A DNA stretch of 64,000 nt from positions 54,208 to 118,207 of the forward strand of contig JBHYDA010000013.1 in NCBI GenBank assembly GCA_051861265.1, read 5' to 3'. Both the position numbers and the translations under genes were made by a program. This document shows, in pieces, positions 1 to 64,000 of this stretch (within the stretch, counting starts at the first letter, position 1; every line of letters begins with the position of its first letter). Source of the DNA: Rubrivivax sp. (lineage in GTDB: Bacteria > Pseudomonadota > Gammaproteobacteria > Burkholderiales > Burkholderiaceae_C). The notes beneath the pieces are model-generated. The model made no database searches. It saw only the letters and a list, made by a program, of their open reading frames with translations, and had not been told where the DNA came from.

Positions 1-70
1 GTCTGCCGAGAACCCACGTGCTGCCCTGCCCGACCCCAGGCGCCCTGCCCCCGCCACCAGCGCCGAGGGC

Positions 71-682
71 GTGCGCGTGCTGCACGTGGACGACCATCTC
101 ATCGTGACCGAGAAGCCGGCCGGGCTGCTTTCTGTGCCGGGCCGCGGCGAAGCGGGACTGGTGAACCTGGCCAGCCACCTGCAGACGATGTGGCCCGACG
201 CGCTGGTGGTGCACCGGCTCGACATGGGCACCTCTGGGCTGATGCTTTTGGCACGCGGGCCGGTGGCGCAGCGCAAGCTCAGCGCCGCCTTCGAGCAGCG
301 CGCCGTGGGCAAACGCTACGAGGCCGTGGTGGAAGGCGTGATCGAGGCCGAGGAAGGCCGCATCGCCGCGCCGCTGATGGCCGACTGGCCGAACCGGCCG
401 CGGCAGAAGGTCGACGCCGAGCACGGCAAACCTTCGCTCACCTACTGGCAGGTGATGGCGCGCACGGCCGAGACCACACGCGTCTCGCTCAAGCCCGTCA
501 CCGGCCGCTCGCACCAGCTGCGCGTGCACCTGCAGCACATCGGCCACCCCATCCGCGGCGACGAGCTCTATGCGCCGCTGCCGTTGCGCGCCGAGCGCCT
601 GCTGCTGCATGCGGCCGAGATCAGCTTCGCCCACCCGGCCAGCGCATCGACGATGCACTTCGTCAGCGCGGCGCCTTTTTGA
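71..682 (+). CDS. rluA: RluA-family pseudouridine synthase (frame stays open to the window edge, so the true start may lie upstream)
   Basis: Motifs KPAGLLSVPG, HRLDMGTSG (catalytic Asp) and GRSHQLRVH. Confidence 0.85.
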   Translation: MRVLHVDDHLIVTEKPAGLLSVPGRGEAGLVNLASHLQTMWPDALVVHRLDMGTSGLMLLARGPVAQRKLSAAFEQRAVGKRYEAVVEGVIEAEEGRIAAPLMADWPNRPRQKVDAEHGKPSLTYWQVMARTAETTRVSLKPVTGRSHQLRVHLQHIGHPIRGDELYAPLPLRAERLLLHAAEISFAHPASASTMHFVSAAPF

Positions 683-706
683 ACCTTCGTTTCCCGGAAG
701 CCTTCC

Positions 707-1456
707 ATGCCCCAAGCCCTGAGCATCGTCACCGGCAGTTCCCGCGGCCTCGGCCGCGCGGTGGTGCAGCAACTGCTGGCGCGCGGCCACCGCGTGCTGG
801 CCCTGGCCCGAGCGGCCACCGACCTGCCGGTGCCGCCCGGCGCCGAACTCACCGCCTGGCAGGTGGACCTGGCCGAGCCGCAGCCCGTGGCCGATCGCCT
901 GGCTGCCTGGCTGCAGGCGCAAGACGCCTCGCAGATCAGCGCCGTGAACCTGATCAACAACGCGGGCGTCGTCTCGACCCCGGCGCCGTTGTCGCGCAGC
1001 AGCGCGCAGGAGTTGCAGAACGCGATGCGCGTGGGCCTGGAAGCGCCGGTGCTGCTGAGCGCGGCGTTCCTGCAGGCCACCGCAACCTGGACTTGCCCGC
1101 GCAAGCTGATGCTGGTGTCTTCCGGCCTGGGCCGCCGGGCGATGGCCGGCAGCGCGAGCTACTGCGCGGCCAAGGCCGGCCTGGACCACCTGGCGCGTGC
1201 GCTGGCGCTCGAAGAAGCGCAGGTGCCCAACGGCGCGCGCGTGGTCTCGCTGGCGCCGGGCGTCATCGACACCGACATGCAGGTGCAGCTGCGCGGCGCC
1301 GATGTCGCGCTCTTTCCCGAAGTCGTGCGCTTCCAGGGCCTGAAGGACGGCGGCCACCTCGACAGCCCCGACGAAGCCGCCGCGAAACTGCTGCGCGCGC
1401 TGGACCGCGCCGATTACGGCGAGCAGCCGGTCAGCGACGTGCGGGAGCTCGCATGA
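707..1456 (+). CDS. Short-chain dehydrogenase/reductase (benzil/sepiapterin reductase-like)
   Basis: TGSSRGLG Rossmann motif, NNAG, catalytic YCAAK. Confidence 0.9.
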   Translation: MPQALSIVTGSSRGLGRAVVQQLLARGHRVLALARAATDLPVPPGAELTAWQVDLAEPQPVADRLAAWLQAQDASQISAVNLINNAGVVSTPAPLSRSSAQELQNAMRVGLEAPVLLSAAFLQATATWTCPRKLMLVSSGLGRRAMAGSASYCAAKAGLDHLARALALEEAQVPNGARVVSLAPGVIDTDMQVQLRGADVALFPEVVRFQGLKDGGHLDSPDEAAAKLLRALDRADYGEQPVSDVRELA

Positions 1457-1953
1457 GCCCGGAGCGCTGCGCCGAACTCATCGCCACGCTGGGGCTGCGG
1501 CCGCACCCCGAAGGCGGGCACTACGGCGAGGTGTTCCGCTCGGCCCTGCCGGTGCGGCCAGCTGACGGCCGCGTGGGACGCGTGGCGCTGACGACCATCG
1601 ATTTCCTGCTGCAGCCCGGCCAGTGTTCGGCCTGGCACCGGGTGGCCTCCGACGAGGTGTGGCACCTGCTGGAAGGCCCTGGCCTGCGGCTGTGGCTGGC
1701 GCCGCCCGATCTGTCGAACTTCACCCATGTCGACCTCGGGCCTGTAGCGGCCGCACAGCGCCCGCGCCACGTGGTGCCTGCCGGCTGGTGGCAGGCCGCC
1801 GAGCCGCTGGGCGGCGGTGCCTTCGTGGGCGCCACCGTGGGGCCGGGTTTCGAGTTCGCCGATTTCAGCTTCGGCCGCGAAGACACGGCCTTCTGCGCAG
1901 CCCTGGCCACAGCCGAGCATGCGCAGCCCGCCGCGCTGCGCCGCCTGCTCTAG
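1453..1953 (+). CDS. Cupin_5 (DUF985) family protein
   Basis: ATG overlaps the SDR stop (ATGA); HPEGGHY, WHRVASDEVWH and VGPGFEFADF are typical of DUF985. Confidence 0.85.
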   Translation: MSPERCAELIATLGLRPHPEGGHYGEVFRSALPVRPADGRVGRVALTTIDFLLQPGQCSAWHRVASDEVWHLLEGPGLRLWLAPPDLSNFTHVDLGPVAAAQRPRHVVPAGWWQAAEPLGGGAFVGATVGPGFEFADFSFGREDTAFCAALATAEHAQPAALRRLL

Positions 1954-3020
1954 GCCAGGCTCGAAGCCTCACCCAGCCCGATGCCCAGGGCGCGCGCCGC
2001 CTGCAGCAGCGGGTGGTCGAGCGCCACGCATCGCGTGCGCCCCGCCACCTCGTCCAGCGGCACGCTGACGCAGGCCCCGCCTTGCAAGGCGACCATGCGC
2101 CCGTGCTGGCCGGCCTTCACCAGTTGCGCGGCCTCGTAGCCGAAACGCGTGGCCAGCACGCGGTCGAAGGCCGTGGGCGTCCCGCCGCGCTGCGTGTGGC
2201 CCAGCACCGTGGTGCGCACCTCGCTCTGCAGCAGCGGCTGCAGTTGCTGCTGCAGCGCCTGCCCCACGCCGCCCAGGCGCAGCGGGTCGGGGCTGTGCGC
2301 CAGGGTTTCGCGCACCGTCAGGCCCTGCCCCTGCGCGTGGGCGCCCTCGGCGATGCAGATCAAGGTCGGCAGCCCGGCTTCTTCGCGCTGGCGGCAGCGC
2401 TCGGCCACCGCTTCCACGCTGAAGGCCAGCTCGGGCAGCAGGATGATGTCGGCACCGCCGGCCAGCCCGCCTTCGAGTGCGATCCAGCCTGCGTAGCGGC
2501 CCATGGTCTCGGCGATCATCACGCGGCCGTGGCTGCGCGCGGTGGTGGCCAGGCGGTCCAAGGCCTCGGCCACCACGGCCACGGCGCTGTCGAAGCCGAA
2601 AGTGCGCTCGGTGTGCGGCAGGTCGTTGTCGATGGTCTTGGGCACACCCACCACCGGCAGCCCGCGCTGGCCAAAACGGTGGGCGATGGCCATGGTGCCG
2701 TCGCCGCCCACGGCCACCAGCACGTCCAGGCCCAGCTCGCGGGCGTAAGCCAGCGCGGCATCGGCCTGGTCGTGGCCGTCCTGCACGCGGAAAGGGTCGC
2801 AGGTGTTGTGAGTGCCGAGGATGGTGCCGCCCTCGGCCAAGATGCCGGCCACATCGGCCGGCGCCAAGGGGCGTGAACGGCGAGCGATGAGCCCGTGGAA
2901 GCCGCGTTCGATGCCGGTGACGCGGGCGCCGCATTCATGGTGCAAGGCCAGCGTCACCGCGCGGATGACGGCGTTCAGGCCGGGGCAGTCGCCACCGCCG
3001 GTGAGGATGCCCACGTGCAT
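1950..3020 (-). CDS. pfkA: 6-phosphofructokinase (PfkA superfamily, group III-like)
   Basis: GGGDCPGLN, GGDGT, PKTIDND, MGRYAGW and GHTQRGG motifs. Confidence 0.9.
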   Translation of the reverse strand: MHVGILTGGGDCPGLNAVIRAVTLALHHECGARVTGIERGFHGLIARRSRPLAPADVAGILAEGGTILGTHNTCDPFRVQDGHDQADAALAYARELGLDVLVAVGGDGTMAIAHRFGQRGLPVVGVPKTIDNDLPHTERTFGFDSAVAVVAEALDRLATTARSHGRVMIAETMGRYAGWIALEGGLAGGADIILLPELAFSVEAVAERCRQREEAGLPTLICIAEGAHAQGQGLTVRETLAHSPDPLRLGGVGQALQQQLQPLLQSEVRTTVLGHTQRGGTPTAFDRVLATRFGYEAAQLVKAGQHGRMVALQGGACVSVPLDEVAGRTRCVALDHPLLQAARALGIGLGEASSLA

Positions 3021-3039
3021 GGCGACGCGCCCCGGCGCC

Positions 3040-4545
3040 TCAGCCCAGCCAGGCGGCGAGGTCGGCCTTCAGCTGGCGCAGATCGGCCTGGCGCGTGTAC
3101 ATCATGTGGCCGGCGTCGTAGTAGCGGTGCGTCACGCGCGCCAGCACGCTGGCCGGCACGTTCAATTGCGCCAGGCTCCAGTCACTCGCGCTGTAGGGCG
3201 TGCCCAGGTCGTAGCGGCCGCTGGCGGCCAGCACCTTCAGGTGCGGGTTGCGGCGCAGCGCACGGGCCAGGTCGGGGCTGGTGCTGCAGAAGCCCATGCT
3301 GCCGCGGCCGCCGCCTTCAGCCCCGCGCGCCCACTGCCAGCCGCCGTTGACCTCGTAGCTCAGCACGTTGTAGCGGTGCTCGAGGTCGATGCCCAGCGTG
3401 CCGCGGTAGTAGGCCAGCGCGGCCATCGTGTAGGGGCCGGCGATGGCCTCGATGCCGGGGTCGAACTCCATCTCGCTGACACGGCTGGCCGCCGCCGGCC
3501 CGGTGCCGCGCGCTTCCAGCCGGCCCACCACCTGGCCGCGCGCGCGCAGCGCCTCGGTGAAGTAGCAGCGGTCGCTGATGCGCAGGTTCTGCTCTTCCAC
3601 CAGCGTGCGTGGCAGGCCCGTGAGCTCGGCCACGCGGCGCGCCACGGCGCTGCGGCGCTTGTCGCTCAGGCGCGCGCCGGCCTGCAGGGCGCTGACGTAG
3701 TCGTCCTGCACGAAAGCCTCCGCCGCGGCGCGCGCGGCCTCGGGGCTGGCGGCTTGCGGGCCGCTGAGCAGGCCGTGGTACTGAGAAACGTTCGCGAAGG
3801 CGGGCAGGAACAGGCTGTACGGCAAATCGTTCGCCGGTGCGAAAGCGATGCTCTGCAGGTCCATTGCGCAAGACACGAGGATCACGCCGCTGAGCACCGC
3901 GCCCAGGCTCTGCATCTTGTCGGCCAGGCCGGCGCCGCGCGTGGTGCCGTAGCTTTCACCGGCGATGTAGAGCGGTGAGCCCCACCGCTGGTGGCGCGTG
4001 AGCCAACCGCGCATCACTTCGGCCAGGGCTTCGATGTCGCCGTCCACGGACAGGTGCTTCTTGCGCGCCTTCTCGCTGGCGCTCATCGACCAGCCGGTGT
4101 GCGGCGGGTCGATGAAGACGAGGTCGAAGTGCTCGAACCAGCTGTGCGGGTTGTCCTCCACCGCGTAAGGCGGCAGCGGCATGCTGCCGTCGTCGGGCAC
4201 CACCACGCGCTTGGGGCCCAAAGCGCCGAACTGCAGCCAGATGCTGGCCGAGCCCGGCCCGCCGTTGAAGGCAAAACACACAGGGCGCGTCTTCGCATCG
4301 GCACCTTGCAGCAGGTAGGCGGTGGTCATCACCGCGCCCTCGGGCTCGCCGGCTGCGCCCGCCAGGCCGCCCGGCAGCACCGGCATGAAGGCTGCGCTGA
4401 CGCGGTAGTCGAGCACACGCCCGCCGAGGGTGATCTGTGCCGTGCTCTCGGCCGCGGGGCGGGCCAGCAGCTTGTCGACCAGGGCCTTCAGCCGCTTGGC
4501 GTCGTCATCGGGGGTGGCGGGGGTGGCGGGGGTCGCGTCAGCCAT
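3040..4545 (-). CDS. Serine carboxypeptidase, peptidase S10 family
   Basis: FNGGPGSAS, GESYG nucleophile elbow, GRYDLGTP, AGHMMY. Confidence 0.9.
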   Translation of the reverse strand: MADATPATPATPDDDAKRLKALVDKLLARPAAESTAQITLGGRVLDYRVSAAFMPVLPGGLAGAAGEPEGAVMTTAYLLQGADAKTRPVCFAFNGGPGSASIWLQFGALGPKRVVVPDDGSMPLPPYAVEDNPHSWFEHFDLVFIDPPHTGWSMSASEKARKKHLSVDGDIEALAEVMRGWLTRHQRWGSPLYIAGESYGTTRGAGLADKMQSLGAVLSGVILVSCAMDLQSIAFAPANDLPYSLFLPAFANVSQYHGLLSGPQAASPEAARAAAEAFVQDDYVSALQAGARLSDKRRSAVARRVAELTGLPRTLVEEQNLRISDRCYFTEALRARGQVVGRLEARGTGPAAASRVSEMEFDPGIEAIAGPYTMAALAYYRGTLGIDLEHRYNVLSYEVNGGWQWARGAEGGGRGSMGFCSTSPDLARALRRNPHLKVLAASGRYDLGTPYSASDWSLAQLNVPASVLARVTHRYYDAGHMMYTRQADLRQLKADLAAWLG

Positions 4546-4601
4546 GGTCGGAGTGTCGGGTTGAGGGATGGATGTGGAAGAGGATAGGTCAGCCGTGCGC
4601 T

Positions 4602-5606
4602 TCAGGCGCTCGTGCCCGCCAGCAAGGCGCCGTAGCGCGCGATGTCGACGTTGCCGCCGCTGAGGATGACGCCCACGCGCTGTCCCCGTGCCGGCACCAC
4701 GCCATGCATCAGCGCGGCCGCGCCCAGCACGCCGGTGGGCTCCAGCACCAGCTTCAGCCGTTCGGCGAAGAATCGCATCGTCTCGACGATTTGCGCATCA
4801 CTTACCGTTTCGATGCGGCTCACCAGGCGCTGAATGACTGGGAAGGTCAGCGTGCCGCTGTGCTGCGTCTGCGCGCCGTCGGCGATGGTCTTGGGGGTGT
4901 CGATGTGCACGATGCGGCCCAGGGCCAGGCTCTGCTGGGTGTCGTTGCCAGCCTCGGGCTCGATGCCGACGACCTCGATGCCGGGGCTCAGGTGGTGCGC
5001 GGCCACCGCGCAGCCGCTGATCAGGCCGCCGCCACCCACGCAGACAAGCAGCAGATCCAGCGGCCCCGTGTCCTGCAGCAGCTCCCAGGCGGCGGTGCCC
5101 TGCCCGGCCATCACGTGCGGGTGGTCGTAGGGCGGAATCAGCGTCATGCCGCGCTCCTGCGCCAGGCGGCGGCCGATGGCCTCGCGGTCTTCGGTATAGC
5201 GGTCGTAGAGCACCACCTCGCTGCCGCGCTGGCCTTGCTGGTAGCCGCGTGTGGCCGTCAGCTTGGCCGCGGGCGAGTCTTGCGGCATCACGATGACCGA
5301 GGGCATGCCCAAGAGCCGCGCCGACAGCGCGATGGCCTGTGCGTGGTTGCCCGAGCTGAAGGCGATGACGCCGGCCTCGCGCTGCTGCGGCGTGAACTGC
5401 GCCAGCGCGTTGTAGGCCCCGCGGAACTTGAAGGCGCCCATGCGCTGCAGGTTCTCGGCCTTGAAGAAGACCTGCGCGCCGGTGGCTTCGTCCACGGTGC
5501 GCGAGGTGATGACGGGCGTGCGGTGGGCCACGCCCTGCAGCCGCGCGGCGGCGGCTTCGACGTCGGCGGCGCTGATGGCCAGCGGAGCAGCCATGTGGGT
5601 GTTCAT
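4602..5606 (-). CDS. PLP-dependent serine/threonine dehydratase, threo-3-hydroxy-L-aspartate ammonia-lyase-like
   Basis: KAENLQRMGAFKFRGA (PLP Lys), FSSGNHAQA, VGGGGLISG, SGGNVD. Confidence 0.85.
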   Translation of the reverse strand: MNTHMAAPLAISAADVEAAAARLQGVAHRTPVITSRTVDEATGAQVFFKAENLQRMGAFKFRGAYNALAQFTPQQREAGVIAFSSGNHAQAIALSARLLGMPSVIVMPQDSPAAKLTATRGYQQGQRGSEVVLYDRYTEDREAIGRRLAQERGMTLIPPYDHPHVMAGQGTAAWELLQDTGPLDLLLVCVGGGGLISGCAVAAHHLSPGIEVVGIEPEAGNDTQQSLALGRIVHIDTPKTIADGAQTQHSGTLTFPVIQRLVSRIETVSDAQIVETMRFFAERLKLVLEPTGVLGAAALMHGVVPARGQRVGVILSGGNVDIARYGALLAGTSA

Positions 5607-5613
5607 GGGCGGC

Positions 5614-6369
5614 TCAGACCGCGCCCGGGCCCTGGAAGCCCCCGCGGCGGTAGGTGATCACGAGGGTGTCGCGCCAGGCCGGCTGGCTGGCGTCGACCGG
5701 CTGGATGGGCGTGGTCTCGTGGATCACGCGCTCGTCGTCGAGCAGCAGCACGCTGAAGGGCTCGCGCAGCGTGAAGCGCACGCCCTGCGGGCCGCGGGCA
5801 TCGAAGACGCGGGTCTCGCCGCCCTTGACGTTGTGGCGGTCGACGATCAGCACGGCCACGAGGTCGACGCCGTCGCGGTGCGCCCCTTCGGGCGTGGGGC
5901 GGCCTATGCCGCCTTCGGTGTCGATGCGGAAGGGGTGCGCTTCGACGAACCACTCGCCGGGGGTGCCGACATCGGCGCGCAGGCCGTCGGCCACACCCGC
6001 CAGGCCTTGCAGCAGTTGCGCCCAGGCCGGGTCTTGCAACAACTCGGCCGGCAGGGGCTCGAACCAGCGCTCGTAGCCGCCGTGCAGCGCGTTGTATTCC
6101 ACCGGCTGCCAGTGGGCGCGGTGCGCAACGGCCTGCACCGCCGTCGCTGTGACGCGAAAACAACCGTGGCGGCGCTTGCGGTAGCGGCCGCCGTCGCGCA
6201 GGTGGGGGTCGGGCGGCAGCGCCGGCCACAGGGTTTGCCAGGCCAGCCAAGCGGGCAGCGGCGCGGCGCACAGGCGGGCCAGCGTGCCAGCGTCCAGCAC
6301 GGCCCAGCCGGCGGTGGAAAGCTGCGCCGGCACGTCGGCCAGTGCGGTGAGAGGGGGCGGTGGATGCAT
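5614..6369 (-). CDS. 2OG-Fe(II) dioxygenase, PF10014 (BsmA / free amino-acid hydroxylase)-like
   Basis: Start taken at the ATG at 6369; PEGAHRDG (HxD), distal HETTPI and RDTLVITY. Confidence 0.8.
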   Translation of the reverse strand: MHPPPPLTALADVPAQLSTAGWAVLDAGTLARLCAAPLPAWLAWQTLWPALPPDPHLRDGGRYRKRRHGCFRVTATAVQAVAHRAHWQPVEYNALHGGYERWFEPLPAELLQDPAWAQLLQGLAGVADGLRADVGTPGEWFVEAHPFRIDTEGGIGRPTPEGAHRDGVDLVAVLIVDRHNVKGGETRVFDARGPQGVRFTLREPFSVLLLDDERVIHETTPIQPVDASQPAWRDTLVITYRRGGFQGPGAV

Positions 6370-6441
6370 GCGGAACGGGGCGCCGGACGGAGGCAGGCAA
6401 GGCGTGAAGGGAAGGCCCGGGCTCGGGCCCGGCCGCGCGTT

Positions 6442-6459
6442 TTGGAGGCAGCTCTCCAA
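6442..6459. promoter_or_regulatory. Inverted repeat TTGGAG-N6-CTCCAA, candidate operator between divergent genes
   Basis: Perfect 6-bp arms read directly from the intergenic sequence. Confidence 0.35.
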
Positions 6460-6508
6460 TCGCATGTCAGCAAGGCGGGGGGCCAAGGCGTTAAGGTGCC
6501 TGCTGACC

Positions 6509-6736
6509 ATGCAACCCACCCTGCCCCCGACCACCGCGCCCAGCTGCCTGGTGGAGATCATCGAGCTCAAGTGGCTGCTGCGTGGCCATGGCATCGACCT
6601 TCACGTCGAACACCTGCAGAGCGACCCGGAGTATGCCCGCCGCACGCTGGACGCCGCGGCCGCGCTGCCGCATGCCCCACTGCGCGCCGCGGCCGCGCGG
6701 TTGCGTCTCTGCCTGCTGGGGCCCGAGCCCGGCTGA
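6509..6736 (+). CDS. Small hypothetical protein (75 aa)
   Basis: High-GC3 codon usage, protein-like composition (IIELKWLLRGHGIDLHVEHLQSDPEYARRTL), fills the intergenic gap. Confidence 0.7.
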   Translation: MQPTLPPTTAPSCLVEIIELKWLLRGHGIDLHVEHLQSDPEYARRTLDAAAALPHAPLRAAAARLRLCLLGPEPG

Positions 6737-6843
6737 CGGTCGCGGCCTGCCCTTGTGGGCAGGCGCGGGTTTGCCGCTGCTGTGGCCAAGCCGGCGCGGG
6801 GCGTAGGATGCACCGGGCGATCCGCTTCGCCTGGAGGTCTGCC

Positions 6844-8052
6844 ATGCGCCCTGCCCCGAACCGCAGCCTGCCTCGCCCTGCCTCGGCCCTTTGGTGGCGC
6901 CGGCTTGCCCTGCCGCTGGTCTTGGCCGCGGCAGGCTTGGCGGGATGTGCCGTGGCACCGCCCGCCCCGGCGCCAGTGGCCGCGTTGTTGCAGGACCAGC
7001 TGTACCCCAGCGCGCCGGCTGCCGTGGATGTCTCGGGCGTGTTCGCGCTCAGTCCGGCGATGCGGCACTACGTCGACACCGAACTCGCTGGCTTGGCCCA
7101 TGCCCCCGACCGCCGCGAGCGGCTGCTGGCTGCGCTGCGCGACCAGGGCCGGCTGAACCTCGACTACGACGACGGCATCACCCGCAACGCGGCCGAAGCC
7201 TTCGACAAGCGGGCCGGGCATTGCCTCTCTCTGGTGGTGATGACGGCGGCCTTCGCCCGGCACCTGGGCCTGCCGGTGCGCTACCAGGAGGTGCACGTAC
7301 AGCCTAACTACAGCCGCGCCAACAGCCTGACCTTCGCCAGCGGCCACGTGAACATCGTGCTGATGGCCTTGCCGCACGACAGCCAGGGCCAGCGCACAGC
7401 CAGCGAAGACCTGACGGTCGACTTCGTGACGCCCGACGAACTGCGCAGCGCCCGGCTCGAGCCCATCACCGAGGGCCGCGTGCTGGCGATGTTCATGAAC
7501 AACCGTGCCGCCGAGCACCTGGCCGCAGGGCAGGCCCCTGAGGCCTACGCCTGGGCACGCGCCGCTGTGCTGCAGGACCCGGCCTACCTCGGGGCCGTCA
7601 ACACCCTGGGCGTGATCTACCTGCGCAGCGGTCACCACGCTGCGGCCGAGCAGGCGCTGCACAGCGTGCTGGCCCGCGCGCCCGACGATGTGCCGGCCGT
7701 CTCGAACCTCATCGCCACGCTCACGGCCGCCGGCCGCCAGGCCGAGGCCGCGCCCTACCGCCGGCGCCTGGCGATGCTGCAACGCCACCCGCCCTTCCAC
7801 TTTCTCGATCTCGGCGTTGCGGCGCTGCAGCGGGGCGATCTGCGCCAGGCGCGTTCGCACTTCGAGCGTGAACTGCGGCGCCAGCCGTTCCAGCACGAGG
7901 CGCACTACTGGGGCGGCGTGGCGGATGCGCTGCTGGGCGACCCTGCCTCGGCCGAAGCGCACCTGCGCAGCGCCATCGAGCACAGCGGCAACCCGGCGCT
8001 GGGCGCTCGCTACAGCGCGAAGCTGGCGGCTCTGAAAGGGCGCGCGCTCTAG
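6844..8052 (+). CDS. Lipoprotein with a transglutaminase-like domain and C-terminal TPR repeats
   Basis: GGAGG SD before ATG 6844 (alternative ATG at 6808); lipobox LAGC; GHCLS / GHVN / VDF putative Cys-His-Asp triad; TPR-like helices (NTLGVIYLRSGHHAAAEQAL). Confidence 0.75.
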   Translation: MRPAPNRSLPRPASALWWRRLALPLVLAAAGLAGCAVAPPAPAPVAALLQDQLYPSAPAAVDVSGVFALSPAMRHYVDTELAGLAHAPDRRERLLAALRDQGRLNLDYDDGITRNAAEAFDKRAGHCLSLVVMTAAFARHLGLPVRYQEVHVQPNYSRANSLTFASGHVNIVLMALPHDSQGQRTASEDLTVDFVTPDELRSARLEPITEGRVLAMFMNNRAAEHLAAGQAPEAYAWARAAVLQDPAYLGAVNTLGVIYLRSGHHAAAEQALHSVLARAPDDVPAVSNLIATLTAAGRQAEAAPYRRRLAMLQRHPPFHFLDLGVAALQRGDLRQARSHFERELRRQPFQHEAHYWGGVADALLGDPASAEAHLRSAIEHSGNPALGARYSAKLAALKGRAL

Positions 8053-8142
8053 CCAGCCCGGGGCTGCAAAGCGGCAAGCCGGTGTGCGGTCTTCAAGGCG
8101 CGGCCAGGGCGCCGTCAGGCGCAGCGGTTACGCTGCCGCCCC

Positions 8143-8859
8143 ATGACGACCCGAGACAAGAAGCCGAACCCCCTGCTGGAGATCGGCATCACCGTGCTGC
8201 TGCCGGCCTTCATCTTGATGAAGCTGAGCAGCCCCGAGCGCCTGGGCACCCTGGGTGCGCTGCTGCTGGCCCTGGCCTTCCCGGTGGGATGGGGCGTGTG
8301 GGATGGCCTGCGCCGCCGCAAACTCAACTGGTTCAGCGTGCTGGGCGTGGTGAGCACGCTGCTCACGGGCGGCATCGGCCTGCTGAAGCTGGATGCGCAA
8401 TGGCTCGCCGTGAAAGAGGCGCTGGTGCCCGGGTTGATCGGCGTGGCGGTGCTGGCCTCGAACTTCACGAAGTCGCCGTTGATCCGCGTGCTGGTCTTCA
8501 ACGCCGATCTTTTCGACCTGCCCAAGGTCAACGCAGCCTTGGCCGCCCGCGGCAACATCGTGCCGTTCGAGCTGCGCCTGCGCACCGGCACCTTCCTGCT
8601 GGCCGGCACCTTCTTCTTCTCGGCGCTGGCCAACTACGTGCTGGCGCGGCTGGTGGTGAGCGCGCCCGCCGGCACCGAAGCCTTCAACGAGCAATTGGGC
8701 AAGCTCACGCTCTTGAGCTACCCCGTCATCGCCATCCCGAGCATGCTGATGATGATGGGCCTGATGTTCTGGCTGGCCCGCGGCGCCAAAGCGCTGACGG
8801 GGCTGGACCTGGGCGACATGCTGCAAGGCGGCGCCCCGGCCGGCAAACCGTCGGCCTGA
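8143..8859 (+). CDS. VC0807-family inner membrane protein
   Basis: Multiple hydrophobic helices; NPLLEIGITVLLPAFILMKLS and AVKEALVPGLIG. Confidence 0.7.
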   Translation: MTTRDKKPNPLLEIGITVLLPAFILMKLSSPERLGTLGALLLALAFPVGWGVWDGLRRRKLNWFSVLGVVSTLLTGGIGLLKLDAQWLAVKEALVPGLIGVAVLASNFTKSPLIRVLVFNADLFDLPKVNAALAARGNIVPFELRLRTGTFLLAGTFFFSALANYVLARLVVSAPAGTEAFNEQLGKLTLLSYPVIAIPSMLMMMGLMFWLARGAKALTGLDLGDMLQGGAPAGKPSA

Positions 8860-8881
8860 GTTCGCGCAGCGCTCTCGGCCT

Positions 8882-9946
8882 TCAGACGATGATGGGTTCC
8901 GGCTCCAGCCGGATGCCGAAGCGCCCGTAGACGCTTTCCTGGATGGCGCGCGCCAGCGTCACCACCTCGGCGCCGCTGGCGCCGCCGCGGTTGACCAGCA
9001 CCAGGGCCTGCTTCTCGTAGACGCCGGCGCGGCCCACGGTCTTGCCCTTCCAGCCGCAGGCGTCGATCAGCCAGCCTGCGGCCAGCTTCACCGTGCCGTC
9101 GGGCATGGGGTAGTGCACGATCTCGGGATCGCGGCCGATGATGTCGCGGCACTGCTCTTCGGTGACCACGGGGTTCTTGAAGAAGCTGCCGGCGTTGCCG
9201 ATGACGGCCGGGTCGGGCAGCTTGGCGCGGCGGATGGCGCAGATCCAGTCGAAGATGGTCTGTGCATCGGGCGCGGAGTTGCCGGTCTCGGCCATCCTGC
9301 GTTCGAGGTCCAGGTAGCCCAGCACCGGCTGCCAGGGCCTGGGCAGGCGGAAGCGCACGCGCGTGATCACGCTCTTGCCCGCCAGGCCGCCGAAGCCGCT
9401 CTGCTTGAACACGCTGTCGCGGTAGCCGAAGCGGCAGTCCGCCGGACCCAGCGTGACGCTGCGGCCGGTGATCAGGTCGATGGCGTCCAGGCTGTGGAAG
9501 CGGTCCTTGAGCTCCACGCCGTAGGCACCGATGTTCTGCACCGGGGCAGCGCCCGTGCTGCCCGGGATCAGCGCCAGGTTCTCCAGCCCCGGCCAGCCCT
9601 GTTGCAGCGTCCAGGCCACCACCGCGTGCCAGCTCTCGCCGGCGCCGGCCTCCACCACCCAGGCCTCGGGCGTCTCGTCCACCAGGCGCAGGCCGGGGAT
9701 CTCGACCTTCAGCACCACCTGCTCCAGATCGTGCGTCAGCACCACGTTGCTGCCGCCGCCCAGCACGAACTTCGGTGCCAGCCCGTACTCGGGGTGGTCG
9801 ACGACGCGGCGCACGTCGGCCTCGGTCTTCAGGCGCACCAACGTGCGGGCCACGGCGGGCAGGCCGAAGGTGTTGTGTTCGCGCAGGCTGGCACGCGTTT
9901 GCACGTCCAGCAAGGGTTGCGCCGCGGGCGCCGGAGGGAGGGTCAT
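8882..9946 (-). CDS. murB: UDP-N-acetylenolpyruvoylglucosamine reductase
   Basis: GGGSNV, GLENLALIPG, AAPVQNIGAYG, GNAGSFFKNP, LEPEP; start taken at ATG 9946. Confidence 0.95.
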   Translation of the reverse strand: MTLPPAPAAQPLLDVQTRASLREHNTFGLPAVARTLVRLKTEADVRRVVDHPEYGLAPKFVLGGGSNVVLTHDLEQVVLKVEIPGLRLVDETPEAWVVEAGAGESWHAVVAWTLQQGWPGLENLALIPGSTGAAPVQNIGAYGVELKDRFHSLDAIDLITGRSVTLGPADCRFGYRDSVFKQSGFGGLAGKSVITRVRFRLPRPWQPVLGYLDLERRMAETGNSAPDAQTIFDWICAIRRAKLPDPAVIGNAGSFFKNPVVTEEQCRDIIGRDPEIVHYPMPDGTVKLAAGWLIDACGWKGKTVGRAGVYEKQALVLVNRGGASGAEVVTLARAIQESVYGRFGIRLEPEPIIV

Positions 9947-10025
9947 GCCACAATTTTCGTGCATATTCCGAAGGGGCCTGCGGCCCTGCAGCGCTCCCTG
10001 TTCCCACCGCCCCTGAACCGCTCTC

Positions 10026-10529
10026 ATGCCCAGCTTCGACGCCGTCATCGAACCCGATCTCGTGGAACTCCGCAACGCCGTCGATCAGGCGCAGAAAGAG
10101 ATCGGCACGCGCTTTGACTTCAAGGGCAGCAGCGCCCAGGTGGACCTGAGCTCGCCCACGCCCAAGACGCGCGAACTCACGCTCTGGGCCGACAGCGATT
10201 TCCAGCTCGGCCAGGTGAAGGACGTGCTGATCGCCAAGCTCACCAAGCGCAACGTCGACATCCGCCTGCTCGACTTCAGCGCGACGCCGCAGAAGATGAG
10301 CCACGACAAGCTCAAGCTTGCCGTTCCGGTGAAGAGCGGCGTGGACGCCGAAACCGCCAAGAAGATGCAGACCGCGCTCAAGGCCAGCAAGCTGAAGGTG
10401 CAGGCGGCCTTCCAGGGCGACGCGCTGCGCGTCACCGGGGCCAAACGCGACACCCTGCAGGAAGCCATCGCGCTGCTGCGCAAGGAGCTGAACGAATGGC
10501 CGCTGTCCTTCAACAACTTCCGCGAGTGA
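10026..10529 (+). CDS. yajQ: YajQ-family nucleotide / c-di-GMP-binding protein
   Basis: [33 protein letters not shown]. Confidence 0.9.
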
Positions 10530-11167
10530 AGCCGCTGCGCACCGCTGCGGCCGCGCTGCTGCTGGCCGCGGTGGGCGTGGCCCAGGCGCAGTTGGTGGTG
10601 CTCTCGGGCCGCATGGGCGAAAAGGCCCTGCTGGTGGTGGACGGCCAGCCCTACACCGTGGGCGTGGGCCAGACCGTGGCCGGCGTGAAGCTGCTGCGCT
10701 GGGAAGGCGACGTCGCGCAGGTGGAGCGCGCCGGCCGCAGCTACCCCATGCGTGTGGGCGAGACGCCCGTGCTGCTGGGCGTGGCCCCGCCGCGCAGTGC
10801 CGCGCGCGAGGTGGTGCTGACGGCCGGCTCGGGCGGCCACTTCACCGCTGCGGGCAGCATCAACGGCAAGCAGGTGCGCTTCATGGTCGACACCGGCGCC
10901 ACGCTGGTGAGCCTGGGCAAGGACGACGCCGAGCGCCTGGGCATCGACCTGGCCGGCGCCCGCCGCGGCACCACGCAAACCGCCAACGGGCCGGTGCCCG
11001 TGTGGCTGGTGACGCTGAACACCGTGCGCGTGGGCGAGGTGGAGCTGTCCAACGTCGGCGCGGCCGTGGTGCCGCAGCCCATGCCGATGGTGCTGCTGGG
11101 CAACAGCTTCCTCTCGCGCATGAGCATGAAGCGCGAGGCCGACGTGATGCGGCTCGAACTGCGCTGA
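10526..11167 (+). CDS. Retropepsin-like (clan AA, TIGR02281-type) aspartic protease, exported
   Basis: GTG overlaps the yajQ stop; signal peptide; FMVDTGAT and LLGNSFL. Confidence 0.85.
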
Positions 11168-11212
11168 ACGCCCGGCCCCGCCAGCGGGCTTTGTCTCGCC
11201 AGCGACAAGAGA

Positions 11213-11234
11213 TTTTCGAACGGTCGTGCTAAAA
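11213..11234. promoter_or_regulatory. Putative FadP (TetR-family) operator TTTTCGAACGGTCGTGCTAAAA
   Basis: Imperfect palindrome upstream of an acyl-CoA dehydrogenase pair; resembles the recalled betaproteobacterial FadP consensus GAACGAYCGTKC. Confidence 0.6.
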
Positions 11235-11284
11235 CAGTTGGCTCTTCGCCTGAAGAGCGCCGTGAACCCCGGAGTGCCCCGCCC

Positions 11285-12469
11285 ATGGACCTGAACTTCA
11301 CCCCCGACGAACTGGCCTTCCGGCACGAGATCCGTGCCTGGGTGGCCGAGAACCTGCCGGCCGACATCGCGCACCAGGTGCGCCATTCGCTGCGCCTGAG
11401 CCGTGACGACCACCAGCGCTGGGCCAAGATCCTGGGCAAGAAGGGCTGGCTGGGCTGGGGTTGGCCCAAGCAGTTCGGGGGCCCGGGCTGGAACGCCATC
11501 CAGAAACACCTGTTCGAGGAAGAGCTCGCCTTGGCCTGCGCGCCGCGTGTCATTCCCTTCGGCCCGGTGATGGTGGCGCCCGTCATCATGGCCTTCGGCA
11601 ACGCCGAACAGCAGCAGCGTTTCCTGCCCGGCATCGCCAGCGGCGAGGTGTGGTGGAGCCAGGGCTACAGCGAGCCGGGCTCGGGTTCGGACCTGGCCAG
11701 CCTGAAGTGCAAGGCCGAACGTCGCGGTGACAAGTACATCGTCAACGGCCAGAAGACCTGGACGACCCTGGGCCAGTACGGCGAGTGGATCTTCTGCCTG
11801 GTGCGCACCAGCAGCGAAGGCAAGCCGCAGACCGGCATCAGCTTCCTGCTCATCGACATGAAGAGCCCTGGCATCACCGTGCGCCCCATCGTGCTGATGG
11901 ACGGCGAGCCCGAGGTCAACGAGGTCTGGTTCGATAACGTCGAGGTGCCGGTCGAGAACCTGATCGGCGAAGAGAACAAGGGCTGGACCTACGCCAAGCA
12001 CCTGCTGAGCCACGAGCGCACCAACATCGCCGACGTGAACCGCGCCAAGCGCGAGCTCGAGCGCGTGAAGCGTGTGGCCAAGGCCGAAGGCGTTTACGAC
12101 GACGTGCGCTTCCGCGACCAGATCGCGCTGCTGGAAGTGGACGTGGTGGCGCTGGAGATGATGGTGCTGCGCGTGCTCAGTGCGGAAAAGAGCGGCAAGC
12201 AGAGCCTGGACGTGGCGGGCCTCTTGAAGATCCGCGGCAGCGAGATCCAGCAGCGTTATGCCGAGCTGATGATGCTGGCCGCCGGCCCCTTGAGCCGCGC
12301 TTACATCTACGAGGCGATGGAAGCCGGCTGGCAAGGCGACCAGATCGCCGTGCCCGGCGACATCCTGCCGCTGGCTGGCACCTTCTTCAACATGCGCAAG
12401 ACCACCATCTACGGCGGCAGCAACGAAGTGCAGCGCAACATCGTCGCGCAAACCGTGCTCGGCGCTTAA
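11285..12469 (+). CDS. Acyl-CoA dehydrogenase, PimC-like large subunit
   Basis: WWSQGYSEPGSGSDLASL, NGQKTWTT, TIYGGSNEVQRNI. Confidence 0.9.
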   Translation: MDLNFTPDELAFRHEIRAWVAENLPADIAHQVRHSLRLSRDDHQRWAKILGKKGWLGWGWPKQFGGPGWNAIQKHLFEEELALACAPRVIPFGPVMVAPVIMAFGNAEQQQRFLPGIASGEVWWSQGYSEPGSGSDLASLKCKAERRGDKYIVNGQKTWTTLGQYGEWIFCLVRTSSEGKPQTGISFLLIDMKSPGITVRPIVLMDGEPEVNEVWFDNVEVPVENLIGEENKGWTYAKHLLSHERTNIADVNRAKRELERVKRVAKAEGVYDDVRFRDQIALLEVDVVALEMMVLRVLSAEKSGKQSLDVAGLLKIRGSEIQQRYAELMMLAAGPLSRAYIYEAMEAGWQGDQIAVPGDILPLAGTFFNMRKTTIYGGSNEVQRNIVAQTVLGA

Positions 12470-12481
12470 GGAGACCAGACC

Positions 12482-13609
12482 ATGGATTTCGACTTCACCG
12501 AAGACCAGGAATCGCTGCGCGACGCCGTGCGCCGCTGGGTGGACAAGGGTTTCGCTTTCGAGCGCCGCCACGGCCTGGCCAAGGCCGGTGGCGCCAGCCG
12601 CGCCGTGTATGCCGAGCTGGCCGAACTCGGCCTGGCCGGGCTGGTGGTGCCTGAAGCCCACGGCGGCCTGGGCCAAGGCCCGATGGACGTGATGGTGGTC
12701 TGCGAAGAGCTGGGCCGCGGCCTCGTGAACGCGCCCTACGCGGAAGCCGCACTGATGGCGCCCGCGCTGCTGTCCGCGGCGCCTGAGGCGCTGCAGGCCG
12801 ATTGGTTGCCGCGCATCGCCGGCGGCGAGGCGCTGGTGGTGCCGGCGCTGCACGAGCGTGGCGCGCGCTACAAGCTCACGAAGATCAGCACCACCGCACG
12901 CCAGGAGGGCGGTGCGTGGTTGGTGACGGGCCAGAAGATGGTGGTACCCGCAGCCGACGAAGCCGATGCCTTCATCGTGCCGGCGCGCTTGAGCGGTGCC
13001 GATGGCGACACCGCTGGCATAGGCCTCTTCCTGGTGGAAGCCGGCGCTGCGAAGGTCGCGCCCTACCCCACGCAGGATGGCGCGCGCGCCGGCGATGTCA
13101 CGCTGCAGGCCGCGGCTGCGCAGCTCATCACCGCCGACGGCCACGCCGTGCTGGAAGCTGCGGTCGACGCCGCACTGGCCGCGCAATGCGCCGAAGGCGT
13201 GGGCCTGATGGACCGCCTGGTGGCCATCACCGTGGACTACATGAACACGCGCAAGCAGTTCGGCACCACGCTGGCCAGCTTCCAGGCGCTGCGCCACCGC
13301 ATCGCCGACGTGAAGATGCAGCTGGAACTCGGCCGCTCGATGAGCTACTACGCCAGCCTCAAGCTGGGCGAAGCACCGGCGCAGCGCCGCCGTGCGATCA
13401 GCCAGGCGCGTGTGCAACTCTGCCAGAGCATGCGTTTCGTGGGCCAGCAGTGCATCCAGCTGCACGGTGGCATCGGCTGCACCGACGAGTACATCGCCAG
13501 CCACTACTTCAAGCGCCTGACGATGCTGGAGATGAGCTACGGCGACACGCTGCACCACCTGGGCGAGGTGAGTGCGCGGATGCAGGACACCGCGGGCGTC
13601 TTCGCCTGA
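12482..13609 (+). CDS. Acyl-CoA dehydrogenase, PimD-like small subunit
   Basis: RKQFG, FQALRHRIAD, QLHGGIG; tandem with the PimC-like gene. Confidence 0.9.
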   Translation: MDFDFTEDQESLRDAVRRWVDKGFAFERRHGLAKAGGASRAVYAELAELGLAGLVVPEAHGGLGQGPMDVMVVCEELGRGLVNAPYAEAALMAPALLSAAPEALQADWLPRIAGGEALVVPALHERGARYKLTKISTTARQEGGAWLVTGQKMVVPAADEADAFIVPARLSGADGDTAGIGLFLVEAGAAKVAPYPTQDGARAGDVTLQAAAAQLITADGHAVLEAAVDAALAAQCAEGVGLMDRLVAITVDYMNTRKQFGTTLASFQALRHRIADVKMQLELGRSMSYYASLKLGEAPAQRRRAISQARVQLCQSMRFVGQQCIQLHGGIGCTDEYIASHYFKRLTMLEMSYGDTLHHLGEVSARMQDTAGVFA

Positions 13610-13614
13610 TGGAG

Positions 13615-13690
13615 CCCCCAGGCTCACTGCGTTCGCCACCCCCCGAGGGGGCTCTTGCTGCGGCCCGGCGAAGCCGGTTCCGCGCAAGGC
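13615..13690. repeat. REP/MITE-like structured intergenic element
   Basis: CCCCCAGGCT...CCCCCCGAGGGGG...GCGGCCCGGCGAAGCCGGTTCCGC nested palindromes; resembles a dispersed repeat I recall from Comamonadaceae genomes; one copy in this window. Confidence 0.55.
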
Positions 13691-13694
13691 CTTG

Positions 13695-14687
13695 ATGGTG
13701 CTCTACCCCGGCTCGATCACCGACGTTCCGGGCCTGAGCGTCGGCCACGCCGCGGCCATGGGCCGGGCGACCGGGTGCACGGTGCTGCTGTGTCCGCAGG
13801 GTGCCGTGGCCGGTGTCGCGCAGCGCGGCGGTGCGCCGGGCACGCGCGAAACCGACCTGCTGCGCCCCGAGAACACCGTGCAGCAGGTGCACGCCGTGCT
13901 GCTGACCGGTGGCAGCGCTTTCGGCCTGGATGCCGCCGGCGGCGTGATGCGCTGGCTGGAAGAACGCGGCCACGGCTTCCCGGTGGGCGCCGTGGCGCGC
14001 GTGCCCATCGTGCCGGCCGCGGTGCTGTTCGACCTGTGGCACGGCGATGCCCGCATCCGCCCCGGCGCCGACACAGGCTATGCCGCTTGCGAGGCCGCCA
14101 GCACGGCGGCACCCGCCCAGGGCAACGCCGGCGCCGGCCTGGGTGCCACGGTGGGCAAGCTTTTCGGCATCGCCAGGGCGATGAAGGGCGGCATCGGCAC
14201 CGCGTCGCTGCGCCTGGGGCGCGTGACCGTGGGCGCACTGGTGGCCGTCAACGCGCTGGGTGACGTGATCGACGAGAACGGCGGCGTCATCGCAGGCGCG
14301 CGCAGCGAAGACGGCAGGCAGCTCATCGGCAGCACCGCCGCCGTGCTGGCAGGCGCCGGCCCCGCGCCGATGATGGCCGGCATGGCCACCACGCTGGGCA
14401 TCGTGGCCACCGATGCCGCGCTCACCAAGGCACAAGCCAGCGCGCTGGCCGGGCTGGCGCACCACGGGCTTTCGCGCGCGCTGAACCCTGTGACGGCGCA
14501 CGATGGCGACACGCTGTTTGCATTGGCCACCGGCACCGCGGGCGTGCCCGGCGACCTGAACGCGCTGGGCCTGATGGCGGCCGAGGCCGTGGCCGCCGCC
14601 ATCCGCAATGCCGTGCGCGCGGCGCGTGCGCTGCCGGCCGCAGGCGGCTCGCCAGCCGTGCCCGCGGCCTTCGACTTCTCCGTCTGA
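13695..14687 (+). CDS. P1/S58 (DmpA-like) aminopeptidase
   Basis: ITDVPGLSVGH, GGAPGTRETDLL, LTGGSAFGL, GNAGAGLGA, HDGDTLFA. Confidence 0.85.
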   Translation: MVLYPGSITDVPGLSVGHAAAMGRATGCTVLLCPQGAVAGVAQRGGAPGTRETDLLRPENTVQQVHAVLLTGGSAFGLDAAGGVMRWLEERGHGFPVGAVARVPIVPAAVLFDLWHGDARIRPGADTGYAACEAASTAAPAQGNAGAGLGATVGKLFGIARAMKGGIGTASLRLGRVTVGALVAVNALGDVIDENGGVIAGARSEDGRQLIGSTAAVLAGAGPAPMMAGMATTLGIVATDAALTKAQASALAGLAHHGLSRALNPVTAHDGDTLFALATGTAGVPGDLNALGLMAAEAVAAAIRNAVRAARALPAAGGSPAVPAAFDFSV

Positions 14688-14690
14688 ACC

Positions 14691-15455
14691 ATGGCCGCAC
14701 CCAGCATCGCGCAGATCCTCTTCAGCCAGGGCTTCGGCAACCGGCGCGTGTGCGCAGGCCTGGTGCAGTTCGGCCATGTGCGTGTGGCCGGGCGTGTGCT
14801 CGACGACCCGAGCGAGTCCTTCGACACCGAGGGCCTGGTCTTCGAGGTCGAGGGCCAGGCCTGGGCCTTCCACGCCAAGGCGCTGCTGATGCTGCACAAG
14901 CCTGCGGGCTACGAGTGCAGCCAGAAACCCCGTCACCACCCCAGCGTGATGAGCCTGCTGCCCGCGCCGCTGCGCACCCGCGGCGTGCAGCCCGTGGGCC
15001 GGCTGGACGAAGACACCACGGGCCTGCTGCTCTTCACCGACGACGGCGCGCTCATCCACCGCCTCACCAGCCCCAAGCACCACGTCGACAAGGTCTACGA
15101 GGTGTTCACCAAACACCCGCTGGACGAGACCCAGCTGCAGCGCCTGCGCGAAGGCGTGGTGCTCGACGACGACCCGGCGCCGGTGCGCGCCGTGGCCGCT
15201 GTTCAGGTGGCCGAGCAACACCTGCAGCTGACGCTGGGCGAAGGCAAGTACCACCAGGTCAAGCGCATGCTGGCAGCCGTGAGCAACCGCGTGGAAAGCC
15301 TGCACCGCAGCCGCTTCGGGCCCTGGGTGCTGCCCGAGAAGTTGGCGCCGGGGCAATGGGCCTGGGTCGATGCGGGCGCCCTGCCCGCGCCAGTCAAGGC
15401 CCCGCCGCCCGGCCCTGCCGCTTCAGGTTCCGCTGCGCCAGGCGCGCCCGGTTGA
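14691..15455 (+). CDS. rsuA: 16S rRNA pseudouridine(516) synthase
   Basis: HKPAGYECS, GRLDEDTTGLLL, EGKYHQVKRM. Confidence 0.9.
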   Translation: MAAPSIAQILFSQGFGNRRVCAGLVQFGHVRVAGRVLDDPSESFDTEGLVFEVEGQAWAFHAKALLMLHKPAGYECSQKPRHHPSVMSLLPAPLRTRGVQPVGRLDEDTTGLLLFTDDGALIHRLTSPKHHVDKVYEVFTKHPLDETQLQRLREGVVLDDDPAPVRAVAAVQVAEQHLQLTLGEGKYHQVKRMLAAVSNRVESLHRSRFGPWVLPEKLAPGQWAWVDAGALPAPVKAPPPGPAASGSAAPGAPG

Positions 15456-16551
15456 AGGCGCGCAGCCGGCCCAGGCTGCTCTCGGCCAGCGCCGCGCCCA
15501 CGTCTTGCAGCCGCTGCACGAGGGTCGGCAACGGCAAGGTGTGCGCCGCGCGCTGTTGCCGGGCCAGGGTCAGCACTTCGCGCCAGGCCGCGAGGTTCTT
15601 GTCCAGGCCGTGCTGCCGCTGCACCTCGTCTCTCGCCGCGGTCGCCACGCGCAGGCGGGTAGCGGGGTTGTCGATCACCGCGCGGAGCGCCGTTTCCCAG
15701 GCGACCGCCGTGTTCGGCACCAACCAGCCGTTGTGGCCGTCGGCCACCACCTCGGCATAGGGGCTGACGGCCGAACACAGCGTGGGCACGCCCGCGCCGG
15801 CCAGGTAGAGCCACTTGACCGCGCTCTTGCCCGCTGCGAAACGGCTGTCCTCCAAAGGCACCACGCCCACCGGGTTGGGCAGGCTTCTCGCGAAATCCAG
15901 GAAGGCTGCGCGCGGCATCAAGGCGTGGCGCTGCACTTGCAGGCCGGCGGCTTCAAAGGCCGCGCCGGGCGGGCCCACCACCACCAAGCGGAGCTCGGCC
16001 TGCGCCTGCTGCAAGGCGCGCAGGGCCGGGAAGATGGCGTCCACCGCCAGGTGTTCGGTGGATGCAAAAAGCAGGCTCACCGGTCCCTCGGTCTGCGCCG
16101 GCAGCGGCAGCGCGTCGGGCGGCAGCGCGTGGTTGGGCACCACCACGGCCGGGGGCAAGGCCAGGCTTTCGGCCAGCATCTGCTGCAGCCGCGCGGTGCT
16201 GACGCTCAGCGCGTCGCTCTCGGCCAGGCAGCGCGGCAGCCAGCGCAGCTGCGCCGCCACGGCGGCCTGGTTGCTGATGTGCGGCGGCAGTTCGGTCAGC
16301 AGGTCGTCGATGTCGTAGACCACCGCGCCGCCGCGCTGGCGCATCCAGCGCTGCAGCCGCCACGCGCGGGCGTTCAAGCCGCGCTGCACCACCAGCACGT
16401 CGGCCGCCGCCAGATCGGCGCGCGTGCAATCGTGGAAGCTGCGTTGCACCAGCGTGTGCCCGTCGGCATCGGCCAGCGCCTGCAGCGGCGAGGCCACGCG
16501 GATCTGCGCGACCAGCGCCGTGATGTCGCCTGCCAGCGCGAGCAGCTTCAC
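15394..16551 (-). CDS. Glycosyltransferase, GT-B / GT4-like
   Basis: GTG overlaps the methyltransferase stop; VYDIDDLL, KSAVKW, GVPTLCSAVSPY, GHNGWLV. Confidence 0.75.
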   Translation of the reverse strand: MKLLALAGDITALVAQIRVASPLQALADADGHTLVQRSFHDCTRADLAAADVLVVQRGLNARAWRLQRWMRQRGGAVVYDIDDLLTELPPHISNQAAVAAQLRWLPRCLAESDALSVSTARLQQMLAESLALPPAVVVPNHALPPDALPLPAQTEGPVSLLFASTEHLAVDAIFPALRALQQAQAELRLVVVGPPGAAFEAAGLQVQRHALMPRAAFLDFARSLPNPVGVVPLEDSRFAAGKSAVKWLYLAGAGVPTLCSAVSPYAEVVADGHNGWLVPNTAVAWETALRAVIDNPATRLRVATAARDEVQRQHGLDKNLAAWREVLTLARQQRAAHTLPLPTLVQRLQDVGAALAESSLGRLRAFNRARLAQRNLKRQGRAAGP

Positions 16552-17129
16552 TTCTTCGCCTCGAACTCCCAGATCAAATGCCCGCAGGCCCCACGGCGGA
16601 TGCGGTGCGCCAGGCGCACCCGCTCCCACCAGCCCTGCGGCGGCGGGATGAACGCGCGCTGCGCATCGGGCTTGGTCAGCTGCACGCGCCGCACCTCGAA
16701 ATCACCCTGGAAGCCGTACATCGCCGCCAGCCGCTGCGGCCGTGTGAAGTAGGTGTGGGTGTCTTTCGTCATGATGTTCACGTGCGTCGGGTCCATGAAG
16801 GCGGCCGCGCTCGGGAACACCGGCGTGATGGCGTAGAGCAAGCCGCCCGGCTTCAACACACGCCAGACCTCGTTCATCAGCTCGATGAAGGGGAAACGTG
16901 TGCCCTGGCCGTCGGCCGTGGGCAGCACGCGCGGGATGTGCTCGAGGAAATCGTAGGCCGAAGCCGAATCGAAGCTGTTGCTATCGAAGGGGATGGGCTG
17001 CGTGGCCAGGTTGGCGCGGCGGATGGAGCCGCTGTCGTCGCCCGAAAGATCGACGCCGCAGAGCTCGTCGCGGCCATAGGGGTTGCGCGGGATGGGGCCG
17101 CAGCCCAGGTCGAGGTGGCGGGTGCTCAT
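16548..17129 (-). CDS. Class I SAM-dependent methyltransferase (glycan-locus type)
   Basis: HLDLGCG motif I, YDFLEHI, EVWRVLKPGG, DPTHVN. Confidence 0.85.
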   Translation of the reverse strand: MSTRHLDLGCGPIPRNPYGRDELCGVDLSGDDSGSIRRANLATQPIPFDSNSFDSASAYDFLEHIPRVLPTADGQGTRFPFIELMNEVWRVLKPGGLLYAITPVFPSAAAFMDPTHVNIMTKDTHTYFTRPQRLAAMYGFQGDFEVRRVQLTKPDAQRAFIPPPQGWWERVRLAHRIRRGACGHLIWEFEAKK

Positions 17130-17962
17130 CGTGGGCGGGCCCCAGGGGTGACGAAAGACTGCGCTGCGGCCAGCCAGCCCAAGGTGCGGGTGTTGATGTC
17201 GCGCCGGCCTGCTGCTCGCCGCCGGCGCAGCAACTCGGTGGCAGCCGTGGGCATGCGCTGCGCCAGCAGCGCACGCGCCAGGCGGCGTGCGTCGCGGCTG
17301 CGGAAGAAGGCGTCGGGCAGCTGCGGCAGCCAGGCCAGCAGCGTGTTTTCGTCCAGCACACGCGGCAGGTTGTAGGGGCCGTGGAAGCCGAACACCTGCC
17401 CGCGCGGCGGGCGGTTCTCGAAGGCGAAGCGCTGAGCCAGCGCAGGCGGCGCAAAACGCACGCCGTGGTCGGTTTCCAGCATGGCGCGGTGGGTGGTGCC
17501 GAGCACCACGTCTTCCGGGTGCAGCTCGGTGATGCGCGCGTCACGCCCGGCCTGCAGCAGCTTCTGCGAACGCAGCGAAAAGCCACCGTTGCCGACGTTG
17601 CGGCCTTCGGGCTGGTCGGGCCACACGGCGCCGATGTAGTCCCATTGCAGGAACTCGTCGGTCCACGCTTCGGGCTGGCGCACGAAGCCGTCCCACTGCG
17701 TCACCAGCACGAAGGGTGTGTGGATGTGGGCCGGGAGCTCGTGCAGCACAAATCGCGAGTAGTCGGCGCCCGAGGTGATCTCGTCGATCTCCACCACCTC
17801 GATGCCGGGCAGGGCTTGCGGCGGCACCCAGCCCCGCGTGAACAGCAGCACGCGTCCGAAATCGATGCCGGCCATCGAGTGCCGCAGCGATTGCGCGGCC
17901 AAGGCCGGTGCCCGTGTGTCCACGATGCACAGGCTCACCTGGGGCAGGGCCAGTCGCTTCAT
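17126..17962 (-). CDS. DUF5672-family protein (putative glycosyltransferase)
   Basis: TQWDGFV, WDYIGAVW, VGNGGFSLRS, PEDV, FGFHG motifs; start taken at ATG 17962. Confidence 0.75.
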   Translation of the reverse strand: MKRLALPQVSLCIVDTRAPALAAQSLRHSMAGIDFGRVLLFTRGWVPPQALPGIEVVEIDEITSGADYSRFVLHELPAHIHTPFVLVTQWDGFVRQPEAWTDEFLQWDYIGAVWPDQPEGRNVGNGGFSLRSQKLLQAGRDARITELHPEDVVLGTTHRAMLETDHGVRFAPPALAQRFAFENRPPRGQVFGFHGPYNLPRVLDENTLLAWLPQLPDAFFRSRDARRLARALLAQRMPTAATELLRRRRAAGRRDINTRTLGWLAAAQSFVTPGARPR

Positions 17963-18021
17963 GGCGGCGCATTGTGCCGGCAAGGCTGCTGGCGGCTTGA
18001 GGCCGTGGCTACACTGCCGGC

Positions 18022-19071
18022 ATGTTCGACCCTCCTTCAAATGGCCGCACGGTGCGCGCCCGAGCGCCGCTGCGCCTGGGCTTGGCCGGCGGCGGCACCG
18101 ATGTTTCGCCCTATTGCGACCAGCATGGCGGTTACGTCCTCAACGCCACCATCGACCGCTACGCGTATGCGGTGCTTCGCGAGCTGGACCGCCCCTGCAT
18201 CCGGCTCGTTGCGGCAGACCAGAACCTGGCGGTGGAACTGCCGCTTGACGACCCCTTGTTGCCCGAGGGCGACCTGAAGCTGCACAAGGCGGTGGTCAGC
18301 GCGCTCGTGAAGCAGCACCATGGTGGCGTCAGGGTGCCGATGGAGCTGGTGTCCTTCTGCGATGCGCCCGTGGGCTCTGGTCTGGGCGCGTCGTCCACGC
18401 TGGTCGTGGCGATGATCCGGGCCTACACAGAACTCTGGAACCTGCCGCTGGATGATTACGCGCTGGCACACCTCGCGTTTTCGATCGAACGTGTCGACTG
18501 CGGCCTGGAAGGTGGGCGGCAAGACCAGTACTCGGCAGCCTTCGGCGGCTTCAACTTCATGGAGTTCTATGCCGATGAGCGCGCCGTCATCAACCCGCTG
18601 CGCGTCAAGCCCTGGGTGGTGTCGGAACTCGAAGCCTCGCTGGTGTTGTTCTACACCGGTGTGTCGCGCGAGTCGGCCCGCATCATTGCCGACCAGAGCA
18701 GCGGCATCAGGGCCGGCAATGCCGATGCGATGCAGGCCATGCACGGCTTGAAGCGCGAGGCGCTGGTGATGAAAGAGTGCCTGCTGCGCGGCGATGTCAA
18801 GGGCCTTGTCGCTTCGATGCGTGAAGGCTGGGAAAGCAAGAAGCGCTCGGCCCGCACGGTCTCCAACCCGCACATCGAAGCCATCTACGACGCTGCGGTG
18901 GCCGCCGGCGCGCTGGCCGGCAAGGTGTCGGGCGCCGGGGGCGGCGGCTTCATGATGTTCTTCGTGCCGCCCGAACGCCGCATGGACGTCATCCGCGTTC
19001 TCCAGGGCTTCGAGGGCCAGATCAGCAACTGCCACTTCACCGAAGCGGGCAGCCAAGCATGGAGGGTGTGA
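18022..19071 (+). CDS. hddA: D-glycero-alpha-D-manno-heptose 7-phosphate kinase (GHMP family)
   Basis: APLRLGLAGGGTD, PVGSGLGASS, GGRQDQYSAAFGG, KVSGAGGGG. Confidence 0.9.
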   Translation: MFDPPSNGRTVRARAPLRLGLAGGGTDVSPYCDQHGGYVLNATIDRYAYAVLRELDRPCIRLVAADQNLAVELPLDDPLLPEGDLKLHKAVVSALVKQHHGGVRVPMELVSFCDAPVGSGLGASSTLVVAMIRAYTELWNLPLDDYALAHLAFSIERVDCGLEGGRQDQYSAAFGGFNFMEFYADERAVINPLRVKPWVVSELEASLVLFYTGVSRESARIIADQSSGIRAGNADAMQAMHGLKREALVMKECLLRGDVKGLVASMREGWESKKRSARTVSNPHIEAIYDAAVAAGALAGKVSGAGGGGFMMFFVPPERRMDVIRVLQGFEGQISNCHFTEAGSQAWRV

Positions 19072-19655
19072 TGCAAGCCTATATCGAGGCGCAACTCGCG
19101 CGCTCTCAAGAAATGCTGCAGGCGGTGGTGGCTGACACAGCCTTGCAGGCCGCACTGGCGGCGGCGGCACAGGCCAGCATCCAGGCTTTGCGCCAAGGCG
19201 GCAAGCTTCTCTTCGCCGGCAACGGCGGCAGTGCGGCAGACGCCCAGCACATGGCCGGCGAGTTCGTCAGCCGTTTCGAGTTCGACCGCCCGGGCCTGGC
19301 CGCCGTGGCGCTGACCACCGACACCTCCATCCTCACGGCCATCGGCAACGACTACGGCTACGAGCGTGTTTTCGCGCGTCAGGTGCAGGCCCTGGGGCGC
19401 CCCGGCGACGTGCTGGTGGCCTACTCGACATCGGGCCGCAGCCCCAACATCCTGCGCGCGCTGGAAGCCGCCCGGACGCAAGGCCTGGTGACCGTGGGCA
19501 TGACCGGCAACCGCGGCGGCCCCATGCCCGCGCTGTGCGATCACGTGCTGGCGGTTCCCAGCCCCGACACCCCCAAGATCCAGGAAGGCCACCTCGTGCT
19601 GGGCCACATCCTCTGCGGGCTGGTGGAGCGGGCGCTGTTCACACCTGCGGCCTGA
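19071..19655 (+). CDS. gmhA: Phosphoheptose isomerase
   Basis: GNGGSAADAQH, AIGNDYGY, STSGRSPN, IQEGH. Confidence 0.95.
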   Translation: MQAYIEAQLARSQEMLQAVVADTALQAALAAAAQASIQALRQGGKLLFAGNGGSAADAQHMAGEFVSRFEFDRPGLAAVALTTDTSILTAIGNDYGYERVFARQVQALGRPGDVLVAYSTSGRSPNILRALEAARTQGLVTVGMTGNRGGPMPALCDHVLAVPSPDTPKIQEGHLVLGHILCGLVERALFTPAA

Positions 19656-20353
19656 TGGAGGCCGTGGTTCTGGCCGGCGGCTTCGGCACGCGGCTGCGCA
19701 GCGTCGTACCGGATCTGCCCAAGCCCATGGCGCCGGTGGCGGGCCGGCCCTTCCTGGAGATCTTGCTGCACAGCCTGGCGCAACGCGGCGTTGAACGCGC
19801 GGTGCTGTCGCTGGGGTACCGGGCTGAACTCATCCAGGCCCACTTCGGCCCGCACTACGCCGGCATGGAGATCGTCTGCGAGGTGGAGACACAGCCGCTG
19901 GGCACCGGTGGCGCGCTGATGCGCAGCCTGCGCCGCTGCCACGGCGAAGTGGCCCTGGTCGTCAACGGCGACACCTTCCTCGATCTGAACCTGCAGGCCG
20001 TGGCACGCCAATGGCAGACCCAGCAGCGCCCGATCATCGTCGGCCGGCAGGTCGCCGACACCGCCCGCTACGGCCGCCTGCGCGTGGCCGAGGGCCTGGT
20101 GACCGCCTTCGAAGAAAAGGGGGCCAGCGGGCCCGGCCTCATCAACACCGGCCACTACCTGCTGCCCACCGATCTCTTGGAAGGGCAGTCGCTGCCGCCG
20201 GCGTTTTCGTTCGAGAGCGAGTTCATCGTGCCGCGGCTGGACACCCTGTGCCTGGCTGCCTTCGAGACGCAGGGCCTGTTCATCGACATCGGTGTGCCCG
20301 AGGACTACCACCGCGCGCAGATCGAACTGGCGCCGCACGCCCGCTTCGCATGA
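19655..20353 (+). CDS. hddC: D-glycero-alpha-D-manno-heptose 1-phosphate guanylyltransferase
   Basis: LAGGFGTRLRS, PKPMAPVAGRPFL, PLGTGGA, VNGDT, FIDIGVPEDY; position in the hddA-gmhA cluster. Confidence 0.85.
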   Translation: MEAVVLAGGFGTRLRSVVPDLPKPMAPVAGRPFLEILLHSLAQRGVERAVLSLGYRAELIQAHFGPHYAGMEIVCEVETQPLGTGGALMRSLRRCHGEVALVVNGDTFLDLNLQAVARQWQTQQRPIIVGRQVADTARYGRLRVAEGLVTAFEEKGASGPGLINTGHYLLPTDLLEGQSLPPAFSFESEFIVPRLDTLCLAAFETQGLFIDIGVPEDYHRAQIELAPHARFA

Positions 20354-20925
20354 CCCGGGCGCTGCTGCTTGATCGCGATGGCGTGATCAATGTTGATCAC
20401 GGTTATGTGCACAAACCCGAGTCCTTCGAGTTCATGCCCGGCATCTTCGAGTTCTGCCGCGGGGCGCAGGCGCTCGGCTACCTGCTGGTGGTGGTGACCA
20501 ACCAGGCCGGCATCGGCCGGGGCCATTACACGGAAGACGACTTCGCCGCCCTCACCCGCTGGATGCTGCTGCGCTTCGAGCAGGCGTCAGCGCCTATCGC
20601 CCGGGTGTACCACTGCCCCACGCATCCGAGTGCTGGCCTCGGCCACCACCGAGTGGACTCGCCCAGGCGCAAACCGGCACCCGGCATGATCTACGACGCA
20701 CGCGACGACCTGGGCCTCGACCTCGCGCGCTCGGCGCTCATCGGCGACAAGCCCAGCGATGTGCAGGCCGCGTACACCGCGGGCGTCGGCTTGCGCATGC
20801 TGCTGACCGTGCCGACTTGTGCTGCCGACAGCCTGCCGCCCGGCACTTGCCAGGTGCCCGACTTCCTCGCCGCGGCAGCGGCCTTGCAGGCCTTCACGGC
20901 CGAGAACCCCAGCACCTTGCCATGA
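20350..20925 (+). CDS. gmhB: D,D-heptose 1,7-bisphosphate phosphatase (HAD)
   Basis: DRDGVIN, TNQAGIGRG, CPTHP, RKPAPGM, IGDKPSD. Confidence 0.9.
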   Translation: MTRALLLDRDGVINVDHGYVHKPESFEFMPGIFEFCRGAQALGYLLVVVTNQAGIGRGHYTEDDFAALTRWMLLRFEQASAPIARVYHCPTHPSAGLGHHRVDSPRRKPAPGMIYDARDDLGLDLARSALIGDKPSDVQAAYTAGVGLRMLLTVPTCAADSLPPGTCQVPDFLAAAAALQAFTAENPSTLP

Positions 20926-22001
20926 GCTCGCAGCTTCGTCACATCGCCATCAGCCTGGGCAACATCGGCACGCTGCAAGACGGCCTGGGCGAGTTCGCCT
21001 TGCAGATGGGGCAGCGTGTGGCGCGCGAGGCGGCCCTCTGGCGCGAACGCGATCAGGTGTGTTTTCACTTTCACTTGCGCGAGCGCTTCGTTGGCCTCTT
21101 CGGCACCGATGTCGGTTACCTGCCGGTCACGCGCTGGCACCGTTGGCGCCACGTTCAAGCGCAGCGCTTCGAGCTGTGGCACTCGCTCCACCAACTCAAC
21201 AAGAACCTGCCGCCCGCAGGCTGCGGCTCACGTCTTGTGACGGTGCACGACCTGAACTACCTGGTGGACAAGCAGGGGTTCGCGCGCTGGCGCAGCCACC
21301 GGCGGGCCCTGGCGATGATGCGGCGCACCGACCACGTCATTGCGATCAGCCAGTACAGCGCGGCCGACGTGCGCAAGCACCTCGGCTGGACCGGTCCGCT
21401 GGACGTGATCCTCCGCGGCGCCCGCGACTTCTCCCGCACGCCGCAAGCGCCGCTGCCGGGCTGGGCGGCCGATGACACACGGCCTTTCCTCTTTCACCTC
21501 AGCCGCATGTCGGCCTCGAAGAACCCGCAGGCCTTGGTCGGGCTGGCGCAGGCATGGCCCGAGATGAACTTCATCTTCAGCGGGCCGCCCAGCGACGAGG
21601 CGCAGCACCTGCGCGCGACGGTCAAGCTGCCCAACGTCCAGTTCCATCTGGGCATCAGCGATGAGCAGAAGGCCTGGGCCTACGCCAACTGCCAGGGTTT
21701 CCTGTTCCCGTCGTTTGCCGAGGGCTTCGGTCTCCCGCCCGTGGAAGCGATGCAGTTCGGCCGGCCTGTGTTTCTGAGCCGGCTGACCAGCCTGCCCGAG
21801 ATCGGCGGCGAGGTGGCCGACTACTTTGACGATTTCTCGCCCCTGGCCATGCGCCGAGCAGTTGAACGAGGCTTGCTGCGGGCACGCGAGCCGAGTCGGT
21901 TAGCGACCATTCGCCAGCACGCCAAGAGCTTTGATAGCGACGTTGTGGCCGGACAGTACTTGGCGCTCTATCGGCGCCTTCTTCATTTACGGAGTTTCTA
22001 G
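20922..22001 (+). CDS. Glycosyltransferase family 4 (paralog A)
   Basis: TVHDLNY, FPSFAEGFGLPPVEAM, SLPEIGG. Confidence 0.9.
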   Translation: MSSQLRHIAISLGNIGTLQDGLGEFALQMGQRVAREAALWRERDQVCFHFHLRERFVGLFGTDVGYLPVTRWHRWRHVQAQRFELWHSLHQLNKNLPPAGCGSRLVTVHDLNYLVDKQGFARWRSHRRALAMMRRTDHVIAISQYSAADVRKHLGWTGPLDVILRGARDFSRTPQAPLPGWAADDTRPFLFHLSRMSASKNPQALVGLAQAWPEMNFIFSGPPSDEAQHLRATVKLPNVQFHLGISDEQKAWAYANCQGFLFPSFAEGFGLPPVEAMQFGRPVFLSRLTSLPEIGGEVADYFDDFSPLAMRRAVERGLLRAREPSRLATIRQHAKSFDSDVVAGQYLALYRRLLHLRSF

Positions 22002-23560
22002 ATAGACGCCCAAAGCTGATAACTTCAGAAATCCTTACAGAACAACAACTCTGGCGCCAGCGGTTTACAACTGATGCGTGTTGCCCCCGCCCCCGCCGCC
22101 GCCAGGAGCCGATCCGCCCCCAGGAGAGGATCCTCCGCCTCCTGGTGCACCTGCGGCGCCTACTCCACCGCCGTCACCGAAGACAACTCGGTAGTCATAC
22201 CGGCACTCGATCACTGCGCAGAGCCGCTGGTACCAAGGCAGCTCGCTTGCCGGTGACCAACGGGCTCTGTTACCGTAAAGAACAAGATTACCGTCCGTCT
22301 GAAGCAGCAATTCCACACCCGGACCGTATCCGTCGGTGTTTGATGCCCAATTTGCATTATTGAAACTGTCGTACAATACGAAGTTGCCGTCTGTTTGGAC
22401 AACTGCGCGCTCGCCTCTTCCACCCGTCGCCCACAAAACCACCCCGGGGTACCGAGACAGCACCAAGTTGCGGTCTGACTGAAGCGTCAACGAAAAGTAG
22501 CCGCTTGGGTCATAGTAAGTTTGACCCACGCTAATGCTGCGAATTGGCACCGGATCAGCAAACCCGCCCCCGTAGGGTGGCTGATTTGTGTTACTTGCCC
22601 AAAGGGCGGCTCTGGAGTAAACAACGAAGTTGCCGTCACTCTGTAGACGCGCGAACGCACTCGGCCCGTAGCCGTTCGTGTTAGACGCCCACAACGGATA
22701 TCGGTCCGACCTGTATACGACAAGGTTTCCATCCGGCTGCATCTCCAAATAAGCGCCAGGGTTGCCTGCCGTATTGCTTGTCCATCGGATCCGCAGTACT
22801 GTGAAGTTTGGGTCGTAAGTCGAAAGCACGAGATTGCCGTCTGTCTGCATCGCCAAGTTGGCAACCGTGCGGGTGTTTATGATTTGAGTGCCAGCTTGAT
22901 TGTACTGATACGACTGCGCAACAGCAATGTCTCCCGGCATTAGTCTCTGCCCAGATTTGAGAACAAACTCGCCATTCGGATCCATCCGCAGTGTGTATGC
23001 CTGGCAAGCATAAACTTGGAAGAATAAGAACAATGCAGCAATTAACAATCTCATGAATGCTCCCTGATGGTTATTGAGTCTAATGAGTCTGCGTCTCTTG
23101 TCGCTTCAAAGCCTTCCTTGATCCGCGCTTGGCTTCCCCATGCCTACAGCTAGTTAGCGGACTGAATCTCGCTCCGATACCGTCAGACCCTTATGCGCAA
23201 AGAGGTCATATCAAACCACCTTTGGCTGAAACCCTTTCGGCTTCGCTTGTAGGTAAGTCGCAGGATGTTGATCGGGCCCAACTGCTCACTGGCGAGATGG
23301 ACGGGAGCATCGCATGAGGCAAGCTGCAAGGCACCTGTAAACCCTTACATCATCAAAACGGAAATGCTCGATCTTGAGCGATGCGGATACTTCACCTGCG
23401 ACTCATTTGCCAGCTGGCAGCTCGCACCCCTCTTTGGGCGCTCCGACACGAGCACGTTTCATCACTGCAGTCGTAGAGAGGCTTGGTAGATGACTATCAG
23501 TTCCGAAGCGCGTAAGCACATCCTCATTAGCATTGGCCGATCCGGCCCCGGGGACGGCGG
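21830..23560. other. AT-richer, probably horizontally acquired segment (boundaries approximate)
   Basis: Visible loss of the G/C-ending codon bias seen elsewhere; begins inside the 3' end of GT4-A and fades inside the 5' end of GT4-B. Confidence 0.7.
22065..23054 (-). CDS. Secreted tandem bulb-type (MMBL / B-lectin) protein, LlpA lectin-like bacteriocin architecture
   Basis: Six QxDxNxV(x)Y-type motifs (QTDGNLVLS, QPDGNLVVY, QSDGNFVVY, QSDRNLVLS, QTDGNFVLY, QTDGNLVLY), repeated W(A/T)SNT, signal peptide, AGGGAG SD, Gly-rich tail. Confidence 0.85.
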   Translation of the reverse strand: MRLLIAALFLFFQVYACQAYTLRMDPNGEFVLKSGQRLMPGDIAVAQSYQYNQAGTQIINTRTVANLAMQTDGNLVLSTYDPNFTVLRIRWTSNTAGNPGAYLEMQPDGNLVVYRSDRYPLWASNTNGYGPSAFARLQSDGNFVVYSRAALWASNTNQPPYGGGFADPVPIRSISVGQTYYDPSGYFSLTLQSDRNLVLSRYPGVVLWATGGRGERAVVQTDGNFVLYDSFNNANWASNTDGYGPGVELLLQTDGNLVLYGNRARWSPASELPWYQRLCAVIECRYDYRVVFGDGGGVGAAGAPGGGGSSPGGGSAPGGGGGGGNTHQL

Positions 23561-24575
23561 CATCTTCGAGTTCTCGTCGCAGATCGTGCAGCGCATCGCT
23601 GCGGCGGCGCCTGCTTGGCGCGAGCGTGATGGCGTGAGATTCACGGTGCACCTGCGGCCGGAGTTGCAAGGCGTGTTTGGCCCTGACGTGGCTTACCTGC
23701 CTTTGCGCGCGGTGCAACGGTGGATGCACCTGAGCCCGCAGCCCTTCGAGCTGTGGCACACGACGCACCAGATGAACAAGATGCGGCCGCCACGCGGTTG
23801 CCGCGCCCGATTGACCACCGTTCACGACCTCAACTACCTCTACGGCCGCAACGCCTTCTCGCGCTGGCGCCACCAAAGCCGCATGCTCACGCTGATGGCG
23901 CGCACAGACCACGTGGCGGCCATCAGCCAGCACACCGCCGGCGACGTGCGGCGCGAGCTGGGCTGGGCCGGGCCGATGGACGTGATCTACAACGGCGCGC
24001 GCAGCTTCGTCGCCGCCGAACGCGCGCCGCTGCCGGGCTGGGCGGCGGTGGCTGAGCGCCCTTTCCTCTTCCACCTCAGCCGCATGTCGCCCAGCAAGAA
24101 CCCGCAGGCGGTGCTGGACCTGGCGCGTGCCTGGCCTGAGATGACGTTCGTGCTGTGCGGCCCGCCCAGCGACGACGCCAAGGCGCTGAAGGCCGCCAAC
24201 CGCCAGCCCAATGTGCAGTTCCACCTGGGCATCAGCGATGCGCAGAAGGCCTGGGCCTACGCCAACTGCGCCGGCTTCCTCTTCCCCTCGCTCACCGAAG
24301 GTTTCGGCCTGCCGCCCATCGAGGCCATGCACTTCGGCAAGCCTGTCTTCCTGGCGCGGCGCACCTGCCTGCCCGAAATTGGTGGAGATGCCGCCAGCTA
24401 CTTCGACAGTTTCGAAGCCCAAGCGATGAAGGCTGTCGTGCAGCAGGGCCTGCTGCGCCACGCCGAACCCGGCAGGCCCGAGGCGGTGCGCGAGCACGCC
24501 GCGCAGTTCAACTGGGACGATGCCGCAGCGGCCTACCTGGCGCTCTACCGCCGGCTGCTGGGCCTGCCGGGATAA
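23490..24575 (+). CDS. Glycosyltransferase family 4 (paralog B)
   Basis: TVHDLNY, FPSLTEGFGLPPIEAM; closely similar to 20922..22001. Confidence 0.9.
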   Translation: MTISSEARKHILISIGRSGPGDGGIFEFSSQIVQRIAAAAPAWRERDGVRFTVHLRPELQGVFGPDVAYLPLRAVQRWMHLSPQPFELWHTTHQMNKMRPPRGCRARLTTVHDLNYLYGRNAFSRWRHQSRMLTLMARTDHVAAISQHTAGDVRRELGWAGPMDVIYNGARSFVAAERAPLPGWAAVAERPFLFHLSRMSPSKNPQAVLDLARAWPEMTFVLCGPPSDDAKALKAANRQPNVQFHLGISDAQKAWAYANCAGFLFPSLTEGFGLPPIEAMHFGKPVFLARRTCLPEIGGDAASYFDSFEAQAMKAVVQQGLLRHAEPGRPEAVREHAAQFNWDDAAAAYLALYRRLLGLPG

Positions 24576-24600
24576 TCGGCCGCTCATTCTTCGGGCTTCT

Positions 24601-25572
24601 ATGCAGATCCAACGCGGCTGGCGCCGCCCCGGCACCGCCGGCTGCGCCATCACCATCGGCAATTTCGACGGCGTGCACCGCGGCCACCAGGCCATGCTGG
24701 CACTGCTGATCAGCGAAGCCCGTCACCGTGGCCTGCCCAGCTGCGTGATGACCTTCGAGCCGCACCCGCGCGACCACTTCGCACGCCAGGCGGGCAAGCC
24801 CGAGGCCGCCCCGGCGCGCATCGGCACGCTGCGCGACAAGCTCTGCGAGCTGCAGCGCTGCGGCGTGGACGAGGTGGTGGTGCTGCCCTTCAACCAGGCC
24901 TTCGCGGCGATGCAGCCGCAGGCCTTCATCGACGAGGTGCTGCGCGACGGCCTGCGCGCGAAGTACGTGCTGGTCGGCGACGACTTCAACTTCGGCGCCC
25001 GCCGCGCCGGCAGTTACGCGATGCTGGATGCGGCCGGGCCCGCTGTGGGCTTCGACGTGGCGCGCATGAACAGCTACGAGGTGCACGGCCTGCGCGTTTC
25101 CAGCTCGGCCGTGCGCGAGGCGCTGGCGCGCGGCGACATGCGCCAGGCCGAGGCCCTGCTGGGCCGGCCCTATGCCATCAGCGGCCACGTGCTGCACGGC
25201 CGCAAGCTCGGCCGCGAGCTGGGCTTCCGCACGCTGAACCTGCGTTTTGCGCACGCCCGGCCGGCCGCCAGCGGCATCTTCGTCGTGCGCGTGCACGGCC
25301 TGGACAGCGGCCCGCTGCCCGGCGTGGCCAGCCTGGGCGTGCGCCCCACGGTGGAAGACGCCGGCCGGGTGCTGCTGGAGGTGCATTGCCTGCACTGGCC
25401 AGCGGCGCTGGGTGAGAACGGCGGCTATGGCCGCTTGCTGCGCGTGGAGTTGCTGCACAAGCTGCACGACGAGCTGAAGTACGACGGGCTTCAAGCGCTG
25501 CAGGAAGGCATTGCGCGCGACACCGAGGCCGCGCGCAGCTGGTTGCGCGCTGCGGGCGATGCCCGCGTCTAA
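24601..25572 (+). CDS. ribF: Bifunctional riboflavin kinase / FAD synthetase
   Basis: IGNFDGVHRGHQ, FEPHP, VGDDFNFG, SSSAVR, GRELGFRTLN, GVRPTV. Confidence 0.95.
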   Translation: MQIQRGWRRPGTAGCAITIGNFDGVHRGHQAMLALLISEARHRGLPSCVMTFEPHPRDHFARQAGKPEAAPARIGTLRDKLCELQRCGVDEVVVLPFNQAFAAMQPQAFIDEVLRDGLRAKYVLVGDDFNFGARRAGSYAMLDAAGPAVGFDVARMNSYEVHGLRVSSSAVREALARGDMRQAEALLGRPYAISGHVLHGRKLGRELGFRTLNLRFAHARPAASGIFVVRVHGLDSGPLPGVASLGVRPTVEDAGRVLLEVHCLHWPAALGENGGYGRLLRVELLHKLHDELKYDGLQALQEGIARDTEAARSWLRAAGDARV

Positions 25573-25583
25573 AATCGGCCGCC

Positions 25584-25703
25584 ATGCGCTCCACGCCAGC
25601 CTCCACGCCCGACTCCGGCCTTCTGCGCTGGCAAGCTGCCATACGCCGGCAAGCCACGCGCAGCCGATCAGCTCGCGACCGAATTATTCGTTCGGCTCTC
25701 TGA
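25584..25703 (+). CDS. Putative ileS leader peptide (39 aa, MRSTPASTPDSGLLRWQAAIRRQATRSRSARDRIIRSAL)
   Basis: ATG lies 8 nt after a TAAAAT -10 box and has no SD; Ile codons ATA and ATT-ATT; below the ORF-track size cut-off. Confidence 0.45.
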   Translation: MRSTPASTPDSGLLRWQAAIRRQATRSRSARDRIIRSAL

Positions 25704-25820
25704 CGCCCGGCCCTGCGCGCTGAAGCGCGCCCGCGTTCCCAGCGCGGCCGGCCTCTCCGAACGACCCCGTGCCGCCCTTACCGCCCCCAACCGGGGTGGC
25801 ACCTGCCGAGCCCACACGCC

Positions 25821-28670
25821 ATGAGCAACACCCCTGACACCCGCAGCACGCTGAACCTGCCCGACACGCCCTTCCCGATGCGCGGCGACCTGCCCAAGCG
25901 CGAGCCGGCGTGGGTGCAGGCCTGGAACGACACCACGCAAGACGGCGGCCTCTACCAGCGCCTGCGCGTGGCCCGCCACGGCGCGCCGCTCTTCGTGCTG
26001 CACGACGGCCCGCCCTACGCCAACGGCAAGCTGCACATCGGCCACGCGCTGAACAAGGTGCTCAAGGACATGATCGTCAAGAGCAAGCAGCTGGCCGGCT
26101 TTGACGCGCGTTACGTGCCGGGCTGGGACTGCCACGGCCTGCCCATCGAGAACCAGATCGAGAAGACCCACGGCCGCGGCCTGCCGCGCGACAAGGTGCA
26201 GGCGCTCAGCCGCGCCTACGCCGCCGAGCAGATCGAGCAGCAGAAGGCCGATTTCCAGCGCCTGGGCGTGCTGGGCGACTGGGCCCACCCCTACCGCACC
26301 ATGGACCCGGCCAACGAGGCCGGCGAGATGCGCGTGCTCAAGCGCCTGATGGAGCGCGGCTACGTCTACCGCGGCAGCAAGCCGGTGTACTGGTGCTTCG
26401 ATTGCGGCAGTTCGCTGGCCGAGTTCGAGATCGAGTACGCCGACAAGAAGAGCCCCACCGTCGACGTCGCCTTCCTGAGTGCCGAGCCCGACAAGCTGGC
26501 CGCGGCTTTCGGCCTGCCCGCGCAGCAGAAAGACGCCTACGCCGTCATCTGGACGACCACGCCCTGGACGCTGCCCGCCAACCAGGCGCTGAACCTCAAC
26601 CCGGCCCTGGTCTACGCGCTGGTGGACACACCGCGTGGCCTGCTCGTGCTGGCCGAAGCGCTGGTGGAGAAGTGCCTGGCGCGCTACGGCCTCACGGGCA
26701 CGGTAGTGGCCACGGCCTTGGGTGAGAAGCTCGGCGGCCTGAACTTCCGCCACCCGCTGGCACACGTGCACCCGGGCTACGACCGGCTCTCGCCCGTGTA
26801 CCTGGCCGACTACGCCACGGCCGACGACGGCACCGGCCTCGTGCACAGCTCGCCGGCCTACGGCCTGGACGACTTCCAGTCCTGCCTGGCGCACGGCATG
26901 AAGGCCGACGACATCCTGAACCCGGTGCAGGGCTCGGGCGTGTACGAGGCCGAGCTGCCGCTGTTCGGCGGGCAGCACATCTGGAAGGCCAACCCGGTGA
27001 TCGTGCAGGCGCTGCAAGACGCCGGCCGCCTGCTGGCCCAGGCCGAGATGCTGCACAGCTACCCGCACTGCTGGCGCCACAAGACGCCGGTGATCTACCG
27101 CGCCGCGGCGCAGTGGTTCGTGCGCATGGACGAAGGCGTTGGCGTCTGCACCGTCGACAAGGCCCCGGGCACGCTGCGCCAGACGGCGCTGGCCGCCATC
27201 GATGCGACGAACTTCTACCCCGAGAACGGCCGCGCCCGCCTGCGCGACATGATCGCCAACCGCCCCGACTGGTGCATCAGCCGCCAGCGCAGCTGGGGTG
27301 TGCCCCTGCCCTTCTTCCTGCACAAGGTGACGGGCGAGCTGCACCCCGACACCCTGGCGCTGATGGACCGCGCTGCGGCCTTGGTGGAAAAGGGCGGCAT
27401 CGAGGCCTGGAGCCAGCTCGACCCGGCCGCGTGGCTGGGCGCCGAAGCAGAAAGCTACGCCAAGAGCCACGACATCCTCGACGTCTGGTTCGACAGCGGC
27501 AGCACCTTCAGCCATGTGCTGCGCGGCTCGCACCCGGGCGGCGCGCACGCGCAGGGCCCCGAGGCCGACCTCTACCTGGAAGGCCACGACCAGCACCGCG
27601 GCTGGTTCCACAGCTCGCTGCTGATCGGCTGCGCGCTGGAGGGCCGCGCGCCCTACCGCGGCCTGCTCACGCACGGCTTCGCCACCGACGGCGCGGGCCG
27701 CAAGATGAGCAAGTCGCTCGGTAACGTGGTCGAGCCGCAGACGCTGACGAACAAGCTCGGTGCCGAGATCGTGCGCCTGTGGTGCGCCGCCACCGACTAC
27801 AGCGGCGACCTCAACATCGACGACAACATCCTGGCCCGCGTGGTGGACGCCTACCGGCGCATCCGCAACACGCTGCGCTTCCTGATGGCCAACACCAGCG
27901 ATTTCAACGCGGTGCAGCACGCGCTGCCGGTGGAGGAACTGCTGGAGGTCGACCGCTACGCGCTGGCGCGCACCGCGCAGCTGCAGGCCGAGATCCTGGC
28001 GCACTTCGAGGCCTACGAGTTCCACCCCGTGGTGGCCAAGCTGCAGGTCTTCTGCAGCGAAGACCTGGGCGCCTTCTACCTCGATACGCTGAAGGACCGC
28101 CTCTACACCACGGCCCCGGGCAGCCACGCCCGCCGCAGCGCGCAGACGGCGCTGTGGCACATCACGCACAGCATGCTGCGCTGGATGGCGCCCTTCCTCA
28201 GCTTCACCGCCGAAGAGGCCTGGAAGCTCTTCGACGGCGGCCACGCCGAGACGGACAGCATCTTCACGCAGACCTACTGGCAGCTGCCGGCACCCGATGC
28301 CGCGCTGCTGGCCAAGTGGGGCCGTATCCGCGAGCTGCGCGACGTGGTCAACAAGGAGATCGAGGCCCTGCGCAGCGCCGGCGGCGTGGGTTCGTCGCTG
28401 CAGGCCGAGGTGCAGATCACGGCCCAGGCCGCCGACCATGCACTGCTGGCCAGCCTGGGCGAAGACCTGAAGTTCGTCTTCATCACCTCGGCCGCGCGCC
28501 TGGTGGCGGGCGAGGCGCTGGCGGTGCAGGTAGCCGCCAGCACGCACACCAAGTGCGAGCGCTGCTGGCACTGGCGCGAAGACGTCGGCCACGACACTGC
28601 CCACCCCACGCTGTGCGGCCGCTGCACCAGCAACCTCTACGGCGCGGGCGAAACCCGCACCGTGGCTTGA
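25821..28670 (+). CDS. ileS: Isoleucyl-tRNA synthetase (type 1)
   Basis: [27 protein letters not shown]-terminal CERCWH...CGRC zinc site. Confidence 0.98.
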
Positions 28671-28672
28671 GC

Positions 28673-29191
28673 GTGGCGGCGCGAGGCGCTTCGGGCAGCC
28701 CCAGCCTCTGGCTGTGGCTGGGCCTGGCGGCCATCGTCATCCTGGCCGACCAGGTGACCAAGACGCTCATCGTCGGCTGGTTCCAGCTCGGCGACGTTCG
28801 CCCGGTCACCGGCTACTTCAACATCGTGCGGGCCCACAACCCGGGCGCGGCCTTCAGCTTCCTGGCCGACGCCTCGGGCTGGCAGCGCTGGTTCTTCACC
28901 GGGCTGGGCCTCGTCGTCTCGTGTTTCATCGTCTGGATGATCCGCAACCACCCGACGCAGAAACTCTTCTGCTTCGCGGTCAGCATGATCATGGGCGGCG
29001 CCCTGGGCAACGTGGTCGACCGGCTGATCCACGGCTACGTGGTCGACTTCCTGCAGTTCCGTTTCAGCGTGCTCGAGCCGCTGTTCCGCGGCGGCTACTT
29101 CCCCAGCTTCAACATCGCCGACAGCGCCATCACGCTGGGCGCGGTGTGCCTGATCCTGGACGAGATCCTGCGCGTCAAGCGCGGGCGCTGA
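28673..29191 (+). CDS. lspA: Lipoprotein signal peptidase II
   Basis: [30 protein letters not shown]; canonical position after ileS. Confidence 0.95.
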
Positions 29192-29257
29192 GCGGCACAC
29201 GAACCCTCAGGCTGGCCCCGATTGCCAGCGTGCAGTTCGCGGCGCCCAATGCGCGGC

Positions 29258-30034
29258 ATGGACACGCCGGCCCCGCCCTCCACCGAGCCCAGCAGCCCCG
29301 CCGCGCTGCGCCTGAACGCGCTGCACTTCGGCGATCCGCTGCGCTGGCTGGCCCTGGGCTGGAGCGACTTCACGCGTGCGCCGGTCATCGGCCTCTTCTA
29401 CGGCGCCTGTTTCATGGTGATGGGCTGGGCGCTGCTGAAGGTCTACGAAAGCGCCCCGGCCTACACGCTGGCTTTGTCGGCCGGCTTCCTGTTGATGGGG
29501 CCCTTCCTGTGCCTGGGCCTGTACCGCGTGAGCCAGCGCCTGGAAGCCGGCCAGAAGCCTGATTTCGGCGATTCGCTGCTGGCCTGGGACACGCGCACCG
29601 GGCAGTTGGCCATCTTCGGCTTCGTGCTGCTGGTGCTGGAGATGCTGTGGGGCCGCGCCACGCTGGTGGTGTTCGCCGTCAGCTTCGACGGCATGCCCGA
29701 TTTCAAGGGCTCGCTGCGCGCGCTGCTCGACCCCGAGAACCTGCACTTCATCATCGCCTGGGCGGCGGTGGGTGCGGTGTTCGCGTCGCTGATCTACGCC
29801 ATCAGCGTGATCAGCATGCCGATGATCCTGCACCGCCAGACCGACGCCATCACCGCCGGCCTCACCAGCCTGCGCCTGGTGCTCACGCAGACCGGCGTGA
29901 TGCTGTGGTGGGCGGCGCTGCTGGCAGGGCTGGTGTTCGCGGCGCTGCTGCCCTGGTTTGCCGGGCTGCTGGTGGTGGGGCCGGTGCTGGGGCATGCCAG
30001 CTGGCATGCCTATCGCGCGGCGGTGGCGGACTGA
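29258..30034 (+). CDS. DUF2189-family integral membrane protein
   Basis: PLRWLALGWSDF, GPFLCLGLYRVS, PVLGHASWHAYR. Confidence 0.8.
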   Translation: MDTPAPPSTEPSSPAALRLNALHFGDPLRWLALGWSDFTRAPVIGLFYGACFMVMGWALLKVYESAPAYTLALSAGFLLMGPFLCLGLYRVSQRLEAGQKPDFGDSLLAWDTRTGQLAIFGFVLLVLEMLWGRATLVVFAVSFDGMPDFKGSLRALLDPENLHFIIAWAAVGAVFASLIYAISVISMPMILHRQTDAITAGLTSLRLVLTQTGVMLWWAALLAGLVFAALLPWFAGLLVVGPVLGHASWHAYRAAVAD

Positions 30035-30041
30035 AGCGCCT

Positions 30042-30629
30042 TCAGCGTCTGTCGCCCATCGCGTGGGCGATGGTCGACAGATCGACGTATTCCAACTCGC
30101 TGCCCGCCGGCACGCCGCGCGCCAGACGGGTGACGCGCAGGCCGCGCGCCTTCAGCGCTTGTGAAAGCGCGTGCGCCGTCACCTCGCCCTCGGCCGTGAA
30201 GCCGGTGGCAAGGATCACTTCTTCCACCACGCCGTCGCTCGCGCGTTCCAGCAGCTGTGCGGCGCCGATGTCGCCCACGCCCACGCCGTCCAGCGGGCTG
30301 ATGCGGCCCATCAGCACGAAGTACAGGCCCTTGTAGCTGCCGCTGCGCTCCAGCGCCGCCTGGTCGGCGGGCGTTTCCACCACGCAGAGTTGGCGCCCAT
30401 CGCGCCGCGGGTCTTCGCAGGTGCTGCAGACCGCCGTCTCGGTGAAGGTGTGGCAGCGCTCGCAGGGGCGCATGCGCTGCACAGCGTCGGTCAGCGCCGT
30501 GGACAGGCGGCGTGCGCCGTCGCGGTCGTGCTGCAGCAGGTGGAAGGCCATGCGCTGCGCCGATTTCACGCCCACGCCGGGCAGCCGGCGCAGCGCGTCG
30601 ATCAGCGCTTCCAGCGCGCGTTCGGCCAT
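30042..30629 (-). CDS. recR: Recombination protein RecR
   Basis: [12 protein letters not shown]4 zinc finger, Toprim [19 protein letters not shown]. Confidence 0.97.
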
Positions 30630-30633
30630 CGCC

Positions 30634-30960
30634 TCAGAACGGGAACTTCATGCCCGGCGGCAGCGGCATGCCGGCAGTGAGCTTGCCCATCTTCTCGGCG
30701 CTCACCTCTTCGGCGCGGCGCACGGCGGCGTTGAAGGCGGCGGCCACCAGGTCCTCGAGCATGTCCTTGTCATCGGCGAGCAGGCTGGGGTCGATGGTCA
30801 CGCGCTTGACGTCGTGCTTGCAGGTCATGGTCACCTTCACGAGGCCGGCGCCGCTCTGGCCCTCCACCTCGATCAGCGCCAGTTCGTCCTGCGCCTTCTT
30901 CATGTTGTCCTGCATCGCCTGGGCCTGTTTCATCAGCCCGGCGAGTTGGCCCTTCATCAT
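30634..30960 (-). CDS. ybaB: YbaB/EbfC nucleoid-associated protein
   Basis: [30 protein letters not shown]; lies between dnaX and recR. Confidence 0.95.
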
Positions 30961-30979
30961 GGTGTGTTCCTTCGGTGCA

Positions 30980-32794
30980 TCACAGAGGTTTGATCGAGCC
31001 CGGCACGATGCGCGCCGTCTTGAACTGCGCCAGCAGCTCGCGCACGGTGGCGTCGCCTTGGATCGCGGCTTCGGCCGCGGCCTGGCGGCGCTGGCGTTCG
31101 GCGGCGTCGCGCCGGGCGGGGGTGTCGTCAGGTGTGCCGGGCAACAGCTCCAGCACCACCGGGTGGCCCAGGACGCCGGCCAGCGCGGCGGCCACCTTGT
31201 CGCGCAGGTTGGGGTTGCGCAGCGTCTCGCGCTCCACACGCAGGTGCCAGCACGGCGGCTGGGTGCTGGTGTCGATGGCCTCCAGCCCGCCCTGCAGGGC
31301 CAGCTCGCGCGCCAGCGCGCTGAGCGTGCCGTCGTCGCAGAGCGGCTTGACCAGGGCGTACCAGCGGTCGCCCAGGGCGCGGTCGGCCACGGCCTGCGTT
31401 TCGGCCTGCTGCAACGGCACCGGCGCCTGCGCCCGCGCTGGGACGGACGCGAGCACGGGCGCCGGTGCTGCCGCAGCAGGCGGCTCCGCGGCGTGTGGCG
31501 CGGCGGCCTGCGGGGCTTCATCCCAAGGTGCGGGGCCGCTCACCACGGGAGCCGAAGCTACCGAAGGCGCCACCGGGGCCGCGGCCTTCGGCGGCACCGG
31601 CAAGGGCACCGCCACCGCCGGCGGTGCCGGTGCACGCAAAGGCGCGGCTCGCACGGGCTCGCGCGGTGCGGCAGGCGGCGGGCGCGTGCCGGCCCCCAAG
31701 GCCGGGAAGGCGAGAAAACGCAGCAGCACCATGGTGAGCGCACCGTACTCGTCGCTCATCAGGCCCAGCTCCTCACGCCCGTGCAGCACGATGCTGTAGA
31801 GCAGCTGGGTCTCGTCGTGCTGCAGGGCCGGGGCCAGCGTGCGCGCGTCTTCGGTGTCGGGGTCTTGTTCGTCCAGCGCGCCGGGCACGGCCTGCTGCAC
31901 GGCGATCTGCTGCAGCAGCGTGGCCATCTCCTCCAGCGTGCCGGCGGCGCTCAGGCCGCGGCCGCGCAGGGCCTCCACGGCCGCGAGCACGGCGGCACCG
32001 TCGCGCGCGGCCAGGGCCTGCACCAGGGTGCGGGCGTGGCTGCGGTCGACACTGCCGAGCATGGTGCGCACCACGTCTTCCTGCAGCCGGCCGCCGCCGT
32101 AGGCGATGGCCTGGTCGGTGAGCGAGAGGCCGTCGCGCATGCTGCCGCGGGCGGCGCGGCCCAGCAGGCGCAGCGCACCGGCGTCGGCAGGCACGCTCTC
32201 GGCTTCCAGCACGCGCTGCAGGTGTTCACGCACCGTCTGCGGTGCCATCGGGCGCAGGTTGAACTGCAGGCAGCGGCTCAGCACCGTGGGCAGCACCTTC
32301 TCGGGGTCGGTGGTGGCCAGCACGAACTTCAGGTACTCGGGCGGCTCTTCCAGCGTCTTGAGCAGCGCGTTGAAGGCGTCCTTGCTGAGCTGGTGGGCCT
32401 CGTCGATCATGAAGACCTTGAAGCGGCCGATGCCGGGCTTGTAGGCCGCGCGTTCGATGAGGTCCTTGATCTCGTCCTTGCCGCCGTTGCTGGCGGCGTC
32501 CATCTCGATGTAGTCGAGGTAGCGGTCGGCGTCGATCTCGGTGCAGGCCTGGCAAACGCCGCAAGGTTCGGCAGTGATGCCGCCGGTGCCGTCGGGGCCG
32601 GTGCAGTTCAGGCTCTTGGCGAGGATGCGGCTCACCGTCGTCTTGCCGATGCCCCGCGTGCCGGTGAAGAGATAGGCGTGGTGCAGCCGGCCCTGCGTGA
32701 GCGCGTTGGTGAGGGCCTGCACGACGTGCTCCTGGCCCACCATCTGCGCGAAGCTGCGCGGGCGGTATTTGCGGGCGAGAACGACATAGGACAT
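30980..32794 (-). CDS. dnaX: DNA polymerase III subunit gamma/tau
   Basis: [17 protein letters not shown]4 zinc site, KTLEEPP, SRC, GSMRD; start taken at MSYVVLARK. Confidence 0.97.
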
Positions 32795-32868
32795 CGGCTT
32801 CATTCTACGGGGGGGCCATGGGCACGCCGGTGCGGGCCGGGGGCGGGGCGCAGGGATAATCGCGGCCG

Positions 32869-34017
32869 ATGAGCACGACCGCCCCCACCCCGCCCGCACC
32901 GCTGTCAACGCCATTGACGGCACCGATGACCTACGACCAGGCGGGTGTCCAGTACGACCTGATCGACCCGCTGAAGGTGGCCGCACAGCGCGCCGCCGCG
33001 GCCACCGCCAGCCATCTGTCCGGGCACGGTTTCGGCGAGGTGACGGCCTCGCGCGGCGAGTCGGCCTACGTCGTCGATGTCGGGCCGTTCTACCTCGCCA
33101 GCATCGTCGAATGCCTGGGCACGAAGACCTTGGTGGCCGACGAGATGCAGAAGCTCACCGGCAAGAGCTACTTCGCCGGCATTGCGCAAGACACCATCGC
33201 GATGGCCGTGAACGACCTCATCACCGTGGGCGCCACGCCGCTGGTGGTGCAGGCCTACTGGGCGGCCGGCGGTAGCGAATGGTTCACCGACGCGCAGCGC
33301 GCCGGTGCGCTGGTGGAAGGCTGGAAGGCCGCCTGCGACGTCTGCCAGGTGGCCTGGGGCGGCGGCGAGACGCCGGCGCTGGCCGGCATCGTCGAGGCCG
33401 GGCGCATCGACCTGGCCGCGTCCTGCACAGGCTTGGTCAACCCCAAGCCGCGGCTGACGCTGGGCGAAAAACTCGGGGCCGGCGATGCCATCGTGCTGCT
33501 GGCCAGCAGCGGCATCCACGCCAACGGCCTGAGCCTGGCGCGCAAGCTGGCCGAGCGCGTGCCGCAGGGCTACCTGACCGAGATCGAACCCGGCCTGGGC
33601 TACGGCGAGGCGCTGCTGGCGCCGACCACGCTCTACTCGCCGGTGACCGAGGCCCTCTGGGCTGCCGGCGTGCCGGTGCACTACGCCGCCAACATCACCG
33701 GCCACGGCTGGCGCAAGCTGCTTCGCCATGCCAAGGCGCTGACCTACCGCATCCACACCGTGCCGCCGGTGCCGCCGGTGCTGCGTTTCATCGCCGAGCA
33801 GGCCGGGCACGATGCCGAAGAGGCCTACGGCACGCTCAACATGGGTGCGGGCTTTGCGCTCTTCGTGCCCGCCAGCGAGGCGCAGCGCTGCGTGGACGTG
33901 GCGCGCAGCGCCGGCGTGGCGGCCTGGGTGGCGGGCACGGTGGAAGCCGGCCCGAAGGAACTGCTGATCGAGCCGTTGGGCGTGCGCTTCAGCGGCGACT
34001 CGCTGCAACTGCGCTGA
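32869..34017 (+). CDS. purM: Divergent AIR synthase (phosphoribosylformylglycinamidine cyclo-ligase)-like protein
   Basis: YDQAGV, LGTK, AMAVND, GGETP, SSGIHANG, ITGHG, TLNMGAG. Confidence 0.75.
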   Translation: MSTTAPTPPAPLSTPLTAPMTYDQAGVQYDLIDPLKVAAQRAAAATASHLSGHGFGEVTASRGESAYVVDVGPFYLASIVECLGTKTLVADEMQKLTGKSYFAGIAQDTIAMAVNDLITVGATPLVVQAYWAAGGSEWFTDAQRAGALVEGWKAACDVCQVAWGGGETPALAGIVEAGRIDLAASCTGLVNPKPRLTLGEKLGAGDAIVLLASSGIHANGLSLARKLAERVPQGYLTEIEPGLGYGEALLAPTTLYSPVTEALWAAGVPVHYAANITGHGWRKLLRHAKALTYRIHTVPPVPPVLRFIAEQAGHDAEEAYGTLNMGAGFALFVPASEAQRCVDVARSAGVAAWVAGTVEAGPKELLIEPLGVRFSGDSLQLR

Positions 34018-34042
34018 GCAAGGCGGGCCTGCACGGCTCGCC

Positions 34043-34048
34043 TACAAT
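34043..34048 (+). promoter_or_regulatory. -10 box (TACAAT) of ffs
   Basis: 7 nt upstream of the predicted 5' end of the SRP RNA. Confidence 0.7.
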
Positions 34049-34055
34049 GCACCCC

Positions 34056-34149
34056 GCCGGGCCTCCCCGCATGGAAGCGCGCCCAACCGGGTCAGGTGGG
34101 GAACCAAGCAGCCCTTAGCGTTGCAACCAGTGCCGGGGTCAGGCTCGGC
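34056..34149 (+). ncRNA. ffs: Signal recognition particle 4.5S RNA
   Basis: Domain IV TCAGG-TGG-GGAA-CCA-AGCAGC with a GGAA tetraloop; 5' GCCGGGCCT pairs with 3' AGGCTCGGC; near dnaX. Confidence 0.93.
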
Positions 34150-34197
34150 ACCCTTCCCCGACGGTCCACCACCGCACCGGCATTGGCCGTCAGCCTT

Positions 34198-36594
34198 TCA
34201 GGCTTGGCCCTTTGCGAAGGCCGCCGTGGCTTGGTCGCGCAAGGCGCGCAGCAGGCTGAGTTCAGCCTCCCCCACGACGATGCTGCCGGCTTCGGCCTTG
34301 TCGGCGTAGATCAGCCCGATGGGCTGGCCCTTCAGCATCAGCGGCAAGAGCAGGAAGGTCGGCGCGTTCACCTTCTGCCGGTACCAGGCCGGCAAGCGGT
34401 TGGCCACGGTCTTGGCATCGCTCACCAGCAGGTCGGCGCCCTTGGCGCAGAGCACGCCGAAGAGATCGGTGGCGGCGCTGGCGTCGGGCTGTATGCGGAA
34501 GGCCGCACTCAGTTCGCTGCCGCCCGGCCCGAGCGCGATGCGGCCCACCAGCCGCGGTTGCCCCACTTCGCGCAGGCACAGCACCACGTGCCGGAAGCCC
34601 ATGGCCTTGTGCATGGCGTTCAGCACCATCGGCAGCACCTCGCCCAGGCGCATGGACTTGCTGGACAGCACCGCACGCAGGTCTTCGAGCGACTTCGCCA
34701 TCAGGCTTTGCGCACCCTCTGAGGGCAGCACCAGGGTGGGCGCCTCGTCGCCGCGCAAGGGCATGGCTTCGCTGACCTGCGTGTCTTCCAGCAGGCGGCG
34801 CGCCGGGGCGCCAGGCGCCACGTTCACGCCCATGGCCGTGGCCAGTGCATTCAGGTGCACGCGCGTGGCGTAGGCGGCGTTGACCATGTCGCGCGGGCTC
34901 AGACCCAAGGCCGGGCCGTAGAGCTCGGCCGCCTTCAGCAAGGCACCGGCCTGCACATCGCCGTCACTGCCCAGCATGGCATCGGACATCGCGTTGGCTG
35001 CGCGGGCCAGCCAGCGCAGCCGTTCGGCGCCGCGCGCCAGCGCCTTGGAGGGCGACGGGCCGGCAGGCGAACGCATCGCGGTCTGCAGGCCTTCAGGCAG
35101 GCCCCAGGCCTGCGCGACGCCGGCGCCCAGTTCATCCAGGCTCAAGCCCAGGATCCGCTTCGCCGCCGCTTCGCGCGCCACGTGCGACGCGGCCGAGGTG
35201 AGATCGCCGCGCAGCGCCTGGCGGATCTGGATGCCTTCCTCGGGCAGGTAGCACTCGGTCAGCAGGCGCCCCAGGTTCTGGAACATCGCGCCGATGAAGG
35301 CTTCTTCGCCCTCACGCACGGTGGTCGTCATCTCGTCGGCCAGCGTGCCGGCCATCAGGGCGCGCAGGAACTCTTCTTTCAGCAGCGCGGCGTGCGCCTT
35401 GTCCGTCATGTGCTCGAGCAGCACCACCGACAAGGCCATGTTGCGGATGCCCGCGAAACCCACCAGCGCCACCGCGCGCGACACCGTGGCGATGCCGCCG
35501 CCGGCCGCCGCTGTGAAGTGGGCCGTGTTGACCATGCGCAGCAGCTTGTTCGTCAGCGCCACGTCCTTGAGGATCTCGTCGCTGAGTGCCTTGAGGCTCT
35601 CGGTCTCCGATGTCGCCACCTTCTGGATGCGGACGATGCTGCTGCCCAACGCCGGGAAGTCGGTCTTGTGGCGCATGCGCCGCAGCAGGAATTCGAGCGT
35701 CGCGTGGCTGCTGCCGGCATCGGGCTCGGCCGCGCCTTGAGGCTGCAGCCAGGCTCGCAAGGCGGTCTGCATCGAGCGGGCGCTGTCGTAACGCGCCGCC
35801 ACGTCGCGCGTGATGGCGCGCTGCACGATGCCGCGCAGGGTCTCGTCGACCTTGGCGCTCTCCGGCAGCACGAGATCCTCGCGCTGCACGCGCTCGACCG
35901 CGCGGTACGGGTCGATCTCGCGCATCAGCGGCACGCCGGCCAGCAGTTCGCCCAGCATCACACCGGCCGCGAAGACGTCCATCGCCGGCACCGGCGCCTC
36001 GCCCCGTGCGGCCTCGGGCGAGATGTAGCCGGGCGTGCCCATGATGCGGCCGTCGTTGGCATCCAGCACCAGCGTCGCTCCGCGGCGTCCGCCAGCGCGC
36101 CGCGGTGGCGCCACGCGGCCGGCAATGCCGAAGTCCATCACCCGCGCCCGGCCGTCGCTGCCGAGCAGGATGTTCGAGGGCTTCAGGTCGCGGTGCACGA
36201 TGCCTTGTTCGTGCGCGGCGGCCAGCGCGTCCAGCACGCCGATCATCATTTCGACCGCCTGCTTGGCGGGCATCGGCGGTTGGCCGCGCCGCGCCTGCGC
36301 CAGCGTGGGGCCCTCGACGTACTCGAAGACGAGATAGGGCTGGCCCTCATACTCGTCGGCTTCGAACACCGGCACCACGTTCGGGTGGCTCAGGCGGCTG
36401 ACGGCACGGGCCTCGTGCAGCCACATATTCACGGCGTCGGCGTCGGCCTCGGCGTCCATGAGCTTGAGCGCCACTTCGCGGTCGAGCCGCGGGTCGTGGG
36501 CCAGCCACACGCGCGCCTGCGCGCCGCGGCCCAGTTCGCGCAGCAGTTCGAAACGTGCCAGGCTGCCGTAGCCGGCGCTGGTGGCTGCGCTCAC
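34198..36594 (-). CDS. Hanks-type Ser/Thr kinase + HDOD + C-terminal GAF-like domain
   Basis: LGRGAQ, VALK, HRDLKPSNIL, DFG, GTPGYISPE; HDOD signature KDVALTNKLLRMVN. Confidence 0.9.
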   Translation of the reverse strand: MSAATSAGYGSLARFELLRELGRGAQARVWLAHDPRLDREVALKLMDAEADADAVNMWLHEARAVSRLSHPNVVPVFEADEYEGQPYLVFEYVEGPTLAQARRGQPPMPAKQAVEMMIGVLDALAAAHEQGIVHRDLKPSNILLGSDGRARVMDFGIAGRVAPPRRAGGRRGATLVLDANDGRIMGTPGYISPEAARGEAPVPAMDVFAAGVMLGELLAGVPLMREIDPYRAVERVQREDLVLPESAKVDETLRGIVQRAITRDVAARYDSARSMQTALRAWLQPQGAAEPDAGSSHATLEFLLRRMRHKTDFPALGSSIVRIQKVATSETESLKALSDEILKDVALTNKLLRMVNTAHFTAAAGGGIATVSRAVALVGFAGIRNMALSVVLLEHMTDKAHAALLKEEFLRALMAGTLADEMTTTVREGEEAFIGAMFQNLGRLLTECYLPEEGIQIRQALRGDLTSAASHVAREAAAKRILGLSLDELGAGVAQAWGLPEGLQTAMRSPAGPSPSKALARGAERLRWLARAANAMSDAMLGSDGDVQAGALLKAAELYGPALGLSPRDMVNAAYATRVHLNALATAMGVNVAPGAPARRLLEDTQVSEAMPLRGDEAPTLVLPSEGAQSLMAKSLEDLRAVLSSKSMRLGEVLPMVLNAMHKAMGFRHVVLCLREVGQPRLVGRIALGPGGSELSAAFRIQPDASAATDLFGVLCAKGADLLVSDAKTVANRLPAWYRQKVNAPTFLLLPLMLKGQPIGLIYADKAEAGSIVVGEAELSLLRALRDQATAAFAKGQA

Positions 36595-38390
36595 CGCGGC
36601 GCCCTCGCCGCATGCGCAGGGGTCTCGGCCGGACCGAGCGGTGCCGGCGCCGTGGGTTGCACCGTCAAGGGGCTGATGGCTTGGACCTGCAAGGCAGCCT
36701 GCAGCTCACGCACACCGAAGTTGAAGAGCCGCCCATAGCGGGACACCACCCGCGTGAGGCCCTGCAAGACGCGCGGGGCTGGCTGCGCCAGGGCGTCAAC
36801 CGCCTCGTTGGCACAACTGCCCAGGGTGCGCAGCAGGTCGTCATCGGTGTCGGGCGTGCGCGGGTTGGTGGCCACCGGCTGGCGCCGCACCATGGCCAGC
36901 ACGCCGTCGTCCAGGCCCCAGTAGCGCGCCACGGCAGCGCCTATCGATTCGATGTCGGTGCCCAGCACCGCGAAGGCCGCACCTTCTTCGGTCATGCCCG
37001 GGTCTTCGCTTTCGCCTTCGCGCGCTGGCGGGGCGGGCTGCATCAGGCGGCGGATCTGTTGGGCTTCGTCAGGGAAGTGGTAGTGCACAACCAGGCGCCC
37101 CAGGTTCTGCAGCAAGGTGATGAGGTACACCACCTCGGCGTCGTAGCCCGCCGGCCGCAGCACCAGCGCCACGCGGGCTGCGCGCCGGCAGCGGTCGAAC
37201 AGGCGCTGCAATTCCGCAGCGCCCACGTCGTTCAAGGGCCCGGGCCAGGGGCGCAGCGCCAGTGCTGCGCGCCGCACCCCATCCAGCCCCAGCATCGCGA
37301 TGGCACGGCGCACCGTGAGCACAGGCCCGCTGCCCGAGATCTGCGCGCCGCGCACCTGGGCCGAGTTCACCAGACGCAGCAGTTCGAAGCTGAGTGCCAT
37401 GTCCTCCAGCACCGCCTCGGCCAGCTCGATCGTCCGCTCGCGCTCCATCATCGCCACGCGGGCGGCCTGGTCGGCCCCGCCCGGCGAGGCCGGCAGCACG
37501 CCCGCTGTGCGCAGCTTGTCGGTCAACAGCACCAGCGGGCCGCCGCCGGTGCTCGATTCGGTGTGCTGGCAGCCTTCCAGCGCACGCAGCAGCGTGCGGG
37601 CATTGCGGTAGCGCTGGCGCTCCTGGCGGTCGGTGGCGCGGTTGACGATGGCGCGCAGCGGCTCGGGCACGGGCTGCGCGGTGGTCCACGGCAGGCGCAC
37701 GATGTCGCGGCCCAGCGGCGGCATGCGTGCGATCACGCGGCCGACATCGGGCTCTTCCAGGGCCGGCTGGCCACACAGCAAGGTGTAGAGCACCAGGCCG
37801 CAGCCCAGCACGTCGCGCTCGGCGGCCTCGCGCTGGCCGCGCAGGCCACCGGCCTCCGTGGCAGTGGTTGGGCCGACCGACAGCATCTCGCTGGCCACGC
37901 CCAGGCCCGCCACGCGGACCTGCCCGCTGTCGCTGACCAGCAGCAGGTGCGGCTGGACGTCGTGGTGGCCGATGCCGGCCTCGTGCGCGTAGGCCAGGCC
38001 CTGCAAGGCTTGCGTCACCCAGGCGGCGGCCTCCAGGCCGGGCATCCCGCGGGGCGACATCTTCTCGGTGAGGGTGGCGCTGTCACGCGGGTCGTAGGCC
38101 ACGTAAGGCCAGCCGTCCTGAACGCCGGTTTCCACCACCCCGGCCAACTGCGGGTGGTTCAGGCGCGAGGCCTGGCGCACGGTCTGCTGCCAGCGCTCCA
38201 TCGCGGCGGCATCGGCGGGCTGCACGCGCGGCAGCACGAGCATCAGTTCCTGGCCGCTGCGCGGGTCGGCCACGCGCCAGGCCATGGTGCGCTCGCTCTT
38301 GCCCAGCAGCCGCAAGAGCTGCATGCGGCCGAACCAGCGCACGGCGGCGGCGCGGCCCGGGGCGGAAGAGTCGGAGGATGACGGTGGCAT
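36591..38390 (-). CDS. Pseudokinase + HDOD domain protein
   Basis: Kinase-fold remnants (LGKSERTMAW, HHDVQPHLLL, GLG, ERYRNAR) without the catalytic motifs; HDOD EDMALSFELLRLVN; 4-bp overlap with the next gene. Confidence 0.8.
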   Translation of the reverse strand: MPPSSSDSSAPGRAAAVRWFGRMQLLRLLGKSERTMAWRVADPRSGQELMLVLPRVQPADAAAMERWQQTVRQASRLNHPQLAGVVETGVQDGWPYVAYDPRDSATLTEKMSPRGMPGLEAAAWVTQALQGLAYAHEAGIGHHDVQPHLLLVSDSGQVRVAGLGVASEMLSVGPTTATEAGGLRGQREAAERDVLGCGLVLYTLLCGQPALEEPDVGRVIARMPPLGRDIVRLPWTTAQPVPEPLRAIVNRATDRQERQRYRNARTLLRALEGCQHTESSTGGGPLVLLTDKLRTAGVLPASPGGADQAARVAMMERERTIELAEAVLEDMALSFELLRLVNSAQVRGAQISGSGPVLTVRRAIAMLGLDGVRRAALALRPWPGPLNDVGAAELQRLFDRCRRAARVALVLRPAGYDAEVVYLITLLQNLGRLVVHYHFPDEAQQIRRLMQPAPPAREGESEDPGMTEEGAAFAVLGTDIESIGAAVARYWGLDDGVLAMVRRQPVATNPRTPDTDDDLLRTLGSCANEAVDALAQPAPRVLQGLTRVVSRYGRLFNFGVRELQAALQVQAISPLTVQPTAPAPLGPAETPAHAARAPR

Positions 38391-38605
38391 GGCAAGGCAA
38401 TTGAAACCTGTGGCCAGCACCGACCAAGCCCGGAACAACGCGGTTTCCAACCGGCAGTTCCCTCGCGAGAGCGGTGCCGCAGGCTATCGGCACGATCGGC
38501 AGATTCACAGGCGCGCGGGTCGGTGGGCCAGAGGGGATGTGACAAAATCCAGCCGGCTGCATGTCCGCACCGGTCGTGCCTGGTGCCGCAGCCCCGGAGA
38601 CCCCC

Positions 38606-38935
38606 ATGAGCAGTGAACTGATCAAACACATCACCGACGACTCTTTCGACAGCGACGTGCTGTCGGCCGACAAGCCCGTGCTCGTCGATTACTGGGCCGA
38701 GTGGTGTGGCCCCTGCAAGATGATCGCCCCCATCCTCGACGAGGTGTCGAAGGCCTACGAAGGGCGCCTGCAGATCGCGAAGATGAACGTCGACGAGAAC
38801 CGCGACGTGCCGGCCAAGTTCGGCATCCGCGGCATCCCGACGCTGATGATCTTCAAGGGCGGCCAGCTCGCGGCCACCAAGGTGGGGGCGCTCAGCAAGG
38901 CGCAGCTCACCGCCTTCATCGACACCCACCTATAA
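38606..38935 (+). CDS. trxA: Thioredoxin 1
   Basis: [15 protein letters not shown]. Confidence 0.97.
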
Positions 38936-39139
38936 TCTTCGTCACCGACGGGCGTTTGAACCGCCCGCCGGCTGACCCGCCACCCGCTTGCCCCGCCAGC
39001 CCACGCTGGCGCGAACAAGGCCCGCACACGGCCTGCAGCGTTGGTCCGGCGCCAACCACCCGCGACATGCGCCTGCAGCCGGCTCCCCCGAGCCCGCTGC
39101 CTCCCATGCGCAACGCAACTGCCCCCGAGGGTGCCATCC

Positions 39140-40405
39140 ATGCACTTGTCCGAACTGAAGGCCCAGCACGTTTCCGAGCTCATCACGATGGGCGAGGCGC
39201 TGGAGATCGAGAACGTCGCCCGCCTGCGCAAGCAGGAACTGATGTTCGCGATCATGAAGAAGCGCGCGAAGGCCGGTGAGCAGGTATTCGGCGACGGCGT
39301 GCTCGAAGTGCTGCCTGACGGCTTCGGCTTCCTGCGAAGCATCGAGGCCAGCTACATGGCCAGCACCGATGACATCTACCTGAGCCCGAGCCAGATCCGC
39401 CGCTTCAACCTGCACACAGGCGACATGGTGGAAGGTGAAGTGCGCGTGCCCAAGGACGGTGAACGTTATTTCGCGCTGGTCAAGGTCGACCGCGTGAACG
39501 GCGTGACGCCCGAGGAGAGCAAGCACAAGATCATGTTCGAGAACCTGACGCCCTTGTTCCCCAAGGAGCAGTTCAAGCTTGAGCGCGACAACTTCAAGGG
39601 CGAAGAGAACGTCACCAGCCGCATCATCGACCTCATCGCGCCCATCGGCAAAGGCCAGCGCGCGCTGCTGGTGGCGCAGCCCAAGACCGGCAAGACGGTC
39701 ATGATGAAGCAGATCGCGCACGCGCTGGTGGCCAACCACCCCGAGGTGCACCTGATCGTGCTGCTGGTCGACGAGCGACCCGAAGAAGTGACCGAGATGG
39801 TCCGCGGCGTGCGCGGCGAAGTGATCAGCTCCACCTTCGACGAACCCGCCGCGCGCCACGTGCAGGTCGCCGAGATGGTGATCGAGCGCGCCAAGCGCCT
39901 GGTCGAACTCAAGAAAGACGTGGTGATCCTTCTCGACAGCATCACCCGCCTGGCCCGCGCCTACAACAACGTGCTGCCGAGCTCGGGCAAGGTGCTGACC
40001 GGCGGTGTCGACGCCAACGCGCTGCAGCGCCCCAAGCGCTTCTTCGGCGCAGCCCGCAACGTGGAAGAAGGCGGCAGCCTCACCATCATCGGCACGGCCC
40101 TGATCGACACCGGCTCCAAGATGGACGAGGTCATCTACGAAGAGTTCAAGGGCACCGGCAACTGCGAGATCCACCTCGATCGCCGCATGGCCGAGAAGCG
40201 CGTCTATCCGTCCATCCTGATCAACAAGAGCGGCACGCGCCGTGAAGAGCTGCTGCTCAAGCCGGAGATCCTGCAAAAGAGCTGGATCCTGCGCAAGCTG
40301 CTCTACAACATGGACGAGATCGAGGCGATGGAGTTCGTGCTCGACAAGATGAAGCAGAGCAAGAACAACCTCGACTTCTTCGACATGATGCGCCGCGGCG
40401 GCTGA
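39140..40405 (+). CDS. rho: Transcription termination factor Rho
   Basis: [33 protein letters not shown]. Confidence 0.98.
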
Positions 40406-40532
40406 CGCTGCGCGCTGATCTATAATCCTGGGTTTTTCGCCGCAGACGGCAAGTCGGTGGCGAGGTTTTCAGCCCCCCCGGCAAGTGCGTTGCACGGTGC
40501 AACGTGGCTCCCGAACAGCAAAGAGGCATGTG

Positions 40533-40793
40533 ATGAAAGACGGCATTCACCCGAACTACCGCGAGGTCTGCTTCCAGGACCTGTCCAACGGCTTCAAGTT
40601 CGTGACGCGTTCGTGCGCCCCGACCCGCGAGTCGATCAAGATGGAAGACGGCCGTGAGCTGCCGCTCATCAAGCTGGAAACCACCAGCGAGACGCACCCG
40701 TTCTACACCGGCACGCAGAAGAGCGTGGACAACCTGGGCGGCCGCGTCGAGAAGTTCCGCAACAAGTTTGCGCACCTCAAGAAGACCGCCTGA
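40533..40793 (+). CDS. rpmE: 50S ribosomal protein bL31, type B (zinc-independent form)
   Basis: [24 protein letters not shown]; lacks the CxC...CxxC zinc motif. Confidence 0.95.
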
Positions 40794-40825
40794 GTCTGTG
40801 GCCGCTGGCCACCGCTCGGAACATC

Positions 40826-40850
40826 AAAGGCAGCTTCGGCTGCCTTTTTT
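40826..40850 (+). terminator. Intrinsic terminator after rpmE
   Basis: AAAGGCAGC-TTCG-GCTGCCTTT followed by a T-run. Confidence 0.9.
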
Positions 40851-40928
40851 GTCGCCTGCGCAGCCCCTGCTCGCCGGGCCTGGCCTTCGGCGGCCGATGG
40901 CCTGCGCTTCGCTAGCATCGCCCTTGCC

Positions 40929-42605
40929 GTGAACAGCCCCAAGCCCGCCCTCGTCACCGCCCGCGGCGCACGCCGCCTGCCGCGCATCCCCTTGCTGCTC
41001 CTGTGCGCGGCCTACCTGCTGCCCGGGCTGGTGGGGCGCGACCCGTGGCGCCACGCCGATGTCACGGCCTTCGGCCAGATGATCGCCATTGCCGAGGGCC
41101 GAACGCCTTGGTGGGGGCCCATGCTCGGCGGTGTGCCGGCCGACACCGCGCTGCTGCCGCATTGGCTGGGCGCGGCCTTCATCCTGGCCGGCCAGGGCTG
41201 GATGGACGCGGCCTTCGCAGCCCGCCTGCCCTTCGCGCTGCTGCTGGCCCTGACGCTGGCGTTGACCTGGTACACCACCTTCCACCTCGCCCGCACCGAC
41301 GCCGCGCAGCCGGTGCCCTTTGCCTTCGGCGGCGAGGCCTCACCGGTGGACTACGCGCGCGCCGTGGCCGACGGTGCCGTGCTGGCCTTGATGGCGACGC
41401 TCGGCCTGCTGCAACTGGGACACGAGACCACGCCCGAGCTCGGCCAGCTGTGCGCGATGACGCTCTACCTCTACGCGCTGGCCGCCGCACCTTCGCGCCC
41501 GTGGCTCTCGCGCGCTGCCGTGCTCGCCGCCCTGCCCTTGCTGGCCGGCAGCGGCGCGCCCAGCATGGCCATGGCCGCGGGCCTGGCCGGGCTGGTGGTG
41601 TGTGCGCTCTCGCGCTACGCGCAAGTGCGGGCCTTCACGGTGTGGGTGGCCGTTTCCATGGCGGCCGCCGCGTTGCTGGCCATGGCCATGGGCGCCTGGC
41701 GCTGGCGCAGCCACGGGCTCGGGCCCGACGATCTGGCCTCGATGGCCCGTCAATGGCTCTGGTTCCTGTGGCCGGTGTGGCCGCTGGCACTGTGGACCTT
41801 GTGGCGCTGGCGGCGCCAGCTCTCGCACCGGCACATCTCGGTGCCTTTGGTCGGCGTGGCAGTGGCCTTGGCGGCCAATGTGGCCATGGCGGGCAGCGAC
41901 CGCGCGCTGATGCTGGGTCTGCCCGGCATGGCGGTGCTGGCCGCCTTCGCGTTGCCCACGCTCAAGCGCAGCGCCGCGGCGGCCGTCGACTGGTTCTCGA
42001 TGTGCTTCTTCACGCTGTGCGCTATCACCATCTGGGTCATCTATGCCGCCATGCAGACCGGCACACCGGCCAAGCCGGCGGGCAACGTGGCCAAGCTCGC
42101 GCCAGGCTTCGAGGCGCCCTTCTCTGCCCTGGCTTTGGCCGCCGCCCTGGCCGGCACGCTGGCCTGGGTGTGGCTGGTGCGCTGGCGCACCGGCCGGCAC
42201 CGCGAAGCGCTCTGGAAGAGCCTGGTGCTGCCTGCTGGGGGCGTGGCGCTGTGCTGGCTGCTGCTGATGACGCTGTGGCTGCCCCTGCTCGACTACGCGC
42301 GCAGCCCGCGCGCCCTGGTGCAGCGCGTGGCCACGCTGGTGCCGCCGCAGGCCTGTATCGCCGGGCCGACGCTGGCGCCTTCCACCGTGGCAGCGCTGGA
42401 GCACTTCGGCCGCTGGCGTGTGGATGCACGTCCAGCGGCACTGTCCGGCCCTTGCGGCTACCTGCTGCAGGTGAGCAAGCAACGGCCGTTGCCGCCGGCC
42501 GCGCCGGGTTGGGTGCTGGTGGGTGAAGTCAAGCGGCCGACCGACCGCGACGAGATCACGCAGGTGTTGCGTCGCGCGCGCCCTGAAGCGCCAGACGGCC
42601 GCTGA
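40929..42605 (+). CDS. ArnT/GT39-like (GT-C) membrane glycosyltransferase
   Basis: GRDPWRHAD periplasmic motif, HETTPE, about 12 TM segments. Confidence 0.75.
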   Translation: MNSPKPALVTARGARRLPRIPLLLLCAAYLLPGLVGRDPWRHADVTAFGQMIAIAEGRTPWWGPMLGGVPADTALLPHWLGAAFILAGQGWMDAAFAARLPFALLLALTLALTWYTTFHLARTDAAQPVPFAFGGEASPVDYARAVADGAVLALMATLGLLQLGHETTPELGQLCAMTLYLYALAAAPSRPWLSRAAVLAALPLLAGSGAPSMAMAAGLAGLVVCALSRYAQVRAFTVWVAVSMAAAALLAMAMGAWRWRSHGLGPDDLASMARQWLWFLWPVWPLALWTLWRWRRQLSHRHISVPLVGVAVALAANVAMAGSDRALMLGLPGMAVLAAFALPTLKRSAAAAVDWFSMCFFTLCAITIWVIYAAMQTGTPAKPAGNVAKLAPGFEAPFSALALAAALAGTLAWVWLVRWRTGRHREALWKSLVLPAGGVALCWLLLMTLWLPLLDYARSPRALVQRVATLVPPQACIAGPTLAPSTVAALEHFGRWRVDARPAALSGPCGYLLQVSKQRPLPPAAPGWVLVGEVKRPTDRDEITQVLRRARPEAPDGR

Positions 42606-42620
42606 GTCGGCCCTGGCCGA

Positions 42621-43958
42621 TCAGGCCGGCAGCACCTCGGCCACCACGCGCTTGTGGCGCACGCGCAGCGCCGGCAGGCTGAGCCGGAAGCAACTGCCCT
42701 TGCCAGGTTCGCTCTGCACGTCGATCTCGCCGCCATGGCGCTGCGCCACGTGCTTGACGATGGACAGGCCCAGGCCCGTGCCGCCGGTGTCGCGCGAGCG
42801 GCTGCCGTCGACGCGGTAGAAGCGCTCGGTCAAGCGGGCCAGGTGCTCGCGCGCGATGCCGATGCCGGTGTCCTGCACCTCGATGACAGCGCCGCCGTCG
42901 CCGCGCCAGAGCCAGCGCAGCACGATGCTGCCGCCCTCGGGCGTGTAGCGGACGGCGTTGTTGAGCAGGTTGGTGACGGCGCTGAGCAACTCGGTGTCGC
43001 TGCCGGCAACTTCTGCGTCTTCTGCACCCTCGATGCTGAGGACGTGCCGCCCGGCCGACAGCAGCTCAGCGTCTTGCAAGGCCTGACGCAGCAGCGGCTC
43101 CATCGCGCACCAGCGGTCGGGCGCAGGCCGCGGGCTGCCTTCCAGGCGCGCCAGCGTCAACAGGTCGCCCACCAGCGCCTGCATGCGGTCGGTTTGCTGC
43201 GACATCAGGTGCATCACGCGCTGGCGCTCCACCTCGGTGAGCGGCAGTTGCGCCAGCGTCTCGATGAAGCCCGACAGCACGGTCAGCGGCGTGCGGATCT
43301 CGTGCGAGACGTTGGCCACGAAGTCGCGCCGCATCGCTTCGGCGCGCTCGCGTTCGGTGATGTCCTGCGACAGCACGAGCTTCATGCCTTCGCCATAAGG
43401 GCGCACCAGCACCGACAGCGTGCTGCGGCCCAGCGGCCCGCTGAACTCCACCGACTCGCCGAAGCGCCCGGCCTGCAGGTGGCTGACGAAGGCCGGCATG
43501 CGCACGAGATTGGTGACGCGTTGGCGGCGGTCGCGTTCGGGGTCGAGCCCGAAGTGCTCGGCGGCCACCGAGTTGCACCATTCGATCTGGTCGGCGCCGT
43601 CGAGCAGCATCACGCCGTTGGGTGAAGCTTCGATGGCCGACAGGAACTGCGCCAGCCGGTCACGCTCCTGCTGGATGCTCAGCTCGCGGCCGCGCACGGC
43701 GCGCTCCACTCGGTAAGCCAGCTCGCCCCAGAAGCCGCTGTCGCGGGGGGCCGAGCCCGTGAGCGGACCGCGCAACCAGTTCATCAGCCCCTGGCCTCGC
43801 CAGGAATCGCGCAAGACCAGCGCAGTGAACGCGAGCAGCCCGCCGCCAGCGGCGCCCAGGCTCCAGGAGCCCAGGCCACTGCCGAACAAGGCGCCTGACA
43901 AGCTGCCCAGCAAGACAGCCAGCAAGGCTGCCAGCGTGCGGGCGAGCCACCATCCCAT
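42621..43958 (-). CDS. phoR: Phosphate regulon sensor kinase
   Basis: PAS domain, FVANVSHEIRTPLT, NAVRYT, DTGIGI, GGTGLGL. Confidence 0.95.
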   Translation of the reverse strand: MGWWLARTLAALLAVLLGSLSGALFGSGLGSWSLGAAGGGLLAFTALVLRDSWRGQGLMNWLRGPLTGSAPRDSGFWGELAYRVERAVRGRELSIQQERDRLAQFLSAIEASPNGVMLLDGADQIEWCNSVAAEHFGLDPERDRRQRVTNLVRMPAFVSHLQAGRFGESVEFSGPLGRSTLSVLVRPYGEGMKLVLSQDITERERAEAMRRDFVANVSHEIRTPLTVLSGFIETLAQLPLTEVERQRVMHLMSQQTDRMQALVGDLLTLARLEGSPRPAPDRWCAMEPLLRQALQDAELLSAGRHVLSIEGAEDAEVAGSDTELLSAVTNLLNNAVRYTPEGGSIVLRWLWRGDGGAVIEVQDTGIGIAREHLARLTERFYRVDGSRSRDTGGTGLGLSIVKHVAQRHGGEIDVQSEPGKGSCFRLSLPALRVRHKRVVAEVLPA

Positions 43959-43977
43959 CAGGAAATCGCCCCAGGCT

Positions 43978-44703
43978 CTAGGCGGCCACGCTGCCGAGCT
44001 GCTGGGTCAGCCGGTAGCCTGCGCCGCGCACGGTCTCGATGAGACCCGCGCATTGCACCGGCTGCAGGGCCTCGCGCAGGCGCTTGACATGCACGTCGAC
44101 CGTGCGCTCTTCGATGAAGACGTGGTCGCCCCAAACGCGGTCGAGCAACTGCGCACGGCTGTGCACGCGCTCAGGATGTGTCATCAGGAAGTGCAACAGG
44201 CGGAACTCGGTGGGCCCGATCTTGGCTTCGCGCAGGGCTTCGCCCTCGTCGGTATCGACGCGGCGCGTCACACGGCGCGTGGCCGGGTCCAGGCGCAGGC
44301 CGCAGACCTCGACGGCGCTGTCCAGCGCCTCGGGTGCCTTGCGGCGCAGCACGGCGCGGATGCGTGCCAGCAGTTCCTTGGGCGAAAAGGGCTTGGTCAG
44401 GTAGTCGTCGGCACCAGCGTCCAGGCCGGCCACCTTGTCGGTCTCGTCGGCGCGGGCGGTGAGCATGATCACCGGCAGATCGCGCGTGCGCGCCTCGCTG
44501 CGCCAACGGCGTGCCAGCTGCAGGCCCGTCTGGCCGGGCAGCATCCAGTCCACCAGCACCAGGTCGGGCAGCACACGGTCGACCTCGCGGTTGGCGGCCT
44601 CGGCATCGGTGGCGATGCGAACCTCGAAGCCCGCGTGACGCAGGTTGATCGCGATGAGCTCGGCGATGGCGGTTTCGTCTTCGACGACGAGGATGGAACT
44701 CAT
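43978..44703 (-). CDS. phoB: Phosphate regulon response regulator
   Basis: LVDWMLPG, GADDYLTKPFS, GPTEFRLL, ERTVDVHVKRLR. Confidence 0.97.
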   Translation of the reverse strand: MSSILVVEDETAIAELIAINLRHAGFEVRIATDAEAANREVDRVLPDLVLVDWMLPGQTGLQLARRWRSEARTRDLPVIMLTARADETDKVAGLDAGADDYLTKPFSPKELLARIRAVLRRKAPEALDSAVEVCGLRLDPATRRVTRRVDTDEGEALREAKIGPTEFRLLHFLMTHPERVHSRAQLLDRVWGDHVFIEERTVDVHVKRLREALQPVQCAGLIETVRGAGYRLTQQLGSVAA

Positions 44704-44721
44704 GCTGTGCCCCTGCCCTTT

Positions 44722-45429
44722 TCAGCGCACTGCGTCTTCGACGTTCTGCATCGAGGTGTGCCGCACGTCGGTGCCTTTGACCACGTAGATGATGGCCTCG
44801 GCCAGGTTCTTGGCGTGGTCGCCCACACGCTCGATGGCCTTGGCCACGAACACGAGGTCGATGCTGGAAGAGATGGTGCGCGGGTCTTCCATCATGTAGG
44901 TGATCAGCTTGCGCAGCAGGCCGTCGAACTCCTGGTCGATCTGGTCGTCCTGCTTCAGCACTTCCAGCGCGCGCGCAGTGTCCAGGCGCGCGAAGGCGTC
45001 CAGCGCCTTGCGCAGCTGGGCGATGGCCAGTTCAGATTCGAAGCCCAGGTCGGCCACCGGCAGCCGCAGCCGCGACGACACGCCCGAGTTCAACAGGCGC
45101 TGCACCGTGCGCGCGATGCGCGCGGCCTCGTCGCCCACGCGCTCGAGGTTGGCGATGGTCTTGCTGATGGCGATCAGCAGGCGCAGATCGCGCGCCGTGG
45201 GCTGGCGGCGCGCGATGATGGCCGACAGATCGCGATCGATCTCGACTTCCATCTGGTTCACGCGCTCTTCGCCCTGCAGCACGACGCTGGCGATCTCGCC
45301 GCTGAAGTTGGTCAGGGCGTGCACGGCCTGCACGACCTGCGATTCAACGAGACCGCCCATCTCGAGCACGCGCGTGGAGATGCCGCTGAGTTCGGCGTCG
45401 AACTGGGTCGAGAGGTGTTTGTCGCTCAT
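44722..45429 (-). CDS. phoU: Phosphate signalling protein PhoU
   Basis: QPTARDLR, LERVGD, IERVGDHAKN. Confidence 0.97.
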   Translation of the reverse strand: MSDKHLSTQFDAELSGISTRVLEMGGLVESQVVQAVHALTNFSGEIASVVLQGEERVNQMEVEIDRDLSAIIARRQPTARDLRLLIAISKTIANLERVGDEAARIARTVQRLLNSGVSSRLRLPVADLGFESELAIAQLRKALDAFARLDTARALEVLKQDDQIDQEFDGLLRKLITYMMEDPRTISSSIDLVFVAKAIERVGDHAKNLAEAIIYVVKGTDVRHTSMQNVEDAVR

Positions 45430-45478
45430 GGTGATGCTCGGTCAAGGGCCAGGGCTGGCTGGCGGGGGCAACGCATCA

Positions 45479-46264
45479 TCAGCCGAAACGGCCGGTGATG
45501 TAGTCCTCGGTGTCCTTCTTCTTGGGCTTCATGAAGAGCTCGGACGTGGGGCCGAACTCGACCAGGTCGCCCAGGTACATGTAGGCCGTGTAGTCGCTGC
45601 AGCGGGCGGCCTGCTGCATGTTGTGGGTGACGATCATCACCGTGTAGTCGGCCTTGAGCTCGTGGATCAGCTCTTCGATCTTGCCGGTGCTGATGGGGTC
45701 CAGCGCCGAGCACGGTTCATCCAGCAACAGCACCTCGGGCTTGATCGCGATGCCGCGCGCGATGCACAGGCGCTGCTGCTGGCCGCCGGAGAGGCTGGCG
45801 CCGCTCTGGTCGAGCTTGTCCTTCACCTCGCCCCAGAGCGCGGCCTTCTTGAGGGCCCACTCCACGCGCTCGTCCATCTCCACGCGCGGCAGGGTCTCGA
45901 ACAGGCGCACGCCGAAAGCGATGTTGTCGTAGATCGACATCGGAAACGGCGTGGGCTTCTGGAAGACCATGCCGATCTTGGCGCGGATCAGCGTGACATC
46001 GCGCTTGCTCTTGAGGATGTCTTCCCCGTCGACGCTGATGCTGCCTTCGGCGCGCTGTTCGGGGTAGAGCTCGAACATGCGGTTGAAGGTGCGCAGCAGC
46101 GTGCTCTTGCCACAACCCGAAGGCCCGATGAAGGCCGTGACCTTGCGCTCAGGGATGTCGAGGTTGATGTGCTTCAGCGCGTGGAAGCTGCCGTAGTAGA
46201 AGTTCAGGTCGCGCACCGAGATCTTCACGCGCTCGGTGGTGGGCAGGTCGACACGGGTGTCCAT
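45479..46264 (-). CDS. pstB: Phosphate ABC transporter ATPase
   Basis: [34 protein letters not shown]. Confidence 0.97.
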
Positions 46265-46277
46265 GTGGGGGCCTTGC

Positions 46278-47147
46278 TTATTGCTTGTTGCGGAAGAGCA
46301 CGCGCGCCAGGATGTTGAGCGCGAGCACACCGATGGTGATCAGGAAGACACCGGCCCAGGCCAGCTCTTGCCAGTTCTGGTAAGGGCTCATGGCGAACTT
46401 GAAGATCGTCACCGGCAGGCTGGCCATGGGCTCGCCCAGGCTGGTGGTGAAGAACTGGTTCGACAGGGCCGTGAAGAGCAGCGGTGCGGTTTCGCCAGCG
46501 ATGCGCGCCAGGGCCAACAGGATGCCGGTGACCACGCCCGCGCGTGCCGCCTTCAGCGTGACCGAAGCGATCACCTTCCACTTCGGCGTGCCCAAAGCGT
46601 AGGCGGCCTCGCGCAGAGCGTTCGGGATCAGGCTGAGCATGTTCTCGGTGGTGCGCACGACCACCGGGATGACGATCAGCGCCAAGGCCAGCACGCCGGC
46701 AAAACCCGAGAAGCTCTTGGTCGTGGCCACCACGGCCGAGTAGATGAACAGACCGATGACGATGGACGGTGCCGACAGCAGGATGTCGTTGATGAAGCCC
46801 GTCACCGCGCCCAGCCAGGTGCGCTTGCCGTACTCGGCCAGGTACACCCCTGCCATCACGCCGATGGGCGTGCCCAGGGCCGTGGCCAGTGTCACCATGA
46901 TCAGCGAACCTACGATGGCGTTGGCCAGGCCACCTGTCTCGGCCAGCGGCGGCGGCGTCGATTCGGTGAACACCGAAACCGCCAGGCCGCCGACGCCGAG
47001 GCGCACGGTCTCGATCAGGATCCAGATCAGCCAGAACAGGCCGAAGGCCATGGCGGTCAGCGCCAGCGTCAGCGAGACGGCATTGACGATCTTGCGCTTG
47101 CGGTGCAACGCCGTGCGGCGTGCATCCATGTGCATGAACGAGCTCAT
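46278..47147 (-). CDS. pstA: Phosphate ABC transporter permease
   Basis: [26 protein letters not shown]. Confidence 0.95.
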
Positions 47148-48166
47148 GTGCGGCTCCCTTCACTGCGGCGCAGGCGGTTCAGCAAGACCTTGGACAGCGC
47201 CAACACCACGAAGGTGATGAAGAACAGCACGAGGCCCAGGTAAATCAAGGCCGCCTGGTGCAGTCCTTCGCTGGCCTCGGCGAACTCGTTGGCCAATGCC
47301 GAAGTGATGCTGTTGGCGGCCTGGAAGAGCGACAGGTTGTCCAGCTGGTTGAAGTTGCCAATCACAAAAGTGACGGCCATGGTCTCGCCCAGAGCCCGGC
47401 CCAGGCCCAGCATGGTGGCGCCGACAACGCCCGTCTTGGTGTAGGGCAGCACAACCTTGGAGACAACCTCCCAGGTCGTCGACCCCAGCCCGTAGGCCGA
47501 TTCCTTCAGCAGCGCCGGCGTGGTCTCGAAGACGTCACGCATCACCGCAGCGATGAAAGGAATGATCATGATGGCCAGGATGATGCCGGCCGACAGGATG
47601 CCGATGCCCACGGGCGGGCCGGAGAACAGCGCACCGAGCACTGGCACGTCACCAAAGGCGCCCTGCAGTGGCTGCTGCACATAGGTGGCGAGGATGGGCC
47701 CGAAAACCAACAGGCCCCACATGCCGTAGACGATGGACGGCACCGCCGCCAGCAGTTCGATGGCCACGCCCAGCGGGCGCTTCAGCCAGGAGGGCGACAG
47801 CTCGGTGAGGAAAACCGCGATGCCGAAACTCACGGGCACGGCGATCAGCAGCGCGATGAAACTCGTCATCAGCGTGCCGTAGATCATCACCAAGCCGCCG
47901 AACTTCAGCTGCACCGGGTCCCACTCGGTGGAGACCAGAAAACCCAAGCCGAACTCGCGGATGGCCGGCATGGCCCCCACCACCAGCGAGACGATGATGC
48001 CGACCAGCAGCAGCAGCGTCACCCAGGCGGCCGCGTGAGCCAGGAAGGAAAAGGCGGTGTCGGCCCAGGGCCAGACACGACGCCGGCCGGGCGGATCGCC
48101 CAGAGGGGAGGCTCGCTCCATCTTTTTGTTCTCGGGGTATGGACTGGCGGGCAGTGTAGCGGCCAT
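47144..48166 (-). CDS. pstC: Phosphate ABC transporter permease
   Basis: [30 protein letters not shown]-like LANEFAE. Confidence 0.95.
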
Positions 48167-48199
48167 GGGGCCTCCGCTCGGACGCAGGAAGGGCACTGG

Positions 48200-48244
48200 G
48201 CTGCCTCACCAGCGCCGCCTGCCGGCGGCCTGGTAGCTGGCAGC
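48200..48244 (-). other. Long stem-loop between pstS and pstC (candidate mRNA stabiliser or partial terminator)
   Basis: Nested arms GCTGCC/GGCAGC, ACCAG/CTGGT and GCCGCC/GGCGGC. Confidence 0.65.
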
Positions 48245-48252
48245 TCAACGGC

Positions 48253-49287
48253 TTACTTGAAGGCGATGGGCTTGCCCGCCCCATCCTTCAGGCTGTCGGC
48301 CCACTGCTTGCGCACGAGGTCCTTCACCGAGGCCGGCAGCGGCACGTAGTCCAGCTCGTCGGCCATCTTGTCGCCGTTGGCGTAGGCCCAATCGAAGAAC
48401 TTCAGGGCGTTGCTGGCATTCGCCGGCTTGTCCTGCTGCTTGTGCATCAGGATGAAGGTGGCGCCCGTGATAGGCCAGCTGTCCTTGCCGGGCTGCTCGG
48501 TGAGCACCTGGAAGAAGCTCTTCTGCCATTCCGCGCCGGCAGCGGCGGCCTTGAAGGCGGTGTCCGACGGCGGAACAAAGGCGCCGTCCTTGTTGCGCAT
48601 CAGCACGTAGCTCATCTTGTTCTGCTTGGCGTAGGCGTACTCGACGTAACCGATCGAGTTCGGCAGGCGCAGCGTGAAGGCGGAGACCCCTTCGTTGCCC
48701 TTGCCGCCGGCGCCTACGGGCCAGTTCACGGCCGTGCCTTCACCAACCTTGGCTTTCCACTCTGCGTTCACCTTCGACAGGTAGTTCGTGAACAGGAAGG
48801 TGGTGCCAGAACCGTCGGCACGGCGCACAGGTGCGATCGCAGCGTCCGGCAGCGGCACGCCGGGGTTCAGGGCCACCAGCGCCGGATCGTTCCACTTGGT
48901 GATCTTCCCGAGGTAGATGTCGCCCAGTACCTGGCCGTTCATCTTGATCTGCCCGGGGGCGATGCCCTTGATGTTCACCACCGGCACCACGCCGCCGATG
49001 ACGGTCGGGAACTGGATCAGGCCGTCCTTGGCCAGTTCGGCGTCGGTCAGCGGCGCGTCCGTCGCGCCGAAATCCACCGTCTTGCCGCGGATCTGGCGAA
49101 TGCCAGCGCCCGAACCCACCGACTGGTAGTTGATACGCGCACCGACGGCCTTGTTGTAGGCGTCAGCCCACTTGGCGTATACCGGGGCGGGGAAAGAGGC
49201 ACCTGCACCCGTCACGTCTTGCGCGAAGGCGGAGGCGGTGAAGACCGTGACAGCGGCGGCAAGGGCGGCGCGGCGGAAGAGATTCAT
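48253..49287 (-). CDS. pstS: Phosphate ABC transporter substrate-binding protein
   Basis: GAGASFP, YQSVGSGAG, RRADGSGTT, GGKGNEGV, WPITGATF. Confidence 0.97.
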   Translation of the reverse strand: MNLFRRAALAAAVTVFTASAFAQDVTGAGASFPAPVYAKWADAYNKAVGARINYQSVGSGAGIRQIRGKTVDFGATDAPLTDAELAKDGLIQFPTVIGGVVPVVNIKGIAPGQIKMNGQVLGDIYLGKITKWNDPALVALNPGVPLPDAAIAPVRRADGSGTTFLFTNYLSKVNAEWKAKVGEGTAVNWPVGAGGKGNEGVSAFTLRLPNSIGYVEYAYAKQNKMSYVLMRNKDGAFVPPSDTAFKAAAAGAEWQKSFFQVLTEQPGKDSWPITGATFILMHKQQDKPANASNALKFFDWAYANGDKMADELDYVPLPASVKDLVRKQWADSLKDGAGKPIAFK

Positions 49288-49343
49288 GCGTAGACCTCGG
49301 TGAGTGCGAAAGTTGGCAATGCACGGCAGTTTAGGCAGGCTCG

Positions 49344-49361
49344 ATGACGACTCCGTGACAT
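49344..49361 (-). promoter_or_regulatory. Pho box of the pstS promoter (ATGTCAC-GGAG-TCGTCAT)
   Basis: Two GTCA half-sites 11 nt apart, ending 10 nt upstream of a TAAACT -10 box (49328-49333). Confidence 0.8.
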
Positions 49362-49412
49362 CACAAAGCCCCACCAAGCTTCCGGGCGGGTTTGTGACAG
49401 GCCGCCATGCTT

Positions 49413-49430
49413 CCGTCACGAATCAGTCAT
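49413..49430 (+). promoter_or_regulatory. Second Pho box (CCGTCAC-GAAT-CAGTCAT) facing the fasciclin gene
   Basis: GTCA half-sites 11 nt apart, ending 10 nt upstream of TAGCCT (49441-49446). Confidence 0.65.
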
Positions 49431-49485
49431 GGACGCGGCCTAGCCTTACGGGCCGCAACCTCAACCTCCCCCGGAGCCCACGCCC

Positions 49486-49977
49486 ATGACCTTCATCCGC
49501 AGAACCTGGCTGCTCGCCCCTGCCGCACTCGCCCTGGCCGCCATGGTTGGCTGCGCCACCACGCCGGCGCCTGCCACGGTCGCAGAAACCGCGGCACGCA
49601 CGCCCCAGCTGTCGACGCTCACCAAGCTCATCGCCGACGCCGGCCTGACCGACACGCTCAAGGGCAGCGGGCCCTTCACCGTCTTTGCGCCCAGCGACGA
49701 AGCCTTCAAGGCCGTGCCGGCCAAGACGATGGCCGAACTGGCTGCCAACAAAGAACTCTTGCGTTCGGTGCTGACCTACCACGTCGTCGCGGGCAAAGTG
49801 ATGGCCGCGGATGTCAAGACTGGCAACGTCAAATCGGTGCAAGGTGCCAATCTGGCCGTGGCCAAGGCCGGCACCTTCGTGACGGTCGAAGATGCGGTGG
49901 TGACGCAGGCCGACGTCGGCGCGACCAATGGCGTGGTGCACATCATCGACAAGGTGATGATGCCCCCGCGCCGCTGA
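49486..49977 (+). CDS. Fasciclin (FAS1) domain lipoprotein
   Basis: Lipobox MVGC; FTVFAPSDEAF, LTYHVV, NGVVHIIDKV. Confidence 0.92.
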   Translation: MTFIRRTWLLAPAALALAAMVGCATTPAPATVAETAARTPQLSTLTKLIADAGLTDTLKGSGPFTVFAPSDEAFKAVPAKTMAELAANKELLRSVLTYHVVAGKVMAADVKTGNVKSVQGANLAVAKAGTFVTVEDAVVTQADVGATNGVVHIIDKVMMPPRR

Positions 49978-50032
49978 TCGACTGATCAGCCAGCGCTTCG
50001 TCCCTGGCCCTGCCGGGGACGGGGTCGCGCGT

Positions 50033-51367
50033 TCAGGCGGCCGCCGCCGCCTCGGCCATGCGCTCGGCGCAGCGGCGCCCCAGGGCCGCATCCCGAGCTT
50101 CCACCATCACACGGAGCACCGGTTCGGTGCCCGATGCACGGATGAGCACGCGGCCGCTGCTGCCGAGGTCGCGCTCGGCCTGCTCGCGGGCCTCAGCCAG
50201 CTGCGGGCTCTGCCGCCAGTCGCTGCCTTCGCGCAGGCGCACGTTGATCATCGTCTGGGGGCAGAGTTCGACACCCTCGAGCAGGCCAGCCAGGGTGCCG
50301 CCGCTGCGGCGCACCGCTTGCAGCACCTGCAAGGCGCTGACGATGCCGTCGCCCGTGGTGTGGCAGTCGAGCGCCAGCAGATGGCCGGAGCTCTCACCGC
50401 CCAGTTGCCAGCCGTGGGCGCTGAGTTCTTCCAGCACGTAACGGTCGCCAACCTTGGCACGCACCAGACGAACGCCACGGGCCGCCAGGGCCTGCTCGAC
50501 CGCGATGTTCGTCATCAGCGTGCCGACCACGCCCGGCACGGCCTGGCGTTGCGCCAGCCGGTCAATGGCCATCACGTAGAGCAACTCGTCGCCGTTGTAG
50601 AGCCGGCCCTGAGCGTCCACGAGTTGCAGCCGGTCGGCGTCGCCGTCCAGCGCGATGCCGTAATCGGCCCGGTGTTCGGCCACCGCCTTCACCAGGGCCT
50701 GGGGCGAGGTCGCCCCGACTCCGGCATTGATGTTCAGGCCGTCGGGGCTGCACCCGATCTTCACGACCGCCGCGCCCAGTTCGTGGAACACGTCGGGCGC
50801 CACGTGGTAGGCCGCACCGTGGGCGGCATCGACCACCACCTTCATGCCGCGCAGCGACAGGCTGTTGGGCACCGTGCTCTTGCAGAACTCGATGTAGCGG
50901 CCGCCGGCGTCATCGAGCCGGCGAGCCTTGCCCAGGCGCGCCGAATCGACCCACTGCGGCGTGCGCTGAAGTTCGGCCTCGACCTCGAGTTCCCAGGTGT
51001 CGGGCAGTTTCTCGCCCTTGGCGGAGAAGAACTTGACACCGTTGTCGTCGAATGGGTTGTGCGAGGCACTGATGACCACGCCCAGATCCAGGCGCAGCGC
51101 CCGCGTCAGGTAGGCCACGCCCGGCGTCGGCAGCGGGCCGCTGAGCAGCACATCAACGCCGGCCGACGCGAAACCGGCTTCGAGCGATGACTCGATCATG
51201 TAGCCCGAGATGCGGGTGTCCTTGCCGATCAGCACGGTGGCGGCGCGGCCGCTGCGGCGCAACACCTGGCCCACGGCATGGCCGAGGCGCAGCATGAAGT
51301 CGGGGGTGATGGGGCTCTGACCGACCGTGCCACGAATGCCGTCGGTGCCGAAATACGCTCTGCTCAT
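50033..51367 (-). CDS. glmM: Phosphoglucosamine mutase
   Basis: [35 protein letters not shown]. Confidence 0.97.
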
Positions 51368-51434
51368 TGTTGTTCTCTCCTCTGACCATTTTCTCTCGGC
51401 GCAGACCGTGCCCGGCCCGTCCTCTCGGGTGCCT

Positions 51435-52310
51435 TCACGCCCGCGTGATGCTGTGCACAGGCCGTCCGGGTTCAGCAGCCGTCTGCCACACCTTCAAGGC
51501 ATCGACCGTGGCGGCGACATCGTGCACACGCACCACGGCTGCGCCATGGTGCACCGCAGCCAAGGCTGCGGCAACACTGGCCGCGAGGCGCTCTCCGACA
51601 GGCCGCCCGGTGATGAGGCCCAGCGTGCCCTTGCGCGACCACCCCACCAGGAGCGGCCGGGGCACCGCCGCCGCCAATGCGCGCTGCTCGCGCAGCAGCC
51701 GCAGATTGTCTTGCGGACCTTTGGCAAAGCCGATGCCTGGATCGAGCATCACGCGCCCGTGACCGACCCCGGCGGCCTGCACATCGGCCAGGCGCTGCCG
51801 CAGCCAGGCCCCCACCTCGGCCACGACATCGGCGTAGTCCGCCATCGACTGCATCGTGTCGGGCTCGCCACGCATGTGCATGAGGCAAACGCCCGCCGAG
51901 GCATGGCCGGCCACGCAGGCCAGCGCGCCGGGCCGGCGCAGGGAACGAACGTCGTTGACGATGTCCACGCCCAGGGCGAGGGCGTGCTGCATCACCAGCG
52001 GTTCGCTCGTGTCCACGGACACCGGCACGCCCAGGGACAAGGCGCCTTCGAGCACCGGCAACACGCGCGCCAGTTCGTCCTCTGCCGCCAGCCCTGTGGC
52101 GCCGGGGCGGGTGGATTCGCCGCCGATGTCCAGGATGTCGGCACCTTCGGCCACCAAGCGTTCGCAGTGGGCCAGTGCGGCGCGGGTGCTGGCGTTGCGC
52201 CCGCCGTCCGAGAACGAATCTGGCGTCACATTGACGATGCCCATGACCTGAGGGCGCGAGAGATCGATGAAGAAACGCGTGGTCTGCCAGTGGGTGTGCG
52301 TGGCGGTCAA
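51435..52310 (-). CDS. folP: Dihydropteroate synthase (start uncertain; TTG at 52310 used)
   Basis: [44 protein letters not shown]. Confidence 0.95.
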
Positions 52311-52355
52311 GGTCCGGGGCTCCGCGGGGCGGCCGCGAAGAACGGCCGGGCAATG

Positions 52356-52377
52356 AAAAGCGGGGCCGAAGCCCCGC
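52356..52377 (-). terminator. Intrinsic terminator after ftsH
   Basis: GCGGGGC-TTCG-GCCCCGC-TTTT on the minus strand. Confidence 0.85.
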
Positions 52378-52401
52378 TGCCTGGTCACAACCGGAAGGCG
52401 A

Positions 52402-54309
<1,908 letters not shown>

Positions 54310-54503
54310 CGCGGCTCCTTTTCCAGTTCAGCGGGTCGGCGTGCCGGATTCGACACGCCGCGATCCACGGTAGTTGGGGTTGATTCTAGAGCAGTCAAGG
54401 GTATGCAAACGCCAGCTGAGAGGGTAAGGAGAAGGACAAAACGACCGCTGTTGCCCAGCAGAACCCCGGCTCGGGGCTGGGCTGGAACACGATCCGTCGC
54501 AGA

Positions 54504-55163
54504 TTAGCGGCCTTTCAGTCCCACGCCGACCAGAAAGGTTTCTGCAGACTTGTCCCGAGACGCCTTGGGTTTGATGGCCTTGGCGGTGCGGAAGGTTTGC
54601 CGGAACAGCGAAACCAGGGTGTTGTAGCCACTGCCGTGAAAACACTTGCAAACAAGGGCGCCGTCGGGTTTCAGGTGGTGGACTGCGAAATCCACGGCCA
54701 GTTCCACCAAGTGCTCGACGCGGGCGGTGTCGGTCACTTCGATGCCCGAGAGGTTGGGCGCCATGTCCGAGACCACCACGTCCACCGCGCGCCCCTGCAA
54801 TGCGTCGTGCAACTGCTGCGCCACGGCCTCCTCGCGGAAGTCGCCCTGGATGAACTGCACGCCTTCGATGGGCTCGAAATCGAGCAGGTCCAGTGCGATC
54901 ACCGTGCCCCGCAGTTCACCCACGGCAGCGCCCTCCGGGGCGAAGCGGCGCCGTAGGTACTGGCTCCAGGCGCCCGGTGAAGCGCCGAGATCGACCACCA
55001 CCTGGCCCGGGCGGATCAGCCGCAGCGTCTCGTCGATCTCCTTGAGCTTGTAGGCCGCGCGGGCCCGGTAGCCCTCGCGCTGGGCCAACTTGACGTAGGG
55101 ATCGTTGACGTGGTCGTTGAGCCACGCCTTGTTGATCTTCTTGCTTTTGCTGTCGATCTTCAT
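54504..55163 (-). CDS. rlmE: 23S rRNA Um2552 methyltransferase
   Basis: [30 protein letters not shown]. Confidence 0.95.
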
Positions 55164-55183
55164 TCACGTTCGATAATACGGTC

Positions 55184-55660
55184 ATGACCGCCATCCAGCT
55201 CACCCCCGCCGAACGCAAGGAGCACCGCTCCGAAGCCCACCATCTGGACCCGGTCGTCATGATCGGTGGCGACGGGCTCACGCCCGCCGTCGAGAAAGAA
55301 GTGAACGCCGCCCTCAACGCCCACGGGCTGATCAAGGTGCGGGTGTTCTCTGACGACCGCGCAGCCAGAGAAGCCATGCTGGCCACCTTGGCCGACAAGC
55401 TGGAAGCCGCGCCCATCCAGCACATCGGCAAGCTGCTGGTGCTGTGGCGCCCGATTCCTGAGAAGGAAGCAGCGCCGCGCGACGACCGCAAGCCGGGCCC
55501 GCGCACCGTCAAACTGGTGAGCTTCTCCAAGAGTGGCAACCACCGCGCCACGGTCAAGACCGTCAAGGTCTTCGGCAACGAGCGTGTCACCGCCGGCGGT
55601 TCGATCAAGCGCGTGAAGAAGCGCGTGACCAGCGTGAAGAAGAAGGCCCAGGCTCAGTGA
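55184..55660 (+). CDS. yhbY: YhbY/CRM RNA-binding protein
   Basis: AHHLDPVVMIG, HGLIKVR, QHIGKLLVLWR; Lys/Arg-rich tail. Confidence 0.92.
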   Translation: MTAIQLTPAERKEHRSEAHHLDPVVMIGGDGLTPAVEKEVNAALNAHGLIKVRVFSDDRAAREAMLATLADKLEAAPIQHIGKLLVLWRPIPEKEAAPRDDRKPGPRTVKLVSFSKSGNHRATVKTVKVFGNERVTAGGSIKRVKKRVTSVKKKAQAQ

Positions 55661-56106
55661 GCCGGCGGCCTGGCGGCGCGCCAGGCCAGGGCCAGCACCA
55701 GCAGGCCCTTGATCACATAGAACGCGGCACTCGCCGCGTGCAGCTGGCCGAAACTGAAAGCACCCTGCCCGGCCTTGGCCGCCGGCATCAGCGGTTGGAT
55801 GGCGAAGTAGCCGGCCACCGTGCAGAACAGCGCGCCCAGCGCCAGCACCATGCCTGCGCTGAACTGCGGGCCGGTGCCCGCCAGCGCGGCACGGCGCGCG
55901 GCCACACGCTCCAGCGCGACCATCACCACGCCCAGCGCCAGACTCGTGTAGGCCTCTTGCGCCAGCATGCGCCCCACCAGGCGGCCAGCCTCGGCCCCAC
56001 TGAGCTGGGCGAAGACTGCCGGCGTGGCCAACAGCGCCACGCACAGCAACCAGCCGGCCCACAAACCGGGCAGCAGCCGGCGGGCGCGTTCCAGCAGCGC
56101 GGGCAT
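55657..56106 (-). CDS. DUF4149-family membrane protein
   Basis: Four TM helices; FGQLHAAS; usual position after greA. Confidence 0.75.
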
Positions 56107-56582
56107 CAGACGTAGCGCACGTCCACGATTTCCCAGCGGCGCAAGCCGCCGGGCGCCTGCACCTCGGCCACGTCGCCGGCTTCCTTGCCGATGAGCGCGC
56201 GCGCGATCGGGCTGCTGATGGAGATCAGGCCCTGCTTGAGGTCGGCCTCGTCGTCGCCCACGATCTGGTAGGTGACCTTGGCGCCGCTGTCCTCGTCTTC
56301 CAGATCGACCGTGGTGCCGAAGACCACCTTGCCGCCTGCGTCCAACGACGAAGGGTCGATGACCTGGGCCGCAGCCAGCTTGGACTCGAGTTCCTTGATG
56401 CGGCCTTCGATGAAGCCCTGCTTGTCCTTGGCGGCGTCGTACTCGGCGTTCTCGGAGAGATCGCCCTGGGCACGGGCTTCGCTGATGGCCTGGATCACGG
56501 CATGCCGCTCCACCGACTTGAGCCGGTGCAGTTCGCTCTTCAGCAGTTCGGCGCCGCGACGCGTGAGGGGAATGGTGACCAT
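56106..56582 (-). CDS. greA: Transcription elongation factor GreA
   Basis: GDLSENAEY, ISISSPIARALIGK. Confidence 0.97.
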   Translation of the reverse strand: MVTIPLTRRGAELLKSELHRLKSVERHAVIQAISEARAQGDLSENAEYDAAKDKQGFIEGRIKELESKLAAAQVIDPSSLDAGGKVVFGTTVDLEDEDSGAKVTYQIVGDDEADLKQGLISISSPIARALIGKEAGDVAEVQAPGGLRRWEIVDVRYV

Positions 56583-56612
56583 GGGGACAACTGCGCGAAG
56601 CAAGAGTGGGGC

Positions 56613-56676
56613 AAAAGTGACTCCGCCGCAGGGAGCCCCTCAAGGGCGGCCTGCGGCGGAGGACGAGCGGCGGAGT
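56613..56676 (-). terminator. Terminator/attenuator-like hairpin between carB and greA
   Basis: 12-bp arms CTCCGCCGCAGG / CCTGCGGCGGAG followed by TCACTTTT; an extra copy of the 5' arm lies directly after the carB stop. Confidence 0.6.
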
Positions 56677-61120
<4,444 letters not shown>

Positions 61121-61309
61121 AGGCAAAGCTCCGGGGTTCGCGCGCACCCAGCGCCTGAACCTTGCCCCTGCTTGCGCAAGGGTGTGGGGCCAGGGTCCGA
61201 GGGGAAACCGACTGCGGAGTTTCGCTAGGGCTGCGTTGTTAGCGGGTAAACCGCCGGAGTATAGCCGGCCCCAGGGCCCCTTTCGGGCAAACCCGTGGCT
61301 GCAACGGCC

Positions 61310-61717
61310 TCAAAGGCCCAATGCAGCGATGCCGGCGCGCGCGATCTGGGCGTCTTCGGTCGACTTCACGCCGCTCACGCCGACGGCACCCACCACCTGC
61401 CCTTCGGCGACGATGGGCACGCCGCCTTCGAGCATGCCGCTGAGCACGGGCGCGCTGAGGAAGGACACGCGGCCGCCATTGATCATGTCTTCGTAGACCT
61501 TGCTTTCACGGCGGCCGAGCGCTGCGGTGCGGGCCTTGGCCGGCGCAATCTCTGCGGAGATCGGTGCTGCGCCGTCCAGGCGCTGCAGCCACAGCAGGTG
61601 GCCGCCGTCGTCGGCGATGGCGATGGTCACGGCCCAGTTGTTCTTCAAGGCTTCGGCTTCGGCGGCGGCCGCGATGGCGCGCACGTCCTCGAGGGTGAGT
61701 GAGGGTTTGGTTTTCAT
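61310..61717 (-). CDS. GlcG/HbpS-family heme-binding protein (DUF336)
   Basis: IADDGGHL, KARTAA, EGGVPIV, GAVGVSG, EDAQIA. Confidence 0.88.
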   Translation of the reverse strand: MKTKPSLTLEDVRAIAAAAEAEALKNNWAVTIAIADDGGHLLWLQRLDGAAPISAEIAPAKARTAALGRRESKVYEDMINGGRVSFLSAPVLSGMLEGGVPIVAEGQVVGAVGVSGVKSTEDAQIARAGIAALGL

Positions 61718-61851
61718 GGGCACGACGATAACGTCCCGGCAGCGCCCTAAGACGTGGCGCCGGCTAAGGGCATGCCCGGGTAGGCCCCGGCTCCGTAGAA
61801 TCCGTGGGTGCGTCAAACTCGACGCGTCATTCACTTCCCGGAGGTTGTTCC

Positions 61852-62547
61852 ATGAACGAAAGCGTGCAGAACTATCCAGGCGTGGCCGGTAGCGGCGCGC
61901 TGGCGGCACAACGCAACCGCGTGCTGCGCAACACCTACTGGCTGCTGGCCTTGTCGATGGTGCCCACGGTGCTGGGCGCCTGGGTGGGCGTGCAGACCGG
62001 CATGCTGCGGGGCCTGGGCATGGGTCTCAGCATGATCCTGTTCCTGGGTGGCGCCTTCGGTTTCATGTTCGCCATCGAGAAGTTCAAGAACTCGGCAGCG
62101 GGCGTGCCCATCCTGCTGGGCTTCACCTTCTTCATGGGCCTGATGCTGTCTCGCCTGGTGGGCGCGGTGCTGGGCCTGAACAACGGCGCCAGCCTGATCA
62201 TGACCGCCTTCGCCGGCACGGGCGCGGTGTTCCTGGGCATGGCCAGCCTGAGCACGGTGATCAAGCGTGACCTGTCGCAGATGGGCAAGTTCATGTTCAT
62301 CGGCGTCATCCTGCTGCTGGTGGTCGGTATCGCCAACATCTTCATCCAGAGCAGCGCGCTGATGATCACGCTGTCGGTGCTGGCGATCGGCATCTTCTCC
62401 TTCTTCATCCTGCACGACCTGAAGCGCGTGCAAGACGGCGAAGAGACGAACTACATCACCGCCACCCTGGGCGTGTACCTGAGCGTCTACAACGTCTTCA
62501 GCAACCTGCTGGCTCTGCTGGGCATCTTCGGCGGCGAACGCGAATAA
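61852..62547 (+). CDS. yccA: Bax inhibitor-1 / YccA membrane protein
   Basis: VLRNTYWLL, seven TM segments, NYITATLGVYLSVYN. Confidence 0.9.
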   Translation: MNESVQNYPGVAGSGALAAQRNRVLRNTYWLLALSMVPTVLGAWVGVQTGMLRGLGMGLSMILFLGGAFGFMFAIEKFKNSAAGVPILLGFTFFMGLMLSRLVGAVLGLNNGASLIMTAFAGTGAVFLGMASLSTVIKRDLSQMGKFMFIGVILLLVVGIANIFIQSSALMITLSVLAIGIFSFFILHDLKRVQDGEETNYITATLGVYLSVYNVFSNLLALLGIFGGERE

Positions 62548-62567
62548 GCTGCGCTGCATCCCATGAC

Positions 62568-62594
62568 AAACGGGGCTTTCGGGCCCCGTTTTTT
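62568..62594. terminator. Bidirectional intrinsic terminator between yccA and rlmD
   Basis: AAACGGGGC-loop-GCCCCGTTT followed by a T-run, between convergent genes. Confidence 0.85.
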
Positions 62595-62614
62595 CATGCC
62601 TGCCGCATGGGCCT

Positions 62615-64000
62615 TCAGGCGCGGTCGAAGACCGCCATGCTCTCCACGTGCGCCGTGTGCGGGAACATGTTCACCACCCCAGCCAGACTGCAGCGGTAGC
62701 CGCCCTGGTGCACCAGCAGGCCGGCGTCGCGCGCCAGCGTCGCGGGGTTGCAGCTGACGTAAACGATGCGCCGAGGCAGCGCAAAACCGCCTTCGGCATG
62801 CAGATCGGCCACCGCCTTGGCCAGCGCGAAGGCGCCCTCTCGCGGCGGGTCGATGAGCCAGCGCTGCACCGGGCCGGCCGCACGCAGATCGCCCGGTGTG
62901 ATCTCGAAGAGGTTGCGCGCCTCGAAGCGGGTCTTGTGCGCCAGGCCGTTGCGTTGCGCGTTGGCGCGCGCCCGGGCGACCAGCGTTTCGCTGCCTTCGA
63001 TGCCCAGCACACCCGCGGCGCGCGTGGCCAGCGGCAGCGTGAAGTTGCCCAGGCCGCAGAACCAGTCGATGACCTGATCCTCAGGCTGCACATCCAGCAG
63101 CTTCAATGCCCGGTCGACCAGCACGCGGTTGATGTGCGGGTTGACCTGGGTGAAGTCGGTGGGCTTGAAGGGCATCGTGATGCCGTACTCGGGCAGGCGG
63201 TAGGCCAGTTCGGGCCCGCCTTCGTCGAGCAGGTGCACGGTGTCTGGCCCTTTGGGCTGCAGCCACCACTGCACGGCATGCACAGCCGCAAAGTCACGAA
63301 GGCGCTGGGCATCGCCCGGCGTCAGCGGCGCCAGGTTGCGCAGTACCAGCGCTGTCACGGGGCCGTCAGGCCCGTCGCCGGCGGCGAGTTCGATCTGGGG
63401 CATCTGCTCGCGCAGTTCCATGCGGCCGATCAGCGCGCGCAACGGCATCAGCATCGCGCTCACCTTGGGCGGCAGCACCGGGCACACCTGCATGTCGGCC
63501 ACGTAGCGCGATTTGCGCTCGTGGAAACCGATGAGCACCGTGCCCTTCTTGTGCACGTAGCGCACCGACAGGCGCGCACGATCGCGGTAGCCCCAGGCCG
63601 GGCCCTCGATGGGGCGCAGCACTCGCTCGGGCTTCACCTTGGCCAAGTGCCAGAGGTTGTCTTCCAGCACACGCTGCTTCACGGCAACCTGCGCCGCAGG
63701 GTGCAGGTGCTGCATCTTGCAGCCGCCGCAGGCCCCGGCATGCAGGCCGAAGTGCGGGCAGCCCGGGCGCACGCGCTGCGGGCTTTCACGGCCCAGGGCC
63801 GACATCGTGCCCTGCTCCCAGTTGTTCTTCTTGCGCGAGACCTGCACCTGGACGCGCTCGCCCGGCAGCGCGCCTTCGATGAACACGACCTTGCCGTTGC
63901 CGCCGCCCTCGCCTTCTGCGACCTCGGCGCCTTCGGCGACTGCGGGTTTGGGACGGTGGGCAATGCCCTGCGCTTCGAGGTCGAGCGACTCGACCTCGAG
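62615..64000 (-). CDS. rlmD: 23S rRNA m5U1939 methyltransferase (5' end lies outside the window)
   Basis: TRAM domain, CPHF...CGGC Fe-S motif, [31 protein letters not shown]. Confidence 0.95.

Follow-up and report, generated by a model that had tools for sequence, protein, structure and literature searches.

The locus considered here raises the question of whether two adjacent genes, coding for a Fe(II)/2-oxoglutarate dioxygenase of the PF10014 family and for a PLP-dependent lyase, represent consecutive steps of one metabolic route or simply share an operon. They lie in a stretch of 64,000 nucleotides of Rubrivivax sp. DNA (hereafter, the window), whose initial annotation had proposed a two-step oxidative deamination: a peptidase would free an amino acid, the dioxygenase would hydroxylate its C3, and the lyase would remove water and ammonia, giving, in the case of aspartate, 3-hydroxyaspartate and then oxaloacetate.

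Organization of the gene cluster

The dioxygenase, lyase and S10-like genes share one orientation, as had been annotated (Table 1), and the distance of 7 bp between the first two was also confirmed: the TGA stop codon of the dioxygenase gene is followed by the spacer gccgccc and then by the ATG of the lyase gene. The stop codon of the latter is separated by 56 nt from the start of the S10-like gene, which is followed, after 19 nt and on the same strand, by a phosphofructokinase (PFK) gene that had escaped the initial annotation. This PFK gene probably closes the transcription unit; of the 22 loci in which the S10 gene is complete, 8 have a PFK gene immediately behind it. On the basis of spacing alone, the four genes may be co-transcribed; since PFK belongs to the unit formed by the dioxygenase, the lyase and the S10-like gene, this operon would mix functions. 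A scan of positions 1800-7000 found no terminator-like or promoter sites, a result that is uninformative at 72% G+C.

Table 1. Position of the genes of the putative operon and of the adjoining intergenic region in the window.
Feature	Position	Strand	Remark
PF10014 Fe(II)/2-oxoglutarate dioxygenase, 251 aa	5614..6369	-	ortholog of Mpe_A2762 (PDB 3PL0)
Fold-type II PLP enzyme, serine racemase / L-threo-3-hydroxyaspartate ammonia-lyase family, 334 aa	4602..5606	-	
S10-like serine peptidase / alpha-beta hydrolase, 501 aa	3040..4545	-	PF00450 partial match
Phosphofructokinase (PFK)	1950..3020	-	PF00365, 316 bits
Divergent promoter region between the dioxygenase gene and the genes for a conserved 75-aa ORF and a TPR lipoprotein	6370..6508	.	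sequence

The dioxygenase

The assignment of the first protein to PF10014, with an HRD...H...R site, is borne out by both the profile score (222.5 bits, the cut-off being 23.1, over profile positions 2-192 of 192) and the motif; indeed, H164-R-D166, H217 and R233, that is, the iron triad and the distal arginine for 2-oxoglutarate, are invariant in an alignment (A1) of 35 homologs. The start at 6369 is in agreement with the database protein P0004, which has the same length and 100% identity. The AF2 model (pLDDT 94.6) has a cupin/DSBH fold and superposes on 3PL0 with a Z-score of 34.2 (57% identity over 242 aligned residues; E 4.6e-89 at the sequence level). The latter is the structure, solved by the JCSG, of Mpe_A2762 of Methylibium petroleiphilum PM1, a PF10014 member known from its structure only, which has the same HxD...H...R site and does not differ in kind from the window dioxygenase.

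The other fold neighbours are IDO (Z 24.3), HrmJ, BelL and TqaL, with Z-scores of 21-26 and identities of 16-28%. These proteins and GlbB, another PF10014 member, are in agreement with the statement of the initial annotation that PF10014 includes hydroxylases of free L-amino acids and, because the solved fold relatives all act on such substrates, a free L-amino acid is the most likely substrate of the window dioxygenase as well. The proposed position of attack, C3, finds no support: most characterised enzymes of this fold attack C4 (IDO on Ile, GlbB on Lys, and HrmJ/BelL, by abstraction, on 6-nitronorleucine) or C5 (LdoA on Leu), and only TqaL, acting on Val, abstracts from C3. Nothing supports aspartate as the substrate either, and no sequence feature for or against it was found. 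Moreover, although IDO, GlbB, LdoA, HrmJ/BelL and TqaL have the fold and the iron/2-oxoglutarate site in common with the window dioxygenase, they belong to natural-product or specialised clusters, whereas the latter is encoded by a single-copy, near-core gene of a bacterial family.

The lyase and the S10-like protein

The second protein scores 249.6 bits against PF00291 and exceeds the cut-off of the NCBIfam equivalog model for threo-3-hydroxy-L-aspartate ammonia-lyase (NF005454; 539.6 against 452 bits), so that its annotation as a PLP dehydratase of this type stands. Its translation contains the AFKFRGA (PLP-lysine) and SSGNH motifs, and its best solved relative is the serine racemase of S. 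pombe (1V71, E 2.3e-120). By score, match to 1V71 and motifs, it resembles both EC 4.3.1.16 and the fungal and mammalian serine racemases; a point of difference is that, in related genera, its orthologs are surrounded by housekeeping genes. L-threo-3-hydroxyaspartate is a predicted substrate, assigned through the family model, the nearest solved relative being annotated as a serine racemase. A role in the beta-hydroxyaspartate cycle was considered and rejected, because the score against the model of BhcB, the beta-hydroxyaspartate dehydratase (NF045641), is 299.6 bits, below the cut-off of 550. BhcB shares the PLP fold and a similar chemistry with the window lyase, but no other gene of its cycle is present in the window operon.

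The placement of the third protein near the S10 carboxypeptidases holds, even though the match is a partial one: PF00450 scores 56.8 bits (cut-off 21.9) and is limited to residues 83-202, spanning profile positions 36-148 of 420. It carries an NGGPG oxyanion motif and a GESYG motif with the serine nucleophile, which align with those of carboxypeptidase Y (1WPX, family S10), where the latter reads GESYA; only about 115 residues are matched, with an E-value of 2.4e-5. A DAGHMM motif in the C-terminal part of the translation aligned to no solved S10 structure. Unlike carboxypeptidase Y, the protein is bacterial, has 501 aa and shows no visible N-terminal signal peptide in its translation, so that it is presumably cytoplasmic. 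Its peptidase activity is to be considered putative, and that it feeds an amino acid to the dioxygenase is pure inference.

Distribution and linkage of the genes

Orthologs of the dioxygenase, lyase and S10 genes were counted in 150 sampled genera of the family. The dioxygenase was found in 125 of them, in one copy and with an identity of 53-69%, the lyase in 67, and the S10 gene in 10. As many as 67 of the 125 genera with the dioxygenase have no lyase ortholog, and 9 of the 25 genera lacking the dioxygenase have the lyase; the resulting 2x2 table (58/67/9/16) gives an odds ratio of 1.54 with p = 0.38, and hence no correlation between the occurrence of one gene and that of the other over the 150 genera. 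Of the 59 genomes harboring both (58 of the sampled genera and the window), only 5 have them side by side (G000, G106, G115, G159 and G166). In Comamonadaceae-type genera, the unlinked lyase gene sits among housekeeping genes.

Conservation of the gene pair, which the initial annotation had suggested as a check and whose absence it would have taken as a refutation, is confined to one clade and does not extend across lineages as that of a functional pair would; this refutation thus holds by half. Within the genus, the pair is kept in all 19 of the 19 other loci, and it is also kept in one Sphaerotilaceae-type clade, where the identity of the dioxygenase falls to about 60%. Among the best 80 orthologous dioxygenase loci from 185,579 species genomes, the lyase gene is adjacent in 14; the remaining ones (from Acidovorax, Variovorax, Hydrogenophaga, Polynucleobacter, Myxococcota and Lysobacter) have neither lyase nor S10 gene within 7 kb, save three (L040, L042 and L043) in which an S10 gene, but no lyase gene, lies near the dioxygenase gene. 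Two genomes of the same genus (G001, 100% complete, and G002, 97% complete) have cleanly lost the dioxygenase gene and retained that of the lyase, directly flanked by the same small ORF and TPR gene and placed behind the same promoter region. In G051, a lyase-S10-PFK block lies 317 kb away from the dioxygenase gene. The S10 gene adjoins the dioxygenase and/or the lyase gene in 7 of the 11 genomes with an S10 ortholog; conversely, G014 and G022 possess the dioxygenase-lyase pair, and the S10 gene is found nowhere in their genomes.

Two of the adjacent loci deserve a separate mention. In G166, the order is reversed, the lyase gene preceding that of the dioxygenase with a spacer of less than 50 nt, which suggests selection for co-expression. 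The dioxygenase of G115 falls among the Comamonadaceae on a quick tree; nevertheless, the claim of an independent origin of its adjacency was dropped, because the AU test did not reject its placement with the adjacency clade (p 0.68), the constrained tree even having the higher likelihood.

Elsewhere, the neighbours of the dioxygenase gene are of different kinds: a Usp gene lies downstream in 20 loci, a divergently oriented hemerythrin gene is present in 11, and EgtD/DUF427 are found in Variovorax. An ELFV amino-acid dehydrogenase gene directly follows the orthologous dioxygenase gene in three Roseateles/Paucibacter loci (L050, L082 and L099), and in a distant genome (L158) the order is GGT, PF10014, IclR, class-V aminotransferase and PALP. 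A PALP gene lies within 4 kb in 1 of 38 other PF10014 loci of a phylum sample. The contigs of three distant PF10014 representatives (P0132, P0133 and P0142) are 1-8 kb long and hold no informative neighbours.

Discussion

The genes and the families of the proposed two-step oxidative deamination proved to be as annotated; the coupling of the two steps is weakly supported, the enzymes mostly occurring and persisting independently of each other. The reading that we prefer, and that we regard as evenly balanced between right and wrong, is that of an operon specific to a Rubrivivax/Sphaerotilaceae-type lineage and made up of enzymes that work independently. The dioxygenase would be the product of a vertically inherited, single-copy, near-core gene of the bacterial family, the PLP enzyme would act as a general ammonia-lyase of the serine-racemase type on beta-hydroxy amino acids or serine, with its own wider and uncorrelated distribution, and the S10-like hydrolase and PFK would be further passengers. 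What the present data show is a pairing by local operon structure, not a conserved pathway, and an orphan, near-core dioxygenase gene that merits a substrate screen of its own. Some observations speak against independence: the 7-nt spacing, with retention of the pair in the 19 other loci of the genus and throughout the clade; the adjacency in G166 in spite of the reversed order; the two other contexts in which a deaminating enzyme is encoded near a PF10014 gene; and the chemistry, which fits if the dioxygenase product is a beta-hydroxy amino acid, TqaL showing that the fold can attack C3.

These same observations would be accounted for by a facultative pair, in which the dioxygenase would introduce a beta-hydroxyl group into a free L-amino acid and the co-transcribed lyase would remove water and ammonia to give a 2-oxo acid, for salvage or detoxification of the hydroxy amino acid, an unlinked lyase or another enzyme taking over the product elsewhere. 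This is possible, though doubtful. The substrates of the fold relatives and the equivalog score of the lyase are in agreement with it, as are the ELFV dehydrogenase and L158 loci; against it stand the lack of phyletic association, the many genera having the dioxygenase without the lyase, the persistence of the lyase after dioxygenase loss, the single PALP gene among the other PF10014 loci, the prevalence of C4 and C5 attack, and an AU test that does not show an independent adjacency in G115. Literature searches found no description of the pairing as a pathway, as the initial annotation had supposed. That the clade possesses an undescribed route, from a free amino acid (possibly released by the S10-like protein) through PF10014 beta-hydroxylation and the serine-racemase-type lyase to a 2-oxo acid and ammonia, appears unlikely. 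If it did, PF10014 would gain a beta-hydroxylase of free amino acids, its first, and a first substrate could be given to the orthologous group of 3PL0, a solved yet functionless group of dioxygenases that is near-universal in Comamonadaceae/Sphaerotilaceae-type bacteria; a deamination route driven by O2 and 2-oxoglutarate would also be added to amino-acid metabolism.

The comparative data do not indicate a dedicated route from peptides through aspartate and 3-hydroxyaspartate to oxaloacetate. In its full form, with the S10 enzyme freeing aspartate, the dioxygenase forming L-threo-3-hydroxyaspartate, and the lyase yielding oxaloacetate and ammonia, it is very improbable. The lyase model and the frequent vicinity of S10 genes, where they occur, to the dioxygenase and/or the lyase gene would favor it, but every point against a facultative coupling applies to it as well; in addition, S10 orthologs are confined to few genera and are missing from G014 and G022, which have the pair, a review of the Fe/2-oxoglutarate oxygenases of free amino acids (PMC11611013) includes no free-aspartate hydroxylase, and deaminating Asp at a cost in 2-oxoglutarate and O2 would bring no evident advantage over transamination.

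A different partner might also be envisaged for the dioxygenase, namely a MesD-like core methionine synthase, to which it would lend O2-dependent help in sulfur-amino-acid or methyl metabolism; the lyase would then be unrelated. We consider this very unlikely: the genome from which the window comes has no MesD-like gene, which is likewise absent from 81 of the 125 dioxygenase genera and present in 7 of the 25 that lack the dioxygenase. Nonetheless, MesD does need an O2-dependent partner (PMC7857596), and, of the 51 genera having a MesD-like gene (PF01717, about 340 aa), 16 encode it at most 10 kb upstream of the dioxygenase gene and in the same orientation; it is directly upstream in nine loci, including those of Rubrivivax genomes in which the order is MesD-like gene, dioxygenase, lyase.

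Organization of the dioxygenase genes and their neighbors

The codon-position G+C and the ORF calls revealed a series of four genes, all encoded by the minus strand and separated, in the order dioxygenase, lyase, S10-like protein and phosphofructokinase (PFK), by 7, 56 and 19 nt. The window has a G+C content of 72% and its genome is Rubrivivax-like, the best named relatives being Rubrivivax rivuli and Rubrivivax MAGs. Scanning positions 1800-7000 disclosed no terminator-like site, a scan that is uninformative at this G+C content. On the basis of the gene calls and the spacers, the initial annotation, which had placed the first three genes within 3040-6369, in one orientation and with the same 7-nt spacer, is confirmed; PFK is a fourth gene of the array that it did not mention. 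The genes, and the way in which they are arranged, are genuine. A longer dioxygenase ORF extending to 6594 was rejected as the gene, since the product starting at 6369 is 100% identical to a database protein of the same length, 251 aa, and this start is consistent with the Pfam domain.

Features of the array and its flanks (window positions), with examples of MesD-like genes near the dioxygenase in other loci and genomes
Feature	Position	Strand	Basis or remark
587-aa ORF	190-1953	+	converges on the PFK gene
Phosphofructokinase	1950-3020	-	domain match
S10-like protein	3040-4545	-	partial S10 profile match
PLP enzyme (lyase)	4602-5606	-	NCBI equivalog model
PF10014 dioxygenase	5614-6369	-	251 aa; Pfam domain and identical database protein
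75-aa ORF	6509-6736	+	divergent from the operon
TPR lipoprotein	6844-8052	+	LAGC lipobox; C-terminal TPR repeats
MesD-like genes	L049:350-1372; L120:7476-8567		also L061, L009, L010, L015, L020; G110, G147, G164

At least 21 related loci conserve the 75-aa ORF, with 50-87% identity; it has neither a Pfam nor an NCBIfam match. The lipoprotein matches the transglutaminase core only weakly (E 2e-4, below the cut-off), and many loci of Rubrivivax keep a gene of its type upstream of the operon. The stop regions of the 587-aa ORF and PFK overlap by 4 nt; the sole domain match of this ORF is a C-terminal Cupin_5 (DUF985), its N-terminal 420 residues being without match.

The encoded proteins

The site of the dioxygenase (H164-x-D166, H217, R233) is invariant in 35 homologs. 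Among solved structures, the closest to it is 3PL0 (E 4.6e-89), that of the Methylibium protein Mpe_A2762, which is uncharacterised; the AlphaFold model (pLDDT 94.6) superposes on 3PL0 with Z 34.2, and the next superpositions (Z 21-27) are 8W8H, listed merely as a 2-ketoglutarate-dependent dioxygenase, HrmJ, isoleucine dioxygenase (IDO), BelL and TqaL. The last four act on free L-amino acids and another PF10014 member, GlbB, is a lysine 4-hydroxylase, in agreement with the activity initially ascribed to this family; hydrogen abstraction in the characterised relatives occurs mostly at C4 or C5, and at C3 by TqaL only. The lyase type was also correctly named; the protein passes the NCBI equivalog model for threo-3-hydroxy-L-aspartate ammonia-lyase (539.6 vs. 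a cut-off of 452); it fails that of the beta-hydroxyaspartate dehydratase BhcB (299.6 vs. 550), and the solved protein nearest to it is the serine racemase of S. pombe (E 2.3e-120). For the S10-like protein, the profile match is confined to the N-terminal third of S10; its NGGPG and GESYG motifs align to carboxypeptidase Y, and no signal peptide is visible in its translation.

Distribution and adjacency

In a family sample of one genome per genus (150 genera, completeness at least 90%), the dioxygenase ortholog was found in 125 genera, nearly always in single copy and with 53-69% identity, and thus behaves as a near-core gene of the family. Orthologs of the lyase (at least 53% identity) and of the S10-like protein (at least 57%) occur in 67 and 10 genera, respectively. 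The presence of the dioxygenase and that of the lyase are unassociated (58 genera with both, 67 with the dioxygenase only, 9 with the lyase only and 16 with neither; odds ratio 1.54, p=0.38), a test that is descriptive because related genomes are not independent. The unlinked lyase of other genera has purD, yebC, upp and herA-like genes as neighbors. The 3PL0-type dioxygenase also occurs in Polynucleobacter, Lysobacter and Myxococcota (55-60% identity). In a phylum-wide sample, PF10014 was present in 52 of 401 genomes, and just 1 of 38 further PF10014 loci had a threonine-dehydratase-like gene within 4 kb. The more notable by-product of this survey is that the 3PL0 group represents a near-universal, single-copy orphan of this family whose structure is solved.

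The expected conservation of the gene pair holds within the genus and one Sphaerotilaceae-type clade, not beyond. The dioxygenase is present in 21 of the 24 other genomes of the genus, and the lyase directly follows it in all 19 fetched genus loci, usually with the S10 gene. Among 59 genomes harboring both genes (58 sampled genera and the window's), they are adjacent only in five (G000, G106, G115, G159, G166). Among the best 80 orthologous loci beyond the genus (one genome per species, 55-94% identity), the lyase adjoins the dioxygenase in 14, the S10 gene follows it without lyase in two (L042, L043) and lies about 6 kb downstream in one (L040); in the remaining loci, including those of Acidovorax, Variovorax, Hydrogenophaga, Limnohabitans, Polaromonas, Polynucleobacter, Lysobacter and Myxococcota, both are absent within 7 kb. 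In the dioxygenase tree (108 loci), all lyase- or S10-adjacent states fall into that single clade (47 rows) except G115, whose membership was not excluded by the AU test; therefore, the pattern requires no more than one gain of the adjacency with losses after it.

The congeners G001 and G002 (100% and 97% complete) have the dioxygenase nowhere in the genome and no remnant of it at the lyase locus, where the lyase sits directly behind a window-type 75-aa ORF and, in G002, the lipoprotein gene too. G001 keeps the lyase followed by S10, G002 has S10 and PFK located elsewhere, and in G051 lyase, S10 and PFK stay together, 317 kb from the dioxygenase; G164, like L042 and L043, has the dioxygenase followed by S10 and lacks the lyase. 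Each gene thus persists without its partners.

Is there a functional link?

The reading that we consider the most likely, with middling confidence, is a lineage-specific operon of enzymes that function independently. A facultative relation, in which the dioxygenase would hydroxylate and the lyase deaminate, appears rather unlikely, even though it is favored by the 7-nt spacing, the retention of the pair across a clade whose dioxygenases are as little as about 60% identical, and the reversed pair of G166 (lyase then dioxygenase, spacer below 50 nt). Some other contexts also favor it: in Roseateles/Paucibacter-type loci (L082:7877-8986, L099, L050), a co-oriented gene for a 369-aa ELFV (Glu/Leu/Phe/Val)-type amino-acid dehydrogenase lies 163-244 nt downstream of the orthologous dioxygenase; a LivJ-type binding protein is encoded downstream in two loci; and in the distant locus L158:1717-7759 (G399), a possible amino-acid catabolic island, a PF10014 gene (36% identity) has a gamma-glutamyltranspeptidase gene on one side and, on the other, genes for an IclR regulator, a PALP dehydratase and an aminotransferase of class V. 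These contexts fit an amino-acid theme without singling out one substrate. The aspartate-specific route initially proposed, from peptide to Asp, 3-hydroxy-Asp and oxaloacetate, has chemical plausibility as its only support and seems to us very improbable. Literature searches found no publication on the dioxygenase-lyase pairing, in agreement with the earlier remark that it is not known as a described pathway.

Other neighborhoods of the dioxygenase

Proximity to a MesD-like core methionine synthase gene (PF01717, about 340 aa) is commoner than lyase adjacency: this gene is directly upstream of the dioxygenase in nine fetched loci, and, of the 51 genera possessing it, 16 have it on the dioxygenase strand no more than 10 kb upstream. 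MesD requires an O2-dependent partner (PMC7857596). Across the sampled genera the two genes show no tendency to co-occur, and the window's genome has no MesD-like gene. A universal stress protein (Usp) gene is directly downstream of the dioxygenase in 20 loci, and a hemerythrin gene is divergent from it in 11. In Variovorax (L059, L066, L067, L077, L094, L037, L041), genes for EgtB-like, EgtD-like (PF10017) and DUF427 proteins, the dioxygenase and Usp follow one another on one strand, an arrangement that puts ergothioneine-type genes beside the 3PL0-type dioxygenase.

What the first reader, a model, noticed from the sequence alone, without database searches (positions are those of the whole stretch)
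22065..23054. LlpA-like tandem lectin (candidate lectin-like bacteriocin) embedded in a heptose-glycan locus
Seen: a Sec-type signal peptide, two B-lectin domains of three QxDxNxVxY sites each (the first site of each domain has Tyr replaced by Ser), then an aromatic/Cys-pair extension (WYQRLCAVIEC) and a Gly-rich tail. Known: LlpA bacteriocins of Pseudomonas, Xanthomonas and Burkholderia have tandem MMBL domains, dock on D-rhamnose-containing LPS and kill via BamA without a cognate immunity protein. Inference: either a bacteriocin whose producer is protected by, or targets, the glycan made by the surrounding genes (weapon and shield linked), or a lectin that binds and organises the cell's own heptose glycan. 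A heptose-binding B-lectin would be new to my knowledge.
Basis: partly seen in the sequence, partly recalled or inferred. Interest (0 to 1): 0.72.

Follow-up and report, generated by a model that had tools for sequence, protein, structure and literature searches.

The report
Orphan secreted tandem lectin, bacteriocin-like
A freshwater Rubrivivax-like bacterium carries a foreign 1.5-kb DNA insert with one gene for a secreted double lectin built like the lectin-like bacteriocins that kill rival bacteria; it sits inside a sugar (heptose) operon only because it was dropped there later, not because the two belong together.

Summary
ORF 22065-23054 (- strand, 329 aa) encodes five parts in order:
- a Sec signal peptide;
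- two B-lectin domains with six QxDxNxVx[Y/S] sites, the only six in the whole 64-kb window;
- a 26-residue Cys-pair C-terminal peptide;
- a 37-residue Gly-rich tail.

The architecture matches lectin-like bacteriocins (Llp/LlpA). Membership of that clade could not be shown. The nearest relatives outside a tiny family of about 8 metagenome sequences are generic bacterial B-lectin modules. The curated LlpA model does not discriminate between these groups.

The glycan-linkage idea is not supported.
- A 92.6%-identical relative (L196) and a second lineage (L197/198) carry the same hddA-gmhA-hddC-gmhB-GT4a-GT4b operon with the two GT4 genes abutting and no lectin.
- The window has 1,540 bp (21983-23522; lectin-gene GC3 0.59 against 0.84-0.95 in neighbouring genes) where L196 has 42 bp.
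- Family members elsewhere sit next to unrelated genes.

Best reading (about 0.5): an orphan, horizontally acquired, immunity-less lectin bacteriocin candidate. Docking on a manno-type glycan and BamA inhibition by the C-terminal peptide are inferred, not shown.

Verdict: a new variant of a known kind, of moderate interest.

The parts
22065..23054 (-). Lectin gene, 329 aa: signal peptide, two B-lectin domains, C-terminal peptide, Gly-rich tail
   Evidence: ORF. Pfam B_lectin. PDB sequence hits to GNA, pyocin L1/L2 and putidacin L1. AF2 pLDDT 80 overall. Foldseek top hits are tandem MMBL proteins. Identical protein on 3 metagenome contigs.
22998..23054 (-). Sec-type signal peptide, residues 1-19, predicted cleavage ACQA|YT
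   Evidence: Sequence. Homologs have AxA at the same position. Predicted helix at 2-14. Cleavage is inferred, not shown.
22575..22997 (-). N-terminal B-lectin domain (residues 20-160) with sites III-N (Y>S), II-N and I-N, plus a family-specific variable hairpin at about residues 41-66
   Evidence: Motifs at 22821-22847, 22713-22739 and 22617-22643. pLDDT 81-98. Residues 41-60 are the least conserved part of the domain within the family.
22257..22562 (-). C-terminal B-lectin domain (residues 165-266) with sites III-C (QSDRNLVLS), II-C and I-C
   Evidence: Motifs at 22455-22481, 22371-22397 and 22275-22301. Sites II-C and I-C are invariant in all six full-length family members.
22179..22256 (-). 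26-residue non-lectin C-terminal peptide SPASELPWYQRLCAVIECRYDYRVVF. It has invariant W274, Y275, C279, I282, C284 and Y288, and an alternating aromatic/hydrophobic end Y-R-V-V-F.
   Evidence: Family alignments. A profile of this piece finds only family members among 1.84 billion representatives. AF2 confidence is low here, pLDDT 50-60.
22068..22178 (-). 37-residue Gly/Ser/Pro-rich tail, predicted disordered. A shorter tail of the same kind occurs in P0004 and P0121; the tail is absent from 5 of 8 family members.
   Evidence: pLDDT below 50. Tail GC3 is 0.54, like the rest of the gene, so it came with the gene and is not read-through into host DNA.
21983..23522 (.). Foreign insert of 1,540 bp: lectin gene plus 82 bp of 3' flank and 468 bp of 5' flank. 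It takes the place of a 42-bp GT4a/GT4b junction.
   Evidence: blastn against L196: window 18541-21982 matches L196 1-3442 (92.6%), and window 23523-24317 matches L196 3485-4279 (90.8%). Junction alignment. Lectin GC3 0.59 and intergenic GC 0.54, against GC3 0.84-0.95 in neighbours.
18022..20925 (+). Context: hddA (18022-19071), gmhA (19059-19655), hddC (19655-20353) and gmhB (20350-20925). This is the GDP-D-glycero-alpha-D-manno-heptose pathway; stops and starts overlap.
   Evidence: Pfam. NCBIfam best hits are HddA, GmhA, HddC and GmhB. GmhB passes its cut-off; the others are clear best hits below the equivalog cut-offs.
20922..22001 (+). Context: GT4a, the glycosyltransferase that travels with the heptose operon. 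Its last ~6 codons and its stop codon are supplied by the insert.
23490..24575 (+). Context: GT4b, the resident GT4 found upstream of ribF-ileS in most of the 80 related genome loci. Its start codon and first ~11 codons are supplied by the insert.

Best explanation
The gene encodes a Sec-exported protein made of two GNA-type (B-lectin, beta-prism II) domains followed by a short conserved C-terminal peptide. This is the architecture of lectin-like bacteriocins (Llp/LlpA, L-type pyocins).

It arrived as a single-gene, 1.54-kb piece of lower-GC foreign DNA. That piece landed between two formerly translationally coupled GT4 genes of a pre-existing heptose-glycan operon.

Most likely mode of action:
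1. After signal-peptide removal, and probably C279-C284 disulfide formation, the protein is released.
2. It docks through its conserved mannose-type sites on a manno-configured surface glycan of related Burkholderiales. Sites II-C and I-C are invariant in the family.
3. By analogy with Llps, it engages BamA and inserts its amphipathic C-terminal strand (..Y-x-[V/T]-x-F) against BamA beta-strand 1, blocking outer-membrane protein assembly.
4. The producer needs no immunity gene.

Shown: gene, domains, motifs, family, foreign origin, insertion site, and lack of conserved neighbours.

Inferred: export beyond the periplasm, sugar specificity, killing, and the BamA step.
For: [quoted passage not shown]

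The family profile's best solved-structure matches by sequence are pyocin L1/L2 at E about 1e-32. Foldseek top hits include pyocin L1 and LlpA.

Burkholderia and Xanthomonas LlpAs also carry Sec signals (PMC6240691, PMC3831624).

[quoted passage not shown] The window protein has Y288-R-V290-V-F292. The 26-residue peptide is conserved in all 8 family members and found nowhere else among 1.84 billion representatives.

Orphan and mobile behaviour:
- A clean insertion relative to L196/L197.
- GC3 0.59 against at least 0.84 in neighbours.
- A second family member (P0004) is likewise a low-GC3 island beside atpC/holA.
- The four contexts share no neighbour.
- Distribution is extremely patchy: absent from 80 related genome loci.

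Many of the nearest non-family homologs are tandem B-lectins fused to lysozymes, CHAP, M23, NlpC/P60 or VanY domains. In bacteria this module therefore often serves as the targeting part of antibacterial enzymes.
Against: There are no functional data.

The sequence is closer to generic bacterial B-lectin tandems (130-250 bits) than to solved Llps (59-75 bits).

The NCBIfam LlpA model scores 132 against a cut-off of 275. That model is in any case non-discriminating.

All six sugar motifs are largely intact. Pseudomonas LlpAs have a degenerate N-domain, which is the BamA-binding part.

The C-terminal motif is low in information and would fit many beta-strands.

In the window protein the motif is followed by a 37-residue tail. 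A C-terminal His tag on pyocin L1 lowers potency, though it does not abolish it.

The conserved CxxxxC element has no counterpart in what the papers read here say about Llp C-terminal peptides.

AF2 gives the peptide low confidence. No promoter-like site was found.
Confidence: 0.5

Rival explanations
1. It is a non-lethal secreted or surface-associated lectin. A multivalent mannose-type agglutinin would serve adhesion, aggregation or biofilm-matrix organisation, or would bind glycans of algae, fungi, grazers or phage, with no bactericidal function.
For: All six QxDxNxVx[Y/S] sites are largely intact, as in plant agglutinins and unlike most LlpA N-domains (PMC6240691). By sequence the lectin domains are as close to snowdrop GNA as to pyocins. 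Foldseek ranks the plant tandem lectin SCAfet equal to pyocin L1 and LlpA. The nearest non-family relatives are generic B-lectin modules.
Against: It does not explain the family-defining conserved 26-residue non-lectin C-terminal peptide. It also does not explain why the gene behaves as a rare single-gene foreign island in two genomes. Every secreted tandem-MMBL protein of Proteobacteria with a C-terminal extension listed as functionally characterised in the 2018 review is a bacteriocin (PMC6240691).
Confidence: 0.3
2. The lectin and the heptose operon are functionally coupled. Either the lectin binds the cell's own D,D-heptose glycan, or the heptose modification masks the producer's receptor so that weapon and shield are linked.
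For: They are physically adjacent. D-glycero-D-manno-heptose is manno-configured, so binding at a GNA-type site is chemically plausible (established lectin chemistry; inference). The insertion separates GT4b-ribF from the operon promoter and rewrites the ends of both GT4 genes, so it could alter the producer's glycan.
Against: The heptose operon with abutting GT4a-GT4b occurs without the lectin in L196 (92.6% nt identity) and in L197/L198. The lectin segment is compositionally foreign while the heptose genes are native-like. The gene is on the opposite strand with its own upstream region. Three of three other family contexts lack glycan genes. The rluA-to-GT4 interval is a generally variable glycan locus, i.e. 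a likely recombination hotspot.
Confidence: 0.1
3. It is a silent or decaying passenger gene. The foreign fragment would be fixed by chance, not expressed, with the Gly-rich tail as a sign of drift.
For: No sigma-70-like promoter was found in the upstream region. Composition is not ameliorated. The tail is absent from most family members.
Against: The 329-codon ORF is intact and has a good Shine-Dalgarno site. An identical sequence occurs in three independent assemblies. All functional motifs and Trp triads are retained. The tail has the same codon-position composition as the gene, and a similar tail occurs in P0004 and P0121.
Confidence: 0.07

Closest known systems
Lectin-like bacteriocins of Pseudomonas (LlpA/putidacin L1, L-type pyocins L1/L2; PDB 3M7H, 4LE7, 9PXI, 9PXJ)
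   Same: Two B-lectin (MMBL) domains with Trp triads, followed by a ~25-30-residue non-lectin C-terminal peptide with alternating aromatic/hydrophobic residues. No immunity gene. Patchy, horizontally moved single genes. The C-domain sugar sites are the best conserved. These are the best solved-structure sequence matches of the family profile.
   Different: Most Pseudomonas Llps lack a signal peptide, and their N-domain motifs are degenerate. Here all six motifs are recognisable. The C-terminal peptide carries an invariant CxxxxC pair. [quoted passage not shown] The window protein adds a 37-residue Gly-rich tail. Identity is only 23-29%.
Sec-dependent LlpAs of Burkholderia cenocepacia (Bcen_1091, LlpA88) and Xanthomonas citri (XAC0868)
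   Same: Burkholderia, like this host, belongs to the Burkholderiales; Xanthomonas is a gamma-proteobacterium. Both have a cleavable Sec signal peptide, tandem MMBL domains and a C-terminal extension. The II-N motif is conserved in the Burkholderia proteins (PMC3831624).
   Different: The host is a Rubrivivax-like freshwater lineage. Receptors for the Burkholderia/Xanthomonas proteins were not yet known as of the 2018 review (PMC6240691).
Plant GNA-type lectins and the two-domain lectin SCAfet (PDB 1JPC/1MSA, 1DLP)
   Same: Same fold and the same three QxDxNxVxY sites per domain. The per-domain sequence similarity is the highest among solved structures.
   Different: Plant lectins have no bacterial signal peptide and no C-terminal peptide (PMC6240691).
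Bacterial B-lectin modules fused to cell-wall hydrolases (GH25, CHAP, M23, NlpC/P60, VanY; albusin-B type) and the lectin-bearing UmbA4 of Streptomyces umbrella toxin particles (PDB 9OEE)
   Same: These are the closest sequence relatives outside the family, at 36-47% identity over the lectin tandem. The lectin tandem is used as a targeting module of antibacterial proteins. 9OEE is a fold hit.
   Different: Those proteins carry an enzymatic or toxin-complex partner. Here the only non-lectin part is a 26-residue peptide plus a tail.

Membership tests
Lectin-like bacteriocin (Llp: LlpA/LlpB/L-type pyocin) | One or two B-lectin (PF01453, beta-prism II) domains | tested here: met
   Pfam 47.6 bits against 32.4. 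Two domains with three motifs each. AF2 domains have pLDDT above 90. Foldseek E about 1e-12 to pyocin L1, LlpA and SCAfet.
Lectin-like bacteriocin (Llp: LlpA/LlpB/L-type pyocin) | Non-lectin C-terminal peptide with an [aromatic/hydrophobic]-x-[aromatic/hydrophobic]-x-[aromatic/His] core that can beta-pair with BamA strand 1 | tested here: inconclusive
   A conserved 26-residue peptide is present, with Y288-R-V290-V-F292 in the window and Phi-x-Y-x-T-x-F in relatives. The motif is low in information. AF2 confidence is low. No complex modelling was possible.
Lectin-like bacteriocin (Llp: LlpA/LlpB/L-type pyocin) | Score above the curated cut-off of NCBIfam NF033557 (putidacin L1 family LLB) | tested here: not met
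   132 bits against a cut-off of 275. Control: generic multi-lectin proteins from Actinobacteria, Chryseobacterium and a fungus score 174-333 bits, so the model mainly counts B-lectin repeats and says little either way.
Lectin-like bacteriocin (Llp: LlpA/LlpB/L-type pyocin) | Phylogenetic placement within the Llp radiation (Pseudomonas, Burkholderia and Xanthomonas clades) | not tested
   Reference Llp sequences could not be obtained: no supplement is held, and no annotated Llp occurs in the plasmid collection. Bit scores indicate the nearest relatives are generic bacterial lectins.
Lectin-like bacteriocin (Llp: LlpA/LlpB/L-type pyocin) | No cognate immunity or partner gene; solitary gene with patchy distribution | tested here: met
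   The insert carries only the lectin gene. The four family contexts share no neighbour. Absent from 80 related genome loci.
Lectin-like bacteriocin (Llp: LlpA/LlpB/L-type pyocin) | Narrow-spectrum killing; BamA loop 6 as specificity determinant; LPS sugar as receptor | not testable with these tools
   Requires protein, strains and resistant mutants.
GNA-type / monocot mannose-binding lectin fold | Three QxDxNxVxY sites per domain and a tryptophan triad | tested here: met
   Four canonical sites plus two with Tyr>Ser. W91/W122/W152 and W208/W236/W266 are conserved across 67 homologs.
GDP-D-glycero-alpha-D-manno-heptose pathway (neighbouring operon) | GmhA isomerase, HddA kinase, GmhB phosphatase and HddC guanylyltransferase encoded together | tested here: met
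   Best NCBIfam hits: HddA 362 bits (cut-off 600), GmhA 210 (276), HddC 188 (300), GmhB 157 (passes 149.6). The four genes have overlapping stops and starts. Enzyme activities were not tested.

The most novel reading that the evidence does not exclude
The family is an independent, very rare lineage of BAM-targeting lectin bacteriocins in Rubrivivax-group Burkholderiales. Its disulfide-stapled C-terminal peptide would be a closer beta-signal mimic than that of Pseudomonas Llps, since it ends exactly on Phe/Tyr-COOH in 5 of 8 members.

In this genome, its insertion between GT4a and GT4b of the heptose operon would additionally re-tune the producer's own surface glycan. That would be self-protection by receptor editing instead of an immunity protein.
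Probability: 0.12. Interest if true: 0.7.

Novelty: new variant of a known kind. Interest (0 to 1): 0.4.

Why it matters
If the protein kills, it would extend BAM-directed lectin bacteriocins beyond Pseudomonas, Burkholderia and Xanthomonas into freshwater Burkholderiales. It would also add a different C-terminal "warhead": Cys-stapled, ending on an aromatic residue, and sometimes followed by a flexible tail. That is useful for understanding which features of the peptide are really required for BamA inhibition.

The locus also offers a natural near-isogenic pair. One strain type has the 1.54-kb insert (this window) and one lacks it (L196). This makes the weapon/shield question directly testable.

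If the protein does not kill, it is a multivalent mannose-type lectin of ordinary kind.

Tried and rejected
- (1) NCBIfam LLB_putidacin as a membership test. The window protein scores below the cut-off. A control showed the model scores any multi-B-lectin protein as high or higher. Rejected as uninformative.
- (2) Foldseek against the PDB. It cannot separate LlpA or pyocin L1 from the plant tandem lectin SCAfet; all give E about 1e-12 with low whole-chain TM-scores of 0.3-0.4.
- (3) Metagenome scan with the family alignment. Only relatives of at most 44% identity came back, and none had the C-terminal peptide.
- (4) Plasmid collection and viral contigs. Only distant generic B-lectin proteins were found. 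There is no evidence that the gene is plasmid- or phage-borne. The Eleftheria terrae hit is a 651-aa protein of different architecture.
- (5) Search for insertion signatures. No target-site duplication or convincing terminal inverted repeats. No tRNA in the window. No flanking DNA similarity between family loci.
- (6) Promoter/terminator scan: no promoter-like site; terminator-like hits were at the chance level.
- (7) Read-through origin of the Gly-rich tail. Rejected because its GC3 (0.54) matches the foreign gene, not host DNA.
- (8) Co-acquisition of the lectin with the heptose operon. This was suggested at first, because all 80 GTDB loci lack both. It was rejected after L196/L197/L198 showed the operon without the lectin.
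The exhaustive representative search was used instead.
- (10) The JGI name "membrane protein YgcG" for the identical protein is most likely a low-complexity match to the Gly-rich tail (inference). It is not a real relationship.
Full report
**1. The observation**

The ORF at 22065-23054 on the - strand encodes 329 aa. An AGGGAG Shine-Dalgarno-like site lies 5 nt before the ATG (sequence).

The protein starts with MRLLIAALFLFFQVYACQA|YT. This has a short charged n-region, a 14-residue hydrophobic core and a small-x-small cleavage site. The five full-length relatives carry AxA at the same position.

A regular-expression scan of all six frames of the 64-kb window finds exactly six matches to Q.D.N.[VI].[YFS], all in this ORF:
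- N-domain: residues 70-78, 106-114 and 138-146
- C-domain: residues 192-200, 220-228 and 252-260

Supporting domain evidence:
- Pfam B_lectin is above its cut-off.
- The two Trp triads are conserved.
- AlphaFold2 models both domains at pLDDT above 90.
- The C-terminal peptide (267-292) gets pLDDT 50-60, and the Gly-rich tail (293-329) gets below 50.

The identical protein is encoded on three independent metagenome contigs.

**2. What the protein is related to**

Among 5.8 billion protein clusters, only five full-length proteins share the whole architecture: P0002-P0005 and P0009, at 42-58% identity.

A profile of the 32 C-terminal residues was searched exhaustively against 1.84 billion representatives. 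It found only family members: P0001, P0005 and two end-of-contig fragments, P0121 and P0122. P0123 also passed E <= 0.001, but it is a repetitive, spurious match. The family therefore has about eight known sequences.

Features shared by the family:
- Motifs II-C and I-C are invariant.
- The consensus peptide is W-Y-x-R-L-C-x-x-I-x-C-x-x-x-Y-x-T-x-F, with W274, Y275, C279, I282, C284 and Y288 invariant.
- Five of eight members end exactly on the last Phe/Tyr.
- The window protein, P0004 and P0121 continue into a Gly/Ser/Pro-rich tail.

The tail's third-codon-position GC (0.54) equals that of the rest of the gene. It therefore belongs to the gene and is not read-through into host DNA.

Outside the family, the next hits are tandem B-lectin modules at 36-47% identity over the lectin part. 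They come mostly from Actinobacteria. Many are fused to GH25 lysozymes, CHAP, M23, NlpC/P60 or VanY domains.

Solved Llps score lower with the single sequence: pyocin L1 about 74 bits and putidacin L1 59 bits, against GNA at 79 bits. With the family profile, pyocins L1/L2 become the best PDB matches at E about 1e-32.

Foldseek puts SCAfet, pyocin L1 and LlpA together at E about 1e-12, with low whole-chain TM-scores. It also hits the lectin-bearing UmbA4 of Streptomyces umbrella toxins.

NCBIfam's putidacin-L1 model gives 132 bits against a cut-off of 275. In a control, generic multi-lectin proteins, including a fungal one, scored 174-333 bits. That model therefore cannot decide membership.

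Net result: the architecture is Llp-like, but clade membership is undetermined.

**3. The surroundings**

The window is core chromosome of a Rubrivivax-like member of the Burkholderiales. The best matches are "beta proteobacterium AAP65" and Rubrivivax MAGs, with IleS at 96% aa identity. Housekeeping genes present include ileS, ribF, recR, rho, ftsH and carAB, together with the SRP RNA.

Gene order around the lectin:
- - strand: a GT, a methyltransferase and DUF5672
- + strand: hddA-gmhA-hddC-gmhB-GT4a, with overlapping stops and starts
- - strand: the lectin
- + strand: GT4b-ribF-ileS

The four heptose genes have HddA, GmhA, HddC and GmhB as their best NCBIfam hits.

**4. History of the locus (the decisive result)**

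In 80 related genome loci, most have DUF5672 or another GT directly upstream of a single GT4, followed by ribF-ileS. None has hddA or the lectin.

The interval between rluA and GT4 varies in content among lineages. Some carry an extra DUF5672, a GT2 or a GT1. It is a variable glycan locus.

Searching with GT4a found two metagenome lineages that do carry the heptose operon:
- L196: GT4a 93% aa identical.
- L197/L198: GT4a 79% aa identical.

In both lineages GT4a is immediately followed by GT4b, and there is no lectin. In L196 the stop and start overlap (TGATG). In L197/L198 the gap is 6 bp.

At the DNA level:
- Window 18541-21982 matches L196 1-3442 at 92.6%.
- Window 23523-24317 matches L196 3485-4279 at 90.8%.
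- So 42 bp in L196 correspond to 1,540 bp (21983-23522) in the window.

That segment contains only the lectin gene, 82 bp of 3' flank and 468 bp of 5' flank. It supplies the last ~6 codons and the stop of GT4a, and the start and first ~11 codons of GT4b.

The segment is compositionally foreign. Lectin GC3 is 0.59 and intergenic GC is 0.54. All neighbours, including the heptose genes, have GC3 of 0.84-0.95.

No target-site duplication, terminal repeats, tRNA or mobility gene was found.

The order of events is therefore:
1. A resident GT4 locus.
2. The heptose operon with GT4a in some lineages.
3. The lectin insertion in this lineage alone.

The insertion splits a formerly translationally coupled operon. 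It leaves GT4b-ribF behind an antisense gene.

**5. Other family members**

- P0002 lies between Trp-halogenase/FkbO genes and three small unknown ORFs.
- P0004 lies upstream of atpC and holA, in a low-GC island: lectin GC3 0.57 against 0.90 in the flanks.
- P0005 lies beside Sel1 and unknown genes.

The four contexts share no neighbour, and no flanking DNA is shared. It also fits a solitary, mobile, immunity-less gene.

**6. Mechanism**

Recent work shows how Llps act. They bind BamA loop 6 with a lectin domain. [quoted passage not shown] Burkholderia and Xanthomonas LlpAs are Sec-dependent.

The window protein has the same parts list. Its peptide ends Y-D-Y-R-V-V-F, a fully alternating amphipathic strand.

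Differences from described Llps:
- An invariant CxxxxC pair, probably a disulfide after export.
- A terminal aromatic residue in most members. [quoted passage not shown]
- Intact N-domain sugar motifs.
- In this protein, a 37-residue flexible tail. A C-terminal His tag on pyocin L1 reduces but does not abolish potency, so a tail is not disqualifying.

I therefore rate the possibilities as follows:
- Horizontally acquired secreted tandem lectin: essentially certain.
- Antibacterial, Llp-type function: about 0.5.
- The BamA strand-1 step specifically: about 0.3-0.35.
- A non-lethal agglutinin or adhesin: 0.3. This is the main rival.
- Functional coupling to the heptose glycan: about 0.1.
- A silent passenger gene: about 0.07.

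**7. Verdict**

Novelty: a new variant of a known kind. It is a rare, distinct family with Llp architecture in a host group outside the three genera (Pseudomonas, Burkholderia, Xanthomonas) in which Llps are described in the papers read here, and it is not demonstrably inside the Llp clade.

Interest is moderate (0.4). The clean insertion and the natural insert-free relative make the open questions easy to test. Nothing here is yet surprising to a specialist without activity data.

Noticed in passing
window 14691-25572; loci L008, L010, L014, L020, L032, L197: The interval between the rluA-like gene and the GT4-ribF-ileS block is a variable glycan locus in Rubrivivax-group genomes. Different lineages carry DUF5672 alone, an extra DUF5672 plus GT2, a GT1, or the heptose operon. 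It behaves like a recombination hotspot for surface-glycan genes.
   Followed up: partly
window 20922-22001 and 23490-24575: GT4a and GT4b are tandem paralogs (60% aa identity, 73-79% nt identity, 2,577 bp apart). GT4a always travels with the heptose operon, so it is the likely heptosyltransferase. The lectin insert rewrote the C-terminus of GT4a and the N-terminus of GT4b, yet left both ORFs intact.
   Followed up: partly
window 23265-23489 (+): A 74-codon ORF lies inside the foreign upstream segment. It ends immediately before the new ATG of GT4b (TAG-ATG). It is Cys-rich, has no obvious membrane segment and was not checked for homologs. It could be spurious, or it could be a leader that now couples translation into GT4b.
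   Followed up: no
L005 1-1304: The family member P0004 sits in a ~50% GC island directly upstream of atpC in a ~70% GC genome. This is a second case of a compositionally foreign single-gene lectin insertion next to housekeeping genes. The contig starts inside the island, so its left border is unknown.
   Followed up: partly
window 34198-36705 and 36591-38483 (-): Two adjacent paralogous genes each encode a Ser/Thr protein kinase domain fused to an HDOD domain.
   Followed up: no
window 40794-42605 (+): A long ORF of about 600 codons encodes a multi-pass membrane protein. It has no Pfam hit at E<=1e-5 and lies in a stretch with strong AT skew (-0.33). By eye it resembles a GT-C/ArnT-like glycosyltransferase, but this was not tested.
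   Followed up: no
L167 5878-7833 (Eleftheria terrae plasmid NZ_CP106952.1): A 651-aa hypothetical protein in another member of the Burkholderiales starts with a tandem B-lectin (38% identity to the window protein). It lies next to two GT4 genes and an epimerase. Its architecture differs and it lacks the C-terminal peptide of the family.
   Followed up: no
window 34056-34152 (+): Bacterial small SRP RNA (Rfam RF00169, 61.9 bits). It is the only Rfam family above its gathering score in the window. No tRNA genes occur in the 64 kb.
   Followed up: yes

Follow-up and report, generated by a model that had tools for sequence, protein, structure and literature searches.

A conserved leader ORF upstream of ileS in Rubrivivax and related bacteria: apparently an undescribed isoleucine-linked regulatory leader

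The stretch of DNA analysed here, referred to as the window, comprises 64,000 nucleotides from Rubrivivax sp. and includes the neighbouring genes ribF and ileS (Table 1). Direct reading of the sequence places the ribF stop (TAA, 25570-72) and the ileS start (ATG, 25821) 248 nt apart, as given in a preliminary description of this DNA, and all the sequence features listed there were found in their places. Compared with 80 relatives, the window RibF ends in ...AAGDARV, without an RRQTTRDRI tail, and the N-terminus of IleS is that of a typical IleRS. The gap contains a 39-codon ORF (ATG at 25584, TGA at 25701-03), which opens 8 nt past the TAAAAT box that overlaps the ribF stop, as described before, and ends 117 nt before ileS. 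The ORF shares its reading frame with ileS, and no stop lies between the two. The leader peptide matched no Pfam or NCBIfam family.

Three Ile codons are found in the leader ORF, ATA at codon 20 and a tandem ATT-ATT at codons 34-35 (25683-88), all of them non-ATC as had been noted. Over the 28 coding-like ORFs of the window, the Ile codons are 94.2% ATC, 5.2% ATT and 0.6% ATA, which bears out the earlier remark on the dominance of ATC in the surrounding genes; in the same ORFs CGA, the codon that precedes the ATT pair, accounts for 2.9% of the Arg codons. The sequence CGNGAYCGAATT occurs once in the window, with 0 occurrences expected, and once per related locus, always in the ileS leader, with one additional match elsewhere in the locus in L088.

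Table 1. Features of the ribF-ileS region in the window, with coordinates, strand and basis of assignment.
Feature	Position	Strand	Basis
ribF, bifunctional riboflavin kinase/FAD synthetase	24601..25572	+	Pfam FAD_syn and Flavokinase; ORF list; C-terminus compared with 80 relatives
TAAAAT, -10-like box that overlaps the ribF stop; leader ORF ATG follows after 8 nt	25570..25575	+	Conservation in free-ORF loci
Leader ORF, 39 codons + TGA, MRSTPASTPDSGLLRWQAAIRRQATRSRSARDRIIRSAL	25584..25703	+	Direct reading; ORF list; family alignment
Conserved peptide core RW[HQ]AAT[RH]RQxTRDR-I, codons 15-34	25626..25685	+	Codon table, 54 loci
In-frame insert of 15 nt, S-R-S-A-R, with one-codon ambiguity in placement	25662..25676	+	Comparison with L001, L002, L004
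CGA-ATT(-ATT), rare Arg then rare Ile codon, proposed P-site/A-site pause point	25680..25688	+	Invariant in relatives
5' arm of long-range helix, TCGTTCGG	25688..25695	+	MFE fold; kept in own clade
C-rich, G-poor untranslated leader, 59 C / 34 G, candidate Rho utilisation region	25704..25820	+	Composition
Hairpin GCGCGC-TGAA-GCGCGC, inside the domain closed by the long-range helix	25715..25730	+	MFE fold
3' arm of long-range helix, CCGAACGA	25757..25764	+	MFE fold; relatives compared
Hairpin GTGCCGCCCT...GGGGTGGCAC, no U-tract after it	25769..25802	+	MFE fold; terminator scan negative
ileS, isoleucyl-tRNA synthetase, regulated gene in the proposed model	25821..28670	+	Pfam tRNA-synt_1, Anticodon_1, zf-FPG_IleRS

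About 90 related loci were compared, and the element was found across Comamonadaceae/Rubrivivax-like bacteria in three layouts: a free ORF of 27-43 codons as in the window (31 loci), the motif fused to the C-terminus of RibF (26 loci), and a short form in which RibF ends in …W[LF]xA-R-I (23 loci). The preliminary description had attributed a tail RRQTTRDRI to Comamonadaceae RibF proteins and regarded the window ORF as a detached version of it. Indeed, 26 related RibF proteins end in [RH]RQTTRDRI, and the comparison of related loci identifies tail and detached ORF as the same element. The frame-preserving conservation, for which an alignment had been proposed, is present in 54 loci, and all indels are multiples of 3, including the +15 nt of the window and those of L009, L011 and L023. 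Over these 54 loci the residues T, R, R, Q, T, R and D are kept, position -5 is free, and the codons vary synonymously (CGC/CGG/CGT/AGG, CAA/CAG, ACC/ACG/ACA, GAC/GAT). Where the motif forms the C-terminus of RibF it is, for that reason, certainly translated.

The window copy is off consensus. Its ATA-encoded Ile stands at position -9, where the family consensus is Thr, a point missed in the preliminary description, and the 15-nt insert, which is real when set against the closest relatives L001, L002 and L004, interrupts the consensus TR|DRI. The insert may be a diverged tandem copy of CGC-GAC-CGA-ATT-ATT, and in-frame expansions like it occur in L009, L023 and P0036. With its five additional residues and the change from Thr to Ile, the window leader could be a weakened copy.

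Among the free-ORF genome loci, 22 include ileS, and in each of them the motif ORF precedes this gene by 81-222 nt. Where another gene is found between ribF and ileS (L003, L007, L010, L012, L015, L017 and L019), the ORF stays with ileS; it is likewise apart from ribF in L046, and no ileS was located in the sequence retrieved for this locus. In eight loci retrieved by peptide similarity alone, the gene directly after the ORF is either ileS or a large gene occupying its place, with MerR and Peptidase_C14 genes among the upstream neighbours. A profile search matched 36 unannotated small proteins, P0031 (E = 0.1) being set aside as a false positive from an unrelated context, and a metagenome scan with the peptide alignment matched 393 stretches, among which 1 locus was confirmed. 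In L039, L065 and L077 ribF abuts ileS without a leader, indicating that the element is dispensable in some lineages, and the 42-nt ribF-ileS gap of E. coli has no motif. The earlier idea of a translated element tied to ileS is thus supported by the synonymous drift, the in-frame indels and the constant linkage, and on this comparison of sequences we regard the leader ORF as a conserved, evidently translated element belonging to ileS. Read-through of the leader stop codon into ileS was considered and rejected, as the relative frames split 7/7/8 over 22 loci and differ among the closest relatives.

The same comparison bears on the possibility that the peptide acts in trans as a small basic peptide, that it is a functional tail of RibF (for example an arginine-rich RNA-binding motif), or that it is a neutral remnant of a duplicated ribF 3' end. 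The peptide is Arg-rich (TRRQ.TRDR), as arginine-rich motifs are, RW·AA resembles the RibF end ARAW[FL]A, suggesting an origin from ribF, and the NCBIfam RibF model NF004159 extends to the end of the tail. Nevertheless, the element directly precedes ileS in every case, regardless of which gene lies upstream, the tail is outside the Flavokinase domain, which ends at residue 329/349 in L062, and a protein function would not predict the invariance of rare codons. In a neutral remnant, the ORF, the -10 box and a drift confined to synonymous changes would not have persisted in 31 separate loci, and no hairpin that could be the target of a trans-acting peptide is common to the clades, which also led us to discard a boxB/arginine-rich-motif arrangement. 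We consider this group of explanations highly improbable, and in many annotated RibF proteins the "tail" probably has a regulatory role and does not belong to the enzyme.

At the end of the motif, the codon pair CGA-ATT is present in 54/54 motif loci, at 23/23 short-form RibF ends and in 8/8 of the loci retrieved by peptide similarity alone. An Ile codon forms the invariant core of the element, in support of the preliminary description, which had placed the sensing at the Ile codons and had missed that the CGA is as invariant as the ATT that follows it. The family has one invariant Ile codon; two are clustered at the proposed pause site of the window and of some relatives, and many relatives have a single one. 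An Ile codon before the gene of the Ile-tRNA synthetase provides a direct regulatory logic. Leader peptides commonly use rare regulatory codons, such as CUA in the leu leader.

Invariance of the CGAATT nucleotides while the neighbouring codons drift could also point to an element acting at the RNA level, in which GA|AUU would serve as a processing site for RNase E, as a structural motif or as a binding site for a protein, and a ribosome on it might protect the ileS mRNA, or translation might be incidental. GA|AUU is the only A/U-rich spot in the GC-rich leader and fits the RN|WUU preference of RNase E, and in several clades a CCG...CGG pairing could display AAUU in a loop. We judge this very unlikely, given that in 77/77 loci the hexamer is read in frame as Arg-Ile, closing a peptide whose amino acids are conserved, that the flanking pairings are not conserved across clades, and that no Rfam family matches: a scan of 25000-26400 at E<=10 gave only chance matches, with no T-box and no known leader.

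Upstream of the free ORFs, TA[AGC]AAT is found 6-8 nt (mostly 7) before the ATG in 31/31 loci, and it is retained also where the upstream gene is not ribF. No Shine-Dalgarno sequence precedes the free ORFs in these 31 loci. No -35 element was found for the TAAAAT box, so that its assignment as a -10 box is by conservation alone, and a sigma-70 consensus scan of the locus found nothing. The fixed distance, together with the lack of a Shine-Dalgarno sequence, suggests a leaderless mRNA, and TAAAAT is probably the promoter of the ileS leader, giving a leaderless or nearly leaderless message.

The region between the leader ORF and ileS is C-rich and G-poor, as described previously, and its C/G imbalance is in the top 0.6% of the 117-nt windows in the 64-kb window. 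C exceeds G in 72/72 leaders (means of 0.40-0.47 for C and 0.25-0.30 for G), the skew sets in near +10 relative to the stop and persists until around position +60 of ileS, and the minimum spacer is about 75 nt. A terminator scan of 25000-26200 was negative and the hairpins are not followed by U runs, in accordance with the reported lack of a U-tract terminator. These properties are compatible with Rho-dependent termination, one of the two outputs suggested in the preliminary description; composition alone is no proof of it. Beyond C-rich words, no k-mer or helix common to all leaders was found.

Around the Ile codons, two mutually exclusive pairings had been proposed, CCGAA (25679-83) with TTCGG (25691-95), or the two arms of the long-range helix. 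All four segments are present as described. The helix 25688-95/25757-64 is the one pairing that is conserved, and it is so within its own clade (the window, L001, L002, L004, L007 and L012, and L003 with a G-U pair), where it is kept despite unrelated intervening sequence and without covariation; the other pairing is not conserved. Its 5' arm lies in the codons just past the Ile codons, reachable by a ribosome paused at AUU. The loop of the hairpin at 25715..25730 is TGAT or TGAC in L001, L002 and L004. In the hairpin at 25769..25802, a G-U pair of the window corresponds to G-C in L004, and the hairpin previously proposed at 25781-99 (CCGCCCC/GGGGTGG) exists as an alternative within it. The fold of the whole leader is not unusually stable (z = -1.55), and the 15 nt past the Ile codon are weakly more paired than shuffles (mean z 0.6-1.0); given this weak excess, a ribosome-gated helix directly past the Ile codon was rejected. 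Also rejected were a T-box-like GGGUGGCACC at 25794-25803, which is not conserved in L004 or in other clades, and, on inspection, mimicry of the tRNA-Ile anticodon loop by CUGAxG motifs, in which the third position varies (A/C/U) and the loops have 4 nt.

Structures downstream of the ORF are clade-specific, and some resemble inserted palindromic repeats. This is relevant to the accessibility of the ileS ribosome-binding site, which the preliminary description had considered as a possible output: in translational attenuation of the ermC type, the helix hiding this site would be opened by a ribosome that pauses at AUU. The window ileS indeed has a poor Shine-Dalgarno sequence (GAG, 12 nt from the ATG), the long-range helix begins within the footprint of a ribosome paused at AUU, the Ramlibacter-type fused leaders fold into a helix junction with 6 compensatory pairs and a closing stem that ends a few nt before the ileS ATG, and ribF and ileS are directly coupled in the three loci without a leader. 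However, in a partition-function simulation of 71 loci, a thermodynamic prediction, blocking the ribosome footprint gave a median change in openness of about 0 in all three classes; the predicted openness rose by >0.05 in 16/71 loci and fell by >0.05 in 8/71, and the site is predicted to be already 50-60% open in the free state. Together with the variation of the structures between clades, this makes translational attenuation unlikely. Of the earlier interpretation, the conserved, evidently translated and ileS-bound ORF is supported, and the output through the ribosome-binding site found no support in this simulation.

In our view, the ORF at 25584-25703 is somewhat more probably than otherwise (roughly 0.55) a translated, cis-acting leader peptide of ileS that senses Ile-tRNA by pausing at AUU. 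Transcription would start at, or within 1-2 nt of, the ORF ATG by means of TAAAAT, probably giving a leaderless message. The nascent ...RW·AATRRQ·TRDR would occupy the ribosome exit tunnel as the rare CGA enters the P site and the rare AUU enters the A site, and we infer that the dwell time at AUU would be set by the supply of charged tRNA-Ile. The paused ribosome would then influence what happens to the C-rich leader of 117 nt, raising ileS expression under a shortage of Ile-tRNA. Most likely the output would be a relief of Rho-dependent termination, with the helix 25688-95/25757-64 held open or the ribosome acting as a roadblock, yet both this involvement of Rho and the direction of the regulation are inferred, and the output is the least certain step of the model. 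The clade-variable downstream helices fit the loose sequence needs of Rho better than a fixed hairpin switch, and a ribosome paused at 25683 leaves the C-rich tract uncovered, so that its route to blocking Rho is not obvious.

A more tentative proposal is that the element represents a new class, in which a regulatory nascent peptide serves as a single-codon aminoacyl-tRNA sensor. With AATRRQxTRDR bound in the tunnel and peptidyl-tRNA-Arg on CGA, an I·A-wobble codon, the rate would be limited by the decoding of the G·U-wobble AUU. A single AUU would then report the charging of Ile-tRNA, in a portable module encoded either by a leaderless uORF or by the final codons of RibF. As the rare codon pair is invariant, it suggests that the identity of the P-site and A-site codons, beyond codon runs, can tune a starvation sensor.

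The conserved peptide could instead act as an arrest peptide similar to TnaC or SpeFL, the chain and the tunnel binding free isoleucine or another small molecule and the ribosome stalling at or beside the stop codon independently of tRNA charging. The motif RW[HQ]AAT[RH]RQxTRDRI is kept at the amino-acid level (with the 5-residue insert in the window copy), about 15 conserved residues precede the stall point, with an aromatic residue 12 positions before the P-site Arg, the stop directly follows the Ile in the 49 fused loci, L023 and L089, and the leader is C-rich as in tnaC and speFL. Against this, CGA and ATT are invariant down to the nucleotide, a sign of tRNA or decoding and not of residue identity, between 0 and 7 codons separate the Ile codon from the stop, and no clear physiological reason links free Ile to a need for more IleRS. 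Insertions (window, L009, L023, P0036) and the 8-residue deletion of the short form also alter the spacing of W·AA and R-I, which argues against a rigid arrest peptide. An arrest peptide of this kind is therefore unlikely.

To our knowledge, ileS control in Proteobacteria is poorly understood, and we know of no specific control in E. coli. Gram-positives control ileS by T-boxes. The ileS leader element had no Rfam or Pfam match, and a literature search found no description of an ileS leader peptide, in agreement with the preliminary description, which knew of no such control; it is apparently an undescribed isoleucine-linked regulatory leader. If the sensing of Ile-tRNA by the leader is true, it would constitute an amino-acid-specific feedback on IleRS in a widespread freshwater and soil group that includes Acidovorax, Ramlibacter, Polaromonas, Limnohabitans, Rhodoferax, Rubrivivax and Ideonella. 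Nearly every annotation lacks this gene of 27-43 codons. Since mupirocin acts on IleRS, the element would, again if true, predict the response of these bacteria to IleRS inhibition. The family also offers a natural experiment, in which the same ten codons occur as the C-terminal tail of an enzyme and as a free leaderless ORF.

The E. coli pheM-pheST attenuator and the trp, his, leu and ilv leaders sense charged tRNA through cognate codons. These classical leaders combine a run of 4-7 regulatory codons with a 1:2/2:3/3:4 hairpin switch and a terminator with a U-tract, and their peptides are not conserved. Among these, hisL is listed with other leaders in PMC12360218. Like pheM-pheST, the ileS leader is a short ORF before an aminoacyl-tRNA synthetase gene (31 free and 49 fused loci), with the cognate codon and rare synonymous codons. 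Unlike the classical attenuators, it has one or two Ile codons and no cluster of several, a conserved peptide of ~15 residues, a CGA that invariably precedes the Ile codon and no hairpin switch shared by the whole family, and no intrinsic terminator/antiterminator or U-tract was found in 25000-26200. In Firmicutes and Actinobacteria, ileS T-box leaders respond to the charging of tRNA-Ile (PMC1262725). The gene and the signal are the same as for the sensor proposed here, whereas T-boxes bind the tRNA directly, without translation, and the T-box covariance model had no match in 25000-26400 (E<=10).

Mycobacterial leaderless short ORFs with poly-cysteine, which form cysteine-responsive attenuators, are first cistrons of their operons in which translation of the cognate codons sets downstream expression (10.1101/834739). 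The ileS leaders are similar in the -10 box a few nt before the ATG and the lack of a Shine-Dalgarno sequence (31/31 loci), the start being predicted; the mycobacterial ORFs differ in being actinobacterial, in their runs of Cys codons without a conserved peptide, and in controlling biosynthetic genes and no synthetase. TnaC (tnaCAB) and SpeFL (speF) have a conserved peptide and a C-rich spacer without an intrinsic terminator, sense free tryptophan and ornithine, respectively, and stall at the stop codon, masking the adjacent rut (PMC8429421, 10.1101/604074, PMC12360218). The ileS leader shares with them the conserved peptide, a candidate stall point near its end, the C-rich spacer and the lack of an intrinsic terminator. 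It shows no sequence similarity to them, its candidate stall sits differently relative to the C-rich tract, its invariant is a pair of sense codons, CGA-AUU, and the gene it would regulate encodes the enzyme that charges the tRNA decoding AUU. CruR of Bordetella pertussis, as cited in PMC12360218, acts through ribosome stalling and Rho; by that account it is copper-responsive, with an intragenic rut and an unrelated peptide and regulated gene. Like CruR, the ileS leader is a betaproteobacterial leader peptide, for which a similar combination of stalling and Rho is proposed here.

The 248 nt between the ribF stop and the ileS start contain a small ORF (uORF) whose Ile codons are ATA, ATT and ATT. 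Direct reading matches every detail of the gap, the box, the ORF, its Ile codons and the codon usage in the preliminary description, and the pairing segments and hairpin that it listed were found in place. Scans for a sigma-70 consensus and for intrinsic terminators around the leader found neither; the stability of the whole-leader fold is unremarkable (z = -1.55), and an Rfam scan of the ribF-ileS region returned no family. The uORF shares the ileS frame, with no stop from its TGA to the ileS ATG (25584-25823), and read-through into ileS was considered and rejected as coincidence, the frames of relatives being split 7/7/8 and those of the closest ones (L001, L002, L004) being different.

Features of the ribF-ileS region in the window
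Feature	Position	Strand	Remarks
ribF	stop TAA 25570-72	+	Pfam FAD_syn, Flavokinase
TAAAAT, -10-like box	25570-75	+	overlaps ribF stop
uORF, 39 codons, MRSTPASTPDSGLLRWQAAIRRQATRSRSARDRIIRSAL	ATG 25584 (8 nt after TAAAAT), TGA 25701-03	+	
uORF RW[HQ]AA segment	25626-25640		resembles RibF C-terminal helix ...AR.W[FL].A (ribF 25519-25545)
15-nt in-frame insert, S-R-S-A-R	25662-76	+	between TR and DRI, relative to L001, L002, L004
Long-range helix, TCGTTCGG / CCGAACGA	25688-95 / 25757-64		in MFE fold
GGGUGGCACC	25794-25803		matches T-box consensus core (GGGUGGNACC); within local hairpin
ileS	start 25821	+	Pfam tRNA-synt_1, Anticodon_1, zf-FPG_IleRS
978-aa ORF	25668-28604	-	antisense to ileS; usual high-GC artefact
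LspA-like (signal peptidase II) gene	28670-29191	+	after ileS; ribF-ileS-lspA, a common order

We compared the region with 80 loci gathered via RibF similarity, taking one genome per species. The motif RW[HQ]AAT[RH]RQxTRDR-I lies in its own small ORF, as in the window, in 22 Rubrivivax-like loci with ileS in the locus, and also in L046, where the ORF is likewise detached from ribF and ileS was not located in the fetched locus. In 26 others (Acidovorax, Ramlibacter, Polaromonas, Curvibacter, Caenimonas) it forms the C-terminus of RibF, which ends in [RH]RQTTRDRI-stop, the ending named in the preliminary description, 83-155 nt before ileS. A short fused form, ...W[LF]xA-R-I-stop, is found in 23 loci (Limnohabitans, Rhodoferax). 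Outside these classes are L016, L021, L030, L071 and L076, in which ileS was not located, and L006, whose small ORF has no ATG. The RibF tail and the detached motif are one element. The resemblance of RW[HQ]AA to the RibF C-terminal helix suggests either that the end of ribF was duplicated or split off to give the free ORF, or that a fusion gave the fused form. The tail lies outside the enzyme fold, since the Flavokinase domain of one tailed RibF (L062) stops at residue 329 of 349; the NCBIfam equivalog NF004159 aligns through its last residue (330-349), and annotation pipelines therefore count RRQTTRDRI as enzyme. Probably, this tail is regulatory. In three loci ribF abuts ileS, overlapping it or 6 nt apart (L039, 3974-3978; L065 and L077, 4002-4008), with neither leader nor motif; here the element is lost, with direct translational coupling in its place. 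In E. coli K-12 (L091, 22289-22429) ribF ends ...TAREFFGLTKPA, 42 nt before ileS, with no Arg-Ile sensor at this end; a CGAATT hexamer is present out of frame (GCC CGC GAA TTT), probably by chance.

On comparative evidence, the motif is selected as coding sequence. Across 54 loci with an uninterrupted motif its amino acids are conserved while the codons vary synonymously (positions counted back from the final Ile): Thr -9 is ACC 22, ACG 28 and ACA 3; Arg -7 is CGG 24, CGC 26, CGT 3 and AGG 1; Gln -6 is CAA 12 and CAG 42; Thr -4 is ACG 39, ACC 11 and ACA 1; and Asp -2 is GAC 49 and GAT 5, and position -5 is free (T, A, G, S or C). The alignment proposed in the preliminary description reveals kept residues and no frameshifting indel: the window gains 15 nt, L009, L011, L023 and the small protein P0036 are expanded or shortened, and every one of these changes preserves the frame. 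Where the motif is fused to RibF, its translation is a given.

The motif closes with the codon pair CGA-ATT in 54/54 motif loci, in all eight loci retrieved through peptide similarity alone, and at the end of RibF in 23/23 short forms, where adjacent codons vary; the single variant is CGA ATG ATT (L011). Because CGA makes up 2.9% of Arg codons and ATT 5.2% of Ile codons (ATC 94.2%), as counted over 28 coding-like ORFs in the window, this points to selection on codon identity, not on residues. The window has a single copy of CGNGAYCGAATT, with 0 expected; each related locus likewise has one, invariably at the leader, and L088 has a further match elsewhere in the locus. CGA is decoded slowly via inosine-adenosine wobble, as is AUU via G-U wobble of tRNA-Ile(GAU), and rare regulatory codons sharpen leader-peptide sensors. 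A fixed Ile codon would have a feedback logic, since the downstream gene charges tRNA-Ile.

The small ORF belongs to ileS, not to ribF. In seven loci (L003, L007, L010, L012, L015, L017, L019) a gene of ~1 kb separates ribF from ileS, and the ORF is found 81-222 nt upstream of ileS. A profile of 21 leader peptides, searched against 5.8 billion proteins, gave only 36 matches (best E = 6.5e-11), all of 27-66 aa, unnamed or 'hypothetical' and with no Pfam domain among them; one is an NCBI protein, from Ideonella livida, the only NCBI genome in which the free ORF is annotated. Eight matches were checked in their contigs, and for each the next gene downstream is ileS or a large gene in its position, 80-150 nt away (called-gene coordinates); on the other side stands ribF, a MerR regulator, a Peptidase_C14 gene or a divergent gene. 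The weakest of the tested matches, with E = 0.1, turned out to be spurious.

Whatever gene stands upstream, a TA[AGC]AAT box is kept 6-8 nt before the ATG in 31/31 free-ORF loci (7 nt in 23, 6 nt in four, 8 nt in the window and the three relatives nearest to it), with no Shine-Dalgarno sequence before the ORF in these 31 loci and no -35 element found. We infer that the box is a -10 element, with the transcript starting at or next to the AUG, and that free ORFs are leaderless.

Between the ORF and ileS, sequence and structure differ from clade to clade. In the window's own clade, the long-range helix is shared by the window, L001, L002, L004, L007 and L012, and by L003 with one G-U pair, around an enclosed sequence that is wholly different in L003, L007 and L012; since these seven loci show no covariation, the helix is conserved but its pairing unproven. 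Its 5' arm lies in the codons immediately following those for Ile, where a ribosome paused at AUU could reach it. Short-form leaders have a GGGC/GCCC pair directly after the stop, and Ramlibacter-type leaders a junction with 6 compensatory pairs. Composition and length are what all leaders share: C exceeds G in 72/72, the skew extending from roughly +10 past the stop as far as roughly +60 of ileS, and spacers are never below ~75 nt. The window's own leader, with 59 C and 34 G, ranks in the top 0.6% of the window. The preliminary description had also offered RBS accessibility as the output; when a ribosome footprint at the Ile codon was simulated, the ileS RBS was left unopened (median change ~0; up in 16/71 loci, down in 8/71), which disfavours RBS unmasking. 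Rho-dependent attenuation would fit better than a hairpin switch, because the spacer is loose, C-rich and terminator-less; however, a ribosome at 25683 does not reach over the C-rich tract.

Several side features were observed in the leaders. The stop context C-TGA-[AC]-G recurs 9-22 nt downstream of the uORF stop (window 25699-25726; L003 5020-5200, with about eight tandem CCTGAAGCAGCG-like units; also L007, L010, L012 with TAAG repeated, L013, L015, L019, L020). Owing to this repetition, a -1-frame stop comes no more than 33 nt from the Ile codon in 14/22 free-ORF loci (24-33 nt in 13, 6 nt in L022; shuffle median 114 nt); the repeats might catch frameshifted ribosomes or be mere local duplications. 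Several fused-type leaders between ribF stop and ileS (L036, L045, L059, L069, L078) carry a long inverted repeat, CTTCGACAGGCTCAGGGC...GGGCTGAGCCTGTCGAAG, and Ramlibacter-type leaders two near-identical hairpins, ATTGCGG...CCGCAAT; these palindromes look like inserted repetitive extragenic palindromes. The T-box-like core of the window was rejected as such, being GGGCGGCACC in L004 and absent in other clades, with no match to the Rfam T-box model.

The window copy is atypical. Relative to RRQATRDRII in L001, L002 and L004 it carries the in-frame insert described earlier, which might have arisen as a tandem copy of CGC-GAC-CGA-ATT-ATT and then diverged (8/15 identical), and Ile (ATA) at position -9, where Thr is near-invariant (53/54). 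ATG, -10 box, CGA-ATT-ATT, stop, long-range helix and C-rich leader are intact, and this copy probably works, perhaps at altered strength. The spacing between W·AA and R-I is not rigid, as similar insertions in other loci and the loss of 8 residues in the short form show; the indispensable core would thus be the codon pair and not an arrest peptide of exact spacing.

The comparison of related loci strongly supports the conserved, translated, ileS-linked ORF first proposed, and we consider a leader ORF of this kind with an invariant Ile codon very probable (about 0.85). Its function is most likely Ile-tRNA sensing: the ribosome would pause at CGA-AUU, and the pause would act on the leader via helix opening, a roadblock or something else, with Rho as the favoured output. 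No account of an ileS leader peptide turned up in full-text literature searches, and the table of Rho-dependent attenuators in a 2025 review has no such entry. For specialists, a single fixed rare-codon pair as sensor, and one module serving as enzyme tail or leaderless uORF, would be unexpected. Described ileS T-boxes (PMC1262725) are a different system, the Rfam scan being negative. Like the pheM-pheST, his, leu and ilv leaders, the ileS leader would be a leader-peptide sensor of charged tRNA, but it has neither codon runs nor a U-tract terminator. With TnaC and SpeFL (PMC8429421, 10.1101/604074, PMC12360218) it shares a conserved peptide, a C-rich spacer and a putative site of stalling close to the end of the ORF, although these sense free ligands at the stop codon, and with mycobacterial poly-Cys ORFs (10.1101/834739) a predicted leaderless first cistron.
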